64,000 nt of DNA from Anaeromyxobacter sp. (GTDB taxonomy: Bacteria > Myxococcota > Myxococcia > Myxococcales > Anaeromyxobacteraceae). Of the stretch, positions 1-64,000 are shown piece by piece; positions within the stretch are counted from its first letter, which is position 1; the number at the start of each line of letters is the position of its first letter. Location of the stretch: NCBI GenBank assembly GCA_049840735.1, contig JASGJN010000022.1, forward strand, positions 864,001 to 928,000, written 5' to 3'. Below the pieces are notes generated by a model that was not told where the DNA came from, ran no database searches, and saw only the letters and a program-made list of their open reading frames with translations. Both the position numbers and the translations under genes were made by a program.

Positions 1-1
1 T

Positions 2-328
2 GACGCGGCCGAAGTGTCCAGTATCGAAGTGGCACTCGGGGCCGCAGCAGTGGAGTGTCCGGTTCATTCGGTCAAGGCGACCGTCGGGCATTGTATGGGA
101 GCCGCCGGCGCCATCGAAGCCGTCGTTGCCGTGTTGTCCCTGGAACGACAGTTGGTTCCGCACACCGCTGGGCTTACGGATTGTGAGTTCGATGGTCGCG
201 TCCGCTGCGTCCGAGGCGAGCCCCTGCACGTCGAAGCGGACTTTGCCTTGAGCACGAGCTTCGGCTTCGGCGGCAACGACGCGGCGATTCTGCTCGCGCA
301 TCCCCGCGTCTTCGAGGAAGGCACTTGA
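2..328 (+). CDS. fabF: beta-ketoacyl-ACP synthase (FabF/KS-alpha type), C-terminal part; 5' end outside window
   Basis: Frame open from position 2 (DAAEV...); motifs SVKATVGHCMGAAGAIEA and STSFGFGGND typical of KS C-terminal domain. Confidence 0.85.
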   Translation, partial: DAAEVSSIEVALGAAAVECPVHSVKATVGHCMGAAGAIEAVVAVLSLERQLVPHTAGLTDCEFDGRVRCVRGEPLHVEADFALSTSFGFGGNDAAILLAHPRVFEEGT

Positions 329-1257
329 CGATGGGTCGAAGGGAACTGGTCGATTCGACTCGGAGCACTCCGCTGCTCCATGACGTGTGGGTGACCGGAG
401 GCACCCTATTGCTCCCCGAAAGGGGTAAGGGATGCTTTTCGTCACTTTCTACCATCGATCCGAGTGCCCTTCTCGGTCCCGAGCGGACTCGTCGACTGGA
501 TCCGCTCAGCCAGTTCGCCCTGCTCGCGACGGAGCGGGCGCGCCGGACGGCGTTGCTTCCTCGTCAGAGCTCGGTCGAAATTCGTGAGCGGGAGGGCGTC
601 GTGGTCGGAACTGCCTTTGGCGCTACGGTGACCAGTGTTCGCTACGCCAAGCGTCTCGTTAAGGCCGGTCCGGCGGGCACCAACCCCATCGACTTTCCTG
701 ATTCGATCGACGGGGCTGCTGCGGCTCACGTCGCGCTCGATCTGGGGCTCCAAGGGCCGAGCCTGACATTCGTGGATGGCCGCGACAGTGCCGCGTCGGC
801 GTTGGTCGTCGGGGCTCGTCTGATTGCGACCGGGCGAGCCGAGCGCGTGCACGTCGTGGCTGGCGACGTGCTCGACGAGGTGTTTCAGCGTGCATTGACG
901 TCGGATGTCGGGATTGAGTTCGGCGACGCCGTTGCCGCTTGGGTGCTCGAGCGCGCCGAATTGCGACCTGCGGTGCAAGGAACCGTCGCAATCGACGGGC
1001 TCACCTCGGCATTCGGTGTGCGAGACGACGGATCTGGCTTGGCGAAGGAACACTCGTACTTCGGAGGCCAGGCCGATCCCGCTGGGGTCCTCGACGTAGC
1101 GGGGGCATGGCTCCAGGCTCGAGGCCCGATGGGCAGCGCCGATGACCCGTGGCAACCTGATGGGATGACTGACTTCGACGGTGCTCCTGCCGAAGCGCCG
1201 ATCCCGAACGGCACCTATCGAGCTTTGCGCTTCCGTCCCGTCGTTGCGCGAAGGTGA
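325..1257 (+). CDS. chain-length-factor-like (non-catalytic) ketosynthase
   Basis: RRLDPLSQFA, GVVVGTAFG, PIDFPDSI, LGLQGPSLT match KS N-terminal domain; active-site Cys position reads GRDS; overlaps the upstream KS stop. Confidence 0.75.
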   Translation: MTMGRRELVDSTRSTPLLHDVWVTGGTLLLPERGKGCFSSLSTIDPSALLGPERTRRLDPLSQFALLATERARRTALLPRQSSVEIREREGVVVGTAFGATVTSVRYAKRLVKAGPAGTNPIDFPDSIDGAAAAHVALDLGLQGPSLTFVDGRDSAASALVVGARLIATGRAERVHVVAGDVLDEVFQRALTSDVGIEFGDAVAAWVLERAELRPAVQGTVAIDGLTSAFGVRDDGSGLAKEHSYFGGQADPAGVLDVAGAWLQARGPMGSADDPWQPDGMTDFDGAPAEAPIPNGTYRALRFRPVVARR

Positions 1258-1265
1258 GGCGATCC

Positions 1266-2753
1266 ATGGCACGACTTCTGCTCATCGAGGCGAACGACAA
1301 TGCGCGTTGGGTTGGCGCGCGCGTCGGGCCAAAAGTGCACGTATTGCCCATTGCACTCATGGGGCTCGCCGCATTTGCAAAGCAGCTCGACCCCACACTC
1401 GAAGTCCGGCTCGTGGAGACGTCCCTCGATGCAACGGACGACGAGACACTCGCCAGGATCATTCGCGAATTCGAACCGACGTGGATCGGGATCCGCAGTA
1501 TCAGCTTGTTCGTCGACGAAGTGCGGCGCGTCGTGCGTGTGGCCAAAGCGACGTCGACAGCGGACGTGCTGCTCGGGGGGCCCATCTCGACGGCCCTCAA
1601 GGAAGGGATCTTCGAAGCCGTACCGGAGCTCGATTATGCCGCGGTGAACGAGGGCGAGCCGGTCATCGAGGCGCTGGTCCGCGGTACGCGATTGTCACTC
1701 ATTCCGGGGGTGCTCTCGCGTCACGCGCAGGGGCTCAAGGCGCACAAGTCGGCGAGCTTGCCGCGGGATCTCGACCCGTTGCCCTTGGCTGATTATTCCC
1801 TCGTCGACTTGGATCGTTACTCGCACCAGTTGAGCTACGCCTACAATCAACGTCGGCAGGGTGTTCTGGTCACGAGCCGAGGCTGCCCGTATTCCTGCAC
1901 GTACTGTTTTCAGATCTCCGAAACGCCCGTTCGGCTCCACTCCGCGGAGCGAGTGGTCAGTGATATCGAGCGCATGCACGGTGAATTCGGGATTTCCGAC
2001 TATTACGTCGTCGACGACGTGTTCAACCTCAATCGCAAGCGTGCGCTCGACGTGTTTGCTCGCCTCGAACGTGCCAAGCTCGGTGTGCGGCTCTACTTCG
2101 TCAATGGCTTGCGTGTCGACCTATGTGACGAGACCTTCGTCGAGAGCATGGTGCGCGCGGGGACCGTGTGGGTCACGTACGCGATCGAGTCTGCGTGTCC
2201 ACGGATCCAGAAGCTCATTCGCAAGCAGCTCGATTTGGACCACGCGCGACGCATCATCAACTTCAGTCAAAAACAGGGGATCGTCGTCAACGTCAACACG
2301 ATGTTTGGCTTTCCCACCGAGACGAAGGAAGAGGCGGACCAGACTCTCGACTACATCGGCAGTCTCGATCATCCGTCGCTGTTGCCCTACCATTTCAATT
2401 TGCGTGGCTACCCTGGCTGCGAAATCGTCGAACAGGCGGACGCGGCTGGATGGTCGCGCGATAGCTTCCTTGCCACGGGCTTCGGCAGCTATGGGGATTT
2501 GCCTGCCGGATCACCCACGTTCTCGCGCCGGGACATGATGGCGCACATGCTTTCATTTCATGAGCGGTTCGGTCTGGCCAATCGCAGGCACCTGGCCTAC
2601 GCCATTCGAACCCTCCAGGGAATCGGCTACTCGGAACGCGAGCTCCTCGACATGTACACCGTGCTCAACAATCGCAAGGTGCACTCGCTAAGCGACCTTA
2701 CCACGGAGCCAACGAACCAAATTCACAGGAGCGACTCCATTCGCTGGGCGTAA
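1266..2753 (+). CDS. cobalamin-binding radical SAM enzyme (class B methyltransferase-like)
   Basis: N-terminal B12-binding-like domain (PIALMGLAA...LLGGP), SRGCPYSCTYC, VDDVFN, IES, MFGFPTET. Confidence 0.88.
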   Translation: MARLLLIEANDNARWVGARVGPKVHVLPIALMGLAAFAKQLDPTLEVRLVETSLDATDDETLARIIREFEPTWIGIRSISLFVDEVRRVVRVAKATSTADVLLGGPISTALKEGIFEAVPELDYAAVNEGEPVIEALVRGTRLSLIPGVLSRHAQGLKAHKSASLPRDLDPLPLADYSLVDLDRYSHQLSYAYNQRRQGVLVTSRGCPYSCTYCFQISETPVRLHSAERVVSDIERMHGEFGISDYYVVDDVFNLNRKRALDVFARLERAKLGVRLYFVNGLRVDLCDETFVESMVRAGTVWVTYAIESACPRIQKLIRKQLDLDHARRIINFSQKQGIVVNVNTMFGFPTETKEEADQTLDYIGSLDHPSLLPYHFNLRGYPGCEIVEQADAAGWSRDSFLATGFGSYGDLPAGSPTFSRRDMMAHMLSFHERFGLANRRHLAYAIRTLQGIGYSERELLDMYTVLNNRKVHSLSDLTTEPTNQIHRSDSIRWA

Positions 2754-2760
2754 TCGGACT

Positions 2761-2896
2761 CGGCGTCGTTCGGCGTCGTTCGGCGTCGTTCGGCGTCGTT
2801 CGGCGTCGTTCGGCGTCGTTCGGCGTCGTTCGGCGTCGTTCGGCGTCGTTCGGCGTCGTTCGGCGTCGTTCGGCGTCGTTCGGCGTCGTTCGGCGT
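2761..2896. repeat. perfect 10-bp tandem repeat (CGGCGTCGTT) x13 plus partial copy
   Basis: Read directly; lies between convergent radical SAM and carrier-protein genes. Confidence 0.97.
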
Positions 2897-2963
2897 GACC
2901 GATTGGGCCTGCGCACATGGTCGACCGTGACGGCTACTCGCGTCTCTCGACTCGATTGCCGAT

Positions 2964-3224
2964 TCAGCTGCTCTTTGCTGCGGAGCTGCGCTTCGTTTGC
3001 ACGAGTTCGACGATGAGGTTCAAGGTGTCGAGTCTGCCATCGACGATATCCATCGAATCGACGTCGATATCGAACTGCTTTTCCAGGAAAAGCACCAACT
3101 TCAGGGTCGCGACGGAATCCAGCAAGCCTGAGGAAATGAGCGGTTGCTCTGGGTCGAGAGCGTCTTTCGATTCGCCGCTGAAGAATTCGTTGAGGAGGTA
3201 GGTTCGAACGAGATCGAGGGTCAT
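2964..3224 (-). CDS. acyl/peptidyl carrier protein
   Basis: 86 aa acidic protein with GLLDSV phosphopantetheine motif and LEKQFDI helix; follows adenylation gene. Confidence 0.88.
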   Translation of the reverse strand: MTLDLVRTYLLNEFFSGESKDALDPEQPLISSGLLDSVATLKLVLFLEKQFDIDVDSMDIVDGRLDTLNLIVELVQTKRSSAAKSS

Positions 3225-3247
3225 GGCAAGGATCGGACGGAGCGCGC

Positions 3248-4810
3248 TCAAGCGACGTTTCCGGCAGTCTGCCCCTGAAGAGCCAGCAAATCCAGTTTTC
3301 CCGTGAGTGTCCGCGGGAGTTCGGCCACGATTTCGACCGCATCCGGTACGAGATATGGCGGCAGACAGGTGCCCGAGTGGGCTTTCAGTATCAAGGGTGA
3401 CGCTTGGGCTCCGTCGCGCAGCGTTACTGCGGCGACGACACGTACCGTGTCGGAATGACGCTCCGCGTAGGCGACGACCTCTCGCACCGCGGCGTGACGT
3501 CGCAGCGCCGCTTCGATCTCACCGAGTTCCAAACGGTAGCCACGACGTTTGACCAGGCGATCACGTCGGCCCAGAAACCAATATCGACCCGATTCGTCTT
3601 GCTTCGCGAAGTCCCCGGTTCGGTAAAATCGTCGTAAATCGCCTGCGATTCTGCTCGGCGCGAAGGCTCGCTCACTCAATTCGGGTTTGCCGAAGTAACC
3701 CGTCATCAGCTGTGGCCCGGCGACGTAGATCTCGCCCGCTTCTCCTTGGCGCACCGGGTTGCCTTGCTCGTCACGCAGCTCGACGTCGAGGTGTTCGCAG
3801 GAAATCCCTATAGGAACTGCGGTTGCGTCCTCGGCGGGGAGCTCGGTCAGAGCGTGATACGTGCAAACGTTCGTTTCCGTGGGACCAAATAGATTGAAGA
3901 AGCGCGCGGAAGAAAGCGCTTGCATCGCTTCGCGCAGGGCGGGGATCGGAAATGGTTCGCCCGCATAGAGGACCCGTTCGAGTGGCGAGGTCGTACTCGT
4001 GCGCCATGCACCATCGGACACGAGTCGCTCGATCGTCGATGGAACCGCGTAGAGCGTCGTAATATCGCAACGCGACAGCCACGCGACCAGGTCCTTTGGG
4101 TGCAAGAGCCGCTCTTGCGACACGAGCACCATGGTGGCGCCCGCGCTCAGGGACGCGAATAGGTCGAAGATGGACAGGTCGAAGGACAGTGGGGCAAAAC
4201 TTGCCACCCTGTCGGTCGCGTCGAGTGCGAAACAGGAAACGGACCAATCCACGAACGCCGTTGCGGCACGGTGCGAGATCTCAACGCCTTTGGGGTGCCC
4301 CGTGGTGCCGGACGTATAAAGAATATAGGCCGCATCGTCGGGGGGAACCTCCGTGGTGAGCCTCATCGCGTCGTCGGATGGGGTCGACGTCGCCTCTCTT
4401 CGATGAGCGTCGGTGAACGCGTCGGACAACGAGATGACTTCAGGTACCGTTGCGCAAAGCTCGGGGGCACTCGAGCGAATGCGCGACAACAAGCTCGGTG
4501 ACACGAGCCAAGCCCGTGGCGCACAATCCTCGATGATCTGTGCAATCCGAAGCCGGGGAGCGCGCGGATCGATGGGTACGTATGCGGCGCCGAGCATCAG
4601 AATCGCAAGTATGGCGGAGATCGCGTCCGCGTCCTTGTGGACCAAGAGCGCGACGCGCGTGCGTGGCCGAACTCCGCTAGCCCAAAGCGTTCGCGCGACG
4701 AGCTTCGCCCGCATCAGGAGTTCACCGTAAGTGATTTGCGTCGCGCCATCGTCGATAGCAATCCGCGACGGCTGGCGTTCACATCCTTCGAGGAATCGAC
4801 GAAGTAACAT
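3248..4810 (-). CDS. stand-alone amino-acid adenylation enzyme (PltF/RedM/CloN4-like, predicted L-proline)
   Basis: YILYTSGTTGHPKG, FDLSIFD, NLFGPTETNVC, YRTGD, LPRTLTGKLD; ATG at 4810 overlaps upstream TAA (TAATG). Confidence 0.88.
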   Translation of the reverse strand: MLLRRFLEGCERQPSRIAIDDGATQITYGELLMRAKLVARTLWASGVRPRTRVALLVHKDADAISAILAILMLGAAYVPIDPRAPRLRIAQIIEDCAPRAWLVSPSLLSRIRSSAPELCATVPEVISLSDAFTDAHRREATSTPSDDAMRLTTEVPPDDAAYILYTSGTTGHPKGVEISHRAATAFVDWSVSCFALDATDRVASFAPLSFDLSIFDLFASLSAGATMVLVSQERLLHPKDLVAWLSRCDITTLYAVPSTIERLVSDGAWRTSTTSPLERVLYAGEPFPIPALREAMQALSSARFFNLFGPTETNVCTYHALTELPAEDATAVPIGISCEHLDVELRDEQGNPVRQGEAGEIYVAGPQLMTGYFGKPELSERAFAPSRIAGDLRRFYRTGDFAKQDESGRYWFLGRRDRLVKRRGYRLELGEIEAALRRHAAVREVVAYAERHSDTVRVVAAVTLRDGAQASPLILKAHSGTCLPPYLVPDAVEIVAELPRTLTGKLDLLALQGQTAGNVA

Positions 4811-5835
4811 TAGTGCTCCCGCTGCATCAAGGTCACTCCCCAAGAGAAGCCGCTGCCGGCCGCGAGCCACGCGCTGTGGACCGTCGAGCCACCATCCTGT
4901 CGCTGCAACCAAGCTTCGGCGTTGATGAGCAGATCGCTTGCGAATGCGTGCCCCAGGTGTTTCGGTCCGGGGCCGATGAGCCGAGTCGAATCCACACCCA
5001 TGCCTCGGGCGATGCTCGCCCGATTCGAGCTCAGTCGTGTTCGGATAAACGTAGTCGAGATCGGGGATGCTCTCGAACCTGGCCGCTTTGCACGCGCGCG
5101 AGAGCAGACGATTCAACATGACGAAGTGGATCGGTAGGATGGACTGTTCGAAGGTGCGTCCATCGAGACTCATGCCACCGTCCTCGACGACGAGCACGTC
5201 TGCGAACCTGCCGTGCTGCTGAGTCGCGATTGCGAGGATCTTTGCAAGCCGGTTGGGGTTTTCCTCGGCGCGGCCGACGATCATGGCGGACGCTGCGTCC
5301 GCCATGATCGAGACGGGCAAACACAGTCTGCCGTTGTCGGGCGCTCGATCCGACGCAACCAAGAGAACGTACGAAATATCTCGTCGTGAGCTCAGGAAAG
5401 CGTCCACGAGGAGTAAAGCGAAGTGTAAACCAGCACATCCCGAGCCACGTGTGCCGAGCGCGAGCGCCTCGGAAGCGCCGAGTCGACCTTGAAGGGCGTG
5501 TGCCAACGACCAGATCCTGGGCGAATCCGCTGAGAATGTCGAAAATCGACGATGAGTCCGAGCTGATGCGGTTCGAGCTGCGCTTGCCTGAGGGCGCGCT
5601 TCGCCGCCGATTCGGCGTGTTCCAACGAACTCAGCTCGTCCATGCGAGCGACGTCGAAGATGCCCAGGTTGTCGAGGAGCCTGGTTCGAAGTCCCGGGGA
5701 AAGCGAGTTGAGTTGCGTTTCCTTGCGTTGCCGCTCTGCGTCGAAAACCCGAGCCACCGGGATGCGACCTTCCGGGACGCTGAGACCTTCTCCAAGTAAG
5801 ACGAGGTTCGAGGGGACGGCTGGCGACACGGGCAA
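4810..5835 (-). CDS. 3-oxoacyl-ACP synthase III (FabH)-like acyltransferase, two frameshifts (~5543, ~5024)
   Basis: Joining ORFs 5392-5835, 3248-5506 (5' part) and 4810-5001 gives a KAS III-length protein with GSGCAG, MADAASAM, GHAFASD, AAGSGFSWG. Confidence 0.8.
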
Positions 5836-5983
5836 TGGCCTAGCACCCCCAAAAGCGCGGTGGCAATTTGGGGGTAGAAGCCGGCAAAAATCGCCGGAAA
5901 TCGGGCAGAGGCGGAAGGTTTTGCACGTGCGTCGAGGCAGGGGACTTGTGAATGGTATTCACCGACTCTAGGCAAAGTGCCCC

Positions 5984-6925
5984 ATGAGGATCGATCTAGC
6001 AGACAAGCGCGTGATTGTCGCGGGCGTTGCCGACGACGGAGGTTTTGGGTTCGCCATCGCCAAGGCGTTTGCAGAAGCGGGGGCGAAGGTCAATGTCGCG
6101 ACCTGGCCACCCGCGATGACCGTGTTCGAGAAGTTGTGGGAGCGAGGGAAGTTCGACGAGTCACGTCAACTCGAGCGCGGTGGCTTGCTCGAGTTCGAGA
6201 ACGTGTTTCCCTTGGACGCCACTTTCGACGAATGGAGCGACGTGCCCGAAGAGGTGCGTCAGAGCCGACGTTACGCCGGTCGAGGCGATTTTACCATCGA
6301 AGGTCTCGTCGATTCGGTGGAACGCGCTTACGGCAAGAACTCGATGGATGTGGTCGTACATTGCCTGGCGAACGGTTCCGAGGTGAATCGACCGCTCATG
6401 GACACATCGCGCAAGGGGTACCTCGGTGCGATCGGCGCGAGTGCATATTCGAACGTGTCCATGGTCAGTCGCTTTGCTCCGTTGATGCGAGCTTCGAGCA
6501 GCTTCTTGTCGCTGAGCTATCTCGCCAGTGAGCGCGTGGTGCCCCTCTATGGTGGCGGAATGTCGGCGGCCAAGGCCGCTCTCGAGTGTGATACCCGTTA
6601 CTTGGCTTTCGAGGCAGGCCGTCGTTATGGCTTCCGTGTCAACGCGATCTCTGCCGGCCCCTACGCTTCGCGTGCAGCCAGCGTCGGGGGATTGGTGCAT
6701 TCCATCGTCGAGTATTACGAGGAGAACTCGCCCCTGCCGTGTCGCGTGACGCCGACTCAAGTGGCGCATGCCGCGCTGTTTCTGTGTAGCCCTCTGGCGA
6801 CCGCGATCACCGGTACGACCCTCCACGTCGATCACGGCCTGCACGTCATGGCGAAGGGTGTAAGTTCCGCAGATCTGGCCTGGCTGGGACTCGACTCTCG
6901 CGAGACCCACGCTGCCGTAGGTTAG
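5984..6925 (+). CDS. fabI: enoyl-ACP reductase (NADH), plant/chlamydial-type FabI
   Basis: GVADDGGFGFAIAK, VHCLANG, YGGGMSAAKAALE, VNAISAGP. Confidence 0.9.
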   Translation: MRIDLADKRVIVAGVADDGGFGFAIAKAFAEAGAKVNVATWPPAMTVFEKLWERGKFDESRQLERGGLLEFENVFPLDATFDEWSDVPEEVRQSRRYAGRGDFTIEGLVDSVERAYGKNSMDVVVHCLANGSEVNRPLMDTSRKGYLGAIGASAYSNVSMVSRFAPLMRASSSFLSLSYLASERVVPLYGGGMSAAKAALECDTRYLAFEAGRRYGFRVNAISAGPYASRAASVGGLVHSIVEYYEENSPLPCRVTPTQVAHAALFLCSPLATAITGTTLHVDHGLHVMAKGVSSADLAWLGLDSRETHAAVG

Positions 6926-7192
6926 GTTACGTCGCTTGCCTCCGCGGTTCCAACGGTGTTGGCGTCGTCGTGAGGGAACTGTCGGACCCGAAGTTGATGA
7001 CGGCTGGGCCGTCGCTGTAGCGCGGTAGCACTTGGTCGCTCACCTCGTGAAAATCGGGCATCTGGAGAGAGTGCTTCCTTTCGTTTCGTAAACACGGTTC
7101 TGTTTGTTGCGGAATTGTGTCCGAAATATGTCGTTTTTCACGGTACAACTTTGTGCTTGCGCAATGACGGCTATCACCAAATCATTGTGCTC

Positions 7193-7957
7193 ATGCCGTC
7201 GCTGCCCGAGCGTAAATCCCAAGTAAGTGCGTCTTCCCCTGGTTTTCGCGCCACTTTGAGTGGGATGGGGGTTGCCGATCTGGTGCAGATGAATTGTCTG
7301 TCCGGGCAGACCTGCAGCGTGAAGGTGACTTCGGAGACGCGGGTTGGCTGGCTCCATTTTGCCCAAGGAAATATCGTTCACGCTTCGACCGGTGCGTGGG
7401 TTGGGGACAAAGCCGTGCTCGAGATCCTTTCGTGGCAGGAGGGCAGTTTCGAGCCCGTCGGCGGGATCTCACCGGAGCGTCGTACGGTCGAAACCGGCTG
7501 GCAGAATCTACTGCTGCTCGCGGCTCAACAGCGGGACGAGGGAAGCCGAGCGACGGTGCTGCCTTTGGAGCGTGCTCACGCGCCGGTCTCGGCGCGGGTT
7601 CCTCGGGGTCTGTCTGGGGGCTCGTCGAGTGGTGTGCGACTGCCCGAAGTGCCGCAAACGCCGCCGCCCGAATCGACGCCGCGAGACCTGGACGTGGCTT
7701 TTGCGCGCATCGACGATTCCGGCAACATCTTGTTTCAACGCGGTGACGTCGAGGACCTCATCGCGCAGGGGGCTTACGCCGCTGAACTCGCTCAAATGAT
7801 TGCCGAGCAGCTCGGACTCGAGCGAGCCACCTCGGTCGAGATGCGCGATTCCCGATTGCGCACCTGGGTCAACGTTGGCGAGCGTGGGGAGCTCGAAATC
7901 ATCCGCGGCAGCGACGAGGCTGCCATGAACGAAATCAAACGACACGTATTTCGGTAG
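7193..7957 (+). CDS. DUF4388 domain protein with C-terminal roadblock-like region
   Basis: FRATLSGMGVADLVQM...GWLHFAQGNIVHA...LSWQEGSF...LLLLAAQQRDE. Confidence 0.75.
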   Translation: MPSLPERKSQVSASSPGFRATLSGMGVADLVQMNCLSGQTCSVKVTSETRVGWLHFAQGNIVHASTGAWVGDKAVLEILSWQEGSFEPVGGISPERRTVETGWQNLLLLAAQQRDEGSRATVLPLERAHAPVSARVPRGLSGGSSSGVRLPEVPQTPPPESTPRDLDVAFARIDDSGNILFQRGDVEDLIAQGAYAAELAQMIAEQLGLERATSVEMRDSRLRTWVNVGERGELEIIRGSDEAAMNEIKRHVFR

Positions 7958-7966
7958 GAGTCCAAG

Positions 7967-8452
7967 ATGTTCGACGCAACGGTCGCCCAGCTCCGCGCAT
8001 TGCGCGACGTCAAAGGGGTCATTGGTTCATTTCTCGTCGATGCGAAGGGGGCGCTCTGCGAGTCCGACATGCCGGCGGCCCTGGGTCAGCGAGAGCTCGC
8101 CGAGGTGAGTTCTCGGGTCACTCGGCTCGTCGAGGCGCTCTCGACCGACGGTACGCCGGATAGCTGCAGCATACGGTGTGTCGAGCACCGCCTCACCGTT
8201 CGTTCATTTGCGCCTCAAGGATACCTGTGCGTTCTTTCGGACGAACACGTCAACTGGCCCGCCTTGCGCATGGCCACCACGCTTTCGATCCGTAAATTGA
8301 GCACGCTTCCGATGTCACCTTGGGTCGACACGACGCAGCAGGATCGCAGTCGCTCGACGGAGCCCGCGATCGCGCCTTCCGAGTCCGTCAAGCCTCCGCC
8401 ACCGACAACGGTACGTCCCGGATTGGTTTATCGCGGTCAGCGCATCAGCTGA
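7967..8452 (+). CDS. roadblock/LC7 (MglB-like) protein
   Basis: LRDVKGVIGSFLVDAKGAL...YLCVLSDEHVNWPALRMA; GGAG RBS; C-terminal YRG motif. Confidence 0.72.
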   Translation: MFDATVAQLRALRDVKGVIGSFLVDAKGALCESDMPAALGQRELAEVSSRVTRLVEALSTDGTPDSCSIRCVEHRLTVRSFAPQGYLCVLSDEHVNWPALRMATTLSIRKLSTLPMSPWVDTTQQDRSRSTEPAIAPSESVKPPPPTTVRPGLVYRGQRIS

Positions 8453-8631
8453 GCCGTCGTCGCGGATGGTGTGGCGGATGCGAGCATTCAGGTCACGCCG
8501 CTCGGTCTATCGCGGTCAGCGTTGCTGCTGAGCACGGTTCGAGAGTGGCGGGGACGAAAGCTGTCCCCGCGCTGCTCTCGTTCGATGACCGATGCTTCCC
8601 CGAGCGATCGAACACGCGAACACCGCATGCT

Positions 8632-10822
8632 TTACTTGACGTTGATGTTGGGTTTGGGCGGTGCGGCCATCCCGCTGCCAATGTGGAAGCTGGTGTGGGG
8701 CGCTTGGTTGTAGGAAGCATTCTGAGCCGATACGTTGGCGCGATATTGGGGATCGTGCATCAGGGTGTAGATGCGCCGTTTGGTCATTTGCGTCGTCGAA
8801 TAGATCCGAAGGCTGCTGCCGCAGAGGAACACGACCTCTTCGCGCCAGTCACCGAAGAGATCGGCACTCAGGTTCGGCACGGACTTGGTGCCGTTGATCG
8901 AGGTGCATCCTGTCGCAGTGAATCCCTGTCCTTCACCGTCGTATTCGGACACGGTATTGCCGTTGAGCAATTCGCGGCTCTCGTCACCGTCCCACCACAG
9001 AAGGAAGTTGCAGGTGCTTGGGTTCCTCCCGACGTTGGCTCCGGTGGTTGCGCTGAATAGGCCTGCACTGTTGACCCAAGCTTCTCCACCGGGGTTGGTC
9101 GGCGAAATGTCGTCCGCCACGCCTCGTCCGGGGCCCTCTTCGGTACTCGTCGGGCCCTTCCAGACGACGGCGCAGGTCTTTGCGTCGCGCATGATGTACG
9201 CAGGGACTCCCGTGGGTTCGGTGGGTTGGAATACTTCCAGACCCGGGCGCGAGGGAATGAAGTCGCCGATATGAAGTGCGTCACCATGGGCTCCGCCCGC
9301 GGTCGTGCAGATCCCCTTGCCGTCGGGGCTGATGGTGAACGAACCTGGGATGATCTCCTGACGGTCGTCGCCGTCCACGTCCGCGACCATCATGCTGTGG
9401 GTTCCCTTGCCGCCATAGGCACCATTACCCGAGGCGGCAGAGTCAAAGGACCAAACCAGGGAGAGCTTGCCGTCGCGGTAGTCGTATGCGCCCAAGGTCG
9501 TCCGCGCGTAATAGCCGCGTTGCATCACGACGCTCGGCTTGCCCGTCGTATCGAGGAAGGCGACGGAAGCGTTATAGCGATCGGAACGATTGCCGTTGGT
9601 ATCACCCCAATTGCCGCTGTTGATAGGCGCGTGATAGTTGATCGTCGCCAGTTCTGCGCCCGTCCGTCCGCTGAATACCGTCACGTACTCCGGACCTGAC
9701 AAGATCTTGCCTGCGCCGTTGCGGTAGTCCTTGGTGTCGTCGTCGGAGGCGGCGGGTCCCGTTTTCAGGAAGCTACCCGTGCCGTCCTTGGTTCCAGGCG
9801 CCGTCTTCACCACGAGTTCGGAGCTCCCATCGCCATCGAGATCGTAGACGACGAAAGGCGTCGTGTGTTCACTTTCTCGGATGTTGCGTCCCAAGTCGAC
9901 GCGCCACATGAACTTGCCATCGAGACGGTAGGCTGCGAACTTGGGTTGTCCCGTGACGCCGTCCTCGAGATGGATCCTTGGGGGATTGCTGCTCTTTCAC
10001 GACGAGTTCGTATTGGCCGTCACCATCGAGATCCCCGGGCGACGCGTCCCCGGCGTTGTAGCCCGAGGGGGTTTTTAGCGGGATAGTGAGGTAGTTTTGC
10101 GGCAGCACACTCGCCGCGGATGGCGTCGTTCGCGATGTCGAGGAGTCGCCATACTCTTTACCCCCGATCACTGCTCGGACCGTGTAGGTTGCCGTACTGG
10201 GCGCACCCTCGTCGACGAAGTTCGTGGAATCGGAGACGGGATTCGCGTTGACCTTGGTCCCGTTGCGATAGACGTTGAAGCCGGTGTCCGGTGCTTCGTA
10301 TCCCATGAGGCGCCAGCTCAGGAAATTGTTCGAGCCGGACCGAATCGCGACCAGGCCGCGGCAGAGGTTCTCCATTTGTACCTTGCCCTGAGCCAAGCTC
10401 TGCACCACGCCGCAAGCGGCTTCGCTGTTGCTGCTGCCGCCCACGCTCGCGCTGCCTCCGCGCCCGACGTCGCTGCCACCGGAGCCGACCGCGCCTCCAA
10501 ATCCCTGCGGCGTCGAGCCGCCGTTGCCTCCCAGGGACGCGGAGCCGCCCGCGCCTCCAAGGGTTCCTTCGGTGGTCATGCTCGAAACACCACCCGAACC
10601 TGGACTTCCCCCCTTTTGCGATTGGCCACCGGAAATACTCGTTCCACCGCGAGCAACGCTTCCGCCATTCGACGGTTTGCCGCCGTTTGCCGTTTCACTC
10701 GGGGTTCCTCCGCTGCCAGGCGAACCGGAATCCGTGCCACTACAGTTTGGTAGTACGGCTGCGACGAGCAAAAGAGACAGACTCGTTTTGGCCACGGCAG
10801 CCGTGGTTACATGCGTGTTCAT
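8632..10822 (-). CDS. rhamnogalacturonan lyase (PL11, YesW/YesX-like) lipoprotein; one frameshift ~9967
   Basis: Lipobox LPNC, Gly-rich linker, QMENLCRGLVA, GDLDGDGQYE, RGYYART, HGDALH, ADLFGDWREE, TLMHDPQYR, YNQAPH. Confidence 0.88.
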
Positions 10823-11208
10823 GGGGCTCCTTCGATGATCGTGATTGCGTGGAGGGGTGAGTCGAGCGTGTCGCGTCAGGCCAACGGTCGCCTGCGTGTT
10901 CCCGAGCGGAGTGACTCGAATTCGACCATCCGTGTGACGGATCTCTTCCCTTTGCACGTCGGCGACTTTGGTATCGTGCCAACTTGCTCGGGGGACACGT
11001 GGACGGCTTCGTTGCACCGCGTGCCTTGGACTTTCCCTGTCACTGTTGCGCGTCGCGACGCTCGCCAATCAAGAGATTCAGAGGAAGCGTCGTTCCTGTT
11101 CGAACGACCTCGGCCCGAGGCCGTCACGGATGCGGTGTCACGCGCCGCTCGCGGCCGTGCGTGGGTGAAGCGGCCCCATGCTGGAGAACGACCACCATTG
11201 GTGGGGCT

Positions 11209-11402
11209 CTTGCGAGCGTGAATCGACCGCGAGCGCGGCGAGCACGGACGTCCTTGCGAGCGTGAATCGACCGCGAGCGCGGCGAGCACGGACGTCCTTG
11301 CGAGCGTGAATCGACCGCGAGCGCGGCGAGCACGGACGTCCTTGCGAGCGTGAATCGACCGCGAGCGCGGCGAGCACGGACGTCCTTGCGAGCGTGAATC
11401 GA
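11209..11402. repeat. perfect 44-bp tandem repeat x4 plus partial copy
   Basis: Unit CTTGCGAGCGTGAATCGACCGCGAGCGCGGCGAGCACGGACGTC at 11209, 11253, 11297, 11341, partial at 11385; downstream of cheB. Confidence 0.95.
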
Positions 11403-11512
11403 AATGGGCTATTGCGACGCGCAAACGAAGCGCGCCGTCACTACGACGGTGAAACGACCCCGATCATCGACGCGTGGCGCCGAGACCGACCCGAATGACG
11501 AGTGATCGCAGG

Positions 11513-12553
11513 TCACACGCATGCATCGAGAATGCCTTGCGCGACACGTCCGAGGGAGAGGACTCGGTTGACGGCGCCGAGTTGAACTGCTTCCTTCGGC
11601 ATTCCGTAGACGACGCTCGAGTCCTCGTCTTGAGCGATCGTGAAGGCCGAGTTCTGATGCATCTTGAGCAGCCCTCGTGCGCCGTCGTTGCCCATGCCAG
11701 TGAGGATCACGCCAACCGCATTGCCGCCGGCGTGAGTGGCGAAGGATTCGAAGAGGATGTCGACGGAAGGACAGTGCCGATTGACGCGCTCGCCGGCGTA
11801 GACACGAACACCATAGGTAGCGCCGCTGCGCGTGAGCGCCATGTGGAAGTCACCCGGCGCGATGAGGACGTGTCCGGCCATGAGTCGATCGCCATCGACC
11901 GCCTCCTTCACGCGAACGGCACAAAGGGAGTCGAGCCTCGCCGCGAAGCTCTTCGTGAAACCGGGGGGCATGTGTTGAACGATCGCAACCGGTGGACTGT
12001 CAGGGGGCAGCTGCATGAGGACCTCTCGCAGCGCCTCGGTACCACCCGTGGATGCTCCGATCGCGACGACCTTGAGCGTCGTCTTCAACATCGCCCGAGG
12101 GGCTTTTCGCTCGACGGGATTGGCCGCGCTTCGTTGGCGCGATCGAATCACGCGAGCTCGGGAAACTGCCATGAGCTTCTGGAGGAATTCTTCGGAGCGT
12201 TCGAACATCTGTGTGCGAATGTCGACCTTCGGCTTGCTCACGAAGTCGATTGCTCCGAGTTCGAGCGCACGAAGGGTCGTTGCGCATCCCTCCTCCGTCA
12301 AAGACGAGACCATGAGGACAGGCATCGGATGTAGGTGCATGAGACGCTCGAGGAACGACAAACCATCCATACGTGGCATCTCGACGTCCAATGTCATCAC
12401 ATCGGGCGAGTACTCCTTCACCTTCTTCCATGCGTCGTAGGGGTCTTGCGCCGTGGCGACTACCTCGAAGTCTTCGTCGCCCGAAATGAGCTGTTTTAGG
12501 AGACCGCGCATGAGCGCGGAGTCATCGACGACGAGTACGCGAATTTTCGCCAT
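11513..12553 (-). CDS. cheB: chemotaxis response regulator protein-glutamate methylesterase
   Basis: REC domain plus GASTGG, VQHMP, PSVD, LTGMGNDG with intact Ser-His-Asp. Confidence 0.95.
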   Translation of the reverse strand: MAKIRVLVVDDSALMRGLLKQLISGDEDFEVVATAQDPYDAWKKVKEYSPDVMTLDVEMPRMDGLSFLERLMHLHPMPVLMVSSLTEEGCATTLRALELGAIDFVSKPKVDIRTQMFERSEEFLQKLMAVSRARVIRSRQRSAANPVERKAPRAMLKTTLKVVAIGASTGGTEALREVLMQLPPDSPPVAIVQHMPPGFTKSFAARLDSLCAVRVKEAVDGDRLMAGHVLIAPGDFHMALTRSGATYGVRVYAGERVNRHCPSVDILFESFATHAGGNAVGVILTGMGNDGARGLLKMHQNSAFTIAQDEDSSVVYGMPKEAVQLGAVNRVLSLGRVAQGILDACV

Positions 12554-12716
12554 GCGTATTCAAGAGGTAGGAGAGCGTCTTCGCTAGATGCCAGATCGTA
12601 CGGCGGCGCGACGATTGGACTTCACTCGAATACGTCTTGGACACCCGCAAATGTTTCAGGGTGCGTGGGCTCCACGTTAAGCATTTTCGCGATCTGTCGT
12701 ATCGGTCTAGAGAAAG

Positions 12717-13055
12717 ATGGCGAAGTCCAAGAAGAGAGCGGCTGAAAAACTCGAGTCCGAGAACTCGCTCGTGCTTTCTGGCGATGTAACCGTCTCGGTG
12801 CTCGGAGACCTGCAAAAACGTGCGCTTTTGGCGTTCGAAGCGGGTGGAGCGCTACACGTCGATTGCCGAACGCTCTCGTACTTGGATGCAGCTGGACATC
12901 AGTTCTTGTGTGCGCTCCGGAGGGAAGGTGCGGCCCGTGGCGCTGTGGTTCGCATTACGCCTCCCAACGACTTGGTTTTGGCTGATTCCGGTCGTCTCGG
13001 AATGGGTGGGGTCTTTCTCGAGGCCACCGCCAGGACGAATGGAGAATCCGTGTGA
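12717..13055 (+). CDS. STAS domain protein
   Basis: LVLSGDVTV...VDCRTLSYLDAAGHQFL; overlaps cheY start. Confidence 0.75.
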   Translation: MAKSKKRAAEKLESENSLVLSGDVTVSVLGDLQKRALLAFEAGGALHVDCRTLSYLDAAGHQFLCALRREGAARGAVVRITPPNDLVLADSGRLGMGGVFLEATARTNGESV

Positions 13056-13417
13056 ACAAGACAGCGCTCGTCGTCGATGACTCTGACGTGATGCGACAGG
13101 TGGTCGGATACACCCTCCGGGAGGCGGGATTCGAGGTCACCGAAGCTGCAAATGGAAAGCAGGCCGTCGGCTGTCTCGAGGGAACGGCGTTCAATCTGAT
13201 CGTCACCGACCTGAACATGCCAGAGATGGATGGCGTGACCTTCATTGCTCGCGCTCGAAAACACGCCGCTCATCGATTCGTCCCCATCCTGATGCTCACC
13301 ACCGAGAGCCAAGAATCCAAGCGGCAAGAGGGCAAGGCCGCTGGCGCGACGGCATGGCTCGTAAAGCCGTTCGATCCCGACAAGTTGCTTTCGGTCGTTT
13401 CCAAGGTGGTAAGATGA
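13052..13417 (+). CDS. cheY: single-domain response regulator CheY
   Basis: VVDDS, TDLNMPEMDG, LTTES, WLVKPF. Confidence 0.93.
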   Translation: MNKTALVVDDSDVMRQVVGYTLREAGFEVTEAANGKQAVGCLEGTAFNLIVTDLNMPEMDGVTFIARARKHAAHRFVPILMLTTESQESKRQEGKAAGATAWLVKPFDPDKLLSVVSKVVR

Positions 13418-15390
13418 CCATCGATTCTGCGAGCTTTCGCCTCGCCTTCCTGGAAGAGGCACGCGAGCACGTTGCTACGCTCGAACGGGGGGTGCTCACT
13501 CTCGAGTCCAATCCGACCGACATCGAGACCCTTCGCGAGATTTTCCGTGCGGCCCATTCGATCAAGGGGGCTGCAGGCACACTTGGGTTCGCCCATATTG
13601 CCGAGTTCACCCATCACCTCGAAACGGTGCTCGACGCGATGCGCAATGGTCAACTGACCGTCGACCGGAGTGCCGTGACCGTCCTTCTCAAGGCTGGAGA
13701 CGAGCTGCAGCACCTGCTCGATGGTCTCTCGAGCGGTGAAACGAGGACGGCCGATGCCGTGGCACTCCGTGAACTGGCGTCGAGGGTCGGGCGCAGTGCG
13801 GACTCGGGGGCCCATGCGGTCGTCGCTCCTAGGCCTGTGGAAGAGGTTCGCAAACGAAGACTACGGATTGCCGTCGTACCCACGCAAAAATTCTTCGCTT
13901 GCGGTCTCGATCCGATCTTGCTGTTTCGTGATTTGGAGGGCCTCGGAGAGCTCGAGACGGTCGAGTGCGACTGTTCGAAGGTGCCGCGACTGAGCGAGCT
14001 CGATCCAGTCGAGTGCCATGTCCGCTGGACGGTCGTACTCTCGACGGACGCGAGACGCGCAGACATCGAGGAAGTGTTCGTCTTCGTCGCGGATGACGTG
14101 CAGGTGAGCATCGAAGACGCTCCGTCGGGCACCACCGAACCCGCTGTCGTCGGTAAGGCCGAACCCGCGTCGCACCATCTCCCGACGCACGAATCGTCGA
14201 CGCTCCGTGTCAGTTCGGAGAAGGTGGATTCCATCATCGATCTGGTGGGTGAATTGGTCATCGCGCAATCGATGGTCATGCAGCTGCTTGGACAGAGTGC
14301 CGTTGGACGTTCTCCGCTTTTGCGTGATGCGTTCGACAGCATGGCAAGAAACATGCAGGAGCTGCAGGAGCGGGTGATGGGGATCCGGATGGTTCCGATT
14401 GCCACGTTGTTCGGTCGCTTCTCGCGCATCGTTCGCGACACGGCTGCGTCGCTCGGCAAGACCGTAAATCTCGAGTTGAGCGGCCAGGATACGGAAGTGG
14501 ACAAGGCAGTGGTGGAGCGGCTCGCCGATCCAATCACTCATTTGGTGCGTAACGCATTGGACCACGGGATCGAGACCGACGAGCAGCGTAAGGCTGCCGG
14601 AAAGATTGGTCCAGGCATCATTCGCCTCAGCGGCCAGCACGTCGCAGGTGGCGTCGTCGTCGAGGTTTCCGACAATGGGCGCGGGCTCGACGTCGCGAAA
14701 ATCCGAGAACATGCCGAACGTCGGGGACTCTTGAGCCCGAGCGATCAATTGACGGAGGAGCAGGTTCACGCACTCATCTTCGAACCGGGATTCTCGACTG
14801 CTTCAGAGGTTTCGGATCTCTCGGGTCGCGGAGTGGGCATGGACGTCGTTCGTCGTGACGTCGACGCCCTCAACGGCACCGTGACGGTCTTGACCTCACC
14901 CGGTGTGGGCACCACCGTTCGGATTCGGCTCCCGCTCACCCTCGCGATCCTCGATGGTTTGCTGCTCCGCGTGGGAAGCCAAACCTACGTCGTCCCACTC
15001 CTTGCAGTAACGGAGTCATTTCGGCCATCGCCACAGGCGGTCAAGCGCCTCACCGGGGATGCCTCCGTTGCCATCGTTCGCGAGACGGCCCTGCCGTTGG
15101 TGGACTTGGGCGTCGAGTTAGGGCTCACTCGAGAGCAACGCCGCCCCGAAGACGCGCTCGTCGTCGTCGTGGAAGCGGATGGTCGTCAGGTGGGCTTGGT
15201 CGTCGATGCCCTCGTGGGTCAGTCACAAGTAGTCGTGAAGAGCATCGAGACGCACTTCCGTCGCGTGGATGGGGTGCTTGGGGCCACCATCCTCGGTGAT
15301 GGGAAGGTGGCATTCATCGTTGACGTTTCTGGGCTTGCGAGATTGACGTGGGCCAAACGCTCGCTTTCCGGTTCACCCCGCGCTGCGTGA
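13414..15390 (+). CDS. cheA: chemotaxis histidine kinase CheA
   Basis: FRAAHSIKG (Hpt), LVRNALDHGIE, GFSTA...SGRGVGMDVV, LPLTLAI, C-terminal CheW domain. Confidence 0.95.
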   Translation: MTIDSASFRLAFLEEAREHVATLERGVLTLESNPTDIETLREIFRAAHSIKGAAGTLGFAHIAEFTHHLETVLDAMRNGQLTVDRSAVTVLLKAGDELQHLLDGLSSGETRTADAVALRELASRVGRSADSGAHAVVAPRPVEEVRKRRLRIAVVPTQKFFACGLDPILLFRDLEGLGELETVECDCSKVPRLSELDPVECHVRWTVVLSTDARRADIEEVFVFVADDVQVSIEDAPSGTTEPAVVGKAEPASHHLPTHESSTLRVSSEKVDSIIDLVGELVIAQSMVMQLLGQSAVGRSPLLRDAFDSMARNMQELQERVMGIRMVPIATLFGRFSRIVRDTAASLGKTVNLELSGQDTEVDKAVVERLADPITHLVRNALDHGIETDEQRKAAGKIGPGIIRLSGQHVAGGVVVEVSDNGRGLDVAKIREHAERRGLLSPSDQLTEEQVHALIFEPGFSTASEVSDLSGRGVGMDVVRRDVDALNGTVTVLTSPGVGTTVRIRLPLTLAILDGLLLRVGSQTYVVPLLAVTESFRPSPQAVKRLTGDASVAIVRETALPLVDLGVELGLTREQRRPEDALVVVVEADGRQVGLVVDALVGQSQVVVKSIETHFRRVDGVLGATILGDGKVAFIVDVSGLARLTWAKRSLSGSPRAA

Positions 15391-15404
15391 GGAGAAGGAC
15401 GAAC

Positions 15405-15926
15405 ATGCTTTCAGTTGAAGGTCACGGTACCGTCAGCCGACAGGATCCGTCGAGTGAACATTGCGAAACGCAGTACCTGAGTTTTCCTCTCGGAGACGAA
15501 CGTTTCGCTGTCGAAATCCTGAAGGTTCAGGAGATTCGACCTCTCACAGCGATTACCCCGATCCCGAACACACCCGCTCACATCCGAGGGGTCATCAATC
15601 TGCGGGGGATCATCGTTCCCGTGTTCGATCTCAGGTTGAGGTTCAACCTCGGACGGAGCAGCGACTCACGGTTCGCAATCATCCTGGTGGTAACGATCCG
15701 CGAGCGCATCGTGGGGCTCATCGCCGACGCTGTCCCGAAGGTGCTGACGGTGCGCACGGAGGAAATCGCTCCGGTGCCCGAGTTCGGGCAGCGAGTCGAT
15801 CTGTCCTTCGTGTCGGGTGTTCTCCATCGCAGTCAGGAGCTCGTGCTGCTCCTGGATCTCGAGCACTTGCTCGCCGTCGAGCTCGGTGAGCTCGAGTCTT
15901 CGGACGTGCCCGTGTCTGCCGCGTGA
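15405..15926 (+). CDS. cheW: chemotaxis coupling protein CheW
   Basis: YLSFPLGDERFAV, VQEI, GVINLRGIIVPV. Confidence 0.93.
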   Translation: MLSVEGHGTVSRQDPSSEHCETQYLSFPLGDERFAVEILKVQEIRPLTAITPIPNTPAHIRGVINLRGIIVPVFDLRLRFNLGRSSDSRFAIILVVTIRERIVGLIADAVPKVLTVRTEEIAPVPEFGQRVDLSFVSGVLHRSQELVLLLDLEHLLAVELGELESSDVPVSAA

Positions 15927-15939
15927 GGAAAGGTAGAAT

Positions 15940-17580
15940 ATGCAGTTTTTCGAACGACTCAGCGCAAAGACGAAGGTTCTCTTGGGGTTCGCTCTGATGA
16001 CCCTATTTACCGTCGTGGTCGGCTACGTCGGACTATCGAATGCGAGCCGACTGAATGACAACCTCGACGTGTTGTTCGAACGTGACTTCCGCGGTCTAGC
16101 CGAAATTCGTGAAGCCAACGTTCACATGTTCATCATTGCTAGATCGGTCCGGCAGGCAATCCTAGACAAAGATCCGGAAGCCGTGCGCGCTACCCAGCGC
16201 AAGATCGAGAGCAGCTATCAGATCATGCGAGACGACATCGACCGTGCCATCAAGAACATGATCACGGACGAGGGGCGTCACAATACGGAGCAAGCTCGCA
16301 ATGAGGTCGAAAAATACATGATCGGTGTCCGTGCGAGCACCGAACTCAGCTTGCAAGGCAAGAAAGAGGAAGCCCTTGCCATGCTGAACAAGTACCAAGA
16401 GCATGGCTGGCGTGCCGACGAGCTATTTACCGACGTCTGCAAACGCAAAGAGGTCGTCGGGTCGCAAACCCGTGATGCGGCCGCCGTTCTCTATAAGACT
16501 TCGCGCAACATCGCGCTCACCGTGATCTCGATTGCCGCGGTCCTCGGCGTCATCATCGGACTCTATTTCGCGGGCTGGTTCGGGCGGGCGCTCACCGAAA
16601 CGGCGCAAATCGCGGATTCCGTATCACGGTCTGCCCGCGAACTCGCTGCTGCCACCGAGGAAATTGCGGCAGGTGCTCAGGAGCAGGCGGCCAGTATCGA
16701 AGAAACGGCGTCGACGCTGGAGGAACTGACGTCGACGGTCAAGCAGAACGCCGACAGCGCTCAACAGGCCGCGCAACTTGCCACGGCGAGTCGCGAGACT
16801 GCGGAAAAGGGTGGGAGGATCGTGAGCGAAGCGGTCACTGCGATGAAAGAAGTCAATCATTCGTCCCGCAAGATCGCCGACATCACGACAACGATCGACG
16901 AGATCGCGTTCCAGACGAATATTCTGGCAATCAACGCAGCTGTCGAGGCTGCTCGCGCTGGGGAACAGGGCCGTGGGTTTGCCGTGGTCGCGTCGGAGGT
17001 GCGGAGCCTCGCTGAGCGCTCCGCGTCGGCCGCCAAGGAGATCAAGAGTCTCATCGAAGATTCCGCCTCGAAGATCGAGTCGGGGTATCGTCTCGTCGAG
17101 ACATCCGGATCCGCTTTGGGCGATATCCTGAGCTCGGTCAAACGAGTCACGGACTTCGTTGGCGAAATCGCAGCAGCGTCGCGAGAGCAATCTTCCGGGA
17201 TCGATCAGGTGAACAAGGCCGTGACGCAAATGGATCAAGTGACTCAAGCCAACGCGTCCCAGACCGAAGAGCTGTCGGGGACGACCGAGAGCCTCGCTGC
17301 CCAGGCGGACCGGTTACGCGTCGTTGTCGAGCAGTTCCACCTCACCGCGGAGACCATACGCTCGGAGGTCTACGCTGCACCGGAACGTCGGGCCAGAACG
17401 TCATTCGGCGGCGCCGCAAACCGTGCCGCGACTCGCGTCCGCAGAGGTCCGCCGCCACTGCGTCGGGACGTGGCGAATTCGTCGACGTTTGCGAAGTCCG
17501 ACGCCCCACATGCTGGACGCATGGCAGCAACGGGTACCGATAGTGACGCGGAGTTGGATCGCGCGTTCGAAGAAATCTAG
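15940..17580 (+). CDS. methyl-accepting chemotaxis protein with four-helix-bundle sensor
   Basis: Two TM segments, [31 protein letters not shown]-terminal AFEEI pentapeptide-like end. Confidence 0.93.
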
Positions 17581-17588
17581 GTCGAACG

Positions 17589-19001
17589 ATGAGCGAGCGC
17601 AATCGATCCAGCGTCAATCCGAACGTACGCCTGAGCGAATCCGAGTGGAGGGATCTCAGTCGTATGGTTCAGGATTCGGCTGGGATCAAGCTTTCCGAGG
17701 CGAAGCGGGTCTTCCTCGTCTCGAGGCTACTTAGGCGCTTGCGGGCGACAGGTGTACGCACCTTTCGCGAATACTTCACTCTGGTGCGCCGTTCGCAGGC
17801 ATACACGGGTGAACACCAGCAACTGGTCAATGCCGTCACCACGAACAAGACCGACTTTTTTCGTGAGCAGGAACACTTTCACGTGCTTGCTCGGTGGCTC
17901 GAGGATCCGAGCCCCGAAGTGCACCAGGCGCGAATGAGTGGAATACGCGTCTGGTGCGCCGCTGCATCGACGGGTGAGGAACCCTACACGATTGCTGCCG
18001 TTCTGAGGGAGCGCCTCAGCGACTCCGAGTACGAGCGCGCTAGCATCGTTGCGAGTGATATCGATACTCAAGTTCTCGAGACCGCTCGCCGGGGCGTGTA
18101 CGATCAATCAGCGCTCGAAACGCTCGATGCGGCGGTGCGAATGAAGATGTTCGTTCACGGCAGTCTCGAGTACCAAGGGAAGTTCCGTGTTCGTCGGGAA
18201 CTGCGTGACAAGGTTCGTTTCGTTCAGCAAAACCTAGTTGGGGCAGATTGGCGAGTCGGCAGTGCCTTCGATATCGTGTTTTGTCGAAATGTGCTCATTT
18301 ATTTCGATAGAGGAACGCAGCAGCATGTCGTCGAGCGTCTGCTCGAACGCACGGAACCCCACGGGTTGCTCTTCCTCGGACACGCGGAGAGTCTCAACGC
18401 CCTGTCGATCTCGGCCAAGCCCGTTGCCCACTCGGTGTATGCGCGAGTCGACAGGCCGAGTCTGCGACTTCGAGCGTCGCGAAAGCGACCTGCGGGCACC
18501 TCGGAGCTGCTCTCCGTCCACATGCCGTGCGTGATGACGACGGAAAAGACCCTATCGTTGAAAAAGGGGGAGGCGCGTCGAGATTCACATCTGTGGTCCT
18601 CCGTGTCATTTAGCACCTCCTTGCTTCTCGTCCTCAGTTGGGAAGGCGACGAGCAAGGGATGGTGTTTCATCTCGACGCACGAGTATCGGAGCGTGTCTC
18701 GGCCGATGTGCGCGCGGCCATTGGCGAGTTTCATCGGGCGACCACGGCGCCAAACGAGACGGCCGTGGTGCGGGTCAAGGCCTTGACCGACCGAGGTGGA
18801 TTGGAAGCGCTGGTTGCCGAGGCCCTAGAGGAGTGCGGCGCCAATGTAGTTGCGCTGCGAACGGTGGGTGCGCAATCCCAGGCCTGGGTGCCGCCGGGAT
18901 CGAACAAGGTGTTGCTTGCCAGGGCGGGCGGCGATTGTCGCACCGAGTCCAAGCTCAAGGTAGGGGTGCCAGCACGTGAGATGGAAGGGAGTTCTCGATG
19001 A
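17589..19001 (+). CDS. cheR: CheR methyltransferase with C-terminal degenerate CheD-like extension
   Basis: TTNKTDFFRE, WCAAASTGEEPY, ASDID, FCRNVLIYF, LFLGHAESL, then ~170 extra residues. Confidence 0.9.
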   Translation: MSERNRSSVNPNVRLSESEWRDLSRMVQDSAGIKLSEAKRVFLVSRLLRRLRATGVRTFREYFTLVRRSQAYTGEHQQLVNAVTTNKTDFFREQEHFHVLARWLEDPSPEVHQARMSGIRVWCAAASTGEEPYTIAAVLRERLSDSEYERASIVASDIDTQVLETARRGVYDQSALETLDAAVRMKMFVHGSLEYQGKFRVRRELRDKVRFVQQNLVGADWRVGSAFDIVFCRNVLIYFDRGTQQHVVERLLERTEPHGLLFLGHAESLNALSISAKPVAHSVYARVDRPSLRLRASRKRPAGTSELLSVHMPCVMTTEKTLSLKKGEARRDSHLWSSVSFSTSLLLVLSWEGDEQGMVFHLDARVSERVSADVRAAIGEFHRATTAPNETAVVRVKALTDRGGLEALVAEALEECGANVVALRTVGAQSQAWVPPGSNKVLLARAGGDCRTESKLKVGVPAREMEGSSR

Positions 19002-19951
19002 GCACGAGTTCCGACGAGCCCACGTCGATTGCGGAGATCACATGGCATGAACTCGAGCAAGCCAACCGCGATCTCGCCCAGGTGCGCTCCATCGTGGCGG
19101 ACGCCGTAAAGCAACTCGGTTCCGGATTCAGTTCCGTCGCGCGTGAGAGCAAGCTGCAGCAGGAACTTTTGATTGGCCTTCTCTCGCAAGTCGAAGGTAG
19201 CGGGCGTTCACGCGTCAACGTCGTCAACTTCGTCTCGAACAGCGAAGAGTTGGTCGGTCGCGTCGCGTCGGGTCTCGACGGGGCAAGCCAACGCACGATC
19301 GAACTCGTTCATCAACTCTCGACCATCGACACGGCTTTTAAGAAACTCAACACATTGTCCGGATCGGTGTTGGACGTTTCGGAGCACATCCGCGTCTTGG
19401 CGCTCAATGCGAACTTGGAGGCGACACGCGCGGGCTACGCTGGGCGTGGGTTTGCGGTGGTCGCCAGCGCAGTCCGGGAACTCTCGACGAACTTTCGCTC
19501 CTTGACCGAACAGATCCGTGCGACCGTCGAAGAGGCGAGGCGATCCCTGTCGGAGACCATTATGTCGGCTCGAACTGCGGTCGAGACTGACCGGACCACC
19601 GTCGTGCAAACTCGAGAGGAGATGCGTCGGCTCCAGGAGGAGACGTCGCGGCTTCGTGAAGAAATGGGAGAGTCGTTGAGAGCGGCACAGCAGATGGGCG
19701 AAGCGGTCCATCAAGGTGTCAATCGATGCCTTCGCGGCCTTCAGTTCGACGACCTCGTAGGTCAGGTCGCAGAGGCTGCGGGCAAGCGGATGCGGGCCTG
19801 TTCGCGATTGTTCGAGGGATCGGAGCTGTGCAGCGGCGGATCGCTCGAAGCTGGTGCAGTGGGTGTAGGGGTTGTCGCCGAACTCGATACGTTGCGGCAT
19901 CGGTCCGTACAACAGACCACGCTCGACGCAGGTGAAGTGGAGTTCTTCTGA
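18998..19951 (+). CDS. soluble MCP-like signalling protein
   Basis: [24 protein letters not shown] hairpin tip, LQFDD motif, no TM segment, ends VEFF. Confidence 0.8.
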   Translation: MSTSSDEPTSIAEITWHELEQANRDLAQVRSIVADAVKQLGSGFSSVARESKLQQELLIGLLSQVEGSGRSRVNVVNFVSNSEELVGRVASGLDGASQRTIELVHQLSTIDTAFKKLNTLSGSVLDVSEHIRVLALNANLEATRAGYAGRGFAVVASAVRELSTNFRSLTEQIRATVEEARRSLSETIMSARTAVETDRTTVVQTREEMRRLQEETSRLREEMGESLRAAQQMGEAVHQGVNRCLRGLQFDDLVGQVAEAAGKRMRACSRLFEGSELCSGGSLEAGAVGVGVVAELDTLRHRSVQQTTLDAGEVEFF

Positions 19952-20028
19952 ATCCAGAACGGTGCCGTAGTGAACGCGGTTCTGGATCGTGGTCGGTCTT
20001 AGAAGTAACGTTCGGTGAGGTGTCCAAG

Positions 20029-21087
20029 ATGGGTCAAGTTCGCGTGATGGTCGTCGAAGATTCTCCGGTAATGCGCAATTTCCTCGCAGACGGCATCGGT
20101 CATGCGCCGGGTTTCGAGGTCGTGGCGACGGCACATAATGGTGCCGACGCGCTGGAGAAATTGCGCTCCGAGGCGCCGGACGTCGTGACCCTCGACGTCG
20201 AGTTGCCCGACACGGATGGAATCAGCCTGCTCGAAGAGATCATGCGCACCCGACCCATTCCGGTGGTCATGGTGTCGGCGTTGACCCAATCTGGGGCGCA
20301 AGTAACACTTCGCGCGCTCCAATGTGGAGCCGCAGATTTCGTCGGTAAGCCGAATGGCTCCAGTTCGACGGCGGGCGAGGCGTGGCTCGGTGAGCTTCTG
20401 CTCAAATTGAGACGGGCCGCCACGCTGCGACCCGTGAGCTTGGGAGTCGACCTTGGCGCAAGAGCTCCAGCGAGCAGTCCGGAGCCAATTTCGGTACGCT
20501 CGTCTCGCAAATGCCAGGAACGACTCGTCGTGATTGGAAGCGGCTCGGGCGCGACTGACTCCCTTCGGCATCTCCTGCTCGACCTTCCTCGGGATTGCCC
20601 TCCCGTCTTGGTGGCACATCAGTGCTCTCCCGTCGTCATGGAAGCATTCGTCGCCAGGCTCAGTCGTGAATCGACGGCGATTGTAAAATCCGCCACGACG
20701 GGGGAGGGATTTGCTCGTGGACACGTTTACGTCGGTCCCGGCGACGCTCACATGAGTTTGACCCGTATCAATGGGCAAATGCGCTTGCGACTCCATCGGG
20801 ACGAACCCATCCAAGGTCAGCGTCCGAGTCTCAACCTCCTGTTCGAATCGACGGCGAAGCAGCCGGCAAAAGAGGTCGTAGCAGTGCTCCTCGACGCCGC
20901 TGGCGACGATGGTCTCGCTGGACTGAAGCTCGTTGCGAGTAGCGGAAACCGTGCGCTTCGGCAGATCCGCGAGGTTGGAAGGGGCGACCGAGTCGCCCGC
21001 GTGCCCAGTGCCGCGGCTCGGTATCACAAGGAGCCCGTCGAATTGCCGTTGTCGTTGGTTTGGGACGCGGTGTTTTCTTCGGGATGA
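20029..21087 (+). CDS. cheB: degenerate CheB homologue (REC plus likely inactive methylesterase)
   Basis: REC intact (VVEDS, TLDVE, VS, FVGKP); esterase motifs altered to IGSGSG, AHQCS, LDAAGDDG. Confidence 0.8.
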   Translation: MGQVRVMVVEDSPVMRNFLADGIGHAPGFEVVATAHNGADALEKLRSEAPDVVTLDVELPDTDGISLLEEIMRTRPIPVVMVSALTQSGAQVTLRALQCGAADFVGKPNGSSSTAGEAWLGELLLKLRRAATLRPVSLGVDLGARAPASSPEPISVRSSRKCQERLVVIGSGSGATDSLRHLLLDLPRDCPPVLVAHQCSPVVMEAFVARLSRESTAIVKSATTGEGFARGHVYVGPGDAHMSLTRINGQMRLRLHRDEPIQGQRPSLNLLFESTAKQPAKEVVAVLLDAAGDDGLAGLKLVASSGNRALRQIREVGRGDRVARVPSAAARYHKEPVELPLSLVWDAVFSSG

Positions 21088-21617
21088 GTTCGACGTGAGC
21101 CTCAGTTCTGCGGCGTTGGCTCTTCTTTCACATTGCGCCAATGCGACGTGTCGCGTTCGACTTCCGGCACGTCTCCCTTGGGCTCGTTCCGTCTGCGACG
21201 CGCCGTTTTTCGCAGCGTCGTCCAGGATTGCCGCTCGCCCTGGGTCCATCGCCCGCCGGGAGACCACTTCGCTCGTGTAGCGCGCGGCACTTTCGTTCCG
21301 TTGAGGCTTCGCGTCACCGATGACTTCGACTCACCATGCTCCCGCAGGATTCGCATTTCGTGCGAGAACCGCTGATGCGATGGTCGTGTTCGAGAGGAAT
21401 GCGCTCACGTTTCCCGTTCCGTGAAGTCGAGAATGGGCGCAATCATCCACTGAGGGTGCACGTGCGAGCGAAGATTGTTCGAGTTTTGGTGTGACGACGG
21501 GGCTGGGTCCCGTCGTCACCACGACGCGCAGGCCATCAGCGGCAGATCAAAAACCTGTTGCAGTCATGAAGGTCCTCCTATACTTCGCGCCGAAGTCGCA
21601 GACCCAAACACGGGAGA

Positions 21618-23129
21618 ATGTTCATGACGCGTATCACACGGTCTCTTGGCGGAATCGTACTTACGACATCCGCGCTGATCTCGGTCATTGGTTGCTCCGG
21701 TGACGATGGTGGTGGCGATTCCAATATCGGAGGCACGCCCGGCGCGTACGGCGGTGCCATGAGCTTCGGCGGCTCGGGAACGCAAGCGACCTTCTCCCGC
21801 GGCGGGGTTGCAGCGAAAGGTGGTTCGGCAGCGAAGGGCGGTGCAACCGCTGCGACTGGCGGTGCAACCGCTGCGACTGGTGGAAGCAGCTCGGGCACGT
21901 CGAACGTCGGCGGTGCCACCTCTGGTGGTAGCTCGGCAGAGGCAGGAAGCTCTGCTCTTGGTGGAGCTTCGAGCGCTGGCGGCGCGAGCTCGGTCGGCGG
22001 CGCGAGTGCGACCGGCGGCGCGAGCTCGGTCGGTGGCGCCACGACTGCTGGCGGCACCTCGAGCGTTGGCGGCACCTCGAGCGTCGGCGGCACTTCGAGC
22101 GTTGGCGGCACTTCGAGCGTTGGCGGCACTTCGAGCGTTGGCGGCACTTCGAGCGTTGGCGGCACTTCGAGCGTCGGCGGCACTTCGAGCGTCGGTGGCA
22201 CTTCGAGCGTCGGTGGCACTTCGAGCGTCGGCGGCACCTCGAGCGTTGGCGGCACCTCGAGTGTCGGTGGCACCTCGGGCGTTGGTGGTTCGACTTCTAC
22301 GGGCGATTGCTCAACGTATTCGGGCTCGATCACGAAGTTCTGTCGTCCGACGCAGGACGCGCTCGATCTCGAGCCGATGGACGAGAACATTGCCGGTCTT
22401 CACATCACCGCAGATGGTTCGGACATCGCCGTGACGAGTTCGGTGCCCGTCGCTGTTCCCATCGACACTGGGCTGCAGCAGCCGTTCACGAACGCCGAAT
22501 GTGTTGGTCAGGGTATCAACGCGACGTCGAACGCGACGCTTCAGCCCTACACGGGAGTGTCTCTGCACGTGCAGAACAAGGGCACCGCGGCGGTCACGAT
22601 CAGCATCTACGTCGAGTCGCTCACCTCAGGTGGGCAGGTCGTGCGGCGCACTTACAATCTTCCCTCGGTGGCTGCGAACGGTGCCGAGACGCAGAGCCTC
22701 GTCTGGGGCGACGCGGCAGATAGCTGCACGCCCGGCAGTGGGGCCTTCGATCAGACGAAGCTCCTCGGGATTGGCTTCGTCGTCACCTCGGCATCTGCTG
22801 CCAACTTGAACCTAGCCCTGTCGGACATCACCTATACCGGTGCGGGCGTCGCGACGCCATGTACTGGGATTTGTAGCAATCCGGTCGTAACGACCACCAA
22901 GGGCGGCAGCGTCGGCACCGCAGAATACTGCGTGGAGTATATGTCCACCACCGCGCTCGACAGCGGAAACTGCGGCAACTTCGCGGCTGGAAGGACATTC
23001 AGCATCAACGGCGCGGCTGCGACGTGTAACTGGGTCAACTTCAAGCTGCCAGCACCGAAGAACGGCGGATACTGCTTCTCGGCACCTGCCGGCGCAAATC
23101 CGAATAACGCATCTTACGGGTTCTGGTGA
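21618..23129 (+). CDS. secreted lipoprotein: Gly-rich linker, CBM-like beta domain, C-terminal Cys-rich CBM64-like domain
   Basis: GGGAG RBS, lipobox VIGC, (GGTSSV)n linker, FDQTKLLGIGF...LALSDITY resembles CBM11/CIA30-type ends. Confidence 0.75.
   Translation: MFMTRITRSLGGIVLTTSALISVIGCSGDDGGGDSNIGGTPGAYGGAMSFGGSGTQATFSRGGVAAKGGSAAKGGATAATGGATAATGGSSSGTSNVGGATSGGSSAEAGSSALGGASSAGGASSVGGASATGGASSVGGATTAGGTSSVGGTSSVGGTSSVGGTSSVGGTSSVGGTSSVGGTSSVGGTSSVGGTSSVGGTSSVGGTSSVGGTSSVGGTSGVGGSTSTGDCSTYSGSITKFCRPTQDALDLEPMDENIAGLHITADGSDIAVTSSVPVAVPIDTGLQQPFTNAECVGQGINATSNATLQPYTGVSLHVQNKGTAAVTISIYVESLTSGGQVVRRTYNLPSVAANGAETQSLVWGDAADSCTPGSGAFDQTKLLGIGFVVTSASAANLNLALSDITYTGAGVATPCTGICSNPVVTTTKGGSVGTAEYCVEYMSTTALDSGNCGNFAAGRTFSINGAAATCNWVNFKLPAPKNGGYCFSAPAGANPNNASYGFW
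22050..22290 (+). repeat. coding 18-bp tandem repeat encoding GGTSSV linker
   Basis: GGCGGCAC(T/C)TCGAGCGT(T/C) repeated about 12-13 times in frame. Confidence 0.9.
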
Positions 23130-23151
23130 TCGAGCGCGACTCGCCCAAATG

Positions 23152-23189
23152 AAGAAGCCCCGAGGTCCGAACGACTTCGGGGCTTTTCT
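23152..23189. terminator. probable bidirectional intrinsic terminator
   Basis: AAGCCCCGAGGTC-loop-GACTTCGGGGCTT followed by T's, between convergent genes. Confidence 0.75.
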
Positions 23190-23200
23190 CATGATGGAAT

Positions 23201-23800
23201 TTACTTGTTGATCTCGACCTGAATGTCGAGGGTCACCTCATCGCCGACGACCATTCCGCCCGTCTCGAGTGCCTTGTTCCAGGTCAGGCCGAAGTCGCTT
23301 CGCTTGACCTTGCCGCCAATCTTCACGCCGCGGACCATCTTTCCCCAGGGGTTCTTGATGGCCTTACTGACGTTCGCATCGAGGGTGACCGGTTTGGTGA
23401 CGCCGTGCATCGTCAGGTTGCCCTGAAGCTTGTACCTGGTGCCGCCGGCGGGAGTTACTTTCGACGATTCGAAGGTAATCGTCGGGTACTTCGCAACGTC
23501 GAAGAAGTCCGGACTCCGGAGGTGTTCGTCGCGCTTTGGCTCGTCGGTGTCGATCGAGTTTGCCTGAATCGTGATGCTGACCTGGCTCTTGGTGAGGTTG
23601 GCTTCGTCCAAAGCGACGGTTCCGCTGATCACCTTGAAGCGACCCGACACGGAGCTCACCACGAGGTGGGGGACCGAGAAGCCCACGCGCGAGTGGGTGC
23701 CGTCGAGGGTCCAGGCGGTCGTGTCTGCGACAGCGCTGAGGGAAACGGCGAGGGCGGCGGAGGTGGCGAGGGCGGAAACCAGAAGCTTGAGACTTTTCAT
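23201..23800 (-). CDS. yceI: YceI family lipid/polyisoprenoid-binding periplasmic protein
   Basis: Signal peptide, WTLDGTHSRVGF, RDEHLRSPDFFDV, GNLTMHGVTKPV, RSDFG. Confidence 0.92.
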   Translation of the reverse strand: MKSLKLLVSALATSAALAVSLSAVADTTAWTLDGTHSRVGFSVPHLVVSSVSGRFKVISGTVALDEANLTKSQVSITIQANSIDTDEPKRDEHLRSPDFFDVAKYPTITFESSKVTPAGGTRYKLQGNLTMHGVTKPVTLDANVSKAIKNPWGKMVRGVKIGGKVKRSDFGLTWNKALETGGMVVGDEVTLDIQVEINK

Positions 23801-23876
23801 GATGACCTCTTGAATCGTGTTGTCTCAAACCTAGGGCCCAGATCGGCCGTGGATAGCCCGCCCCTCTGGCACAGAC

Positions 23877-23894
23877 TGTTCCAGCGGTGGAACA
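23877..23894. promoter_or_regulatory. candidate operator palindrome upstream of yceI
   Basis: TGTTCC-N6-GGAACA about 80 bp upstream of the yceI start. Confidence 0.3.
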
Positions 23895-24079
23895 ATCCGG
23901 TCATGCCCAGGACTAATTCCTGAGGATTTTTGGTCGGTCAGGCGTGGTGACGTCGTGGCACGAGCCCGGCGAGCCTCCGAAGCGTGTTCGGCGGGGTTCG
24001 ACGAGAACGGGGCTGACTAAATGGTCGAAGAGCGCGATCGGCGGTCGACCGAAGCGCCAACGGATCGCCGTTCTCGACG

Positions 24080-24472
24080 TCAGTTCACCGAATCCAATCC
24101 GTCGGGGAGTGGGCAAAGTTGTCGTTCGTCATCGATGGTGACAACGATGGATTCGGCGACGAATAGCGGCTTCGATTCCGATGGTCGAAATACGTTTTGC
24201 GTAAAGGTCAGACGGTAATCCGAGCCTCGGACGAACTCCGTGCGAACCTCGAGGTCGTCGTGGAGGCAAGCGGGGCGGTTGAACTTGAGTCGCATTTCGA
24301 ACACGACGAAGTACACACCCTTGGCTTGCATGTCGGCCAAGCTGAAGCCCAATTTCCCAAGGAGCTCGGTCCGTGCACGCTCACAGTACTTCAGGTAATT
24401 GGCGTGATACACGATGCCTTGAGCGTCCGTGTCCTCGAGATAGACCTTGGCTGGGAAACGATGAACCGTCAT
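24080..24472 (-). CDS. ybgC: YbgC/FadM family acyl-CoA thioesterase
   Basis: VYLEDTDAQGIVYHANYLKYCERARTE hot-dog motif. Confidence 0.88.
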   Translation of the reverse strand: MTVHRFPAKVYLEDTDAQGIVYHANYLKYCERARTELLGKLGFSLADMQAKGVYFVVFEMRLKFNRPACLHDDLEVRTEFVRGSDYRLTFTQNVFRPSESKPLFVAESIVVTIDDERQLCPLPDGLDSVN

Positions 24473-24552
24473 GGGGCGCCGAAGGCTAGCGCTCCTTTCG
24501 CCGGTTGCCATGAGAACCCCCGAGCGACGCTCGTTCCTTCACGGGTGCGTGT

Positions 24553-25239
24553 CTAGAGCGGGTTTTTCTTGGGTTCACCCGCACGGCGTGGATACTTTTT
24601 CGGCGTGGCGTGGGTTTTGCGGAGCACGAGAACCGTGGCCGTCGGGTGGCGTTCGGAGTGCTCGAGGGTGACTCCGAGGAGACGTTGGGCGTCGGCCGAT
24701 TCAGCGAGTTCGGTCTCGGCGCGCTCACCTTTGACGGCAACGAGTCTGCCGCCCACCTTCAAAAAGGGGACCGTGAGTTCGAGCAGAACGCGCAAGGGTG
24801 CCACGGCGCGTGCCGTTACCAATTCGAAGCTCTCGCGCCGTTTCGCTCCAGCTGCGGCGGCCAGCTCGGCGCGTTCGGCGAGCACTCGAACATTGGTGAG
24901 CCCGAGGGACTTCGCCGTTTGATCGAGAAAACGGGCCTTCTTCTCGGTAGCTTCGAGCAGGGTCACGTCGAGCTGCGGACAAGCAATTGCAATGACGAGC
25001 CCGGGGATTCCTCCGCCCGAACCGACGTCGATGAGGTTTGGAGCGTCTCCGAACAATTTGACGATGCGAAGACTCTCGACGATATGGCGCTGCCACGCCT
25101 CGTCGCGGTTCGAGATCGCGGTGAGATTCATCTCCTCGTTCACGGACAACAATCGATCCAAATAGGTCGTGAGGCGTTGTCGCTGTTCGATGGAGAGCTC
25201 GTCGAGGAGCGCGTCTTCTGTCATCTCAGGGCCGGACAC
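24553..25239 (-). CDS. rsmG: 16S rRNA m7G527 methyltransferase
   Basis: NEEMNLTAI, HIVESL, DVGSGGGIPG, RAE, TARAVA, KG, YPR. Confidence 0.93.
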   Translation of the reverse strand: MSGPEMTEDALLDELSIEQRQRLTTYLDRLLSVNEEMNLTAISNRDEAWQRHIVESLRIVKLFGDAPNLIDVGSGGGIPGLVIAIACPQLDVTLLEATEKKARFLDQTAKSLGLTNVRVLAERAELAAAAGAKRRESFELVTARAVAPLRVLLELTVPFLKVGGRLVAVKGERAETELAESADAQRLLGVTLEHSERHPTATVLVLRKTHATPKKYPRRAGEPKKNPL

Positions 25240-25693
25240 GCCGGCTTATCAAGCAGTCGGCCTTCGCCTGCGCAAGGTCCAACGGACGCAGCGGCTCCCC
25301 GGAAAGCCCGTGTGGTTACGTTTCCTTTGGGATTTTCGCGATTCGTCTACGCGGCCGTCCGAACGCGGTCACCGGTCGACAACGGGAAGGCGAGTGCTTT
25401 CTCGGCGCGTGCCGCAGACGAACTCGCTGCACGAGAACTCGCGTGGCCTTGGCCGCGCACGTCAATTCTAGTTTTCATCAAGTTCTTCGTTCTGGGTTCA
25501 TCGTCCGATCATTTTTGCCCTCGACGTGACCGATTCGCATCTCGTGAGGCGACAGGTACGCGTGTCGGACGTACCGGCACGATGAAGCCCCAAAGGAGCC
25601 ATGAAGTCGGTCACTCACGGCCTTTCGACGAGAGTCCACGAGCGTCGTGAATCATTCCGTCTATCGCGGATCCTGGGTGCGAGGAGGAACCAA

Positions 25694-28114
25694 ATGCAGC
25701 GATCTCTCAATTACGTCGGCCTCGTGACCCTCGTGCTCGCCACGATGGGAGCGTGTGCTGTCGATCCCGAGCCGTCTCAGCACGACCAAGCCGAGCAATC
25801 CCTGACGACCAATGGATTCTCCGCCACCTTGTCGCTGACGTCGGATTGGGGCGGTGGCTATTGTGCCGACGTCAAAGTCGCAAACGTCGGAACCACGAAA
25901 ATTACGGCGTGGACAGTCGAAATCGAGCTCGGTGGGGCGACGTTCTCGAGCATGTGGGGAGGCACTGCGACCGTTTCGGGCTCGAAACTGACGGCGATTC
26001 CGGCGAGCTACAATGCGACCCTCGAACCTGGCGCGAGCGGCAGCTTCGGATTTTGCGCCAACGGAACTGCCAGGCCTAGCGTGACGAAGGTGACGCCCAC
26101 GGGCGGCACGTCGGGCACTGGTGGCACGACGTCCACCGGTGGAAGCTCATCCGTCGGCGGCTCGACGAGTGGGACCACGACGGCCAAGGGCGGGAGCGTC
26201 GGTACCGGTGGCACGACGGCCAAGGGTGGCAGCGTCAGCACGGGAGGGACCCCTGGAAGCGGTGGAACCACGAGTGCTGGAGGCTCCGGCGGGACGCCGC
26301 AGGTGAGCGGTCATTACCAGATGGAGAACGTCGACCGTGGCGTTGTCGCGGTCAAGCTCTCGTCCGGGGTCTACGTCGGGTGGCGCATGTTCGGATACGA
26401 ATACGACGCGGCCAATCCGGCGAACGTCGCTTACAACGTCTATCGCGACGGCGCCAAGATTGCCCAGGTCACCAACAGCACCAACTACACGGATGCTGCT
26501 GGCTCGAGTTCGTCGGTCTATACGGTGCGCGCCGTCATTGCTGGCGTCGAGCAAGCCGCTTCCCCGAGCGCCAACGTGTGGGCACAGAATTACTTGCGGG
26601 TCCCCCTCCAGGTGCCCGCTGGGGCAACGACGGATCGCACGGCTTCCGGGCAAACGGACGCCGCCTATACGTACACGGCAAGTGACGCGAGCCCCGGAGA
26701 CTTGAACGGAGACGGCAAGTACGATCTCGTGCTCAAGTGGGATCCGACCAATTCGAAGGACAATTCCCAATCGGGCTTCACTGGGAACGTCTACTTGGAC
26801 GGCTATACCCTGAGCGGCACGCGACTGTTCCGCATCGATCTGGGCAAGAACATCCGCGCCGGCGCTCACTACACCCAATTCGTCGTGTACGACTTCGATG
26901 GCGACGGCAAATCCGAGATTGCCGTCAAGACCGCACCCGGAACGAAGGACGGAACCGGGAAGTATCTGAGTCGCGGACCCGCAGCGAGCGACGATGATTC
27001 CGCAGACTATCGAAACGCGAGCGGATACGTCCTGTCCGGCCCCGAATACCTCACGGTATTCAGCGGTCAGAATGGCGCCGAACTGGCGACTGGAAATTTC
27101 GAGGTTGGTCGCGGCACCGTCTCGAGTTGGGGCGACAGTTACGGCAATCGCGTCGATCGCTTCCTTGCGTCGGCGGCATTCGTCAGCGACGCGGGGGGGC
27201 AGACTGCCAGTGGCAAGCCAGCCATTCTCATGGCCCGCGGCTATTACACCCGCGCGACGATCAGCGCGTATACCTATCGCAACGGAACCCTGAGCAAGAT
27301 CTGGACGGCAGACAGCAACGGAAGCACGGCGTACGCAGGACAGGGTGCCCACAGCATGGTCGTGGCCGACGTCGACAACGACGGTGCGCAAGAGATCATC
27401 TACGGCGCATCGACCGTCGACAGCAACGGTACGCGCAAGTGCTCGACGGGCTTCGGCCATGGCGACGCACTTCACGTGAGTGACTTCGTGCCTTCGCGCG
27501 CGGGGCTCGAGGTCTTCATGCCGCACGAAGACGGGACGCAGCCGACCTGGGATTTCCATGACGCCAACACCTGCACGGTGCTTCAGAAGGGAGCCGTCAC
27601 GGGTGCAGATACGGGCCGTGGGGTCGCTGCGGATATCAGCGCTGCCAATGCCGGCGCGGAGATGTGGACGAACGCCGAGGGACTGCTCTCGGCGGGTTCC
27701 GGTAGCAATGTGGGTAGTAAGCCCGGTTCGGCCAACTTCCTCGTCTTCTGGGACGCTGACGAGCTGCGCGAGCTCGAAAACGGCACGAGCGTCACGAAGT
27801 ACGGCGGGGGTACCCTCGTCAGCTGCAGCGAATGCGCGTCCAACAACGGCACCAAGTCGACTCCGACGCTGACCGCCGATCTCCTCGGCGATTGGCGTGA
27901 AGAGGTCGTTTGGCGCGAGTCGAACAACGCTGCGCTACGCATCTACACGACTACCGCGGCGACGACACGACGCATCTACACCCTGATGCACGATCCCCAA
28001 TACCGTATGCAGGTGAGTTCCGAGCAAACGGCGTACAACCAGCCTCCGCACACCGGATTCTTCATCGGTGGCGGCATGTCCAATCCGCCCAAGCCCGACA
28101 TTTACGTCAAGTAA
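25694..28114 (+). CDS. CBM2 plus rhamnogalacturonan lyase (PL11) lipoprotein
   Basis: GAGGAGG RBS, lipobox MGAC, CBM2 (SDWGGGYCADV...W...FGFCA), QMENVDRGVVA, NIRAGAHY, HGDALH, DWREE, YNQPPH. Confidence 0.92.
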   Translation: MQRSLNYVGLVTLVLATMGACAVDPEPSQHDQAEQSLTTNGFSATLSLTSDWGGGYCADVKVANVGTTKITAWTVEIELGGATFSSMWGGTATVSGSKLTAIPASYNATLEPGASGSFGFCANGTARPSVTKVTPTGGTSGTGGTTSTGGSSSVGGSTSGTTTAKGGSVGTGGTTAKGGSVSTGGTPGSGGTTSAGGSGGTPQVSGHYQMENVDRGVVAVKLSSGVYVGWRMFGYEYDAANPANVAYNVYRDGAKIAQVTNSTNYTDAAGSSSSVYTVRAVIAGVEQAASPSANVWAQNYLRVPLQVPAGATTDRTASGQTDAAYTYTASDASPGDLNGDGKYDLVLKWDPTNSKDNSQSGFTGNVYLDGYTLSGTRLFRIDLGKNIRAGAHYTQFVVYDFDGDGKSEIAVKTAPGTKDGTGKYLSRGPAASDDDSADYRNASGYVLSGPEYLTVFSGQNGAELATGNFEVGRGTVSSWGDSYGNRVDRFLASAAFVSDAGGQTASGKPAILMARGYYTRATISAYTYRNGTLSKIWTADSNGSTAYAGQGAHSMVVADVDNDGAQEIIYGASTVDSNGTRKCSTGFGHGDALHVSDFVPSRAGLEVFMPHEDGTQPTWDFHDANTCTVLQKGAVTGADTGRGVAADISAANAGAEMWTNAEGLLSAGSGSNVGSKPGSANFLVFWDADELRELENGTSVTKYGGGTLVSCSECASNNGTKSTPTLTADLLGDWREEVVWRESNNAALRIYTTTAATTRRIYTLMHDPQYRMQVSSEQTAYNQPPHTGFFIGGGMSNPPKPDIYVK

Positions 28115-28156
28115 GACCCTGCGGCGTCACTCTGGAGACGGCGCCTCGATCCGGAG

Positions 28157-28237
28157 GCGCCGTCGGGGAGCGGGCAGCGCTCGATGACGACGTGAGAACG
28201 CGCCGTCGGGGAGCGGGCAGCGCTCGATGACGACGTG
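28157..28237. repeat. two-copy direct repeat (43-bp period) downstream of PL11 gene
   Basis: GCGCCGTCGGGGAGCGGGCAGCGCTCGATGACGACGTG at 28157 and 28200, preceded by a GGCGCCTC/GAGGCGCC hairpin. Confidence 0.85.
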
Positions 28238-28543
28238 GGCAAGCATCGCTTCCGAAGCAGTGCGGCAACTTCGTCATCGATTCTGTGATGGGTAGCGGAG
28301 TCTGAGCAATCCCCGCGGTGTGCGTTGAAGCACATCGTGGGGATTGCGTCGTTTCGTCCGGCGTAATTCCGTGGTTTGCACCCGGACGGAACACTCCGAG
28401 TCGGTGCGTGTTGAAAGAGAACCCAGTATCGCGTGGTCTCGATCCGTGGAGCCCCACGTTTCCTTGACGATTCGCGACGTCTTCAATACGTTCGCACGCT
28501 TCTTCAGGGCGATGGGGCGACCCATCCAGGATGGTGGCAAGGA

Positions 28544-29161
28544 ATGAACACGAGAACGGTCTCGATTTTCTCACTGTTTACGACGGCGTTGGCACTTGCG
28601 GGATGCAATTCGGGCAGTCACGAGGGTGCTCTCGGCAATGATGGGGATCAAGTTACTGGGATTGAGCTCGCCCTGACGTCGACGGGCCTTTCCGGTACGG
28701 AGTATCGCCTCGCGCCGGCGTCTTTCGCGATCCAGCGGGTCGGCAGTTCCGAACCAGCGCAGGTGATCGACGCCAGTGCCGACGAGCGGACCGCGCTCGT
28801 GCCGGTCAGTCCGGGAACCTATTCGGTGTCGCTTCGGTCCGGGTGGCAGCTCAACCGAGTTGCCTCAGGGAACGTCATCGAGCCCATTCCCGCGACATTG
28901 ATCGGCCCAAGCCAGATGGAGGTCTCGGTGAACACCTTCGAGACCACTCCCGTCACGTTTCAGTTTCACACGGGAGAGTCTCAAATGGCCATTGGCGTCC
29001 AGGTGGATGAGGACCCGTCGTCCGGCAGCGATGGATACATCGGCAGCACCGGTTTGGGTCTCTATCGAATCACGTTTTTCAACGGGACCTCTGCTTGCTG
29101 CTTTCCAAGCGTAGCCGAAGCGCGTGCGGCATATCCCGGACTCGAACTCGACGCGTTCTGA
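28544..29161 (+). CDS. hypothetical lipoprotein
   Basis: Lipobox LAGC; beta-rich domain (IELALTSTGLSGTEYRL...PGTYSVSL...W). Confidence 0.7.
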   Translation: MNTRTVSIFSLFTTALALAGCNSGSHEGALGNDGDQVTGIELALTSTGLSGTEYRLAPASFAIQRVGSSEPAQVIDASADERTALVPVSPGTYSVSLRSGWQLNRVASGNVIEPIPATLIGPSQMEVSVNTFETTPVTFQFHTGESQMAIGVQVDEDPSSGSDGYIGSTGLGLYRITFFNGTSACCFPSVAEARAAYPGLELDAF

Positions 29162-29351
29162 CGGTTTCTTGAATCCGTGCGGTCACGCAGGGCACTCGGC
29201 GGTGTCCTGAGTGCGGCCTGATGGGTCACTGTTCGCGGGAAGTCGCTTCTGAGGGCTTTTGGGGGGAACGACCTCGTGAGCTCGGCGCGGTCCTGCGTTT
29301 GGCGTGCCGATTTCGCGTGACGGACTCCGCGGCAGCCGGGAATATCTGTCC

Positions 29352-29885
29352 ATGGCCTGGTCATCTCGATGCGCAATCGCCTGCGGCCTCATCGCTGGCC
29401 TGCTCTTCGCCTGCAGTTCCACCGAAGACGCGAGTCCCGCCAATGTCGGAGGTGGCGGTCAGAGCTCCGCGGCGGGTGCAACGGCGTCCTTGGGCGGCGC
29501 GTCGACTAACGGTGGAGCGTCGGGTCGTGCCAAGGGCGGCGCCGTTGGCGTGGGCGGAACCCTCGTCAACGGCGGCGGAGCCTCTGGTCTGGGCGGCGGC
29601 GCCGCGGGAAAGGGCGGCGCTTCGGCAGGGAGCGGTGGCACATCGCCCGGCGCCGGGGGAACGACTGCCACAGGGAAGTCCTGTAATCCGGCGGGAGTCA
29701 TCTGCAAGATGGTTGCTCCCAGTTGTCCATCGATGCAAGCCGCCGAGATTGACGCCGCGGGCACCTGCTACACGGGGCAGTGCGTCGCCATTGGTGAGTG
29801 CAGTTGCACCGTCCAGACAGATTGCCCGAACACCGACCTCTACACTTGCCGCAACGACGTCAAGCGCTGCACACCATTCCTCTGA
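29352..29885 (+). CDS. small Cys-rich lipoprotein with Gly linker
   Basis: Lipobox LFAC, Gly-rich spacer, C-terminal domain with 10 Cys. Confidence 0.65.
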   Translation: MAWSSRCAIACGLIAGLLFACSSTEDASPANVGGGGQSSAAGATASLGGASTNGGASGRAKGGAVGVGGTLVNGGGASGLGGGAAGKGGASAGSGGTSPGAGGTTATGKSCNPAGVICKMVAPSCPSMQAAEIDAAGTCYTGQCVAIGECSCTVQTDCPNTDLYTCRNDVKRCTPFL

Positions 29886-29886
29886 C

Positions 29887-30004
29887 CGCGGCGCATCTTC
29901 GCCGAACGCGCGGCGCATCTTCGCCGAACGCGCGGCGCATCTTCGCCGAACGCGCGGCGCATCTTCGCCGAACGCGCGGCGCATCTTCGCCGAACGCGCG
30001 GCGC
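29887..30004. repeat. perfect 22-bp tandem repeat (CGCGGCGCATCTTCGCCGAACG) x5 plus partial copy
   Basis: Starts immediately after the stop at 29885, between convergent genes. Confidence 0.96.
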
Positions 30005-30128
30005 GAGCCAGCGATGCATCTGGCTCGCGTCAGGTCGTTTTCTCGTATCTCGGTCACGTCGCCATACGTCACGGACGCGGAATCGCCCGAATCACACCGT
30101 TACGTGGCCCTTCGCGAGGTGCGCAGAA

Positions 30129-31034
30129 TCACTTGAAGGACACCGTGACGTCGGCACTTCCGGAGCTCTGGTAGCCCTCGATGACCAAGGAAACCTCGTA
30201 GAAGGTGCCCATGGTCAAGCCGAACTTCTTCCAAGCTTCGAAGTGGGGACCAACGGTGATGGTGCCGCTGGTTCGCTTCTCCTTGCGGACGCTCCAGTAC
30301 TGATAAAAGGTCTTGTTGCCTTCAATCGACGGCTTGTTGTCTCGGAGGCTTTGATAGATGTCGTACGTTCCACCGTCGACGGTGACCGTGCCGAGCGAGT
30401 TGGTGCCTGGTGGACGCCAGTCTCCCCAGCTATCGACGATGTAGTACTCGATGAGCGGGTTTTGCGTCCAACCGTAGATGGCCAAGTAGGAGTTGCCGTT
30501 CGGCTTATAATCCGCGCTGTAGGTCACGATGGGTGAGGTCGAGCCGGGCCGCACCCCCTTGCGCGCGAGGTAGTTGCCGTTCGCCGTGGTCCAACTGGCA
30601 CGGAACCCCTTGGCGGTGTTCGTCATGCACGAGTTGGAGGCATCGGTCCAAATCTCGTAGGTGAGGCCGCAGTGCTTGCCGACCTTGTTGCTGTTTCCGG
30701 AGGCACAGGCTTGAAGATCGGCTTCGGCACAGGTGCTTACGGAGCCGCCGGTCGCGCTGGCTCCGCCGGTACTCGGTGTTCCTCCTTGCGCTACCCCAGT
30801 GCCGGCTCCGCCCGTCGCGCGACCGCCGGTGGCAACGATGCCAGTACCGGCTCCGCCCGTCGCGCGACCGCCGGTCGCAACGACAGTGCCAGCTCCGCCG
30901 GTATTGTTACCGGTCGAGAGTGTGACGCCGCCGGTCCCGGTGGTGCCCGGTTCGAGGCTTGTGCTGGAATCGCCACTGTCGCAGGCGAGTGCGATGAGCA
31001 GGGTCATTGGGACGGTGAGGGCAAGAATGCGCAT
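30129..31034 (-). CDS. endo-1,4-beta-xylanase, GH11, lipoprotein
   Basis: Lipobox ALAC; NSYLAIYGWTQNPLIEYYIVDSWG, PSIEG, QYWSVR, IEGYQSSG (both catalytic Glu). Confidence 0.93.
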   Translation of the reverse strand: MRILALTVPMTLLIALACDSGDSSTSLEPGTTGTGGVTLSTGNNTGGAGTVVATGGRATGGAGTGIVATGGRATGGAGTGVAQGGTPSTGGASATGGSVSTCAEADLQACASGNSNKVGKHCGLTYEIWTDASNSCMTNTAKGFRASWTTANGNYLARKGVRPGSTSPIVTYSADYKPNGNSYLAIYGWTQNPLIEYYIVDSWGDWRPPGTNSLGTVTVDGGTYDIYQSLRDNKPSIEGNKTFYQYWSVRKEKRTSGTITVGPHFEAWKKFGLTMGTFYEVSLVIEGYQSSGSADVTVSFK

Positions 31035-31346
31035 GCTGTACCTTGCGCCCTTATGCCCAGAAGTCGACCGTCTGATCACGAGTGGCGTGTCATCCGCTGC
31101 GCCGATCTTGCTCACCTTCCCACATCCGCTCGGCCTGCCCGCGGTTGACAAAGAACGTTCAGGCGCAATGCCGAAGCGTTGCGCCTGAATTCACGGCAAA
31201 TGGACTGCGAGCGGTGACCTGCGCTGGCCTGTGGGCAAAGAACGGTCACCATCGCACGCTCGGTTCCGAGCGTGGTGGGTGTGCGCCACTTGGGCTGGAA
31301 AGGCGACGAGCTCGCCGATCGTGCAGCGGGAGCGACGGCGACGGAT

Positions 31347-32489
31347 TTACTTGAAGGACACGGTCACGTCGGCGGTTCCGGAGCTCTGGTAGCCCTCGAT
31401 GACCAAGGAGACCTCGTAGAAGGTGCCCATGGTCAAGCCGAACTTCTTCCAAGCTTCGAAGTGGGGAGCCACGGTGATGGTGCCGCTGGTGCGCTTCTCC
31501 CTGCGGACGCTCCAATACTGATAGAAGGTCTTGTTGCCTTCGATGGAGGGCTTGTTGTCGCGCAGACTCTGATAAATGTCGTACGTTCCGCCGTCGACCG
31601 TCACCGTGCCGAGCGCGTTGGTGCCTGGTGGACGCCAGGTGCCCCAGCTATCGACGATGTAATACTCGATGAGCGGGTTCTGCGTCCAACCGTAGATGGC
31701 CAAGTACGAATTGCCGTTCGGTTGGTAATTCGCGCTATAGGTCACGACGGGTGAGGTCGAACCGGGGCGCACGCCCTTGCGCGCGAGGTAGTTGCCGTTC
31801 GCCGTGGTCCAGCTGGCACGGAAGCCGTAGGCGGTGTTCGTCATGCACGAGTTGGAGGCATCGGTCCAAATCTCGTAGGTGAGGCCGCAGTGCTTGCCGA
31901 CCTTGTTGCTGTTTCCAGAGGCGCAGGCTTCCAGGTTCGCCTCGGCACAGGTGCTCACGGAGCCGCCAGTGCCGGAGGATCCACCCTTCGCAGATGAACC
32001 GCCGGCGCTCGAGGTTCCACCCTTGGCGACGGAGCCGCCGGCGCTCGAGGTTCCACCCTTGGCGACGGAGCCGCCGGTGCTCGAGGTTCCACCCTTGGCG
32101 ACGGAGCCGCCGGTGCTCGAGGTTCCACCCTTGGCGACGGAGCCGCCGGTGCTCGAGGTTCCACCCTTGGCGACGGAGCCGCCGGCGCTCGAGGTTCCAC
32201 CCTTGGCGACGGAGCCGCCAGTCGCAACGGAGCCGCCAGTCGCAACGGAGCCGCCAGTCGCAACGGAGCCGCCAGTCGAGCTCTTGCCTCCAGCGGTAAT
32301 GCTTCCGCCCATCGTTACGCCCGAGGCTCCACCGACGCCGACGGGACTTCCGCCCACCGTCACCGCGCCGCCAACCCCGGCGATCATGCCACCACTGCCC
32401 TGAATGGGGCCCGTCGGATCATCCGATCCATCGCAGCCAATGATTCCAAGTGCAATTAGGGCAAAAGTATGCGGTATCTTTGTACGCAC
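31347..32489 (-). CDS. endo-1,4-beta-xylanase, GH11, lipoprotein (paralogue with longer linker)
   Basis: GTG start with GGAGGT RBS; lipobox IIGC; 36-bp repeat linker; catalytic domain nearly identical to the neighbour. Confidence 0.93.
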   Translation of the reverse strand: MRTKIPHTFALIALGIIGCDGSDDPTGPIQGSGGMIAGVGGAVTVGGSPVGVGGASGVTMGGSITAGGKSSTGGSVATGGSVATGGSVATGGSVAKGGTSSAGGSVAKGGTSSTGGSVAKGGTSSTGGSVAKGGTSSTGGSVAKGGTSSAGGSVAKGGTSSAGGSSAKGGSSGTGGSVSTCAEANLEACASGNSNKVGKHCGLTYEIWTDASNSCMTNTAYGFRASWTTANGNYLARKGVRPGSTSPVVTYSANYQPNGNSYLAIYGWTQNPLIEYYIVDSWGTWRPPGTNALGTVTVDGGTYDIYQSLRDNKPSIEGNKTFYQYWSVRREKRTSGTITVAPHFEAWKKFGLTMGTFYEVSLVIEGYQSSGTADVTVSFK

Positions 32490-33111
32490 AGGTACCTCCG
32501 ACTGAAGACTGAAACGTGATTCCCGCAACCAAGTGATTTGATCACCCCGCGCTTGCAGAAATTTATCGCATTTCTGCGTGCTATTTCGTCATTCGTGACG
32601 TGTCGCTCGTCGGGAGATCGCTCGGCGACGAACCCGAGCGCAGCAGCGGTCCTGCTTGTCTCGCGGTCAAGCTCGTCCGCCAACGATCTTACCAAACATC
32701 GGATGCGATGCTCCGTGTAGAGGCGCGGGAGCGCGACGGTCGCGCCGCCAACGGTCGTGCACGTCGAATCTGGCCGGGACGAGGCGCTGCGTCGTCGCTC
32801 GAACTTCCGTGCGTGGCGGAGTCGCACCGAATCGCGTGACCGGACGCCGCGCAGGTCCACGTGAGCGCGTGAGGTGCTTTCTCGACTCTCGATGGTCGTT
32901 TCCGGAGTTTCGAGGCTGCCCGCCGTGGATTTTTTGTTTTGCCGTCGTGGCAACGGTCAGGTCCGTTTGCACGACGTAAAATCCAAACGAATACGACACG
33001 CGGTTTCGGTGCGATGCCTCGCGAGCCCAAAGTGGAGCTCCAGAGTTCGGCGAGCCGCTTCCCCAAACGGATTCGTATCTTTGCTATTGGGAGCGTGTGC
33101 TTCGCATCGTT

Positions 33112-34185
33112 TCAACCGCGACCGTCTTCGCCTTCGGACGAATCTCGTAGACAGAGCCGACCCTTGGCGGCATCCAGTCGCGCGATTCCGAGATAAACGT
33201 AATCCGTGCCGTCAGTGGCGAGCACGAAGGCCGTTTCGGCGGGATGAAAGATCAAGTCGAGCTTTGGAAGGAGACCGCGAATTGGCTTTTGTCCAACGGG
33301 GAGCACCACGAACAGGTGACCGCCGATACGTGACACAAGTGAGCTCGGCTGGTTATCGAGTCCGAATACCGTGGAGAATTGTGTGCGAGCGAAGCGCGCG
33401 TGGCACTCGGGAGCCAAGGATTCAGGCGTAATCACCGTGCGCAGTGTCGCCAAGATAACGTCGTCTTCGCCGATCGGAACGGGCTTGATCCGAGGTTCGT
33501 CAGACGAAAATTGGAGCTTACGACCGACACGTTGGACGCGCTTCAAGTGAAGACTCTCGTCGCCGTAGCGATCCTTGCGAGCCAGAAGGACGATCTTGCC
33601 TTCGACAGCGGCTGGCCCCAAACGCTGACGCTTGAAGACGAGCCAATCGCCATCGCGGATCGAAGACCGAAAGCCTTGCATCGAATCACCGGACGCGCGC
33701 GCGGCAAAGTCAGTGGCCGCATTGAATCGACCAGGGAGCTGCACCGTCTCGACGATTGCATCCTGCTTTGCCCGCTTCGTCGTGGCCCAACCCGCTGCTA
33801 CCTGGAGTGAGGGAAATGCCGTTACGGGGTGCAACGTCGCTGGAGCCCGCAGGGGCAGACGCACGGATTGGCGCAGCTGCGAGAGCGAACGCCGTCGATC
33901 GTCTTCTGGAAGATGTCTCGTCAGCTCGGCGAGACGATCGCGCTCGCTCTGTTCCGGGAGCACCAACAGATCGAACAACTGTAACTCGAGGCGCTCCGCG
34001 ATCTTTTCCAATGTGACGAGAGAGGGGAGAGCGTACCCATTTTCGATGTCGCTCATGAAGCCCTTCGACCCCACATCACTCTCATAAGCGAGTTTTTCCG
34101 AAGTGATTCCCTGTTCAGAGCGCAAACGTTTGATGCGCTGACCGATGGCCTGGGCCAACGGAATTGGGGTAGGTCGACGCGGCAT
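33112..34185 (-). CDS. XRE HTH plus S24 peptidase (CI/LexA-like) regulator with extra C-terminal domain
   Basis: IGQRIKRLR...SDIENG...PSLVTLEKIA; VAAG cleavage site, GDSM Ser, LKR Lys. Confidence 0.8.
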   Translation of the reverse strand: MPRRPTPIPLAQAIGQRIKRLRSEQGITSEKLAYESDVGSKGFMSDIENGYALPSLVTLEKIAERLELQLFDLLVLPEQSERDRLAELTRHLPEDDRRRSLSQLRQSVRLPLRAPATLHPVTAFPSLQVAAGWATTKRAKQDAIVETVQLPGRFNAATDFAARASGDSMQGFRSSIRDGDWLVFKRQRLGPAAVEGKIVLLARKDRYGDESLHLKRVQRVGRKLQFSSDEPRIKPVPIGEDDVILATLRTVITPESLAPECHARFARTQFSTVFGLDNQPSSLVSRIGGHLFVVLPVGQKPIRGLLPKLDLIFHPAETAFVLATDGTDYVYLGIARLDAAKGRLCLRDSSEGEDGRG

Positions 34186-34221
34186 GGGCGAAGGACCGTA
34201 GATCCAGCTGCCTTTCGCTAA

Positions 34222-34238
34222 GTTCGTCCTGGACGAAC
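34222..34238. promoter_or_regulatory. candidate repressor operator (17-bp palindrome)
   Basis: GTTCGTCC-T-GGACGAAC in the 80-bp divergent gap next to the CI/LexA-like gene. Confidence 0.55.
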
Positions 34239-34265
34239 GTCGCCGCGTCGTGCTTTCATAAGAAG

Positions 34266-34980
34266 GTGATTGCACGACCACATTTGCGGCTGAATCAGGG
34301 GCAATGGAACCTGTGGCGTTTGTCGGACGAGGAATTCACGAAGCTCACCCACACCGCACTCCGTCTAGCCCCAAACTATGCGTTGGTCTTACGCCTGAAT
34401 CGTCATCGCTCGGTGTATGGTCGACGTTTGGAGTTGGGTGAGGCGCTCGTCGTTCTCGAGCGACGTTTCGGCAAGAGCTCGACGGCGTACGATGGGTTTC
34501 GAGGATCGTTCTGCTTTCCTCTCCTGCTCACCTGCGAACGCGTACCGCGACGCAGTTACCTGGTGCGCGTACACGACTGCCGAGGAACGATCTACTTTCC
34601 ACTGTTTCGCGTCGTAGACCGTGAGCCGACCGCAGCGCAGCGTTCGCGATTTCACAGCCCTTGGGCGAAGGAGTTTCCCCAATCGGGAGATCGACGCCTT
34701 CATCACCGCGTTCTTCGAGTACTTGCTACTCGTCGCGGAAACGCTCGGCGATGACGTCGTCTCGCCATTCTATCGAGCCGTAGAGAGTGACATGCTCCTT
34801 TACGGCCGTGACGGCGAGGGGCGGTTTTTCGAAGACGCGTACGATACCGTGGAAGCCTTCGGCGTCGCGCGCGCGGATCTCGAATCTCGGTTTGGAAGCA
34901 TGCACGGTGGAGATTGGGTCGTTCGCGAGCGCATTATGGCGAACTACGTCGCAGAGCCCCGAAAGGCAGTGTCGCCCTGA
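34266..34980 (+). CDS. hypothetical protein, one frameshift ~34680
   Basis: ORFs 34266-34754 and 34621-34980 join (PWAKEFP/NREIDAFI) by removing one C of a C4 run; globular aromatic-rich sequence. Confidence 0.6.
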
Positions 34981-35032
34981 TATCGAGCACATCACCACCT
35001 GGACTTCGCGCGAGCGCCGGAGCCGGCTCGTC

Positions 35033-36473
35033 CTAGAGACAGGCGTCGCTTTGATCGGCACTATCGACGACCCAGAGGAAGTAATTTTGCCCGTTCTGGA
35101 CCCAGTAGCCCTCCCAGACTCCAGAACCCGATGACGTCACGTTGCCCTCGGCTTGGAGCCATCCGACTGGGTGGCAGCCGGAGCAGTCTGTAAATACAAT
35201 CGTTACTTCCTGGTCGATAGCAGGGCGTCGCATCGCATCCCTTCGTCGTGATATCGCCAGCAATTCGCACTCGCATCCCCTCGACACCGTCGGTAAGCGC
35301 TTGGTTGTTGCGGAAGTAAGGGTTCTGGTACGCCGTAGATAGGCTGCCCCAAGAATACGTGCATTTGACGAGTTCTGCGTTGTTCAGGTTGTTCTTGAAA
35401 ACGCCCGTCACGGTTACGGTCCACCCGGCAGCACGGGTGAGGCTGAGCGAGACTGCGGGACGCGTCATGATTGCGGAATTGAGCGCCGGATCACCAACGA
35501 GATCCGTAGCCGTTTCGATGCTCGAGGTGTATTTGAGCTCCGTTTCGCGGATGAACAACATCTGATTTCCAGAGACTTCGATCATTCCGGAAAGTCGCAC
35601 GCCAGTCGACACCGTGACCAAGGAATCGACCGGAACCTTGCCCTCGCGGATCGCGTGAATCGTCGTGCTCAAGGCACCAACCGTCCAACTCCGCGAGAGC
35701 TCCGGTCCCGCGACGTTCGCTGAATTGTAGGCTCGCACCGTGAAGCTGTGGGTTCCCGCGCCGAGATTCGGCATGGTGAGCCCGCTCGTGCAATCGGCAT
35801 AGCTTCCGCTGTCGGGCTTGCACTCGTATCGGGTTGCGCCCGAGGGACTCGAGCCGAAGGTGAAGCTGGCCGTGGTAAGTGACGTGGTTGCGCCGTTCGC
35901 CACGGATGCACTCGTCACGACGACGCTCATGAGTGGAGCCGTGGTCGTCGCGGTGGTCGTGCCTCCCTGGCCCGTAGTGCCGCCGGAATTCGTAGTGCCA
36001 CCGACATTGGTCGAGCCGCCGCGTGTGGTGGTGCTGCCGCCGACATTGCTCGTACCGCCGGAACTCGTGCTGCCGCCGGTCGTCCCAGCGCCGCCAAGAC
36101 CTGCGCTTCCGCCGAGTGCACCCTGTCCACCTTGCGCCGTGGTTCCAGCCGTTCCTCCGGCGGGCAGCGTGTCCGTCGTCGACTGAGTGCCGCCATTGCT
36201 CGATGGATTCGAGTTGAAGCTTCCACCCTGCCCACCCACCGAAGACGCATCGGTGGTCGTTCCACCTTGCGGAGCGCTCGTCGCGCTGCTCGGTGTCGAG
36301 CCGCCCTGGGCACCGCCTTTTCCTGCCGAGGTTTTTCCGCCGTCGCCGCCGTCTTCGGCCTTCATCAACTGATCCATCGGGCGGTCTTTGGTCGCGCACC
36401 CCGGCAACGCCAGAGCAAGCAAGCCGAGTGCAACGATGGCGCAGGATCGAGACGACGTGTTCTGCTGGCTCAT
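35033..36473 (-). CDS. secreted lipoprotein with Gly linker, Ig-like and OB-fold-like domains; probable frameshift ~35200
   Basis: Lipobox LPGC; ASFTF...YECKPD...C...GTHSFTVRA Ig-like module; TTIHAIREG OB-like start; alternative frame 35033-35287 gives a plausible C-terminus. Confidence 0.6.
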
Positions 36474-36654
36474 ACCGGGAAGCTCCAACTGCGTAGGGTA
36501 TCATGCCCCCGCGCCATTGACGCGGGAAACGTCGACGGTGCTTGGTATTTCGAGCTCAGCCCCGGGGTCAATATCAACATTTCACCTGAAATTGCCCCAC
36601 GTCATGTGCCCACATGGAGATTGTCGCGGTCTGCGCTAGCTTCCGCCGTCCCTC

Positions 36655-38835
36655 ATGCCCGCTCCCGGTTTGTTTTCCTATCGGCCCTTCTGGGCCAAGC
36701 GTTTCGGGATCGCTCCGTTTCTGCCGCGAAGCCGCGCCGAAATGGACGAGCTTGGTTGGGACGCGTGCGACATCGTGCTCGTCACCGGGGACGCCTACAT
36801 CGATCACCCGAGCTTCGGTATGGCGTTGATTGGTCGCGTTCTCGAGGATCAGGGCTTCCGAGTCGGGATCATCGACCAGCCCGATTATCGAAGTGCGGAG
36901 GCTTTTGCATGTCTCGGTGAACCCACGCTCTACTTCGGCGTGACCGCGGGCAACATGGACTCTCTCGTGAATCATTACACGAGTGACAAGAAGCCCCGCA
37001 GTGACGACGCTTATACTCCGGGGGGCGTTGCCGGATTGAGGCCCGATCGCGCGAGCTTGATTTACACGCAGCGCTGTCGTGAGGCCTTCCCGAACACCCC
37101 TGTCATTCTCGGCGGGATCGAGGCGAGCCTTCGACGTCTTGCCCATTACGATTATTGGTCCGACAAGGTGCGTCGCTCGCTGCTCGTCGATTCCGGCGCC
37201 GATCTCCTGGTGTACGGCAACGCCGAGCGCGCCATCGTCGAGCTCTCCCATCGTCTCGCGCGGGGCGAGGCCGTCCGCGAGATCCTCGACGTGCGGGGTA
37301 CGGTCGTGCGTCGTCCGACGGGCGAAGCGGGGCCCCTCGACGTTCCCGAAGGGACGTTCATCGTCGAGCATTCCGAGAGCTTGGACGAACCCGGGCGAGT
37401 CGAGCCGATTGCGAATCCCTATGGTGACGAGAGCGCGTCGTCTTCCTGTTCGACGAGCGTGGAAGCCCTACCGTCGCGAGAGCAACTCGTCGAGCTGCGC
37501 CGCAAACGCGCGCAGCATCCGCGAGAAAAGACCGTCATTCGGATGCCGTCCTGGGACACATTGCGAAAAAACAAGGTCTTGTACGCTCACGCCTCCCGCG
37601 TATTTCACCTGGAGAGCAATCCCAAGAACGCGCGCTGTCTCGTGCAGCGCAATGGTGACACCGACGTGTGGGTCAATCCTCCCCCGCTACCGCTATCGAC
37701 GGAGGAGATGGACCACATCTACGATTTGCCCTACCAGAAGCGTCCCCACCCGACGCATCAAGGGAACAAGATCCCAGCCTTCGAGATGATCCGGTTTTCC
37801 GTGACCATCCTGCGAGGTTGCTTCGGCGGATGCTCCTTCTGTTCGATTACCGAGCACGAGGGACGCATCATCCAGAGTCGTTCGGAAGGTTCCATCCTGC
37901 GCGAGCTCGGACAAATGCGCGAGCTCGACGGCTTCACCGGCGCCGTCAGCGACTTGGGCGGCCCCACGGCGAACATGTATCGAATGGCGTGCAAGAGCCG
38001 CGAGATCGAGTCGAAGTGTCGGAAGCCTTCCTGCGTCTATCCGAAGCTCTGCGACAATCTCAACCGCGATCACGGCCCACTGATTCAGCTCTATCGTAAA
38101 GCGCGTGCCGTGCCCGGGATCAAGAAGATCGCCATCGCCTCTGGGCTTCGTTACGATCTTGCCGTCGAGAGCCCGGAATACATCAAGGAGCTCGTCACCC
38201 ATCACGTTGGCGGTTACCTGAAGATCGCTCCCGAACACATCGAGGAGGGTCCGCTCTCGAAGATGATGAAACCCGGGATCGGCACCTACGAGCGCTTCAA
38301 GGAGCTATTCGACCGCTACTCCCGCCAAGCCGGCAAAGAGCAATATCTCATTCCGTATTTCATCGCGGCCCATCCCGGGACCACGACGAAGGACATGGTA
38401 GCCCTCGCGCAATGGCTGAAGGCGAACGGTTATCGCGCCGATCAGGTGCAGGCCTTTTTGCCGTCACCCATGTCCTATTCGACGGCCATGTACTACTCGG
38501 GGAAGAACCCGCTGCACCCCGTCAAACGCGGCGAGGGCGACGTCTTTACGGCGAAGTCGGCAGAGGACCGCGCGCTCCAGAAGGCGTTCCTTCGTTACCA
38601 CGATGCGAAACACTGGCCGCTGCTTCGTTCGGCTTTGGCGCGAATGGGGCGGGCCGATTTAATCGGATCGGGACCGCAGCGGCTCGTTCCGCGCGACAAT
38701 GGATACTCGCGGACCCAAGGTGGTCCACAGCCATCCCCTGGGACTTCGCGCTTCGCGACGCAACACACCGGGCTGCCCGATTTCGTTGCGAAGGCGCCAC
38801 GTGCGCCGCGGGGGCGCGGTTCGAAGGCTAGGTGA
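36655..38835 (+). CDS. ygiQ: YgiQ (UPF0313) family radical SAM protein
   Basis: [51 protein letters not shown]. Confidence 0.93.
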
Positions 38836-39484
38836 AGCGCAGGGGCTCCGTCACGCCAATCTCGGCGCCGAGCTGCTGTAGGTACTGTCGTAGGAAAGCG
38901 ACGCGCTCCTCGGCCAGCAAACGCGCCGTTTGCGTCGTCAAGCGCTCGGGGATTTTGAGCAGCTTTTTGAAGAAGTGATCGATCCCGAACTCCTTGTCGT
39001 TCGGCTCTCGACGATGGGCAAAGGGGTCCTCGGGGCAGTGAAATGGACGCTTCATGGACGCACAGGTGGCAAAACAGCGAGCAATGCCGATGGCTCCAAT
39101 GGCGTCCAATCGGTCTGCGTCTTGAAGGATCTGCGCTTCGAGGGTGCTGGCAGTCTTTCCAGCGGAGAAAGCGTGGACGCGGATGCACTCCGTCACGCTG
39201 TCGCGAAAGTCGGCCGCGAAGCCCTCCGCGTCGAGGAGCGCGAAGGCCGCTTGCGCACAGAGCTCGCCCGAACGATGGGACTCGGGATGATTCTTCGGCA
39301 AGTTGACGAGCTCGTGGAGGAGCGCTGCGACGTGACAAATGTCGTGGTTGGCCCCCTCCGCCCTGGCCAGAATGGCTGCGTTTTTGACGACGCGAAGGAC
39401 GTGCGTGAAGTCATGTGCCGGCTCTGCGTCGACGAGCACGCGTTCCGCGTGAGCGCGCAGGGATTGGAACGGATCGATGGTCAT
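38828..39484 (-). CDS. HD-domain phosphohydrolase (YedJ-like)
   Basis: [42 protein letters not shown]. Confidence 0.88.
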
Positions 39485-39615
39485 GCCGGGTCAAGCATTA
39501 CGGGGATCGCGAAAAAGGAAACCCGAAAGTGCGCTTCGGAGGCGTCCGCCCGGCGAATGTAGCGCCGATCTGCGGTATGCTGTCCCTTGGACCACTCCCG
39601 GGGAGCCCATCGAAC

Positions 39616-42248
39616 ATGTTGACGGTGATTCGATTCCTTGTCTCTTTGCTGCTGCGACTCAGGTATCGCATCGTGCTGCGCGGCTTCGATGTTCTCGCGC
39701 CGCAGGACGACCGCGGCATCTTGTTTTTACCGAATCACCCGGCCCTCATCGATCCGATCATCTTGCTCAGCATCGTGACTCGCCGCTTTCCAGTGGGCGT
39801 ACTCGCCGATCAGTCTCAGCTCGATCGCCCCGTCATTCGCCAACTCGCGCGCTACCTTCCCGTCAAGGCGATCCGCGATCCCGGCCGTGATCGCGACGCC
39901 AAGACCCAAATCGAAAAGCTCCTGCGCGAGATCATCGACGGCCTCTCCCAAGGCCAATCGTTTCTTCTCTATCCCGCGGGACGCATCTACCGAGGGAAGG
40001 AAGAGCATCTCGGCAGCAATAGCGCGGTCGAGACGGTCCTTGCCGCTTGTCCTCGGGTGCGCGTCGTGCTCGTGCGCACCACGGGGCTTTGGGGAAGCGC
40101 GTTCAGTCGCGCATCGGGCGAAGCGCCGAAGGTGGGCAACGCGTTGCGGCGCGGTATTCTCGGACTACTTCAGAGCTTTTTGTTTTTCGCGCCGCGGCGG
40201 ACGGTCACGGTGACCTTCGCGGAGCCCGAGGATTTGCCGAGAAACGCTGAACGACACGAGCTCAATCGCTATCTCGAGCGCTTCTACAACCAAGAGGTCA
40301 AGGGGAACACTTACGTGCCCTACGGCATTTGGGAGCGGGGCGGGCAGCGCAAGCTCCCGGAGCCCGAGGGCGCGCGAGGGACCCTGCGACAGGTGAGCGT
40401 TCCGAAAACGACGCGCGCGCTCATCGAGGCGCATCTTCGCGAGGTCACGGGCGTGCGCGAGATCCGCGACGACCTGCGCTTGGCCCAGGATCTCGGTCTC
40501 GATAGCCTGGCGCGCGTCGAGCTCCAGGCCTTCATCGAGGCGGAGTTCGGTTTCCCCCAGAGCGACGGGGATTCCCTCGAGACCGTCGCCGATGTACTGC
40601 TCGCGGCGTCGGGTGAGGGCAACGTGGGGCTGCGCGACGAGCTCAAGCCAATTCCCGCTCGGTGGTTCGAATCACGCACGAAGGACCGATTGGCGATCGG
40701 AGACGAGCCGACGGTGACGGAGGCATTCATCCATGCCGCATTGCGAAGACCGTGCTCCGTCGTGGTTGCCGATCAAAACGGCGGTGCGCGTCGCTATCGC
40801 GATCTCTTGACGGGGCTCTTCGTGTTGGTTCCGGAGCTCGAGCGGATCCCTGGCAAGTACATCGGGATCATGCTTCCCGCCTCCGTCGGGGCGACCCTTG
40901 CGTATCTCGCGACGCTCTTTGCCGGAAAAACACCGGTGATGCTCAACTTCACGACGGGCCCACGAGGGATCACCCATGCCGTCGAGCACCTCGGGATCGA
41001 ACGGATCCTCACGGCGCGATTGCTGCTTTCGCGGTTGGATTCGGAGGGGTTCAACGGCGCGAAGGACCTTGCGTCCAAGTGGTATTTCTTGGAGGATCTC
41101 GCTCCCTCGATCTCCCTTCCGCGTAAGCTTTTCGCCGCCTTCCGGGCCCGGTTCTTCCCGCGGTCACTCGTGCGAGCGAAGCCGCCTCAGATCGCCGTTG
41201 TGCTCTTCACGAGCGGCTCGGAGAATCTCCCGAAGGCCGTGCCCTTGACGCACGCGAACCTGCTAACGAACCTGCGGGACGTCCTCACCAACATCGTCAT
41301 ATGCGACGATGACGCGCTCCTTGCGATGCTCCCGCCGTTTCACTCCTTCGGTCTGACCATCGACATGGTTTTGCCTCTGATTACGGGACTCCGCGTCGTG
41401 TTTCACAGCAATCCCCTCGAGTCCGCGAAGCTCGCGGCCATCATCGAGAAGTATCGGGCGAGCGTGCTCGTCGGCACGCCGACGTTTCTCTCAGGGATCG
41501 TCGGCGCGGCTCGCCCCGGGCAGCTCGGGGCGCTAAGACTTGCCGTTACGGGCGCGGAGCCCTGTCCTCCACGAGTTTATGACGCGCTCGCGGAGCGTTG
41601 TCCGGGCGTCGTCGTCATCGAGGGATACGGCATCACGGAGTGTTCGCCCGTCGTCAGCGCCAACGTCCCGGGGCGCGAGCGGCGAGGCACCATTGGAGAA
41701 GTGTTGCCCTCCGTCGAGTCGATCATCGTCGATCCGGATTCGCTCGAGCCTGTGCCAGATGGCAGCCGCGGTCTTCTACTCGTGCGGGGGCCGAGCGTTT
41801 TCGGAGGGTACTTGGGGGAAGGCGCCGAAAGCCCCTTCCTCGAGACGCAGGGCAAGCTCTGGTACCGCACTGGGGATCTGGTGAAACGCGAAGAGGGGTT
41901 CCTCACGTTCTTGGGCCGCATGAAACGATTCGTGAAGGTTGGCGGCGAGATGATCTCGCTGCCTGCCATCGAAGCGGTGCTGCAACAGGCGTATCCCCAG
42001 GGAGCGGAAGAGGGCCCGAACCTCGCCGTAGATGTGCCCCCGGGGATCACCCGGAACTCGTGCTCTTTACGACCTTCGCCGCGGATCGCGAAATCGTCAA
42101 TCGGCAGCTGCGGCAAGCCGGGCTTTCGCCGCTACACAACGTGCGACGGATCCAACGAGTGGAGACGATCCCCATGCTCGGTACGGGGAAGACGGACTAT
42201 CGCGCTCTCAAGGCGCAACTCGCCGAGGACACGGGCGCCGCGACGTGA
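39616..42248 (+). CDS. aas: Aas-like acyltransferase-ACP-acyl-AMP ligase fusion; frameshift ~42040
   Basis: NHPALID and YPAG (PlsC), DLGLDSL (ACP), LFTSGSENLPK, EGYGITE, YRTGD; second frame supplies IPMLGTGKTDY. Confidence 0.82.
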
Positions 42249-42429
42249 GTTGGTGTGAAGCGCCAGTTCGAAGGCCCAGTCCGGTCTCGCGAGATCACGC
42301 GAGACCACTCGCAGAGCTCGCCAAGCTGGCGGGCCGTTGTCAGCTGGTGAGCATCGCTACCGGAGATGGTCCGCTTACGACTTGGTTAGCCGAATGCACC
42401 AAAATCGCATTTGGCGTTTGGTGTGTGGG

Positions 42430-43087
42430 CTAGTTGAGCGGTCCCCTCGGCTGGTGCACATAGGGCTTGCGGGCGATGAGCTCGAGCACTGCGCAGCGCC
42501 CAACGTGCTGACTTCCCTCGTCGAGGAGGCGCTCCACCTGCGCCACTCGCAGGATCTCGAGTCCGCGCAGCTCGGAGAGGATTCTCCTCTTTGGTTGGAA
42601 GGAGCGCGAGCTCCGTGGGGCCGCCGGTCCCAAAGGTCAACTGCTCAGGCCGGAATGCTTCGAGGACGAATATGCCGCCGGGGCGCAGGGCTCGGACGAC
42701 GCGACCGTGGACTCGTCTTCGAATCGCAGGCGCGAGATGACAGAAAATGGACACAATCGTCTGAAATTGCGTTTCTTCCAGCTCGAAGGTAGCTAGGTCC
42801 GCACAGTGAAGTTCGACGTTCACCCCCCGTTCCAGGGCGAGCCTTCGTGCTTGCTCGAGCGCAACAGGCGAGGAGTCCACCCCAAGTACGGCGTGGCCCA
42901 AGGATGCCAAAAACACGGCGTTCCGACCTTCGCCTTCACCCAGGGATAGGACCGCTCCTCGCTCGAAGAACGACGAAACGGAAACCAGAAATGGATTCGG
43001 TTCCGTGCCGTACGGATATTCGCTGGGGACGGGGATGGTAATCACAGCGGTTCGTTGCTGCGTCCCTTCGATGGCCGCAGCATCCAA
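42430..43087 (-). CDS. class I SAM-dependent methyltransferase (TehB-like); frameshift ~42582, start uncertain
   Basis: YGTEPNPFL, LSLGEGEGRNAVFLA, LRPGG; second frame supplies EGSQHVGRCAVLELIARKP. Confidence 0.8.
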
Positions 43088-43313
43088 GAAAACGGCAGGT
43101 TGCGGCGAATACTTAGGGAAATCGAGGCCAAGTTCGTTGGCTTCGTGGAAACGTCACGGATTTTCGCGGTCCGCCGGCCTTCCGAGGGAGGTGCGCTGCT
43201 GCGCACTCACGACCACCCGGATGGCCATCGCGTCGTTTACCCTCGAGAAGGACTGCTCGAGGCCCGAGCTATCGTGTTACGTTGCGGCGTAAGTATCCTA
43301 AGGGAGGACTGTG

Positions 43314-44339
43314 ATGAACGTGATTCGATCGTTCTTATGGGGTTCGCTCATCGTTGGGTCTGCTTGTTTCGGGGGGAACGCCGTTGCTCAGACGGTCAAA
43401 GCCGATCACACGACCGTGGACACGACTGGCCTTTCGGCGTCGGATCTCGACGCGGCGAGGGCCCTTCGTATGAATCTTTCTCACGCGTCCGTCGGCGGCA
43501 ATATCTGGGATGGACTCAACACGCTCGGGTCCGACACCAAGTTCGAGTTCCCGAATTGGTCGGACAACAATCGAGGTAACCCGGGATGGGAGGCGAAGGT
43601 CTCGCAATTTGAGTCCTGGGTCGCATCGCATACCAGCGATTTTGACGTGTTTCAGAACAAGTTCTGTTACATCGATCAGGATGCCGACTTCGCGAGCTAT
43701 CGCGATTCGATGGTGGCACTCGCCAAACAGTACCCGACCAAGGTGTTCGTTTGGTGGACCATGCCAATTCAAACCGACGACGCGAACAATGCCAAGCGGG
43801 CGGCATTCAACAAACAAGTTCGTGACTACTGCAAGGCCAACGATCTGCCTCTTTACGACATCGCAGACATCGAGAGTCACGAGAGCGATGGCTCTGCGGT
43901 GGTAAGCGGCGGGGTGGAAGCCCTCGATCCTACGCAGTCGAGTGATGGTGGCCACTTGAACGCGGCCGGTGCGGCACGCGCCGCCAAGGCGCAGTGGGCG
44001 TTGATGGCACAGCTCGCCGATCGGTCTCCGTTGCCAGGCACGGGCGGCGCTTCCTCCACGGGCGGCTCGTCTTCCGTCGGGGGCAACGTGTCCGCTTCAT
44101 CGTCTTCTGGTGGCAAGTCCGCAGCGTCCGGTGGGACCTCCAACGTCGGGGGCGAAAGTGGCGCCAATGAAGGCGGGGCTTCCGGTGAGGACTCGACGGA
44201 TGTCACCGATGTAAAGGATGATTCGGGAGATGGATCCGGGTGCGTCATCGCGCGGACCGCAGATCGCAGCGGTGCTTTCGGATGGATAGGTCTCGCCTTG
44301 GGTCTCTTGGGTTGGTCTCGTCGTCGACGAGCCGCGTGA
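43314..44339 (+). CDS. secreted SGNH-like protein with MYXO-CTERM-like sorting tail
   Basis: Signal peptide, HASVGGN, KFCYID, DIADIESH, DGGHLN; tail GC...hydrophobic helix...RRRR. Confidence 0.75.
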   Translation: MNVIRSFLWGSLIVGSACFGGNAVAQTVKADHTTVDTTGLSASDLDAARALRMNLSHASVGGNIWDGLNTLGSDTKFEFPNWSDNNRGNPGWEAKVSQFESWVASHTSDFDVFQNKFCYIDQDADFASYRDSMVALAKQYPTKVFVWWTMPIQTDDANNAKRAAFNKQVRDYCKANDLPLYDIADIESHESDGSAVVSGGVEALDPTQSSDGGHLNAAGAARAAKAQWALMAQLADRSPLPGTGGASSTGGSSSVGGNVSASSSSGGKSAASGGTSNVGGESGANEGGASGEDSTDVTDVKDDSGDGSGCVIARTADRSGAFGWIGLALGLLGWSRRRRAA

Positions 44340-44717
44340 TTGTCGTCATGTCGAACGGGGCTCCTCCGAGCCCGAGCTGAGCAGGAGAGCGAGCTCGGTT
44401 GGGGAGGAGCCGCGCGTCCTTGGCGTGGGGACGCGGCGGCAGACGTAGGCGGTGCTCTTCCCTGGCGCAAATTGTCGGTCGTCGAGTGACAGTGGATCGC
44501 CTCGTGAAGTGTAGTTTCTGCCGTCGATGGGCAGCTTGCTCTTGGTCAACTTGGCAATTCGCCTGCGGTGACGAACGCACGATGGCCGTGAGAAGCGCGA
44601 GCGAAAGGGCAGAAATGGGCTGAAATGCGGGATTTTAAGCCCCCTTCGTGAGCTGCGTCCGCGGCTTTCGGCTTGGCATGCTTGGGAGAAACATGCTTTC
44701 TCTATACGGAGGCCGCT

Positions 44718-45704
44718 ATGACCGTTACTCCTCGCCCGACGCCGGTAGTGAAACCTCCACAGCAATCTGCGCCCGTCAGTGAACGTGCACCACGGAAGGT
44801 CTTGCTGTCTCCCGTCGTTGTCGTCGCCAGTGGCGGTGAGTGGGAACTCGAACAGGGCGAGCTCGTCATTGGTCGCGATCCGAGTGCTCAGATTATGCTG
44901 GAGGATCCGCTGGTATCACGTTTTCACGCCCGTATCGTCGTGAGTGAGGACGGCCGAGTCGCTCTCGAGGACTTACAAAGTGCCAATGGGATCTTCGTCA
45001 ATGGCGTCAAATTGGCACGACAACGCATCGAACTCGGGGAAGGGGATCGATTGCTCATCGGCACGACCGAGGTGAGTGTGTTCGGGATGCGCGTTTCGGC
45101 AATGGTTCGATTGGGCAAACAGGTGGCACGAATTGCTCCTCCCGTTCTTGCGCAACCCAAGTTGCCCGCATTCGGTACTGCCGTCGACTCCCCCGCGGCA
45201 CCACGACTTGCACCACGACAACCCCGGCGTCCGGCAGTGACGGGGCGCACGGATGCAAGTCAGTTGGTGAGGCAGTTCGCAGAACAATTGATGGAGACAG
45301 GTCATCCACTCGAAGCGGTGCGCGTGCTGTCGGAACACTTGCAGAATCTCGTGAAAGGAGCGTCTGCTGGACTTAGCGTGCCGGAAGTGATTCTGGAGAG
45401 TGCGGCACGCTCTGCGCTTCGTCTCCACCAGTGGACTGGGCGCGTGGCTTGGATCGAGTACGTATTCGAGCTCCACTTGGCGAGCCTTGCCGTTCCGAGC
45501 ACGGAATGTCTGGGAGAACTCGAACCGTTGCTCTCGACGACTGCCGTCGATTCATCGCTCGTTGGTTATTTCGTCAAGACCCTCGAGCGGCGCGCCGAGC
45601 CCCTTTCCTCCGAAGAATTGGAACAACTCAAGCGACTCGAGCGGTTCGCCGTCGCCGTTTCCTCGTCACCTGACCCAAAGAGCACGCGTGAGGGGTCGCG
45701 GTGA
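44718..45704 (+). CDS. FHA domain protein
   Basis: IGRDP...VSRFHARI...DLQSANGIFVNG. Confidence 0.85.
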   Translation: MTVTPRPTPVVKPPQQSAPVSERAPRKVLLSPVVVVASGGEWELEQGELVIGRDPSAQIMLEDPLVSRFHARIVVSEDGRVALEDLQSANGIFVNGVKLARQRIELGEGDRLLIGTTEVSVFGMRVSAMVRLGKQVARIAPPVLAQPKLPAFGTAVDSPAAPRLAPRQPRRPAVTGRTDASQLVRQFAEQLMETGHPLEAVRVLSEHLQNLVKGASAGLSVPEVILESAARSALRLHQWTGRVAWIEYVFELHLASLAVPSTECLGELEPLLSTTAVDSSLVGYFVKTLERRAEPLSSEELEQLKRLERFAVAVSSSPDPKSTREGSR

Positions 45705-46066
45705 ACGCAACCATGACCGGCGGCGCAAGCCCTTGCAGCCGTCCACGTCTACCTCACTGAGGCGACCGACGCGGGGAACGTTCACTCCGAAAAGCCGAGC
45801 AGTCACGAGCACCTACGTCGCTGAAGCCATCGTCGCGTCGCAGGTTCACGAAGCAAGAGCGGTGCATGTGCCAAAACGGGAGCTCCTTCTCGGTGGATGT
45901 GCGCAAATGGGTTGTCGGTCCACTCTCGGCTGGAGGAGCGATGGTCGGTGCTCGAGGAAGACCCTGACTCGACCGAATCTCCTTCAGGCGCCTGCCACTC
46001 GGGGAGCGTCGCCTGTTTCCATCATTGCGCTTCTATTCTGCGCTGACCGAGCCGTATCTCTCCGTT

Positions 46067-47882
46067 ATGGCGCTGCCACTTCGGATCAAATTGTTCGCGC
46101 TTCCAGTCGCGGCGATCTTGGCGATGAGCCTATTCGTCGGGCCGGTTCTCTATGGTGTGATGAAGCGGACTACAGAAGGACAAGCGCTTCAGGCGCTCGA
46201 GCGCACAGGCAACGACGCCACTGGACGACTCAATCGCGCCGTTCAAGAGACCCTCGCCATCGCTCTGCACGTCGCGGCTCGACCGGACATAGCCGTGGCA
46301 TTCGCCCACGGACAGTCACTGCCTGGGTTCGAGGAGATTTTACGCGCGGAATCCGGTTTGGGCATCGACGAATTGCGACTCTACCGAAGCGCAAATGAGC
46401 CACCCGTTTATCTTCGTGCACCCGGATCCGTGGCACGGGAGTCGACGATCGAGTCATCACCGATCGACGATGCCCTTCGCGGACGAAGCTCATCGGGGCT
46501 GACCTTCGACAAGCTGGAAGGGGTCGTCGTTCGCGCGTTCGTGCCGGTTCGTCGCGACAACGGCGTTTCGGGAGTGCTCGTGGCAAGTGCGCCAATCAGT
46601 CGCTCGCACGCCTTCGTGGATTCCGTACAAGCTGACACCCGTGCCCATTGCACGCTCTTCGTGGGCTCGCAGCGCGTGTCGACGACCATCCGCAAGGGTG
46701 ACGGTCGAGCGATTGGGACCCTCCTGGCCAACCCCACGATTGAAGCTCAAGTGCTCTCGGAGGGGCGCGAGTACCTCGGGCGTTCGATGATTTTGGGGCG
46801 TGAGCACGTCGCGAGTTATCGGCCACTGAAGAACAGTGCCGGTAAGGCACTGGGGATGCTCTTCGTCGGGATCGAATCAATCCGAGAGCCAGGCTGCCAC
46901 TCGGGACGTTCTGTCTTCCGTTACGTGGGCCGCGTTGGGCTCTCTCGTCATATTCGGACTGCTCGGGTGGCGATTGGCGCAGCATATTGCACGCCCCATT
47001 CTCGAGACGGCGACCTTTGCGCATCGGCTGGCCCGAGGGGACTTGGGGCACGTCCTGAAGGTCACGGCCAAGGACGAGATTGGTGCGATGGGCGGCGCCC
47101 TACGCAAGATGCACGTACAGCTGAAATCGGTCGTGACGGTGGTCCAAAATGCAGCTCGCTCGGTCTCGTCGAGCACGCGTCAGCTTTCAGAAGCTGCGGA
47201 ACAGTTGGGCAACAACTCGAGCGTGCAGGCGTCTTCTGCTGAAGAGCTCAATCGCGCGATGGAGCGACTGTCTGCGGACGCGAAGGAGATGAGGCTTCAG
47301 GTGGAGCGAGCGAAAGCCGCAGCGCAAAGCGCTGCGGAGCGCCTGATCGAGAGCGGATCGAAGGTTCACGAGTCTGCTGAGGCCACGAATCAGATTGCCG
47401 TCGCGATTGCCGACGTCGATGCCATTGCACGTCGAACCAACCTCTTGGCGCTCAATGCTGCCATCGAAGCTGCTCGTGCTGGCGATGCCGGACTTGGCTT
47501 CGCCGTCGTGGCTGCGGAGGTCCGACGACTAGCCGAGCAGAGTCTGTCGGCGTCGCAGACGATCGCCGCCGTCGCCAAACGAGGCGTCGCGTTGTCGGTT
47601 GAAACTCGCGCCCTGACGGAGCGTGCCGTGTCGAGCGTTGAACAATCGGCGCAGCTCTCACAAGACGTGATGCGATTGGCAGACGGGCAATTGACGGTAG
47701 TCGAAGAGGTTGCCAAAGCGACTGCCTATCTCGAGAACGTCGTTCATGCGAACTCTGCGGCTTCCGAGGAACTCGCTGCGAGTTCTCAGGAACTCGCAGG
47801 TCGTGCCAATGATCTGCACGACGCAACCGCGTTCTTCCACCTCGAATCGGGCGAAGCCGCACACGCGAACGACGCCGAATAG
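46067..47882 (+). CDS. methyl-accepting chemotaxis protein with Cache sensor and HAMP; frameshift ~46876
   Basis: TM1, RVSTTI...GRAIGT...YRPL...GMLFVG Cache domain; second frame gives TM2, [24 protein letters not shown]. Confidence 0.85.
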
Positions 47883-48070
47883 GCCGGAAGAACGCGGAAT
47901 CATTTCGATCAACCGAAGGTTCTGCGCCTGACCAACCGGTAGATCGACGGCGACTCGTCGGCTGGTGCGATCCGGGTGGATCTCGGGTTCGTTCGGCGCT
48001 AGGGCGGCAAGCCCTGCTCCTCTCGTTGCACGCGGTGCGCGGGGGGGAGCAACGTCGAAGACCGAGATCC

Positions 48071-49789
48071 ATGAGAGAGCCATTCCGACTGAGGCCCTAT
48101 CAGCGCTCCGCCGTACAGGCGGTCCTTTCCCGCTACCAGGACAATGGCGAGCGACGCATGCTTCTCTACTTGCCAACGGGGGCAGGCAAGACCGTCATAG
48201 CGACCTACATCATCAAGGCTCTCCGGGACGTACTCGGCAAGGCCGGGCGGACCTTGTTCGTCGCACACCGACAAGAGATCTCTGATCAAACCGCCCGTAC
48301 GCTCACGACGCATTTGCCTGGCGTCAGTGTTCAGGTCGAGCAAGGGGAACGCAGCGCCAATCCAAATACGGACATCGTGGTTGCTTCGGTGCAATCTCTC
48401 GTTCGTCGAAAGGAGCGCTACGATCCGAAGGCCTTTCGTCTGATCATTTGTGACGAGTGCCATCGTGCACTCGCGCCAAGTTGGGAAGACGTCATTTCCT
48501 ACTTTTGGGCAGAGGCCAGCGAGCAGACGCTGCTCTTGGGAATGACCGCGACGCCTCGACGATCAGATGGTAAGTCCGTGCTCGACGTCTTTGGTCAGAC
48601 GGCGTTCGAGATCTCGAGAACGGATCTCGAGGATCTCGGTTTCCTCGTGCCGATGCAGTACTTCACCGTCACGAGCGAGCTTGCTCTCGACAAGGTGAAG
48701 CTCTCCGGTGGTGATTTCCACGTTGGTGCTCTATCGAAGGTCATGAATACGCCGGAGTGCCGCGCCCTTGCCGTCAAGGCTTGGCTCGAACAGGGTGTCG
48801 GCAAGAAGACGATCGTCTTTTGCGCAGGCGTCGAGCATGCGACGAATCTGGCAATGGATCTGCAATCCATTGGGATCCGGGCGGAGAAGATCGACGGCAA
48901 GACAAAGGATCGAGCGGAACTGCTCGGAAGATTCCGCAGCGGAGAGATCCAGGTTCTCACCAATTATGGCGTATTGACCGAGGGCTTCGATGATCCCGAG
49001 GTATCGTGCGTATTGATGGCGCGCCCAACTACGTCTCCACTGGTTTACACGCAGTGCGTAGGACGCGGGCTCCGCTCGTCTCCGGGCAAGTCGGCGTGCA
49101 CCGTGATCAACCTCGTCGACCGCAGCACCCGCCAATTGCAGTATGACGCCGTGCAAATGGCGGGTCTGCCGACGCGCTGGCGATGTCGCGGTGGCAATCC
49201 ATTCCGAGAGGCGGCGTCACTTCGTGGGGTCAAAGTAACGAGTCCCGAAGCCTTCTTGCAAATCCGCAATGCGTCTTCTCTGCAAGAGGTGCAATCGATT
49301 CTGATGAGTCTTCCGCCGAGCGTCGTGGTCGCGGGACTCGATGGCGAACCCGTACTTCGTTACACCATGGTCACCGAGCCCATCGAGCGCGAGCGCGCGG
49401 ATCGCGAGGTGAAGCAACTCCTCAAGCAGGCGCAAGTGTTCGGTGCGAAGGTTGCCATCGAAGAAGACGTGGTTCGGGTGACGTTTCGCCACGAAGAGAC
49501 CGACAACGAACGTTACGCGCCGCTGCTTTGGCATCTGTCCCAAGCCACGGGGCGACGGATCGAATACAGCCGTGCCAAGCGGAAGGAGAACGCGAACCCC
49601 AAGGTACTGTTGAAATCCATGTTGCCCGAAGGTTGTCGGATTACGGCTTTCGAGTCTGCGACGGACGAGAGCGCTATCGTGGCGAATATCTCAGGCCTTG
49701 CTCCACGGGAGCTCGAAGTGCTAGCCCGGGATTTCTTTACGGAGTACGGCGTTGCCCTCAAGGTCAAGGGGCAGATGTCGCTCTTTTGA
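48071..49789 (+). CDS. SF2 DExH helicase (ResIII/Irc3-like) with C-terminal extension
   Basis: LRPYQ, LPTGAGKT, DECH, TAT, LTEGFD, QCVGRGLR. Confidence 0.88.
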   Translation: MREPFRLRPYQRSAVQAVLSRYQDNGERRMLLYLPTGAGKTVIATYIIKALRDVLGKAGRTLFVAHRQEISDQTARTLTTHLPGVSVQVEQGERSANPNTDIVVASVQSLVRRKERYDPKAFRLIICDECHRALAPSWEDVISYFWAEASEQTLLLGMTATPRRSDGKSVLDVFGQTAFEISRTDLEDLGFLVPMQYFTVTSELALDKVKLSGGDFHVGALSKVMNTPECRALAVKAWLEQGVGKKTIVFCAGVEHATNLAMDLQSIGIRAEKIDGKTKDRAELLGRFRSGEIQVLTNYGVLTEGFDDPEVSCVLMARPTTSPLVYTQCVGRGLRSSPGKSACTVINLVDRSTRQLQYDAVQMAGLPTRWRCRGGNPFREAASLRGVKVTSPEAFLQIRNASSLQEVQSILMSLPPSVVVAGLDGEPVLRYTMVTEPIERERADREVKQLLKQAQVFGAKVAIEEDVVRVTFRHEETDNERYAPLLWHLSQATGRRIEYSRAKRKENANPKVLLKSMLPEGCRITAFESATDESAIVANISGLAPRELEVLARDFFTEYGVALKVKGQMSLF

Positions 49790-49973
49790 CGCGTTACCTC
49801 GGTTCTTTCGATGACCCGATCCAACGTCGAAGAAATCTGGCCGTGCCGGCTGTTTTTGCCGGTGCGGCGTGGCAACGGTTCACGGTAAATGTCGGTTTTT
49901 GTCCACCGAGTGCGGCGCGACTCTCCCGCGAACGGCTTTCAAGCACTCTCGAAGCGTGCTACGAACCACCGAC

Positions 49974-50606
49974 ATGAGTGGTGGCAAGTGGCTCGGAGTG
50001 ATCTTGGGGGTCGCCGTATTCGATGTGGGAGCGTCGGCGTTCGCGCAAGCCAGCAGCTCGGCAGCGGCTCCTCAAGGGGTTCCACCGCCGCCTCCAGGGT
50101 ATGTGTACGTTCCAACGAGTTCGTTGCCTCAGCTGTCACCGTTGGCGAAACCTGCTCCTGAGCTCGATTATCGCGATGGTGAGCCAGTGCCGTCGGGTTA
50201 CCACATCGAGGAAAAGCCAATTCGTGGGCTCGTGGTTGCAGGTTACATCGTGTCTGCGATCCCGTATGAAATCGGCGTCATGGTTGCGACGGGCTCTCAG
50301 TTCTCGAACCGGACAGAGATGTTGCTTTTCCCGTACTTCGGCCCTTGGCTCACTCTCGGACTCCGGGAGTCATCGACGTGCACGAGGACGAATGGAAGCG
50401 AGGGGTCCTCTCTCGGGTGTTTGGGTGATTCTCTCGCCGTGTCATTTTTGGTGATGGACGGGCTCGTGCAAGCCGCCGGGGGAGGCATGTTGCTCGGGGG
50501 ATACCTCGGAACCCGTAAGCGATTGGTTTACGGGAGATCGGGTTGGAATTGGTCTCCTGGGTTCGTCGGCAATGGCTATGGAATCCGCGCTGCCGGCGCA
50601 TTCTAG
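49974..50606 (+). CDS. hypothetical exported/membrane protein
   Basis: Signal peptide (AFA), Pro-rich segment, hydrophobic hairpins, terminal GIRAAGAF. Confidence 0.65.
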   Translation: MSGGKWLGVILGVAVFDVGASAFAQASSSAAAPQGVPPPPPGYVYVPTSSLPQLSPLAKPAPELDYRDGEPVPSGYHIEEKPIRGLVVAGYIVSAIPYEIGVMVATGSQFSNRTEMLLFPYFGPWLTLGLRESSTCTRTNGSEGSSLGCLGDSLAVSFLVMDGLVQAAGGGMLLGGYLGTRKRLVYGRSGWNWSPGFVGNGYGIRAAGAF

Positions 50607-50645
50607 GGTGATCGGGGTCCTTCGAGACCGCGCCGTCTAGAAATC

Positions 50646-51299
50646 ATGCTAGGCTTGCGAGCGGCAATGCGCCAACCGGTCCCACCAACCTTGCGCGTGC
50701 GCGGCTCTTGCGTAGTGCCACTAATTCTCGTTTGTTGTTCTCTCGATCCGGTATCTCAGGATCCGGCAGCAGAGCGAGGTGGCGAGCGCGGAATACCGTC
50801 TGTGGGGCTCGGCGGCGCGAAAGCTGGCGGTGACCAACCGGGCAGCATCGACGGTCGTCCCGACAATGGCTATTCCAGTGGTGGAGTCGTCACCGAATCA
50901 GAGGTGGTGATGGGCGGCGCTCAGGCCACGTCCTCTTGGGATGCATCGGGTGGAGCGGCAGCTGGAACTGGCTCGAGTACGAGCACGGAGAACGGTGGCG
51001 TTTCGTCGAACGGTGGGAGCTCCGCGGTGCCAGAAAACCTCGGAGGAAGTTCCGGCAGTTACGGCAATTCTGGCTCCGGGAGCTCGAGCAGCGGTGCAAG
51101 CAGCACCCTGAGCGCCGGCAACGCCGGGATCCTCGGTTCTGGCGGCGCTGGAAGCCTGAATAGCGCAGGGGCTTTCAATGGGGAGGGCTCCGGGAACGTG
51201 AGTGGTTCTGGCCGTGGTGGTGGATCCGGAATCTGTGACGAAAATCCGGGTTGCGTGAATCGCGGTGCCCGTGGTGGGGCCAGCGAATCCGGCGGATAG
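50646..51299 (+). CDS. low-complexity Gly/Ser-rich putative lipoprotein
   Basis: Hydrophobic stretch ending in CC followed by Gly/Ser-rich chain; no catalytic domain. Confidence 0.45.
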   Translation: MLGLRAAMRQPVPPTLRVRGSCVVPLILVCCSLDPVSQDPAAERGGERGIPSVGLGGAKAGGDQPGSIDGRPDNGYSSGGVVTESEVVMGGAQATSSWDASGGAAAGTGSSTSTENGGVSSNGGSSAVPENLGGSSGSYGNSGSGSSSSGASSTLSAGNAGILGSGGAGSLNSAGAFNGEGSGNVSGSGRGGGSGICDENPGCVNRGARGGASESGG

Positions 51300-51358
51300 A
51301 GCTCCTCCGCGCTCGCGATCACGCCGCATGACGAACGTAGCGCACACGGCCCCTAGCG

Positions 51359-51692
51359 CGCGGCACGTTGCGAGCGCGGCACGTTGCGAGCGCGGCACGT
51401 TGCGAGCGCGGCACGTTGCGAGCGCGGCAGTGCCCACGGTATCGAGTGAACGCGGCACGTTGCGAGCGCGGCACGTTGCGAGCGCGGCAGTGCCCACGGT
51501 ATCGAGTGAACGCGGCACGTTGCGAGCGCGGCACGTTGCGAGCGCGGCACGTTGCGAGCGCGGCACGTTGCGAGCGCGGCACGTTGCGAGCGCGGCACGT
51601 TGCGAGCGCGGCAGTGCCCACGGTGTCTGGCGAGCGGGGCACGTTGCGAACGCGGCACGTTGCGAGCGCAGCAGTGCCCACGGTGTCTGGCG
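51359..51692. repeat. composite tandem array of 16-bp (A) and 28-bp (B) units: A4-B-A2-B-A6-B'-A2-B'
   Basis: A=CGCGGCACGTTGCGAG, B=CGCGGCAGTGCCCACGGTATCGAGTGAA; terminal copies degenerate. Confidence 0.93.
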
Positions 51693-52137
51693 CTTCACGC
51701 AACGCGGTTGTCGTGCCCTCTCCGTTGCCGTTGTTGATCCCGAGTTGCCCGCCGATTCGCGTCAGATGCGTCAGCTGTCGTCGACGTGGTGTTGCTGTGA
51801 TTCACTACCGTAGCCCAACTATCACTCATCGCCCGAGGAGCCGCGCTCGTCAACTTCGGGGGGCTTTGCGTCTTATGCGTGAGTTGCGCGCCATCGTAAA
51901 GAGTGTTCTTGATGAACATCAAGTTTTGGCGCCTCGTTCAAGGCGTGCCGAGTGCTGAAGCGCGTACGCGCGTCGCACCCAAAGCGAATTCGAGGAACGG
52001 AGTGTCGAGCTAGCCTCTTGTTCGCGAGGGGCTTTGTCTTGAGTGAACACGGTGGTTGGGGACTTCAAAGGTTGCATTGAGCAGCTTTGCGATTGGATTT
52101 CGCTGAGAATTGCGCGAGTCGACGTTGCTCGTGTCGT

Positions 52138-52153
52138 TGGCACGTATTCTGCT
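52138..52153 (+). promoter_or_regulatory. candidate sigma-54 (-24/-12) promoter for the metalloprotease gene
   Basis: TGGCACGTATTCTGCT: GG and GC 12 bp apart, one mismatch to TGGCAC-N5-TTGCW, about 300 bp upstream of ATG. Confidence 0.5.
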
Positions 52154-52452
52154 TTGGCGCGCTGCGGATGTGAACGAGGCGCCCGCGAACCGTCGTGTCG
52201 CGGAAGGCCAACTCGACGGACGAGCGAGTGAGACAGTCGCTCTTGGAATTGCAGAGTGGCCCAAGAAGGGATTTCGAAGGGAGTCTGACGTTGACGTGAA
52301 TAGGGCTGAGTAACGTCTCGTCCAAGTATCACTGCGCTTACTGGGGCGAGCATCATCGATTGGGAGCACTGGGGTAACGCATTTCCCACGAATTGCGCGG
52401 CTGGGTGCGCCTGTTTGCCCGAATGGGCACAGCGAAAATGTGGAGGAGTGAA

Positions 52453-55400
52453 ATGAGAATACGGCACGAATTTATGGGGATAAGGTCAACGGTAGGGTTT
52501 GGGTTATTGGCGGCCATCGTTGGTTGTAACGAGTCACCGCGGAACTCGGAGAAGAACGTGACAGCGAGTGAAGCTGCGGTGACGCAGCTGCGATCCTCGA
52601 GCCCTGCGGCGAAGATGACGCTGGCCAAAGGTCGCGTGCAGCGGGTTCATGGTCCAAATCTGGCAACGGGGGCGACGCCGCGTGACAGCAGCGAGCGATT
52701 TCGGTCCAATCACGCTGCGGCGTTCGGAATCGCACCCGAGGATCTGAGCGTCCTTACGCCGAAAACTGCGACCGCACTCGCCGATTCGGGTCTAGGGCTC
52801 ATGTATGACAAAGCCACGGGGCGATATAAGTATCGATTGTATCGCTATGGACAAACCGCCGACGGTTTGCGCGTTGCGGGTGGCGAATTACGCACATTGG
52901 TCCGGGAGGGGGGCCAAAATCCCGTCGTTTGGGCCAAGTCTACCGTTCGGCATTTTCAGACACCCTTCATGGCCCGTCACATCGCGTCTCGCTCTCCAGA
53001 GCTCGACAAGACGCTCGCGGCCGTGCAGCGGGCGTGGCAGCTCCATCCGCGACAAGAACCTGCGCCACGGCAGATTGCCGTGAACGGTCCGGTCGAGCGC
53101 GTCGTTTTTGCTGGCACGGACGCCAAAGCCCGTGAGCCCGTCGCCGCAATCGAGTATCAAGTGACGTCGCGGTCCCCAGAGAGCTCGTGGACGGTGATCG
53201 CCGACGCGCAGTCGGGCGACGTGCTCGATATCGAGAACAACGATGCACTCGAGAACGTGAGCGGGACCATTCGAGGATGGGCTACTCCGGGGTCACGTGC
53301 GATGGACTGCGACGCGGAGCTCCTCACCAATTTGCCCTACGCGCAGGTGACCAACTCGACCTTGGGAACCTTTCACGCCGATGCAATGGGCTCATTCAGC
53401 GTCACCAATTCGGGAACCGAGGCGCTCGTACTGAGCTCTCCGGTGGGTGGGCAGTACTTCGACGTTACAGACTATGCCGGGCAAAACGAGACCTTGTTTC
53501 AGACCGTGGTTCCTCCGGGGCTAGCAGACTTTCTGCACAATCCGCTCAATGCAACCGATGCGCTTCGCGCCCAGTCGAACGCCTACGTGCACGCCAACGA
53601 GGTGCGCGACTTCCTCCTGTCGTTCGTACCGAATTATCCGACGATCTCGACGCAACAGAACTTCCCCATCGTCGTCAATCGGACGGACTCCTACTGTCCT
53701 GGTAACGCCTGGTACAGCAGCGCCGGGCCGTCGATGAACTTTTGCGTTAGCTCCGCGACCTACGGAAATACTGCCTTTGGGAACGTCATCCATCACGAGT
53801 ACGGTCACCACATCGTCAATGCAGGTGGTAGCGGTCAGGGGGCTTATGGCGAAGGCATGGGCGACGTCGTCGCGGTGCTGCTCAGCGACGATCCGGGGCT
53901 GGGTTACGGTTTTTACCTGAACAACTGTACGACGCCCCTTCGTAATGCCGACAACGACTGTCAGTATTCCGCAACGAGCTGTTCATCTTGCGGTTCGGAG
54001 TCCCACGCCTGTGGGCGACTCCTCTCTGGAATCGCGTGGGATATCCGCAACGCTCTCATGGCCGTCGATCCGACGAACTACCGGAACGTCCTTGCGGCTT
54101 TGTTCCTCAATTCTGTGCCAATGCACACGGGTACCGCAATCGACGAAAGTATCGCCGAGGACCTACTCACCCTAGACGACAACGACGGGGACCTGAACAA
54201 CGGCTCTCCCCATTACCAGCAGATCTGCGCGGGATTTGCCGCACATGGGCTCAGCTGTCCTCCGGTTTCCGTTGGGCTCGGAGTCTCCCCAGACACAGAG
54301 GTACATTTCGAAGGGCCCACGGGCGGCCCGTTCACACCCGCGACTTCGACGTTCCAAGTCACCAACTACGGTCCGGATGCGACACTTGCATATTCCGTAC
54401 AAGTGCCGGCCAATGCGTCCTGGTTGACCGTGGCGAATCCCACTGGCGAGATCCCTCTCGGTCAGACCGTCACCGTCACTGCGGCCATCGACCAGGCCGT
54501 GGCGAGCCAGCTGCCGAATGGTGCTTATGACGCCCAACTGAACTTCGTCAACACGACGAACGGGGTGGGCAACGAGGCGCATTCGGTTCGTCTCCAGGTG
54601 GGGCAACCCGCTACGGTCTTTTCGGAGGACTTCTCCACGGGCCTAGGCAAATTCACTCTCGATGGCAGCACCGGAAACTACTGGCACGTGACCTCCGCCT
54701 GCCGCGACTCGCTCACCGGTCATAGCGTGCCCGGGAGTCTCTACTTCGGGAGCGATTCGACGTGCACCTTCGCGTTGGGTGATGTGTCCGGATCGGTGAC
54801 TTCCTCGGAGATCTCGATTCTCGGATACCTCGCTTGCAAAACTGGAATTCAACTACTACCTGGTGACCGAGAACTCGAGCACCTTCGACGTTGCCTCCGC
54901 GCAAATCTCCGTCAACGGTGGAGCCTACCAGGTCGTTGCAAGCAACAACAAGGGCGGTTTCGACCTCGCGGACGGCGTGACGACGTGGCAAAAGGTGTCC
55001 GTAGATCTGTCGACGTTTCTCGGCGGGCTGTCGTCCGCAAAGATCCGCGTGCGATTCTTCTTCGACACCATCGACTCGATTGCGAACGGTTACGCGGGGT
55101 TTTACGTCGACGACGTGGTGGTGTCTGCGATGCCAACCGCTTGTACGAGTGACGCACAATGCGACGATGGGCTCGTCTGCAATGGCGTCGAGCAGTGCAG
55201 TAATGGTGGGTGCGTCGCGGGGACGGCCGTGGTGTGCGACGATGGCATCGGCTGCACCGTGGATGCTTGCAGCGAAACCCTGGGCTGCATTGGCTCCCCC
55301 AACGATGCAGCATGCTCGGACGGGGCCGCCTGTAACGGCAAGGAGACGTGTAGCGCCACGTTGGGCTGCATCGCGGGCGCAGCGCTCGATTGCAACGACG

Positions 55401-56122
55401 GAAGCGTGTGTACGACCGACACCTGTGTGGAGCCCCTCGGCTGTCAACATACTCAGGTGACGTGTAGTGACGGCAATGCGTGCACCGCGGATAGCTGCAA
55501 TGTAACGACGGGTTGTCAGCATACGACGTCAAATTGCAATGACGGCAATGCGTGCACCGTAGATACCTGCGATGTCGTTCAAGGATGTAAGTCGGTCGCC
55601 GTCGATTGCAGCGATGGTGACGCATGTACGACCGACACCTGCGACGTCAACATGGGGTGCGCTCATACGCCGACCTCCTGTGACGATGGCAATCCATGTA
55701 CCGTAGATAGTTGCAATTCGAGTTCGGGTTGTTCCCACGTCGCCGCGGCAAATGGACTGAGTTGCACCGACGACGGTAATCCTTGCACGTCGGACGTTTG
55801 CTCTGCCGGGCTCTGCACTCACCCTGCGAGTGGCACTTGTGGTGCCAATCCTTGCTCCGGATTCTGCCAGAACCCAGTGACGTTTTCGGGAACCTTCCAG
55901 TCCGGCAACCTCGGCACGGGCGCAACCTGTCACGAAACCAAGGGCACCATCAACGGTGGCAATTGCGGTAACTTCGCCAGCGGACGGATCCTGACGGTCA
56001 ATGGGCAGACCATGCCTTGCAACAACGGTAATTGGTCCGCGCTCCCGGCCAGAGTCAATGGCGGCTACTGCGTTCAGACGACGGCCGGTAACTATTCGTG
56101 GGCGTACTTCGTGACTTGGTGA
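52453..56122 (+). CDS. large modular M4/M36-like zinc metalloprotease lipoprotein; frameshift ~54818
   Basis: GGAGG RBS, lipobox IVGC, propeptide (ADAQSGDVL), HEYGHH plus EGMGD, BACON-like and jelly-roll domains, CxDGxxCTxDxC repeats, C-terminal Cys-rich domain. Confidence 0.82.
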
Positions 56123-56181
56123 ACGTCTGTCGATGATTAGAGGCGTTCCACGCGCGAGCTGCGTGCTTGGTCGCCCAGGGT

Positions 56182-56227
56182 AACGCCTTTCGATGGCATG
56201 CGCCGTGTCATCGAAAGGCGTTTTTTT
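56182..56227 (+). terminator. intrinsic terminator
   Basis: AACGCCTTTCGATGGCA-loop-TGTCATCGAAAGGCGTT followed by a T run. Confidence 0.85.
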
Positions 56228-56347
56228 GCAACGACTCAGGACGTCGGCTCGTGCATTCGAGCGAGTCGCGTCGTGGACGCCGAGTTCGGAGTCGTCAGGG
56301 CGTCGAGCCTCAGGTGCACTCCGTGGCGGTGAGCGAACTGGTGCGTT

Positions 56348-57634
56348 CTAGAATAGGACTCGGGCCCACGCCGTCGCAATGACCGAGATCCCACTGACGA
56401 GCGTGATGCGACTTGCAAGGGCGCGCCCCGGCGTCGTTCGTTGCCGTGCCACGACGTGTTTGGTCAAACGCATTGACCACGCCGCACCGACAAAAAAAAG
56501 AACCATGCGGACCGTCGCCCCGGTCGTGTCGGAGGCACCGAGACGACTCAGCACTTCGAATGTCGGGTGACTCAACCCGAGGAATAGTGAGAAGAGACTG
56601 ATGGGCGTGTAGACGTAGCCGAGCTGCACGAATGAATCCGTGGTGCGCGGAGCGTCGAGCAACCAGGCGGCGAGCAGCGTGACGATGCCGAGCGCGGCTA
56701 CCGCCGCAAAAGTCGACGCCAAGAGGAGCGCGACGAGTTTCACCCCGTAAAGTTCGAGTCGCTCCCCGAGGAATACCCCAATCGGAAGTCCAATCGCGCC
56801 GCCGAATAGGAAAATCACCTCGGACAAGAGTGGCTCTGCACTGTCGATGCGGTTGAGCTCCTCACCGGGCGCTCGAAATCCGAGATGAATCGCGTCGTGG
56901 TGACCCGCGCAACGGAAGCACATGAGGCAGGAGCGATTCGTCGTGAGGACTGGCAGGTGGATTCCGACTGGACACGGACCTTTCGTTTCCGACGCGTCGA
57001 CCGCGCAGCGCGCTCGCAAGCGCTGTCGATCGACCGCGAAGTGGAGCGAGCCAAGGCGCGAAAACACGCCAAAGAGAAGGCTTACCGGACAAAGATACCG
57101 GCACCAAGACCAGAGTCGCTGCGAATAGATCCAGGCTGTTGCCGCTGCGGCGAGAGACGAGCCTCCGAGCACGATGAGTTGACCCCGGGCATCCTCGTCC
57201 ACTTCGAGCAGCTGTCCGACGATCGTGATACCGAGGAACGACAGCAGCGGCACACCTCCGAATCGCATCCACTTCGGAACGGGACGGTTGCCGCCTTTCG
57301 GAGCGAGCCACCGAACGATGGTGCCTTCCGGGCAGAGCAAACCGCACCAAATGCGGCCAAACACGACCAGAGAGAGAACGACGAATGGCCACCAGAGTCC
57401 CCAGATGAGGAAACGACTCAAACTCACGAAATCGGACAGGGGCAGTGCGTCTCCCTGCGACGCGGGCAGCATCACGGGAATGACGATGAGGGCCAGGTAG
57501 ATAGCGACCATGCCCCATTGCACGCGGCGAACGAGCGTTGGCCGACGTAGGACCATCTGCTCGAATCGGGCCAGCGGTCCCCGTCCATCGCCTGGCGATT
57601 GCTGGGTCGAGAAGAGATGGAAGTTGAAAGTCAT
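56348..57634 (-). CDS. 4Fe-4S-binding membrane polyferredoxin (FtrD/NapH-like)
   Basis: WGLWWPF, GRIWCGLLCPEG, WCRYLCPV, CPVGI...CLMCFRC, multiple TM segments. Confidence 0.82.
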   Translation of the reverse strand: MTFNFHLFSTQQSPGDGRGPLARFEQMVLRRPTLVRRVQWGMVAIYLALIVIPVMLPASQGDALPLSDFVSLSRFLIWGLWWPFVVLSLVVFGRIWCGLLCPEGTIVRWLAPKGGNRPVPKWMRFGGVPLLSFLGITIVGQLLEVDEDARGQLIVLGGSSLAAAATAWIYSQRLWSWCRYLCPVSLLFGVFSRLGSLHFAVDRQRLRARCAVDASETKGPCPVGIHLPVLTTNRSCLMCFRCAGHHDAIHLGFRAPGEELNRIDSAEPLLSEVIFLFGGAIGLPIGVFLGERLELYGVKLVALLLASTFAAVAALGIVTLLAAWLLDAPRTTDSFVQLGYVYTPISLFSLFLGLSHPTFEVLSRLGASDTTGATVRMVLFFVGAAWSMRLTKHVVARQRTTPGRALASRITLVSGISVIATAWARVLF

Positions 57635-57961
57635 TTTCGCTGGCCCGGCATAACTCAAGGGGCGGACCCTCGCCAGCGGATACTCCTTTCTCGGATCGGC
57701 GAGGCCGGCACCCGACTCGGACGCGCGATTGCGCCGTTTCGAGAGCGCCTGCGCGCCGCCCGTGCGCCGCCCGCCTTTGTCGTCCGGAACCTGGCACTCA
57801 CCAGATGGGCGCGACGTGCATCGAGCGCGTACGCGCGAGGTCGGGAGCCGCGAGCACGCTGATGTTGGTGCGAGCACAGCGAGATTAGCGGTCTAGCTCA
57901 GCGAGCACGTACGCGAGCCGAGGGCAAGAGCGGCTCGCGAATCGGTGCGTTTGCGGCGAGA

Positions 57962-58669
57962 TCAGTGGGCTGGCACAGCCGGCGGGGGATCGCACTTGAG
58001 CACGCCATCCGAATTGGAAATCGAACCAGGCGTGCAGGTCTGGAGCGTCATGGAGCTCGGGGTCGTGCTCGGCGCGCAGGTGCATGTCAACGTGGGCTGC
58101 GGATCGCAGGCCATTGCGCATTGTCCGCAGGACAGTGCATAAGATCCGTTCGGGTATTGGCACGGGCTCGGATCGGCGGGGCCCTTGCTGCAGGTCAAGA
58201 CGCCGCTCTCGTTCGTGAGCTGCGCGCAACCGAGCGGGTTCATACGCAGCGGCTGTTCTTGCTTCTTCCACTGGCCGTCGGGTGAAGCGCATTCGCATTC
58301 CACCGTCACCTGGGCATTGTCGCGGTGCATGACGCAGTTGCGGCAGGAGTTTGCGTAATTGCCTTTAGGCAAGGCCGTGCATGCGAGCGCCCGATCGAGG
58401 ACCGACACGTATCCACAAGGCAGATCGAGCGAGCTTTGCAGGCCCTCGCAGACGCAAGTGAGCCGATTGTTCCTGATCGAGCAAGCCTTACATCGCGAAC
58501 GAAAATCCCCATCTAGAGCGCTCACTCGCGTGGAGCGTTTGGCCTTGGATTCCGCCCGTGCAGCTGTGCGCTCGGCACCGCCAAGCCACCGTCTGACCTT
58601 GCTGCATCCCGCGGTCTGCGTCAGGACTACGCCGACGAACAACCCGAAAAACCACGCGTTTCGACCCAT
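57962..58669 (-). CDS. cyanovirin-N (CVNH)-like repeat lipoprotein
   Basis: Lipobox TAGC; three repeats GDFRSRCKAC, GNYANSCRNC, GSYALSCGQC, each ending in an NxxGxLxC-like motif. Confidence 0.65.
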   Translation of the reverse strand: MGRNAWFFGLFVGVVLTQTAGCSKVRRWLGGAERTAARAESKAKRSTRVSALDGDFRSRCKACSIRNNRLTCVCEGLQSSLDLPCGYVSVLDRALACTALPKGNYANSCRNCVMHRDNAQVTVECECASPDGQWKKQEQPLRMNPLGCAQLTNESGVLTCSKGPADPSPCQYPNGSYALSCGQCAMACDPQPTLTCTCAPSTTPSSMTLQTCTPGSISNSDGVLKCDPPPAVPAH

Positions 58670-59543
58670 TGCGATCTACCGTTTCTCTTGAGTCTCGGCG
58701 ACGGCTTCTCGTCGCGAGACCTAGCGGACCAATCCCGTCGACCGCCCGTACCACAGGTCACTCTTGTCGCAAAGAGCAAAATGGTCACGGTCTGGCAGAT
58801 GCGTGGGCCAGCTCCACTCACGTCGGCCCGTCGACGTTCGTTGCGCTGCGGTGATTCGTGTTCGGGCGTCCAGAGACATTCGTCTGGCGAGGCTGCGGTA
58901 GGGCCTTCTCGATGCGACCGAGCGCGGGGAGTGGAGCCATTCGTTTGGCGTGTTTGCCATCCTGGATTCGAGTGCCGGTTCGTTTGCGGCTCGTCGTCGA
59001 ATTGGATGAAGTGTTCTGGGCCACGGAGAACGTTCCGTGAGGCGATGCTGGTGAGCCACGCCGACTCCTTGCGATTCGTTAAGGCGAGTTGGGGTTATGC
59101 CTCGAACGAGGCGGCCAGGGGCACGCGTCGATAGCGTTCGCGAATCGAACTCTGCGCATGGGGGCTGGTGTGAGCTGCGTGACAACGTTGATTCCTCGGT
59201 TGGCGGCATCGATGGCGTTGGTCTCACGCGCTCCACGGAGGTTCAGCAGACGCGGCGCGGGCGAATTTCGCACCTGACTGCATGTGGCTCGATGTCCGGA
59301 GGATGCACAAACAGTGCAAGCTGCCGTGCTCTGGTGCACAACTTGTGTAACGAACGCCGTGTGGTTCCTGCCAAAACCACATCGGGGTACCTAAATCTGC
59401 AGCTGCTCGTCACGACGGAAGCCAGGCGCGCTCACCCGCTGTATCGTTAGGGCCAACGCGTCGAGTGGGCGATGGTTTGCACACTTGCCGTTGCATCCAG
59501 CGAGCGACATTCGCTCCTTAGGTCAGTGGAGAATCCCAGCGAT

Positions 59544-61430
59544 ATGCGAGAACGAGCCTTGCAACTCTCGAGCCTGTCCACGGTCTTCGTGATGATTCCG
59601 TTCGTCCTGACGGTCGCCTGCAGTGGCAGTGATGGCAATGGAAATGCGCCAGCGTCGAAGGGCGGCGCCGGTGGTCAAGGCGACGGTGGTGCGCCTAACG
59701 GAGGGAGCACGAGCCTCGATACGCACGTTGGCGGCTCGACGACGTTGCAGAGCGGAGGCACGTCGAACGGCGGAAACTCCGGGATGGGGGGTGCCTCATC
59801 CCAAGGTGGAAGCGCCGCAGCCGGCGAGACCGCGCAGGCTGGCACGACCAGCACCGGTGGCACGAGCGCGCAGGGCGGCACGAGCGCGCAGGGCGGCACG
59901 AGCGCGCAGGGCGGTACGAGCGCGCAGGGCGGTACGAGCGCGCAGGGCGGTACGAGCGCGCAGGGCGGCACGAGCGCGCAGGGCGGCACGAGCGCGCAGG
60001 GCGGCACGAGCGCGCAGGGCGGCACGAGCGCGCAGGGCGGCACGACGTCGACCACCACTACCGTCGCTTGTACGACGCCGTCGCCTCGCTTGAGCAATTT
60101 CTTCGAAGACAAAGTAGCGCTTTCGGGACTCACGGTCGTTTCCTACGGCGGCTATCTCAATGGTGAGTCTTTCCAACAGGATGGCATGCTCTCCTTCAAT
60201 GGTTATCAGTATGCCTCCTTCTGGAACACCGATGGCAACGTCGTGCTCGCGAAACGTGTTCTTTCGACCGATCCGACGAAAGTAGACGGTGCATGGCAGA
60301 AGATCGAACCCATCGCCAACAATGGCTATGTGAACACCTCCAACGACGCTCATAATACGATTTCCTTGGGAGTTAGTCCCAAAGACGGAGTGCTGCATCT
60401 CGCCATCGACCATCACATCAGCTCGCTGCACTACCTTACCTCGACGACCGGGCTGGTTACGAATCCCGAAAGCTCCGTATGGGCAGCGTCCAGCTTCTCC
60501 ACCGTAACGAACACGTTGGTTACCGGTGAAACCGTCGATCAGTTGACCTATCCGAGGTTTCTCACGGAGCCTAGCGGCGACAAGATGCTCTTCAGTGCGC
60601 GCATTGGTACCAGCGGTGCCGGCGACGAATACCTCTGGGAGTACGATGCGAATTCCCGAACCTGGAGCGATATGGGCATGTACCTCTGGGGGACGAGTTC
60701 GACGACGAGTTCAGCGAACGCTTACTTACACGGCCTTGCTTACACGAGAGGCGGAACGCGCTTGCATGCGGCCTGGTGTTGGCGTGAAACGCCCGATCCG
60801 ATCACCAATCACGACCTGTATTACGCGTATAGTGATGACAACGGCCGCACGTGGCGTGACAACGCTGGAACGGTCGTTGCCGAAACGGGTAAGTCTTACG
60901 TGACGAAGGACACGGTGAGTGCTCGGGTTTGGAGCATTCCGCAGGATCGAGGGCTCATCAACCAAGAGCACATGGTCGTCGATTCCCTGGGGCGAGTTCA
61001 CGTGCTGCTGTCCCACGTGCCGGACGGAGTGGCCACCACGGTTGGGAACTTCACGACTCAACGCACGCAGAGCCAGTATTTTCACTACATGCGTGACACC
61101 GACGGCACTTGGAAACGGAGTTCCATCGCGAACACTCCCGTTATGTTGAACTTCCGAGGAAAGCTCGCGATTTCCTCGTCGAACAACGTCTACGCCATCT
61201 TGCCTATCCCATCCCCGACGAACTCGGCCGATCCGGCACTGCGGATCTTGGGTGCATCGCCCTGCGACCAATACGCGAAATGGACCGTGTTGACGACGAA
61301 CACGACGCGCGCCTACTTCTCGGATCCGCTCGTCGATACGTCTCGGCTCGCGACGTCCAACGAGCTTACGGTTTACTATCCGCAGAAGTCGTCTCCCAAT
61401 ATTTGGAATCTGGACTGGACTCTCGACTAG
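59544..61430 (+). CDS. BNR_4 beta-propeller lipoprotein, PL42/GH145-like (rhamnose-glucuronate lyase-like)
   Basis: Lipobox TVAC, (GGTSAQ)n linker, NGESFQQD, DAHNTISLG...HLAIDHH, TYPRF, WCWRE, YSDDNGRTW. Confidence 0.78.
   Translation: MRERALQLSSLSTVFVMIPFVLTVACSGSDGNGNAPASKGGAGGQGDGGAPNGGSTSLDTHVGGSTTLQSGGTSNGGNSGMGGASSQGGSAAAGETAQAGTTSTGGTSAQGGTSAQGGTSAQGGTSAQGGTSAQGGTSAQGGTSAQGGTSAQGGTSAQGGTSAQGGTTSTTTTVACTTPSPRLSNFFEDKVALSGLTVVSYGGYLNGESFQQDGMLSFNGYQYASFWNTDGNVVLAKRVLSTDPTKVDGAWQKIEPIANNGYVNTSNDAHNTISLGVSPKDGVLHLAIDHHISSLHYLTSTTGLVTNPESSVWAASSFSTVTNTLVTGETVDQLTYPRFLTEPSGDKMLFSARIGTSGAGDEYLWEYDANSRTWSDMGMYLWGTSSTTSSANAYLHGLAYTRGGTRLHAAWCWRETPDPITNHDLYYAYSDDNGRTWRDNAGTVVAETGKSYVTKDTVSARVWSIPQDRGLINQEHMVVDSLGRVHVLLSHVPDGVATTVGNFTTQRTQSQYFHYMRDTDGTWKRSSIANTPVMLNFRGKLAISSSNNVYAILPIPSPTNSADPALRILGASPCDQYAKWTVLTTNTTRAYFSDPLVDTSRLATSNELTVYYPQKSSPNIWNLDWTLD
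59856..60045 (+). repeat. coding 18-bp tandem repeat encoding GGTSAQ linker
   Basis: GGCGG(C/T)ACGAGCGCGCAG repeated about 10 times in frame. Confidence 0.9.
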
Positions 61431-61607
61431 GTCGCCATTCGACGACGCGGTGGACGCCGTTGGTGGGAGCCGCCGACGGCGTTCGAGCGTCACGCTCCCC
61501 GAGGCAATCGAATGGAGATCGCGCCATCAGTGCCAACGGGGCTCGAGCGCGTTCTAGATGGGCGTAAAAGCGTCGAGGGTGAGCGTCGAGGGGGGAGCAC
61601 CGAGCGT

Positions 61608-62129
61608 TTAGATGGGCGCAGATGGTAAGGTGAGCACCGAACTGCCGCAGTCGTTGGTCTGCGTTCTTCGAACCGACCACAGCCCTGACGGGATCGGCAC
61701 GCCATACTGTGCGTATTCACGCGGGAGTAAGTAAGTCTCGGCGGGCATGCCGTCGGCGAGTTCGATCGCCGTTCTCCGGTAATATGCGGGGTGTTCCTCG
61801 AGTTCGTCGAGACGTCGACGGATGTCGGGCCCCACTTCGAAAACCTCGCCGTGCACCGCCGACTCACCACCGGTGACCATGGCCGGATATTCTCCCAAAT
61901 CGTAGAGCGTGAATTCGGGGCGTGTCTTTGCTCGATGGAGGAACAACGCGCCGTCGAGTAAGCGGTGATTCGTGCCTCCGCGTAGCAGTGTGCCGTAAAC
62001 GAAAATTCGATGAGGCGTCGAGATTGAATGCCTCGGCGCCGTGCCGCAGAGTTCGGAACCTCGACGTTCGTGCCCCTCGGCGGCTCGGAAGCGCGGTGCG
62101 TCGATCGCGAGATCGTCTCGGCGTTTCAT
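61608..62129 (-). CDS. gamma-glutamylcyclotransferase family protein (start uncertain)
   Basis: IFVYGTLLRG, LYDLGEYP, VHGEVFEV, LDELE, YRR. Confidence 0.85.
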   Translation of the reverse strand: MKRRDDLAIDAPRFRAAEGHERRGSELCGTAPRHSISTPHRIFVYGTLLRGGTNHRLLDGALFLHRAKTRPEFTLYDLGEYPAMVTGGESAVHGEVFEVGPDIRRRLDELEEHPAYYRRTAIELADGMPAETYLLPREYAQYGVPIPSGLWSVRRTQTNDCGSSVLTLPSAPI

Positions 62130-62304
62130 CGCGCGAAAGCTGCTGCGGTGTTGGCGTCGAGTCAAGGCTCGACGCTGCGGAATACGTAAGCGCGCTCGAG
62201 TATCCTGGCAGACCTCATCGGGTGCAGCGGCGCGCTCGCTCGCTCGCTTCGGCCGACCAGGGCGATTCGTTTAGCGTTCCCGCGTGTGCCGTGACCACGT
62301 TGGG

Positions 62305-62742
62305 TCAGTCGACGGTCCCGATTCCCTCTCGATTGGGACGCGGGGGTGCGGTGGCGCCGCTCGGTTCGTCCGACGGAATTGCGCAGCCCGTGTGGCACCG
62401 ACGGCATCCACAATCCGCGTCGACCAATTCGCGGCAATTCGATGTTTCTGAATCGGTGACAACGGCGCCTCCGGAAATTTGAAGCGTTCTACCGTGCACC
62501 AGCGCGTCGGCAACTTTCCTGTGCGCAGCTTCGATGATGCGTCCGAAGGTCGACCGCGAGACATTCATGCGTTCCGCGGCGCGTTCCTGATAGAGACCCT
62601 CGAGATCCGCGAGGCGGAGGGCCTCCAGTTCGTCGAGGGTCAGCATGACGAAGTTGTCGCTCTTCGGGGTGCCGTTCGCCGGACAAAAGCAAGTCGCGCC
62701 GGGACGCGCGCGCACTCGACGACAACACTGGGGACGAGGCAT
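62305..62742 (-). CDS. DUF134 (UPF0251) HTH protein
   Basis: MPRPQCCRRV, DELEALRLADLEGLYQERAAERMNVSRSTFGR, RKVADAL. Confidence 0.9.
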   Translation of the reverse strand: MPRPQCCRRVRARPGATCFCPANGTPKSDNFVMLTLDELEALRLADLEGLYQERAAERMNVSRSTFGRIIEAAHRKVADALVHGRTLQISGGAVVTDSETSNCRELVDADCGCRRCHTGCAIPSDEPSGATAPPRPNREGIGTVD

Positions 62743-62756
62743 GCGAAGGCCGTACC

Positions 62757-63494
62757 TTACTGGTTCGTGTTTTTGTGCCCGCCGCAACCGCAACCGTGAG
62801 AGCCGCGCTTCTCGTGCCCATCGCCGTGACAGCCGCAACCATGTCCTGCATCGTGTTGGCCGGTCTCGCCGTGACAGCCGCAACCATGTCCTGCATCGTG
62901 TTGGTGGGTCTCGCCGTGACAGCCGCAACCATGTCCGGCATCGTGTTGGTCGGTCTCGCCGTGACAGCCGCAACCATGTCCGGCATCATGTTGTTTGGTC
63001 TCGCCGTGACAGCCGCAACCATGTCCTGCATCGTGTTGGTGGGTCTCGCCGTGACAGCCGCAACCATGTCCGGCATCATGTTGTTTGGTCTCGCCGTGAC
63101 AGCCGCAACCATGTCCGGCGCCATGTTCGTGAGCGTGCTCTTCGTGGTGGTGGTGGCACTCGCAGCTCGGTTCACCTTCGTGAGATTCGAGCTCGGAAAA
63201 GTGGGTGATGACGGCAGCCAAAGCGTTGGCCACGGATTGACCTTCGCCCACGACGGCGATGGTGATCCCGAGTTCCCTGAGGTGACGTTCTGCGCCAGAT
63301 CCAAGGCCAGTGCAGATGAGTACGTCGGCGCCCTTCAGCGACTGCGCCAACGAGCGACAGCAACCGCCCTGGGACGTGATCTGTCGGGTGGTGCGGATCT
63401 CCGACTCTCCGACGTCGAGGAGAAATACGGGAAATTCGTGGCCGAAACGTTGAACGCGTTCAGATTCGGGCTGAGCAGAGATGGCGACGATCAT
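62757..63494 (-). CDS. NifB/NifX-like (FeMo-co binding fold) protein with His/Cys-rich repeat tail
   Basis: IVAIS...RFG...DVLICTGLGSGA...LGI; tail of GHGCGCHG repeats. Confidence 0.8.
   Translation of the reverse strand: MIVAISAQPESERVQRFGHEFPVFLLDVGESEIRTTRQITSQGGCCRSLAQSLKGADVLICTGLGSGAERHLRELGITIAVVGEGQSVANALAAVITHFSELESHEGEPSCECHHHHEEHAHEHGAGHGCGCHGETKQHDAGHGCGCHGETHQHDAGHGCGCHGETKQHDAGHGCGCHGETDQHDAGHGCGCHGETHQHDAGHGCGCHGETGQHDAGHGCGCHGDGHEKRGSHGCGCGGHKNTNQ
62822..63125 (-). repeat. coding 45-bp tandem repeat encoding HDAGHGCGCHGETxQ
   Basis: Seven GHGCGCHG units at 15-aa period. Confidence 0.92.
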
Positions 63495-63635
63495 GGGGCC
63501 TCTGGGGGCCAGAGTATTGAGCATATGCTCAATACTCGCAACGAATCGTTGCTTCACCGCTCCGGTTTCCTCGCCCCAACTGTGTCGGTCTGAGGGCCCG
63601 CCCGTTGGGCGGGCCAGACGGTTCTACGCTTGGAC

Positions 63636-64000
63636 TTACCGATTCACGTTACTCATGTCCGGGTAGCGGTCGCCGACGACCAGACCCAACGGAAGCACCT
63701 GATCGATGCGAGCGAGTTCCTCGGGCGTGAGCGAGACCTTGGTCGCGTCGACGTTTTGTTCGAGATAGGAACGCCGTTTCGTTCCTGGAATGGGCACGAT
63801 GTCGCTGCCCTGAGCGAGAACCCACGCCAAGGCGAATTCCGCCGCGGAGATCCCTCGAGCATTGGCCATGGTCTTGACTCGTTCGACGAGTTCGAGATTT
63901 TGGGCGAAGTTTTCCCCTTGAAACCTCGGGAACAGACGTCGACGGTCGTCTGCTGGCAGGTCCTCGGGTTTCTTGATGGCCCCGCTGAGGAAACCGCGTC
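63636..64000 (-). CDS. aldo/keto reductase, C-terminal part; 5' end outside window
   Basis: [44 protein letters not shown]. Confidence 0.9.

Follow-up and report, generated by a model that had tools for sequence, protein, structure and literature searches.

A complete seven-gene module lies at and just beyond the left end of the window, by which we mean the whole 64,000-nucleotide stretch of DNA that was analysed. It consists of an ACP and a KS, a Cys-less CLF-like partner, a cobalamin-dependent (B12-binding) radical SAM enzyme, a PCP, an adenylation enzyme and a KAS III-like transferase. We give about an even chance, at best slightly better (probability about 0.5), to the reading that a loading unit of CloN type starts off a type II chain, whose proline-derived head the radical SAM enzyme alters. 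The arrangement looks like a unit for loading the starter joined to one for type II elongation of an aryl-polyene-like kind, and the literature search found no description of the cluster, in agreement with the preliminary description of this DNA, which had not recognised the combination from a characterised myxobacterial pathway.

The type II ketosynthase gene (395 aa, Cys-His-His) enters the window with its 3′ end only (2-328, listed as 1..328, plus strand), and the whole gene (G000:C22:863141-864328) starts about 860 bases before it. It is followed on the same strand by the CLF-like partner (325-1257), in which the catalytic-Cys column is not Cys in any of six aligned CLF sequences, and by the radical SAM gene (1254-2753, likely start at 1266). 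Converging on these from the minus strand are the KAS III-like gene (4810-5835), the stand-alone adenylation enzyme (3248-4810, 520 aa), whose ATG overlaps the KAS III stop, and the adjoining PCP-type carrier (2964-3251), and this part of the preliminary description was confirmed. Between the converging operons is a perfect 10-bp tandem repeat of 13.7 copies (2760-2896, no strand); the window has 21 rows of such arrays in total, and this one is probably unrelated to the pathway.

The earlier claim that the cluster is cut on the left was refuted, as the KS is followed leftward by one ACP and then by genes of unrelated types (a histidine kinase, a GH8 glycosidase and a sigma-factor gene). This second carrier, ACP1, is a member of the module encoded on the minus strand just upstream of the KS and outside the window (G000:C22:862821-863087). 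It has a Pfam PP-binding match, is 53% and 46% identical to the ACPs upstream of the KS in loci L003 and L164, and scores 29.8 bits against NF006617/PRK09184, below the threshold of 70; the model PRK09185 also stays under its cut-off (255 of 407 bits), so that these scores do not mark an aryl-polyene-specific subtype of the KS/CLF/ACP set. In 40 kb translated leftward, no biosynthetic genes were found beyond ACP1. The leftward search proposed earlier thus yielded the further ACP but not the acyl-CoA dehydrogenase, FabG or FabZ, none of which had a match at E 1e-8 in the 147-kb low-GC, Polyangiaceae-like stretch in which the window sits and which is probably mis-joined to the contig of another organism, with the suspected junction near 825,500 of C22.

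Gene-for-gene recurrence in other genomes places the arrangement far beyond chance, and the conserved synteny whose absence would have spoken against the cluster was found. Among the carrier genomes compared (8 Polyangiaceae and 13 Acidobacteriota, 21 in all), six of the eight Polyangiaceae genomes with the KAS III have all seven genes in identical order with unrelated neighbours around them. Of 12 genomes with a radical SAM match of at least 48%, 11 also carry this KAS III, which had no match in the plasmid collection. The carriers are uncultured soil bacteria, and the module spans two phyla. The divergent FabI (5984-6925, plus strand), a PRK06300-type protein (420 bits, cut-off 356), is a neighbor only. 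It had been described as dedicated to the cluster, which was not borne out because none of the eight Polyangiaceae relatives has a FabI beside the module. Genome-wide searches covering all of these but G780 placed a FabI of the same type away from the module in G799, in G805 and, beside glycogen genes, in G352, and gave none in G001, G814, G810 or G791.

The adenylation enzyme has a proline-type pocket. Its code, DLFYLALVCK, retains the conserved Asp of amino-acid-type pockets and agrees at nine of ten residues with solved proline ligases, the top two PDB matches for the pocket region being 6O6E (DLLYLALVCK) and 7THN (DLFYIAWVCK), both labelled L-proline-[L-prolyl-carrier protein] ligase. All nine Polyangiaceae-type A domains read DL[F/L]YLALVCK, and all six acidobacterial ones DL[F/L]YLALV[V/I]K, differing at one position. 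The literature search found no paper on these pocket codes. A 752-aa ORF fusing KAS III and adenylation enzyme proved to be an artefact, as the KAS III is frame-split and the adenylation gene begins with a separate ATG at 4810.

Two compensating changes, near 5542-5545 and 5024-5025, break the KAS III gene into two frames and look like assembly errors. C121, H285 and D290 are invariant in 45 of 45 aligned sequences, and the positions matching FabH His244 and Asn274 align to Asn and His. A profile search ranks FabH first, and a fold search places ChlB3, NatS, FabH, DpsC and OleA within 1 Z unit, with NatS tying for the top at Z 33.8. The KAS III fold is common to the ChlB3/CerJ/DpsC/NatS acyltransferases, to which the module protein is about 20% identical. 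Its Cys-His-Asp(+5) spacing is the same as in the Cys113/His296/Asp301 triad of ChlB3, a carrier-to-carrier acyltransferase according to a passage of PMC9573744.

The radical SAM enzyme carries CxxxCxxC at 211/215/218 and belongs to a distinct, uncharacterised subfamily. It is 14-22% identical to the best solved matches, falls far under every NCBIfam cut-off (the best being ApyD, 153 of 750 bits, with no CloN6-named model among 22 matches), and a protein atlas gives generic family names only. G79, R81 and F86 of the cobalamin lower-face motif are invariant in 48 of 48 sequences, with an ambiguous register against TokK, TsrM and OxsB. Because of these low identities and sub-cut-off scores, a putative methylation is read from the enzyme class and not from an orthologue; most members of this class are methylases, and BchE is an oxidative one, as set out in a section of PMC9204698.

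A PltE/CloN3-type prolyl dehydrogenase was absent from every cluster locus examined. One had been expected beyond the left edge, an expectation that failed here and in the relatives, as the enzyme was found in none of the eight Polyangiaceae and in four of the 13 acidobacterial carriers (not found in 17 of 21). The best Polyangiaceae matches among those listed reach 33-34% identity and no more than 190 bits, as ordinary acyl-CoA dehydrogenases do, whereas true prolyl dehydrogenases give 43-52% and 305-385 bits. G814, G805 and G810 have an acyl-CoA dehydrogenase some 30 kb away from the module, and the G814 copy is of the ordinary short-chain type. With the dehydrogenase absent from the cluster loci and from all eight Polyangiaceae, a pyrrole product cannot be assumed. 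The earlier proposal of a type II chain joined to a (methylated) prolyl or pyrrolyl unit therefore holds for the joining of a proline-type A domain, PCP, CloN2-like KAS III and radical SAM enzyme to KS/CLF, but not for the pyrrole.

In Acidobacteriota, the module is found inside an apparent glycolipid cluster of aryl-polyene-like make-up that adds FabG, FabZ, lipid A-type acyltransferase, GT2, deacetylase, LolA-like and MMPL genes. The contiguous cluster of G406 (L007 and L186) runs in one direction as ACP1, acyltransferase, KS, CLF, KAS III, A, PCP and esterase; its A domain, the sole adenylation gene seen there, would take the place of the aryl-loading ApeH. In 16 of 21 compared loci, a Tes-like gene (327 bits against a cut-off of 450; E 1.7e-63 to 7TOL) comes after the radical SAM gene; in G001 and G352 it lies elsewhere, and in G000 none was found. 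The Tes family is proposed in part of PMC8941075 to comprise branched-GDGT enzymes.

The module was compared with several known systems. Like the clorobiocin/coumermycin CloN1-CloN7 set, as far as it is outlined in PMC11218499, it combines a proline-type A domain, two carriers, a KAS III-like transferase and a B12 radical SAM enzyme, a likeness drawn from their roles. The clorobiocin pyrrole cassette uses two carriers with a CloN2 hand-over between them (same source), so the presence of ACP1 as second carrier strengthens the analogy. Of the CloN4/N5/N2/N6 set assigned earlier, the proline-type A domain and PCP are borne out by sequence, and the KAS III and radical SAM enzyme are candidate counterparts of CloN2 and CloN6. 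The CloN3 dehydrogenase is lacking; a CloN7-like gene and the aminocoumarin genes are also missing, and a KS/CLF pair is present instead. With aryl polyene and flexirubin clusters the module shares KS, Cys-less CLF and ACP, and the acidobacterial version also KR, dehydratase, acyltransferase, glycosyltransferase, LolA-like and MMPL/RND genes. Neither the window module nor the loci of the Polyangiaceae contain the KR, dehydratase and transporter (apeQ, apeIP, apeM), however, and A/PCP/KAS III with the radical SAM enzyme occur where no second KS and no ApeH-type 4-hydroxybenzoate loading were seen; ApeH loads the aryl starter in those clusters, according to passages of PMC8253772 and 10.1101/2020.12.19.423268.

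The proline ligase and its carrier have family members in the prodiginine (pig/red) clusters, but the module lacks the dehydrogenase (PigA), PLP-enzyme/PigH, PEP-utilising condensing enzyme/PigC and PigD-type genes annotated in L190 and L192, and the prodiginine parallel drawn earlier was dropped. In the cispentacin system, a heterodimeric KS pair is primed through an adenylation enzyme; its models match the module weakly, all under cut-off (AmcF 237/325, AmcG 20.5/80, AmcB 23.9/80 bits), and the module adds two carriers, KAS III and radical SAM. The OlsH/OlsI ornithine lipid pathway, as it appears in part of PMC12493201, was set aside, since the PCP reaches 70 of 130 bits to NF052616 and the module has no GH3 domain.

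In the pathway that we favor, the A domain would load L-proline on the PCP, a step well supported by sequence. The radical SAM enzyme may then modify the unit while it is attached to the carrier, with C-methylation of the ring or early chain as the likeliest change. The Cys-His-Asp KAS III, to judge by its triad, would pass the proline-derived acyl group on from the PCP to ACP1, and KS-CLF would add malonyl units. The Polyangiaceae module encodes neither a reductase nor a dehydratase nor a release enzyme; it may borrow these activities from fatty acid synthesis, or a short product could be released by lactam formation. Given the extra acidobacterial genes, the chain there probably ends on an exported glycolipid, which would resemble aryl polyene lipids with a nitrogen-ring head replacing the 4-hydroxyphenyl. 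The absence of the adenylation gene from the cluster in G003, G1315 and G887 speaks against this pathway. So does the expected rapid cyclisation of a beta-keto thioester that has a free prolyl amine, since a long chain is hard to reconcile with it if the nitrogen is neither blocked nor aromatised.

That difficulty would vanish, and a dehydrogenase would be unnecessary, if the module ran in the reverse direction, a possible but clearly less probable course. The KAS III would attach an acyl chain made by ACP1/KS/CLF, perhaps methylated by the radical SAM enzyme, to the prolyl-S-PCP nitrogen, and an esterase or acyltransferase would off-load the resulting N-acyl-proline lipid. The fold match to NatS, which ties for the top and has an amide-forming role, is consistent with this, as are the esterase directly after the PCP in eight loci (L082, L162, L163, L186, L187, L231, L232 and L247) and the alpha/beta hydrolase adjoining the KAS III in G352. 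However, the acidobacterial lipid A-type acyltransferase comes after ACP1 and not after the PCP, no other enzyme that would load a starter on ACP1 was seen, and most Polyangiaceae modules have no off-loading enzyme beside the PCP.

We consider it rather unlikely that the radical SAM enzyme replaces the flavin dehydrogenase, oxidising the prolyl group on the PCP, with no need for oxygen, to a pyrrolyl (or pyrrolinyl) group for a pyrrolyl-headed chain. The enzyme travels with the module, whereas no dehydrogenase was found in 17 of the carriers, and of the three genomes whose cluster is missing the adenylation gene (G003, G1315 and G887), the first two hold a separate dehydrogenase-A-PCP cassette. 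PltA-type halogenases act on carrier-bound aromatic acyl groups, and one (577 bits to 5DBJ PltA, 572 to ChlB4) lies beside the cluster in L006, L007, L008 and L010; in a planctomycete MAG, a 46% relative overlaps the radical SAM gene. Those four loci are close kin, however, with two intact copies 93% identical; PltA-type genes also occur in six other genomes without an orthologue of the cluster's KAS III (201 genomes sampled), and none was found in G887, G920, G001, G352, G814 or G002. Ted, a B12 radical SAM desaturase reported in part of 10.1101/2025.10.20.683597, and BchE offer precedents, against the preponderance of methylases in the class. It is just as doubtful that the products are pyrrole-headed counterparts of aryl-polyene lipids made in this way, which in Acidobacteriota would be altered further by a Tes-like enzyme, by two additional enzymes of the B12 radical SAM class and, in some cases, by a PltA-type halogenase.

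A canonical route, with a PltE/CloN3-type dehydrogenase encoded elsewhere forming pyrrolyl-PCP and the radical SAM enzyme as a CloN6-like C5 methylase, is improbable. The other CloN roles have counterparts in the module, and the four acidobacterial dehydrogenases (45-48% identity) come from a set of carrier genomes of unstated completeness, but they always form a separate cassette with their own A domain and PCP, and the best matches listed for the eight Polyangiaceae carriers are at the ordinary level. The PltE-type dehydrogenase of G000 (C11) lies within the 74%-GC part, which probably belongs to another organism than the module. Loading of a proline analogue (hydroxyproline, pipecolate or azetidine-2-carboxylate), of which hydroxyproline would be nearer pyrrole and need less oxidation, is very improbable, as the one-position difference of the acidobacterial pocket and a proline racemase/hydroxyproline-catabolism-like operon abutting the G407 cluster, unique among the loci examined at that stage, are set against Polyangiaceae codes identical to those of A domains in dehydrogenase-bearing cassettes.

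In the usual view, a proline-to-pyrrole cassette always comprises the same three parts, a ligase, a carrier and a flavin dehydrogenase. In this module, two phyla retain the first two parts together with a dedicated B12 radical SAM enzyme in a dehydrogenase-free cluster, and the radical SAM enzyme may therefore carry out unfamiliar chemistry, making its action on a carrier-bound proline unit a focused, testable question. Expression is feasible, since related MAGs contain all seven genes intact within about 7 kb. The loading-unit reading that we prefer would extend type II, aryl-polyene-like assembly to an amino-acid starter, and the acidobacterial loci give one group of Tes-like genes a context, in an apparent glycolipid cluster.

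The module is complete in seven genes, as no further biosynthetic genes lie to its left. Every ORF named in the preliminary description is present in the window, and the cluster is not cut on the left as had been supposed: on contig C22 of the Anaeromyxobacter sp. assembly (G000), the KS gene (+, 395 aa) starts at C22:863141, about 860 bases before the window, and a second carrier gene, ACP1 (C22:862821-863087, −, 88 aa), lies 53 bases upstream of it. Beyond ACP1 come histidine kinase, GH8 glycosidase and sigma-factor genes, and the 147-kb low-GC stretch gave no match at E 1e-8 to query sequences of FabG, FabZ, an acyltransferase, a transporter or a prolyl dehydrogenase, so the suggested leftward search yielded a further ACP, and neither FabG nor FabZ nor the dehydrogenase. 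The layout is ACP1 (−); KS, CLF and B12 radical SAM (+); PCP, A (adenylation) and KAS III-like (−). An apparent KAS III-A fusion (752-aa ORF) is an artefact, as comparison with intact relatives reveals frame changes in the KAS III gene and A has its own ATG at 4810, overlapping the KAS III stop. Against two intact relatives (79-82% identity, middle part), the KAS III alignment runs through frames -2, -1 and -2, changing near 5542-5545 and 5024-5025; because these changes compensate each other and fall at short base runs, they are likely an assembly error. Several arrays of tandemly repeated 10-60 bp units, mostly near-perfect, occur at window positions 2760-2896, 11209-11402, 29887-30004, 51358-51684 and 59859-60045. 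The window also encodes a 946-aa acyltransferase-carrier-adenylation fusion protein (39415-42255), plant-polysaccharide enzymes (two family 11 rhamnogalacturonan lyases, two GH11 xylanases and a BNR-repeat protein; 8632-9909, 25601-28111, 30132-32528, 59472-61427), and DUF4388 and roadblock-domain genes with a chemotaxis operon of CheB, CheY-like, CheA-like, MCP and CheR (7115-8452 and 11513-19948).

Judging by composition and gene content, the low-GC part of C22 probably comes from a Polyangiaceae genome and was joined to this contig in error, making the contig chimeric. Contigs of this assembly have 71-76% GC; near C22:825,500 the value falls abruptly from about 0.73-0.81 to 0.57-0.66 (about 0.77 to 0.61) and stays low through the contig end, the whole window included. 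The low-GC stretch carries a glnA and a metK of its own (59% to the copy on C21 and 65% to C26, respectively), six left-flank genes show synteny with a MAG of Polyangiaceae (L003; 38-66% identity), and none of 300 other genomes of the class, 23 of the genus among them, yielded a member of the radical SAM subfamily. The ends of C4, C13, C19 and C25 likewise hold low-GC stretches. Given such a mis-join, the rest of the assembly would say little about the producer.

The radical SAM enzyme belongs to a distinct subfamily: of 8000 proteins scored, 386 reached E 1e-60 or better, with 48-93% identity among the 120 matches listed. With 7 candidates scored in each genome, members of the KAS III subfamily turned up in 8 of 301 Polyangiaceae-family genomes. 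The conserved synteny whose absence would have spoken against the preliminary description is present, as six of these eight carriers (G001, G352, G814, G805, G810, G791) hold all seven genes in the window's order. In G799 the start of the contig truncates the radical SAM gene; in G780, KAS III, A and PCP lie together close to the end of one contig, with the radical SAM gene carried by a different one. Flanks vary among relatives (purL and NUDIX genes, sensor kinase, isopropylmalate dehydrogenase), and FabI, proposed to be dedicated to the cluster, adjoins the module in none of the eight and sits away from it in G352, G799 and G805. For 15 of 47 KAS III homologues (15 of the 28 on contigs of at least 6 kb), the longest contig is identical in size to one of the best 65 of 120 listed radical SAM homologues, an indirect sign of linkage in metagenomes too. 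The module is rare: with 3 candidates scored in each genome it was seen in 2 of 401 genomes of the order Polyangiales, and it was seen in 2 of 301 Acidobacteriota; in the family of the acidobacterial carrier G406, 7 of 201 genomes were positive, three of them through distant tandem KAS III pairs in a different context. Such pairs accompany a flavin halogenase in three acidobacterial genomes (L224:9392-13171, L225:8331-12046, L226:4888-13247), and a C-A-PCP-TE NRPS adjoins one of them.

KAS III is also present in 11 of the 12 genomes with a radical SAM match of at least 48% (L003-L014), the exception being a planctomycete MAG with no KAS III or A match genome-wide at the thresholds used. The contiguous G406 cluster (L007 and L186) runs from a flavin halogenase, polysaccharide deacetylase, PHP-like, radical SAM, Tes-like radical SAM and two more B12 radical SAM genes, through GT2, LolA-like, DUF2062-methyltransferase, MMPL, a 1000-aa unknown protein and FabG, to ACP1, lipid A-type acyltransferase, KS, CLF, KAS III, A, PCP and esterase; FabZ occupies the corresponding position in L006, L009, L010 and L086. 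The Tes/GDGT-MAS-like gene (about 690 aa) directly follows the B12 radical SAM gene at L007:11406-17000, L082:11566-16976 and 14 further loci, which often add HpnR-like and BchE-like B12 radical SAM genes within this aryl-polyene-like lipid cluster. It is a cluster member in Acidobacteriota only; in G001 and G352 a relative at 56% lies away from the module. A stand-alone Tes-like gene at this identity to the acidobacterial one follows an M3 oligopeptidase in two Polyangiaceae MAGs (L169:18114-20000, L171:15538-17397). In three genomes, G003, G1315 and G887, the cluster is without an A gene; G887 also yielded no radical SAM orthologue. In G407 only, a proline racemase/hydroxyproline-catabolism-like operon converges on the cluster (L187:13940-19986).

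We propose, with a probability slightly above one half, that proline would be loaded on the PCP and modified by the radical SAM enzyme, that KAS III would hand the proline-derived unit to ACP1, and that KS-CLF would extend the chain, a CloN-like logic feeding a type II chain; a two-carrier logic is described for CloN5-CloN2-CloN1 (PMC11218499). Direct support comes from the A-domain pocket for proline, the KAS III triad and the linkage of the genes; step order, direction and product are predicted. The KS has Cys-His-His, and the catalytic Cys is absent in the CLFs. In KAS III, Cys121, His285 and Asp290 are invariant across 45 aligned sequences and match the Cys113/His296/Asp301 triad of ChlB3, described as catalyzing carrier-to-carrier acyl transfer (PMC9573744). 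Its model (pLDDT 94.6) ties ChlB3 and NatS at Z 33.8 (rmsd 2.7-2.8, 305-308 aligned), with FabH at 33.3, so the fold does not decide function, and N-acylation of prolyl-PCP by KAS III is a tentative second reading, unlikely beside transfer to ACP1. Less likely again, the radical SAM enzyme may itself oxidize proline to pyrrole, for which Ted (10.1101/2025.10.20.683597) and BchE (PMC9204698) provide non-methylating precedents; with B12-binding and radical SAM domains (model pLDDT 90.9), it has TsrM, AprD4 and TokK as best folds at 17-22% identity and approaches no NCBIfam cut-off.

A prolyl dehydrogenase had been expected outside the window, and none was found in the 147-kb stretch or any fetched cluster locus. 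The query, an acyl-CoA dehydrogenase from a Mycetohabitans ACP-A-dehydrogenase trio, has its best PDB match in the prolyl-ACP dehydrogenase 4IRN (374 bits); it separated true members (43-52% identity, 305-385 bits) from ordinary acyl-CoA dehydrogenases (29-40%, at most 236 bits) and detected both positive controls (G000:C11 and G905). Genome-wide, among carrier genomes whose completeness is not given, it found none in the eight Polyangiaceae searched and one in 4 of 13 Acidobacteriota carriers (G003, G1012, G1013, G1315), each within a self-contained dehydrogenase-A-PCP cassette; a dehydrogenase acting in trans is thus improbable. C11, in the high-GC part of the assembly, holds a canonical prolyl dehydrogenase, a proline-type A domain and a hexapeptide-repeat transferase (about 82,900-87,000; L193:8929-13003), and several Acidobacteriota have the dehydrogenase-A-PCP cassette (L256-L260), in one case accompanied by a PltA-type halogenase. 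Of the three clusters that lack an A gene, two belong to genomes with a separate cassette. The halogenase flanking the cluster at four closely related loci is very close to PltA (577 bits) and ChlB4 (572 bits), and the planctomycete MAG has a 46% relative that overlaps its radical SAM gene, beside an ACP (L011:493-3626). These observations count against a reading that flatly denies a pyrrole. The halogenase-cluster link is loose, because PltA-type genes occur in 6 of 201 family genomes without a KAS III orthologue and six carriers yielded none. The six G406-family genomes without the orthologue hold copies 65-81% to the cluster one, sometimes in tandem, in most cases with a small gene and an unannotated membrane-protein-like one after them (L237-L245).

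In the PDB, the A-domain pocket region best matches two proline-carrier ligases, 6O6E and 7THN, which we take to be PltF and PigI. At the ten pocket positions, the window reads DLFYLALVCK against DLLYLALVCK (6O6E) and DLFYIAWVCK (7THN); DL[F/L]YLALVCK recurs in all nine Polyangiaceae-type A domains and in those of Mycetohabitans, Methylocystis and S. clavuligerus cassettes that include a dehydrogenase, and six acidobacterial A domains read DL[F/L]YLALV[V/I]K; the alignment of one modular NRPS (G947) was too poor for its pocket to be read. Loading of a proline analogue is the least probable alternative.

The preliminary description recognized no characterized myxobacterial pathway with this combination, and we likewise found no account in the open-access literature searched; it may still be mentioned in tables from genome mining. 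Aryl polyene clusters are described with a core of KS, CLF, ACP, dehydratase, KR and transporter and with glycolipid-bound products (10.1101/2020.12.19.423268, PMC8253772). The acidobacterial cluster resembles them, but A, PCP and KAS III occupy the place of the ApeH-type aryl loader, none of which was seen there. The module belongs neither to these clusters, as it lacks ApeH and the window's version also KR, dehydratase and transporter, nor to the CloN cassette, as it lacks CloN3. It is real, conserved and apparently undescribed, and by analogy would act as a CloN-type loading cassette coupled to elongation of the aryl-polyene type.
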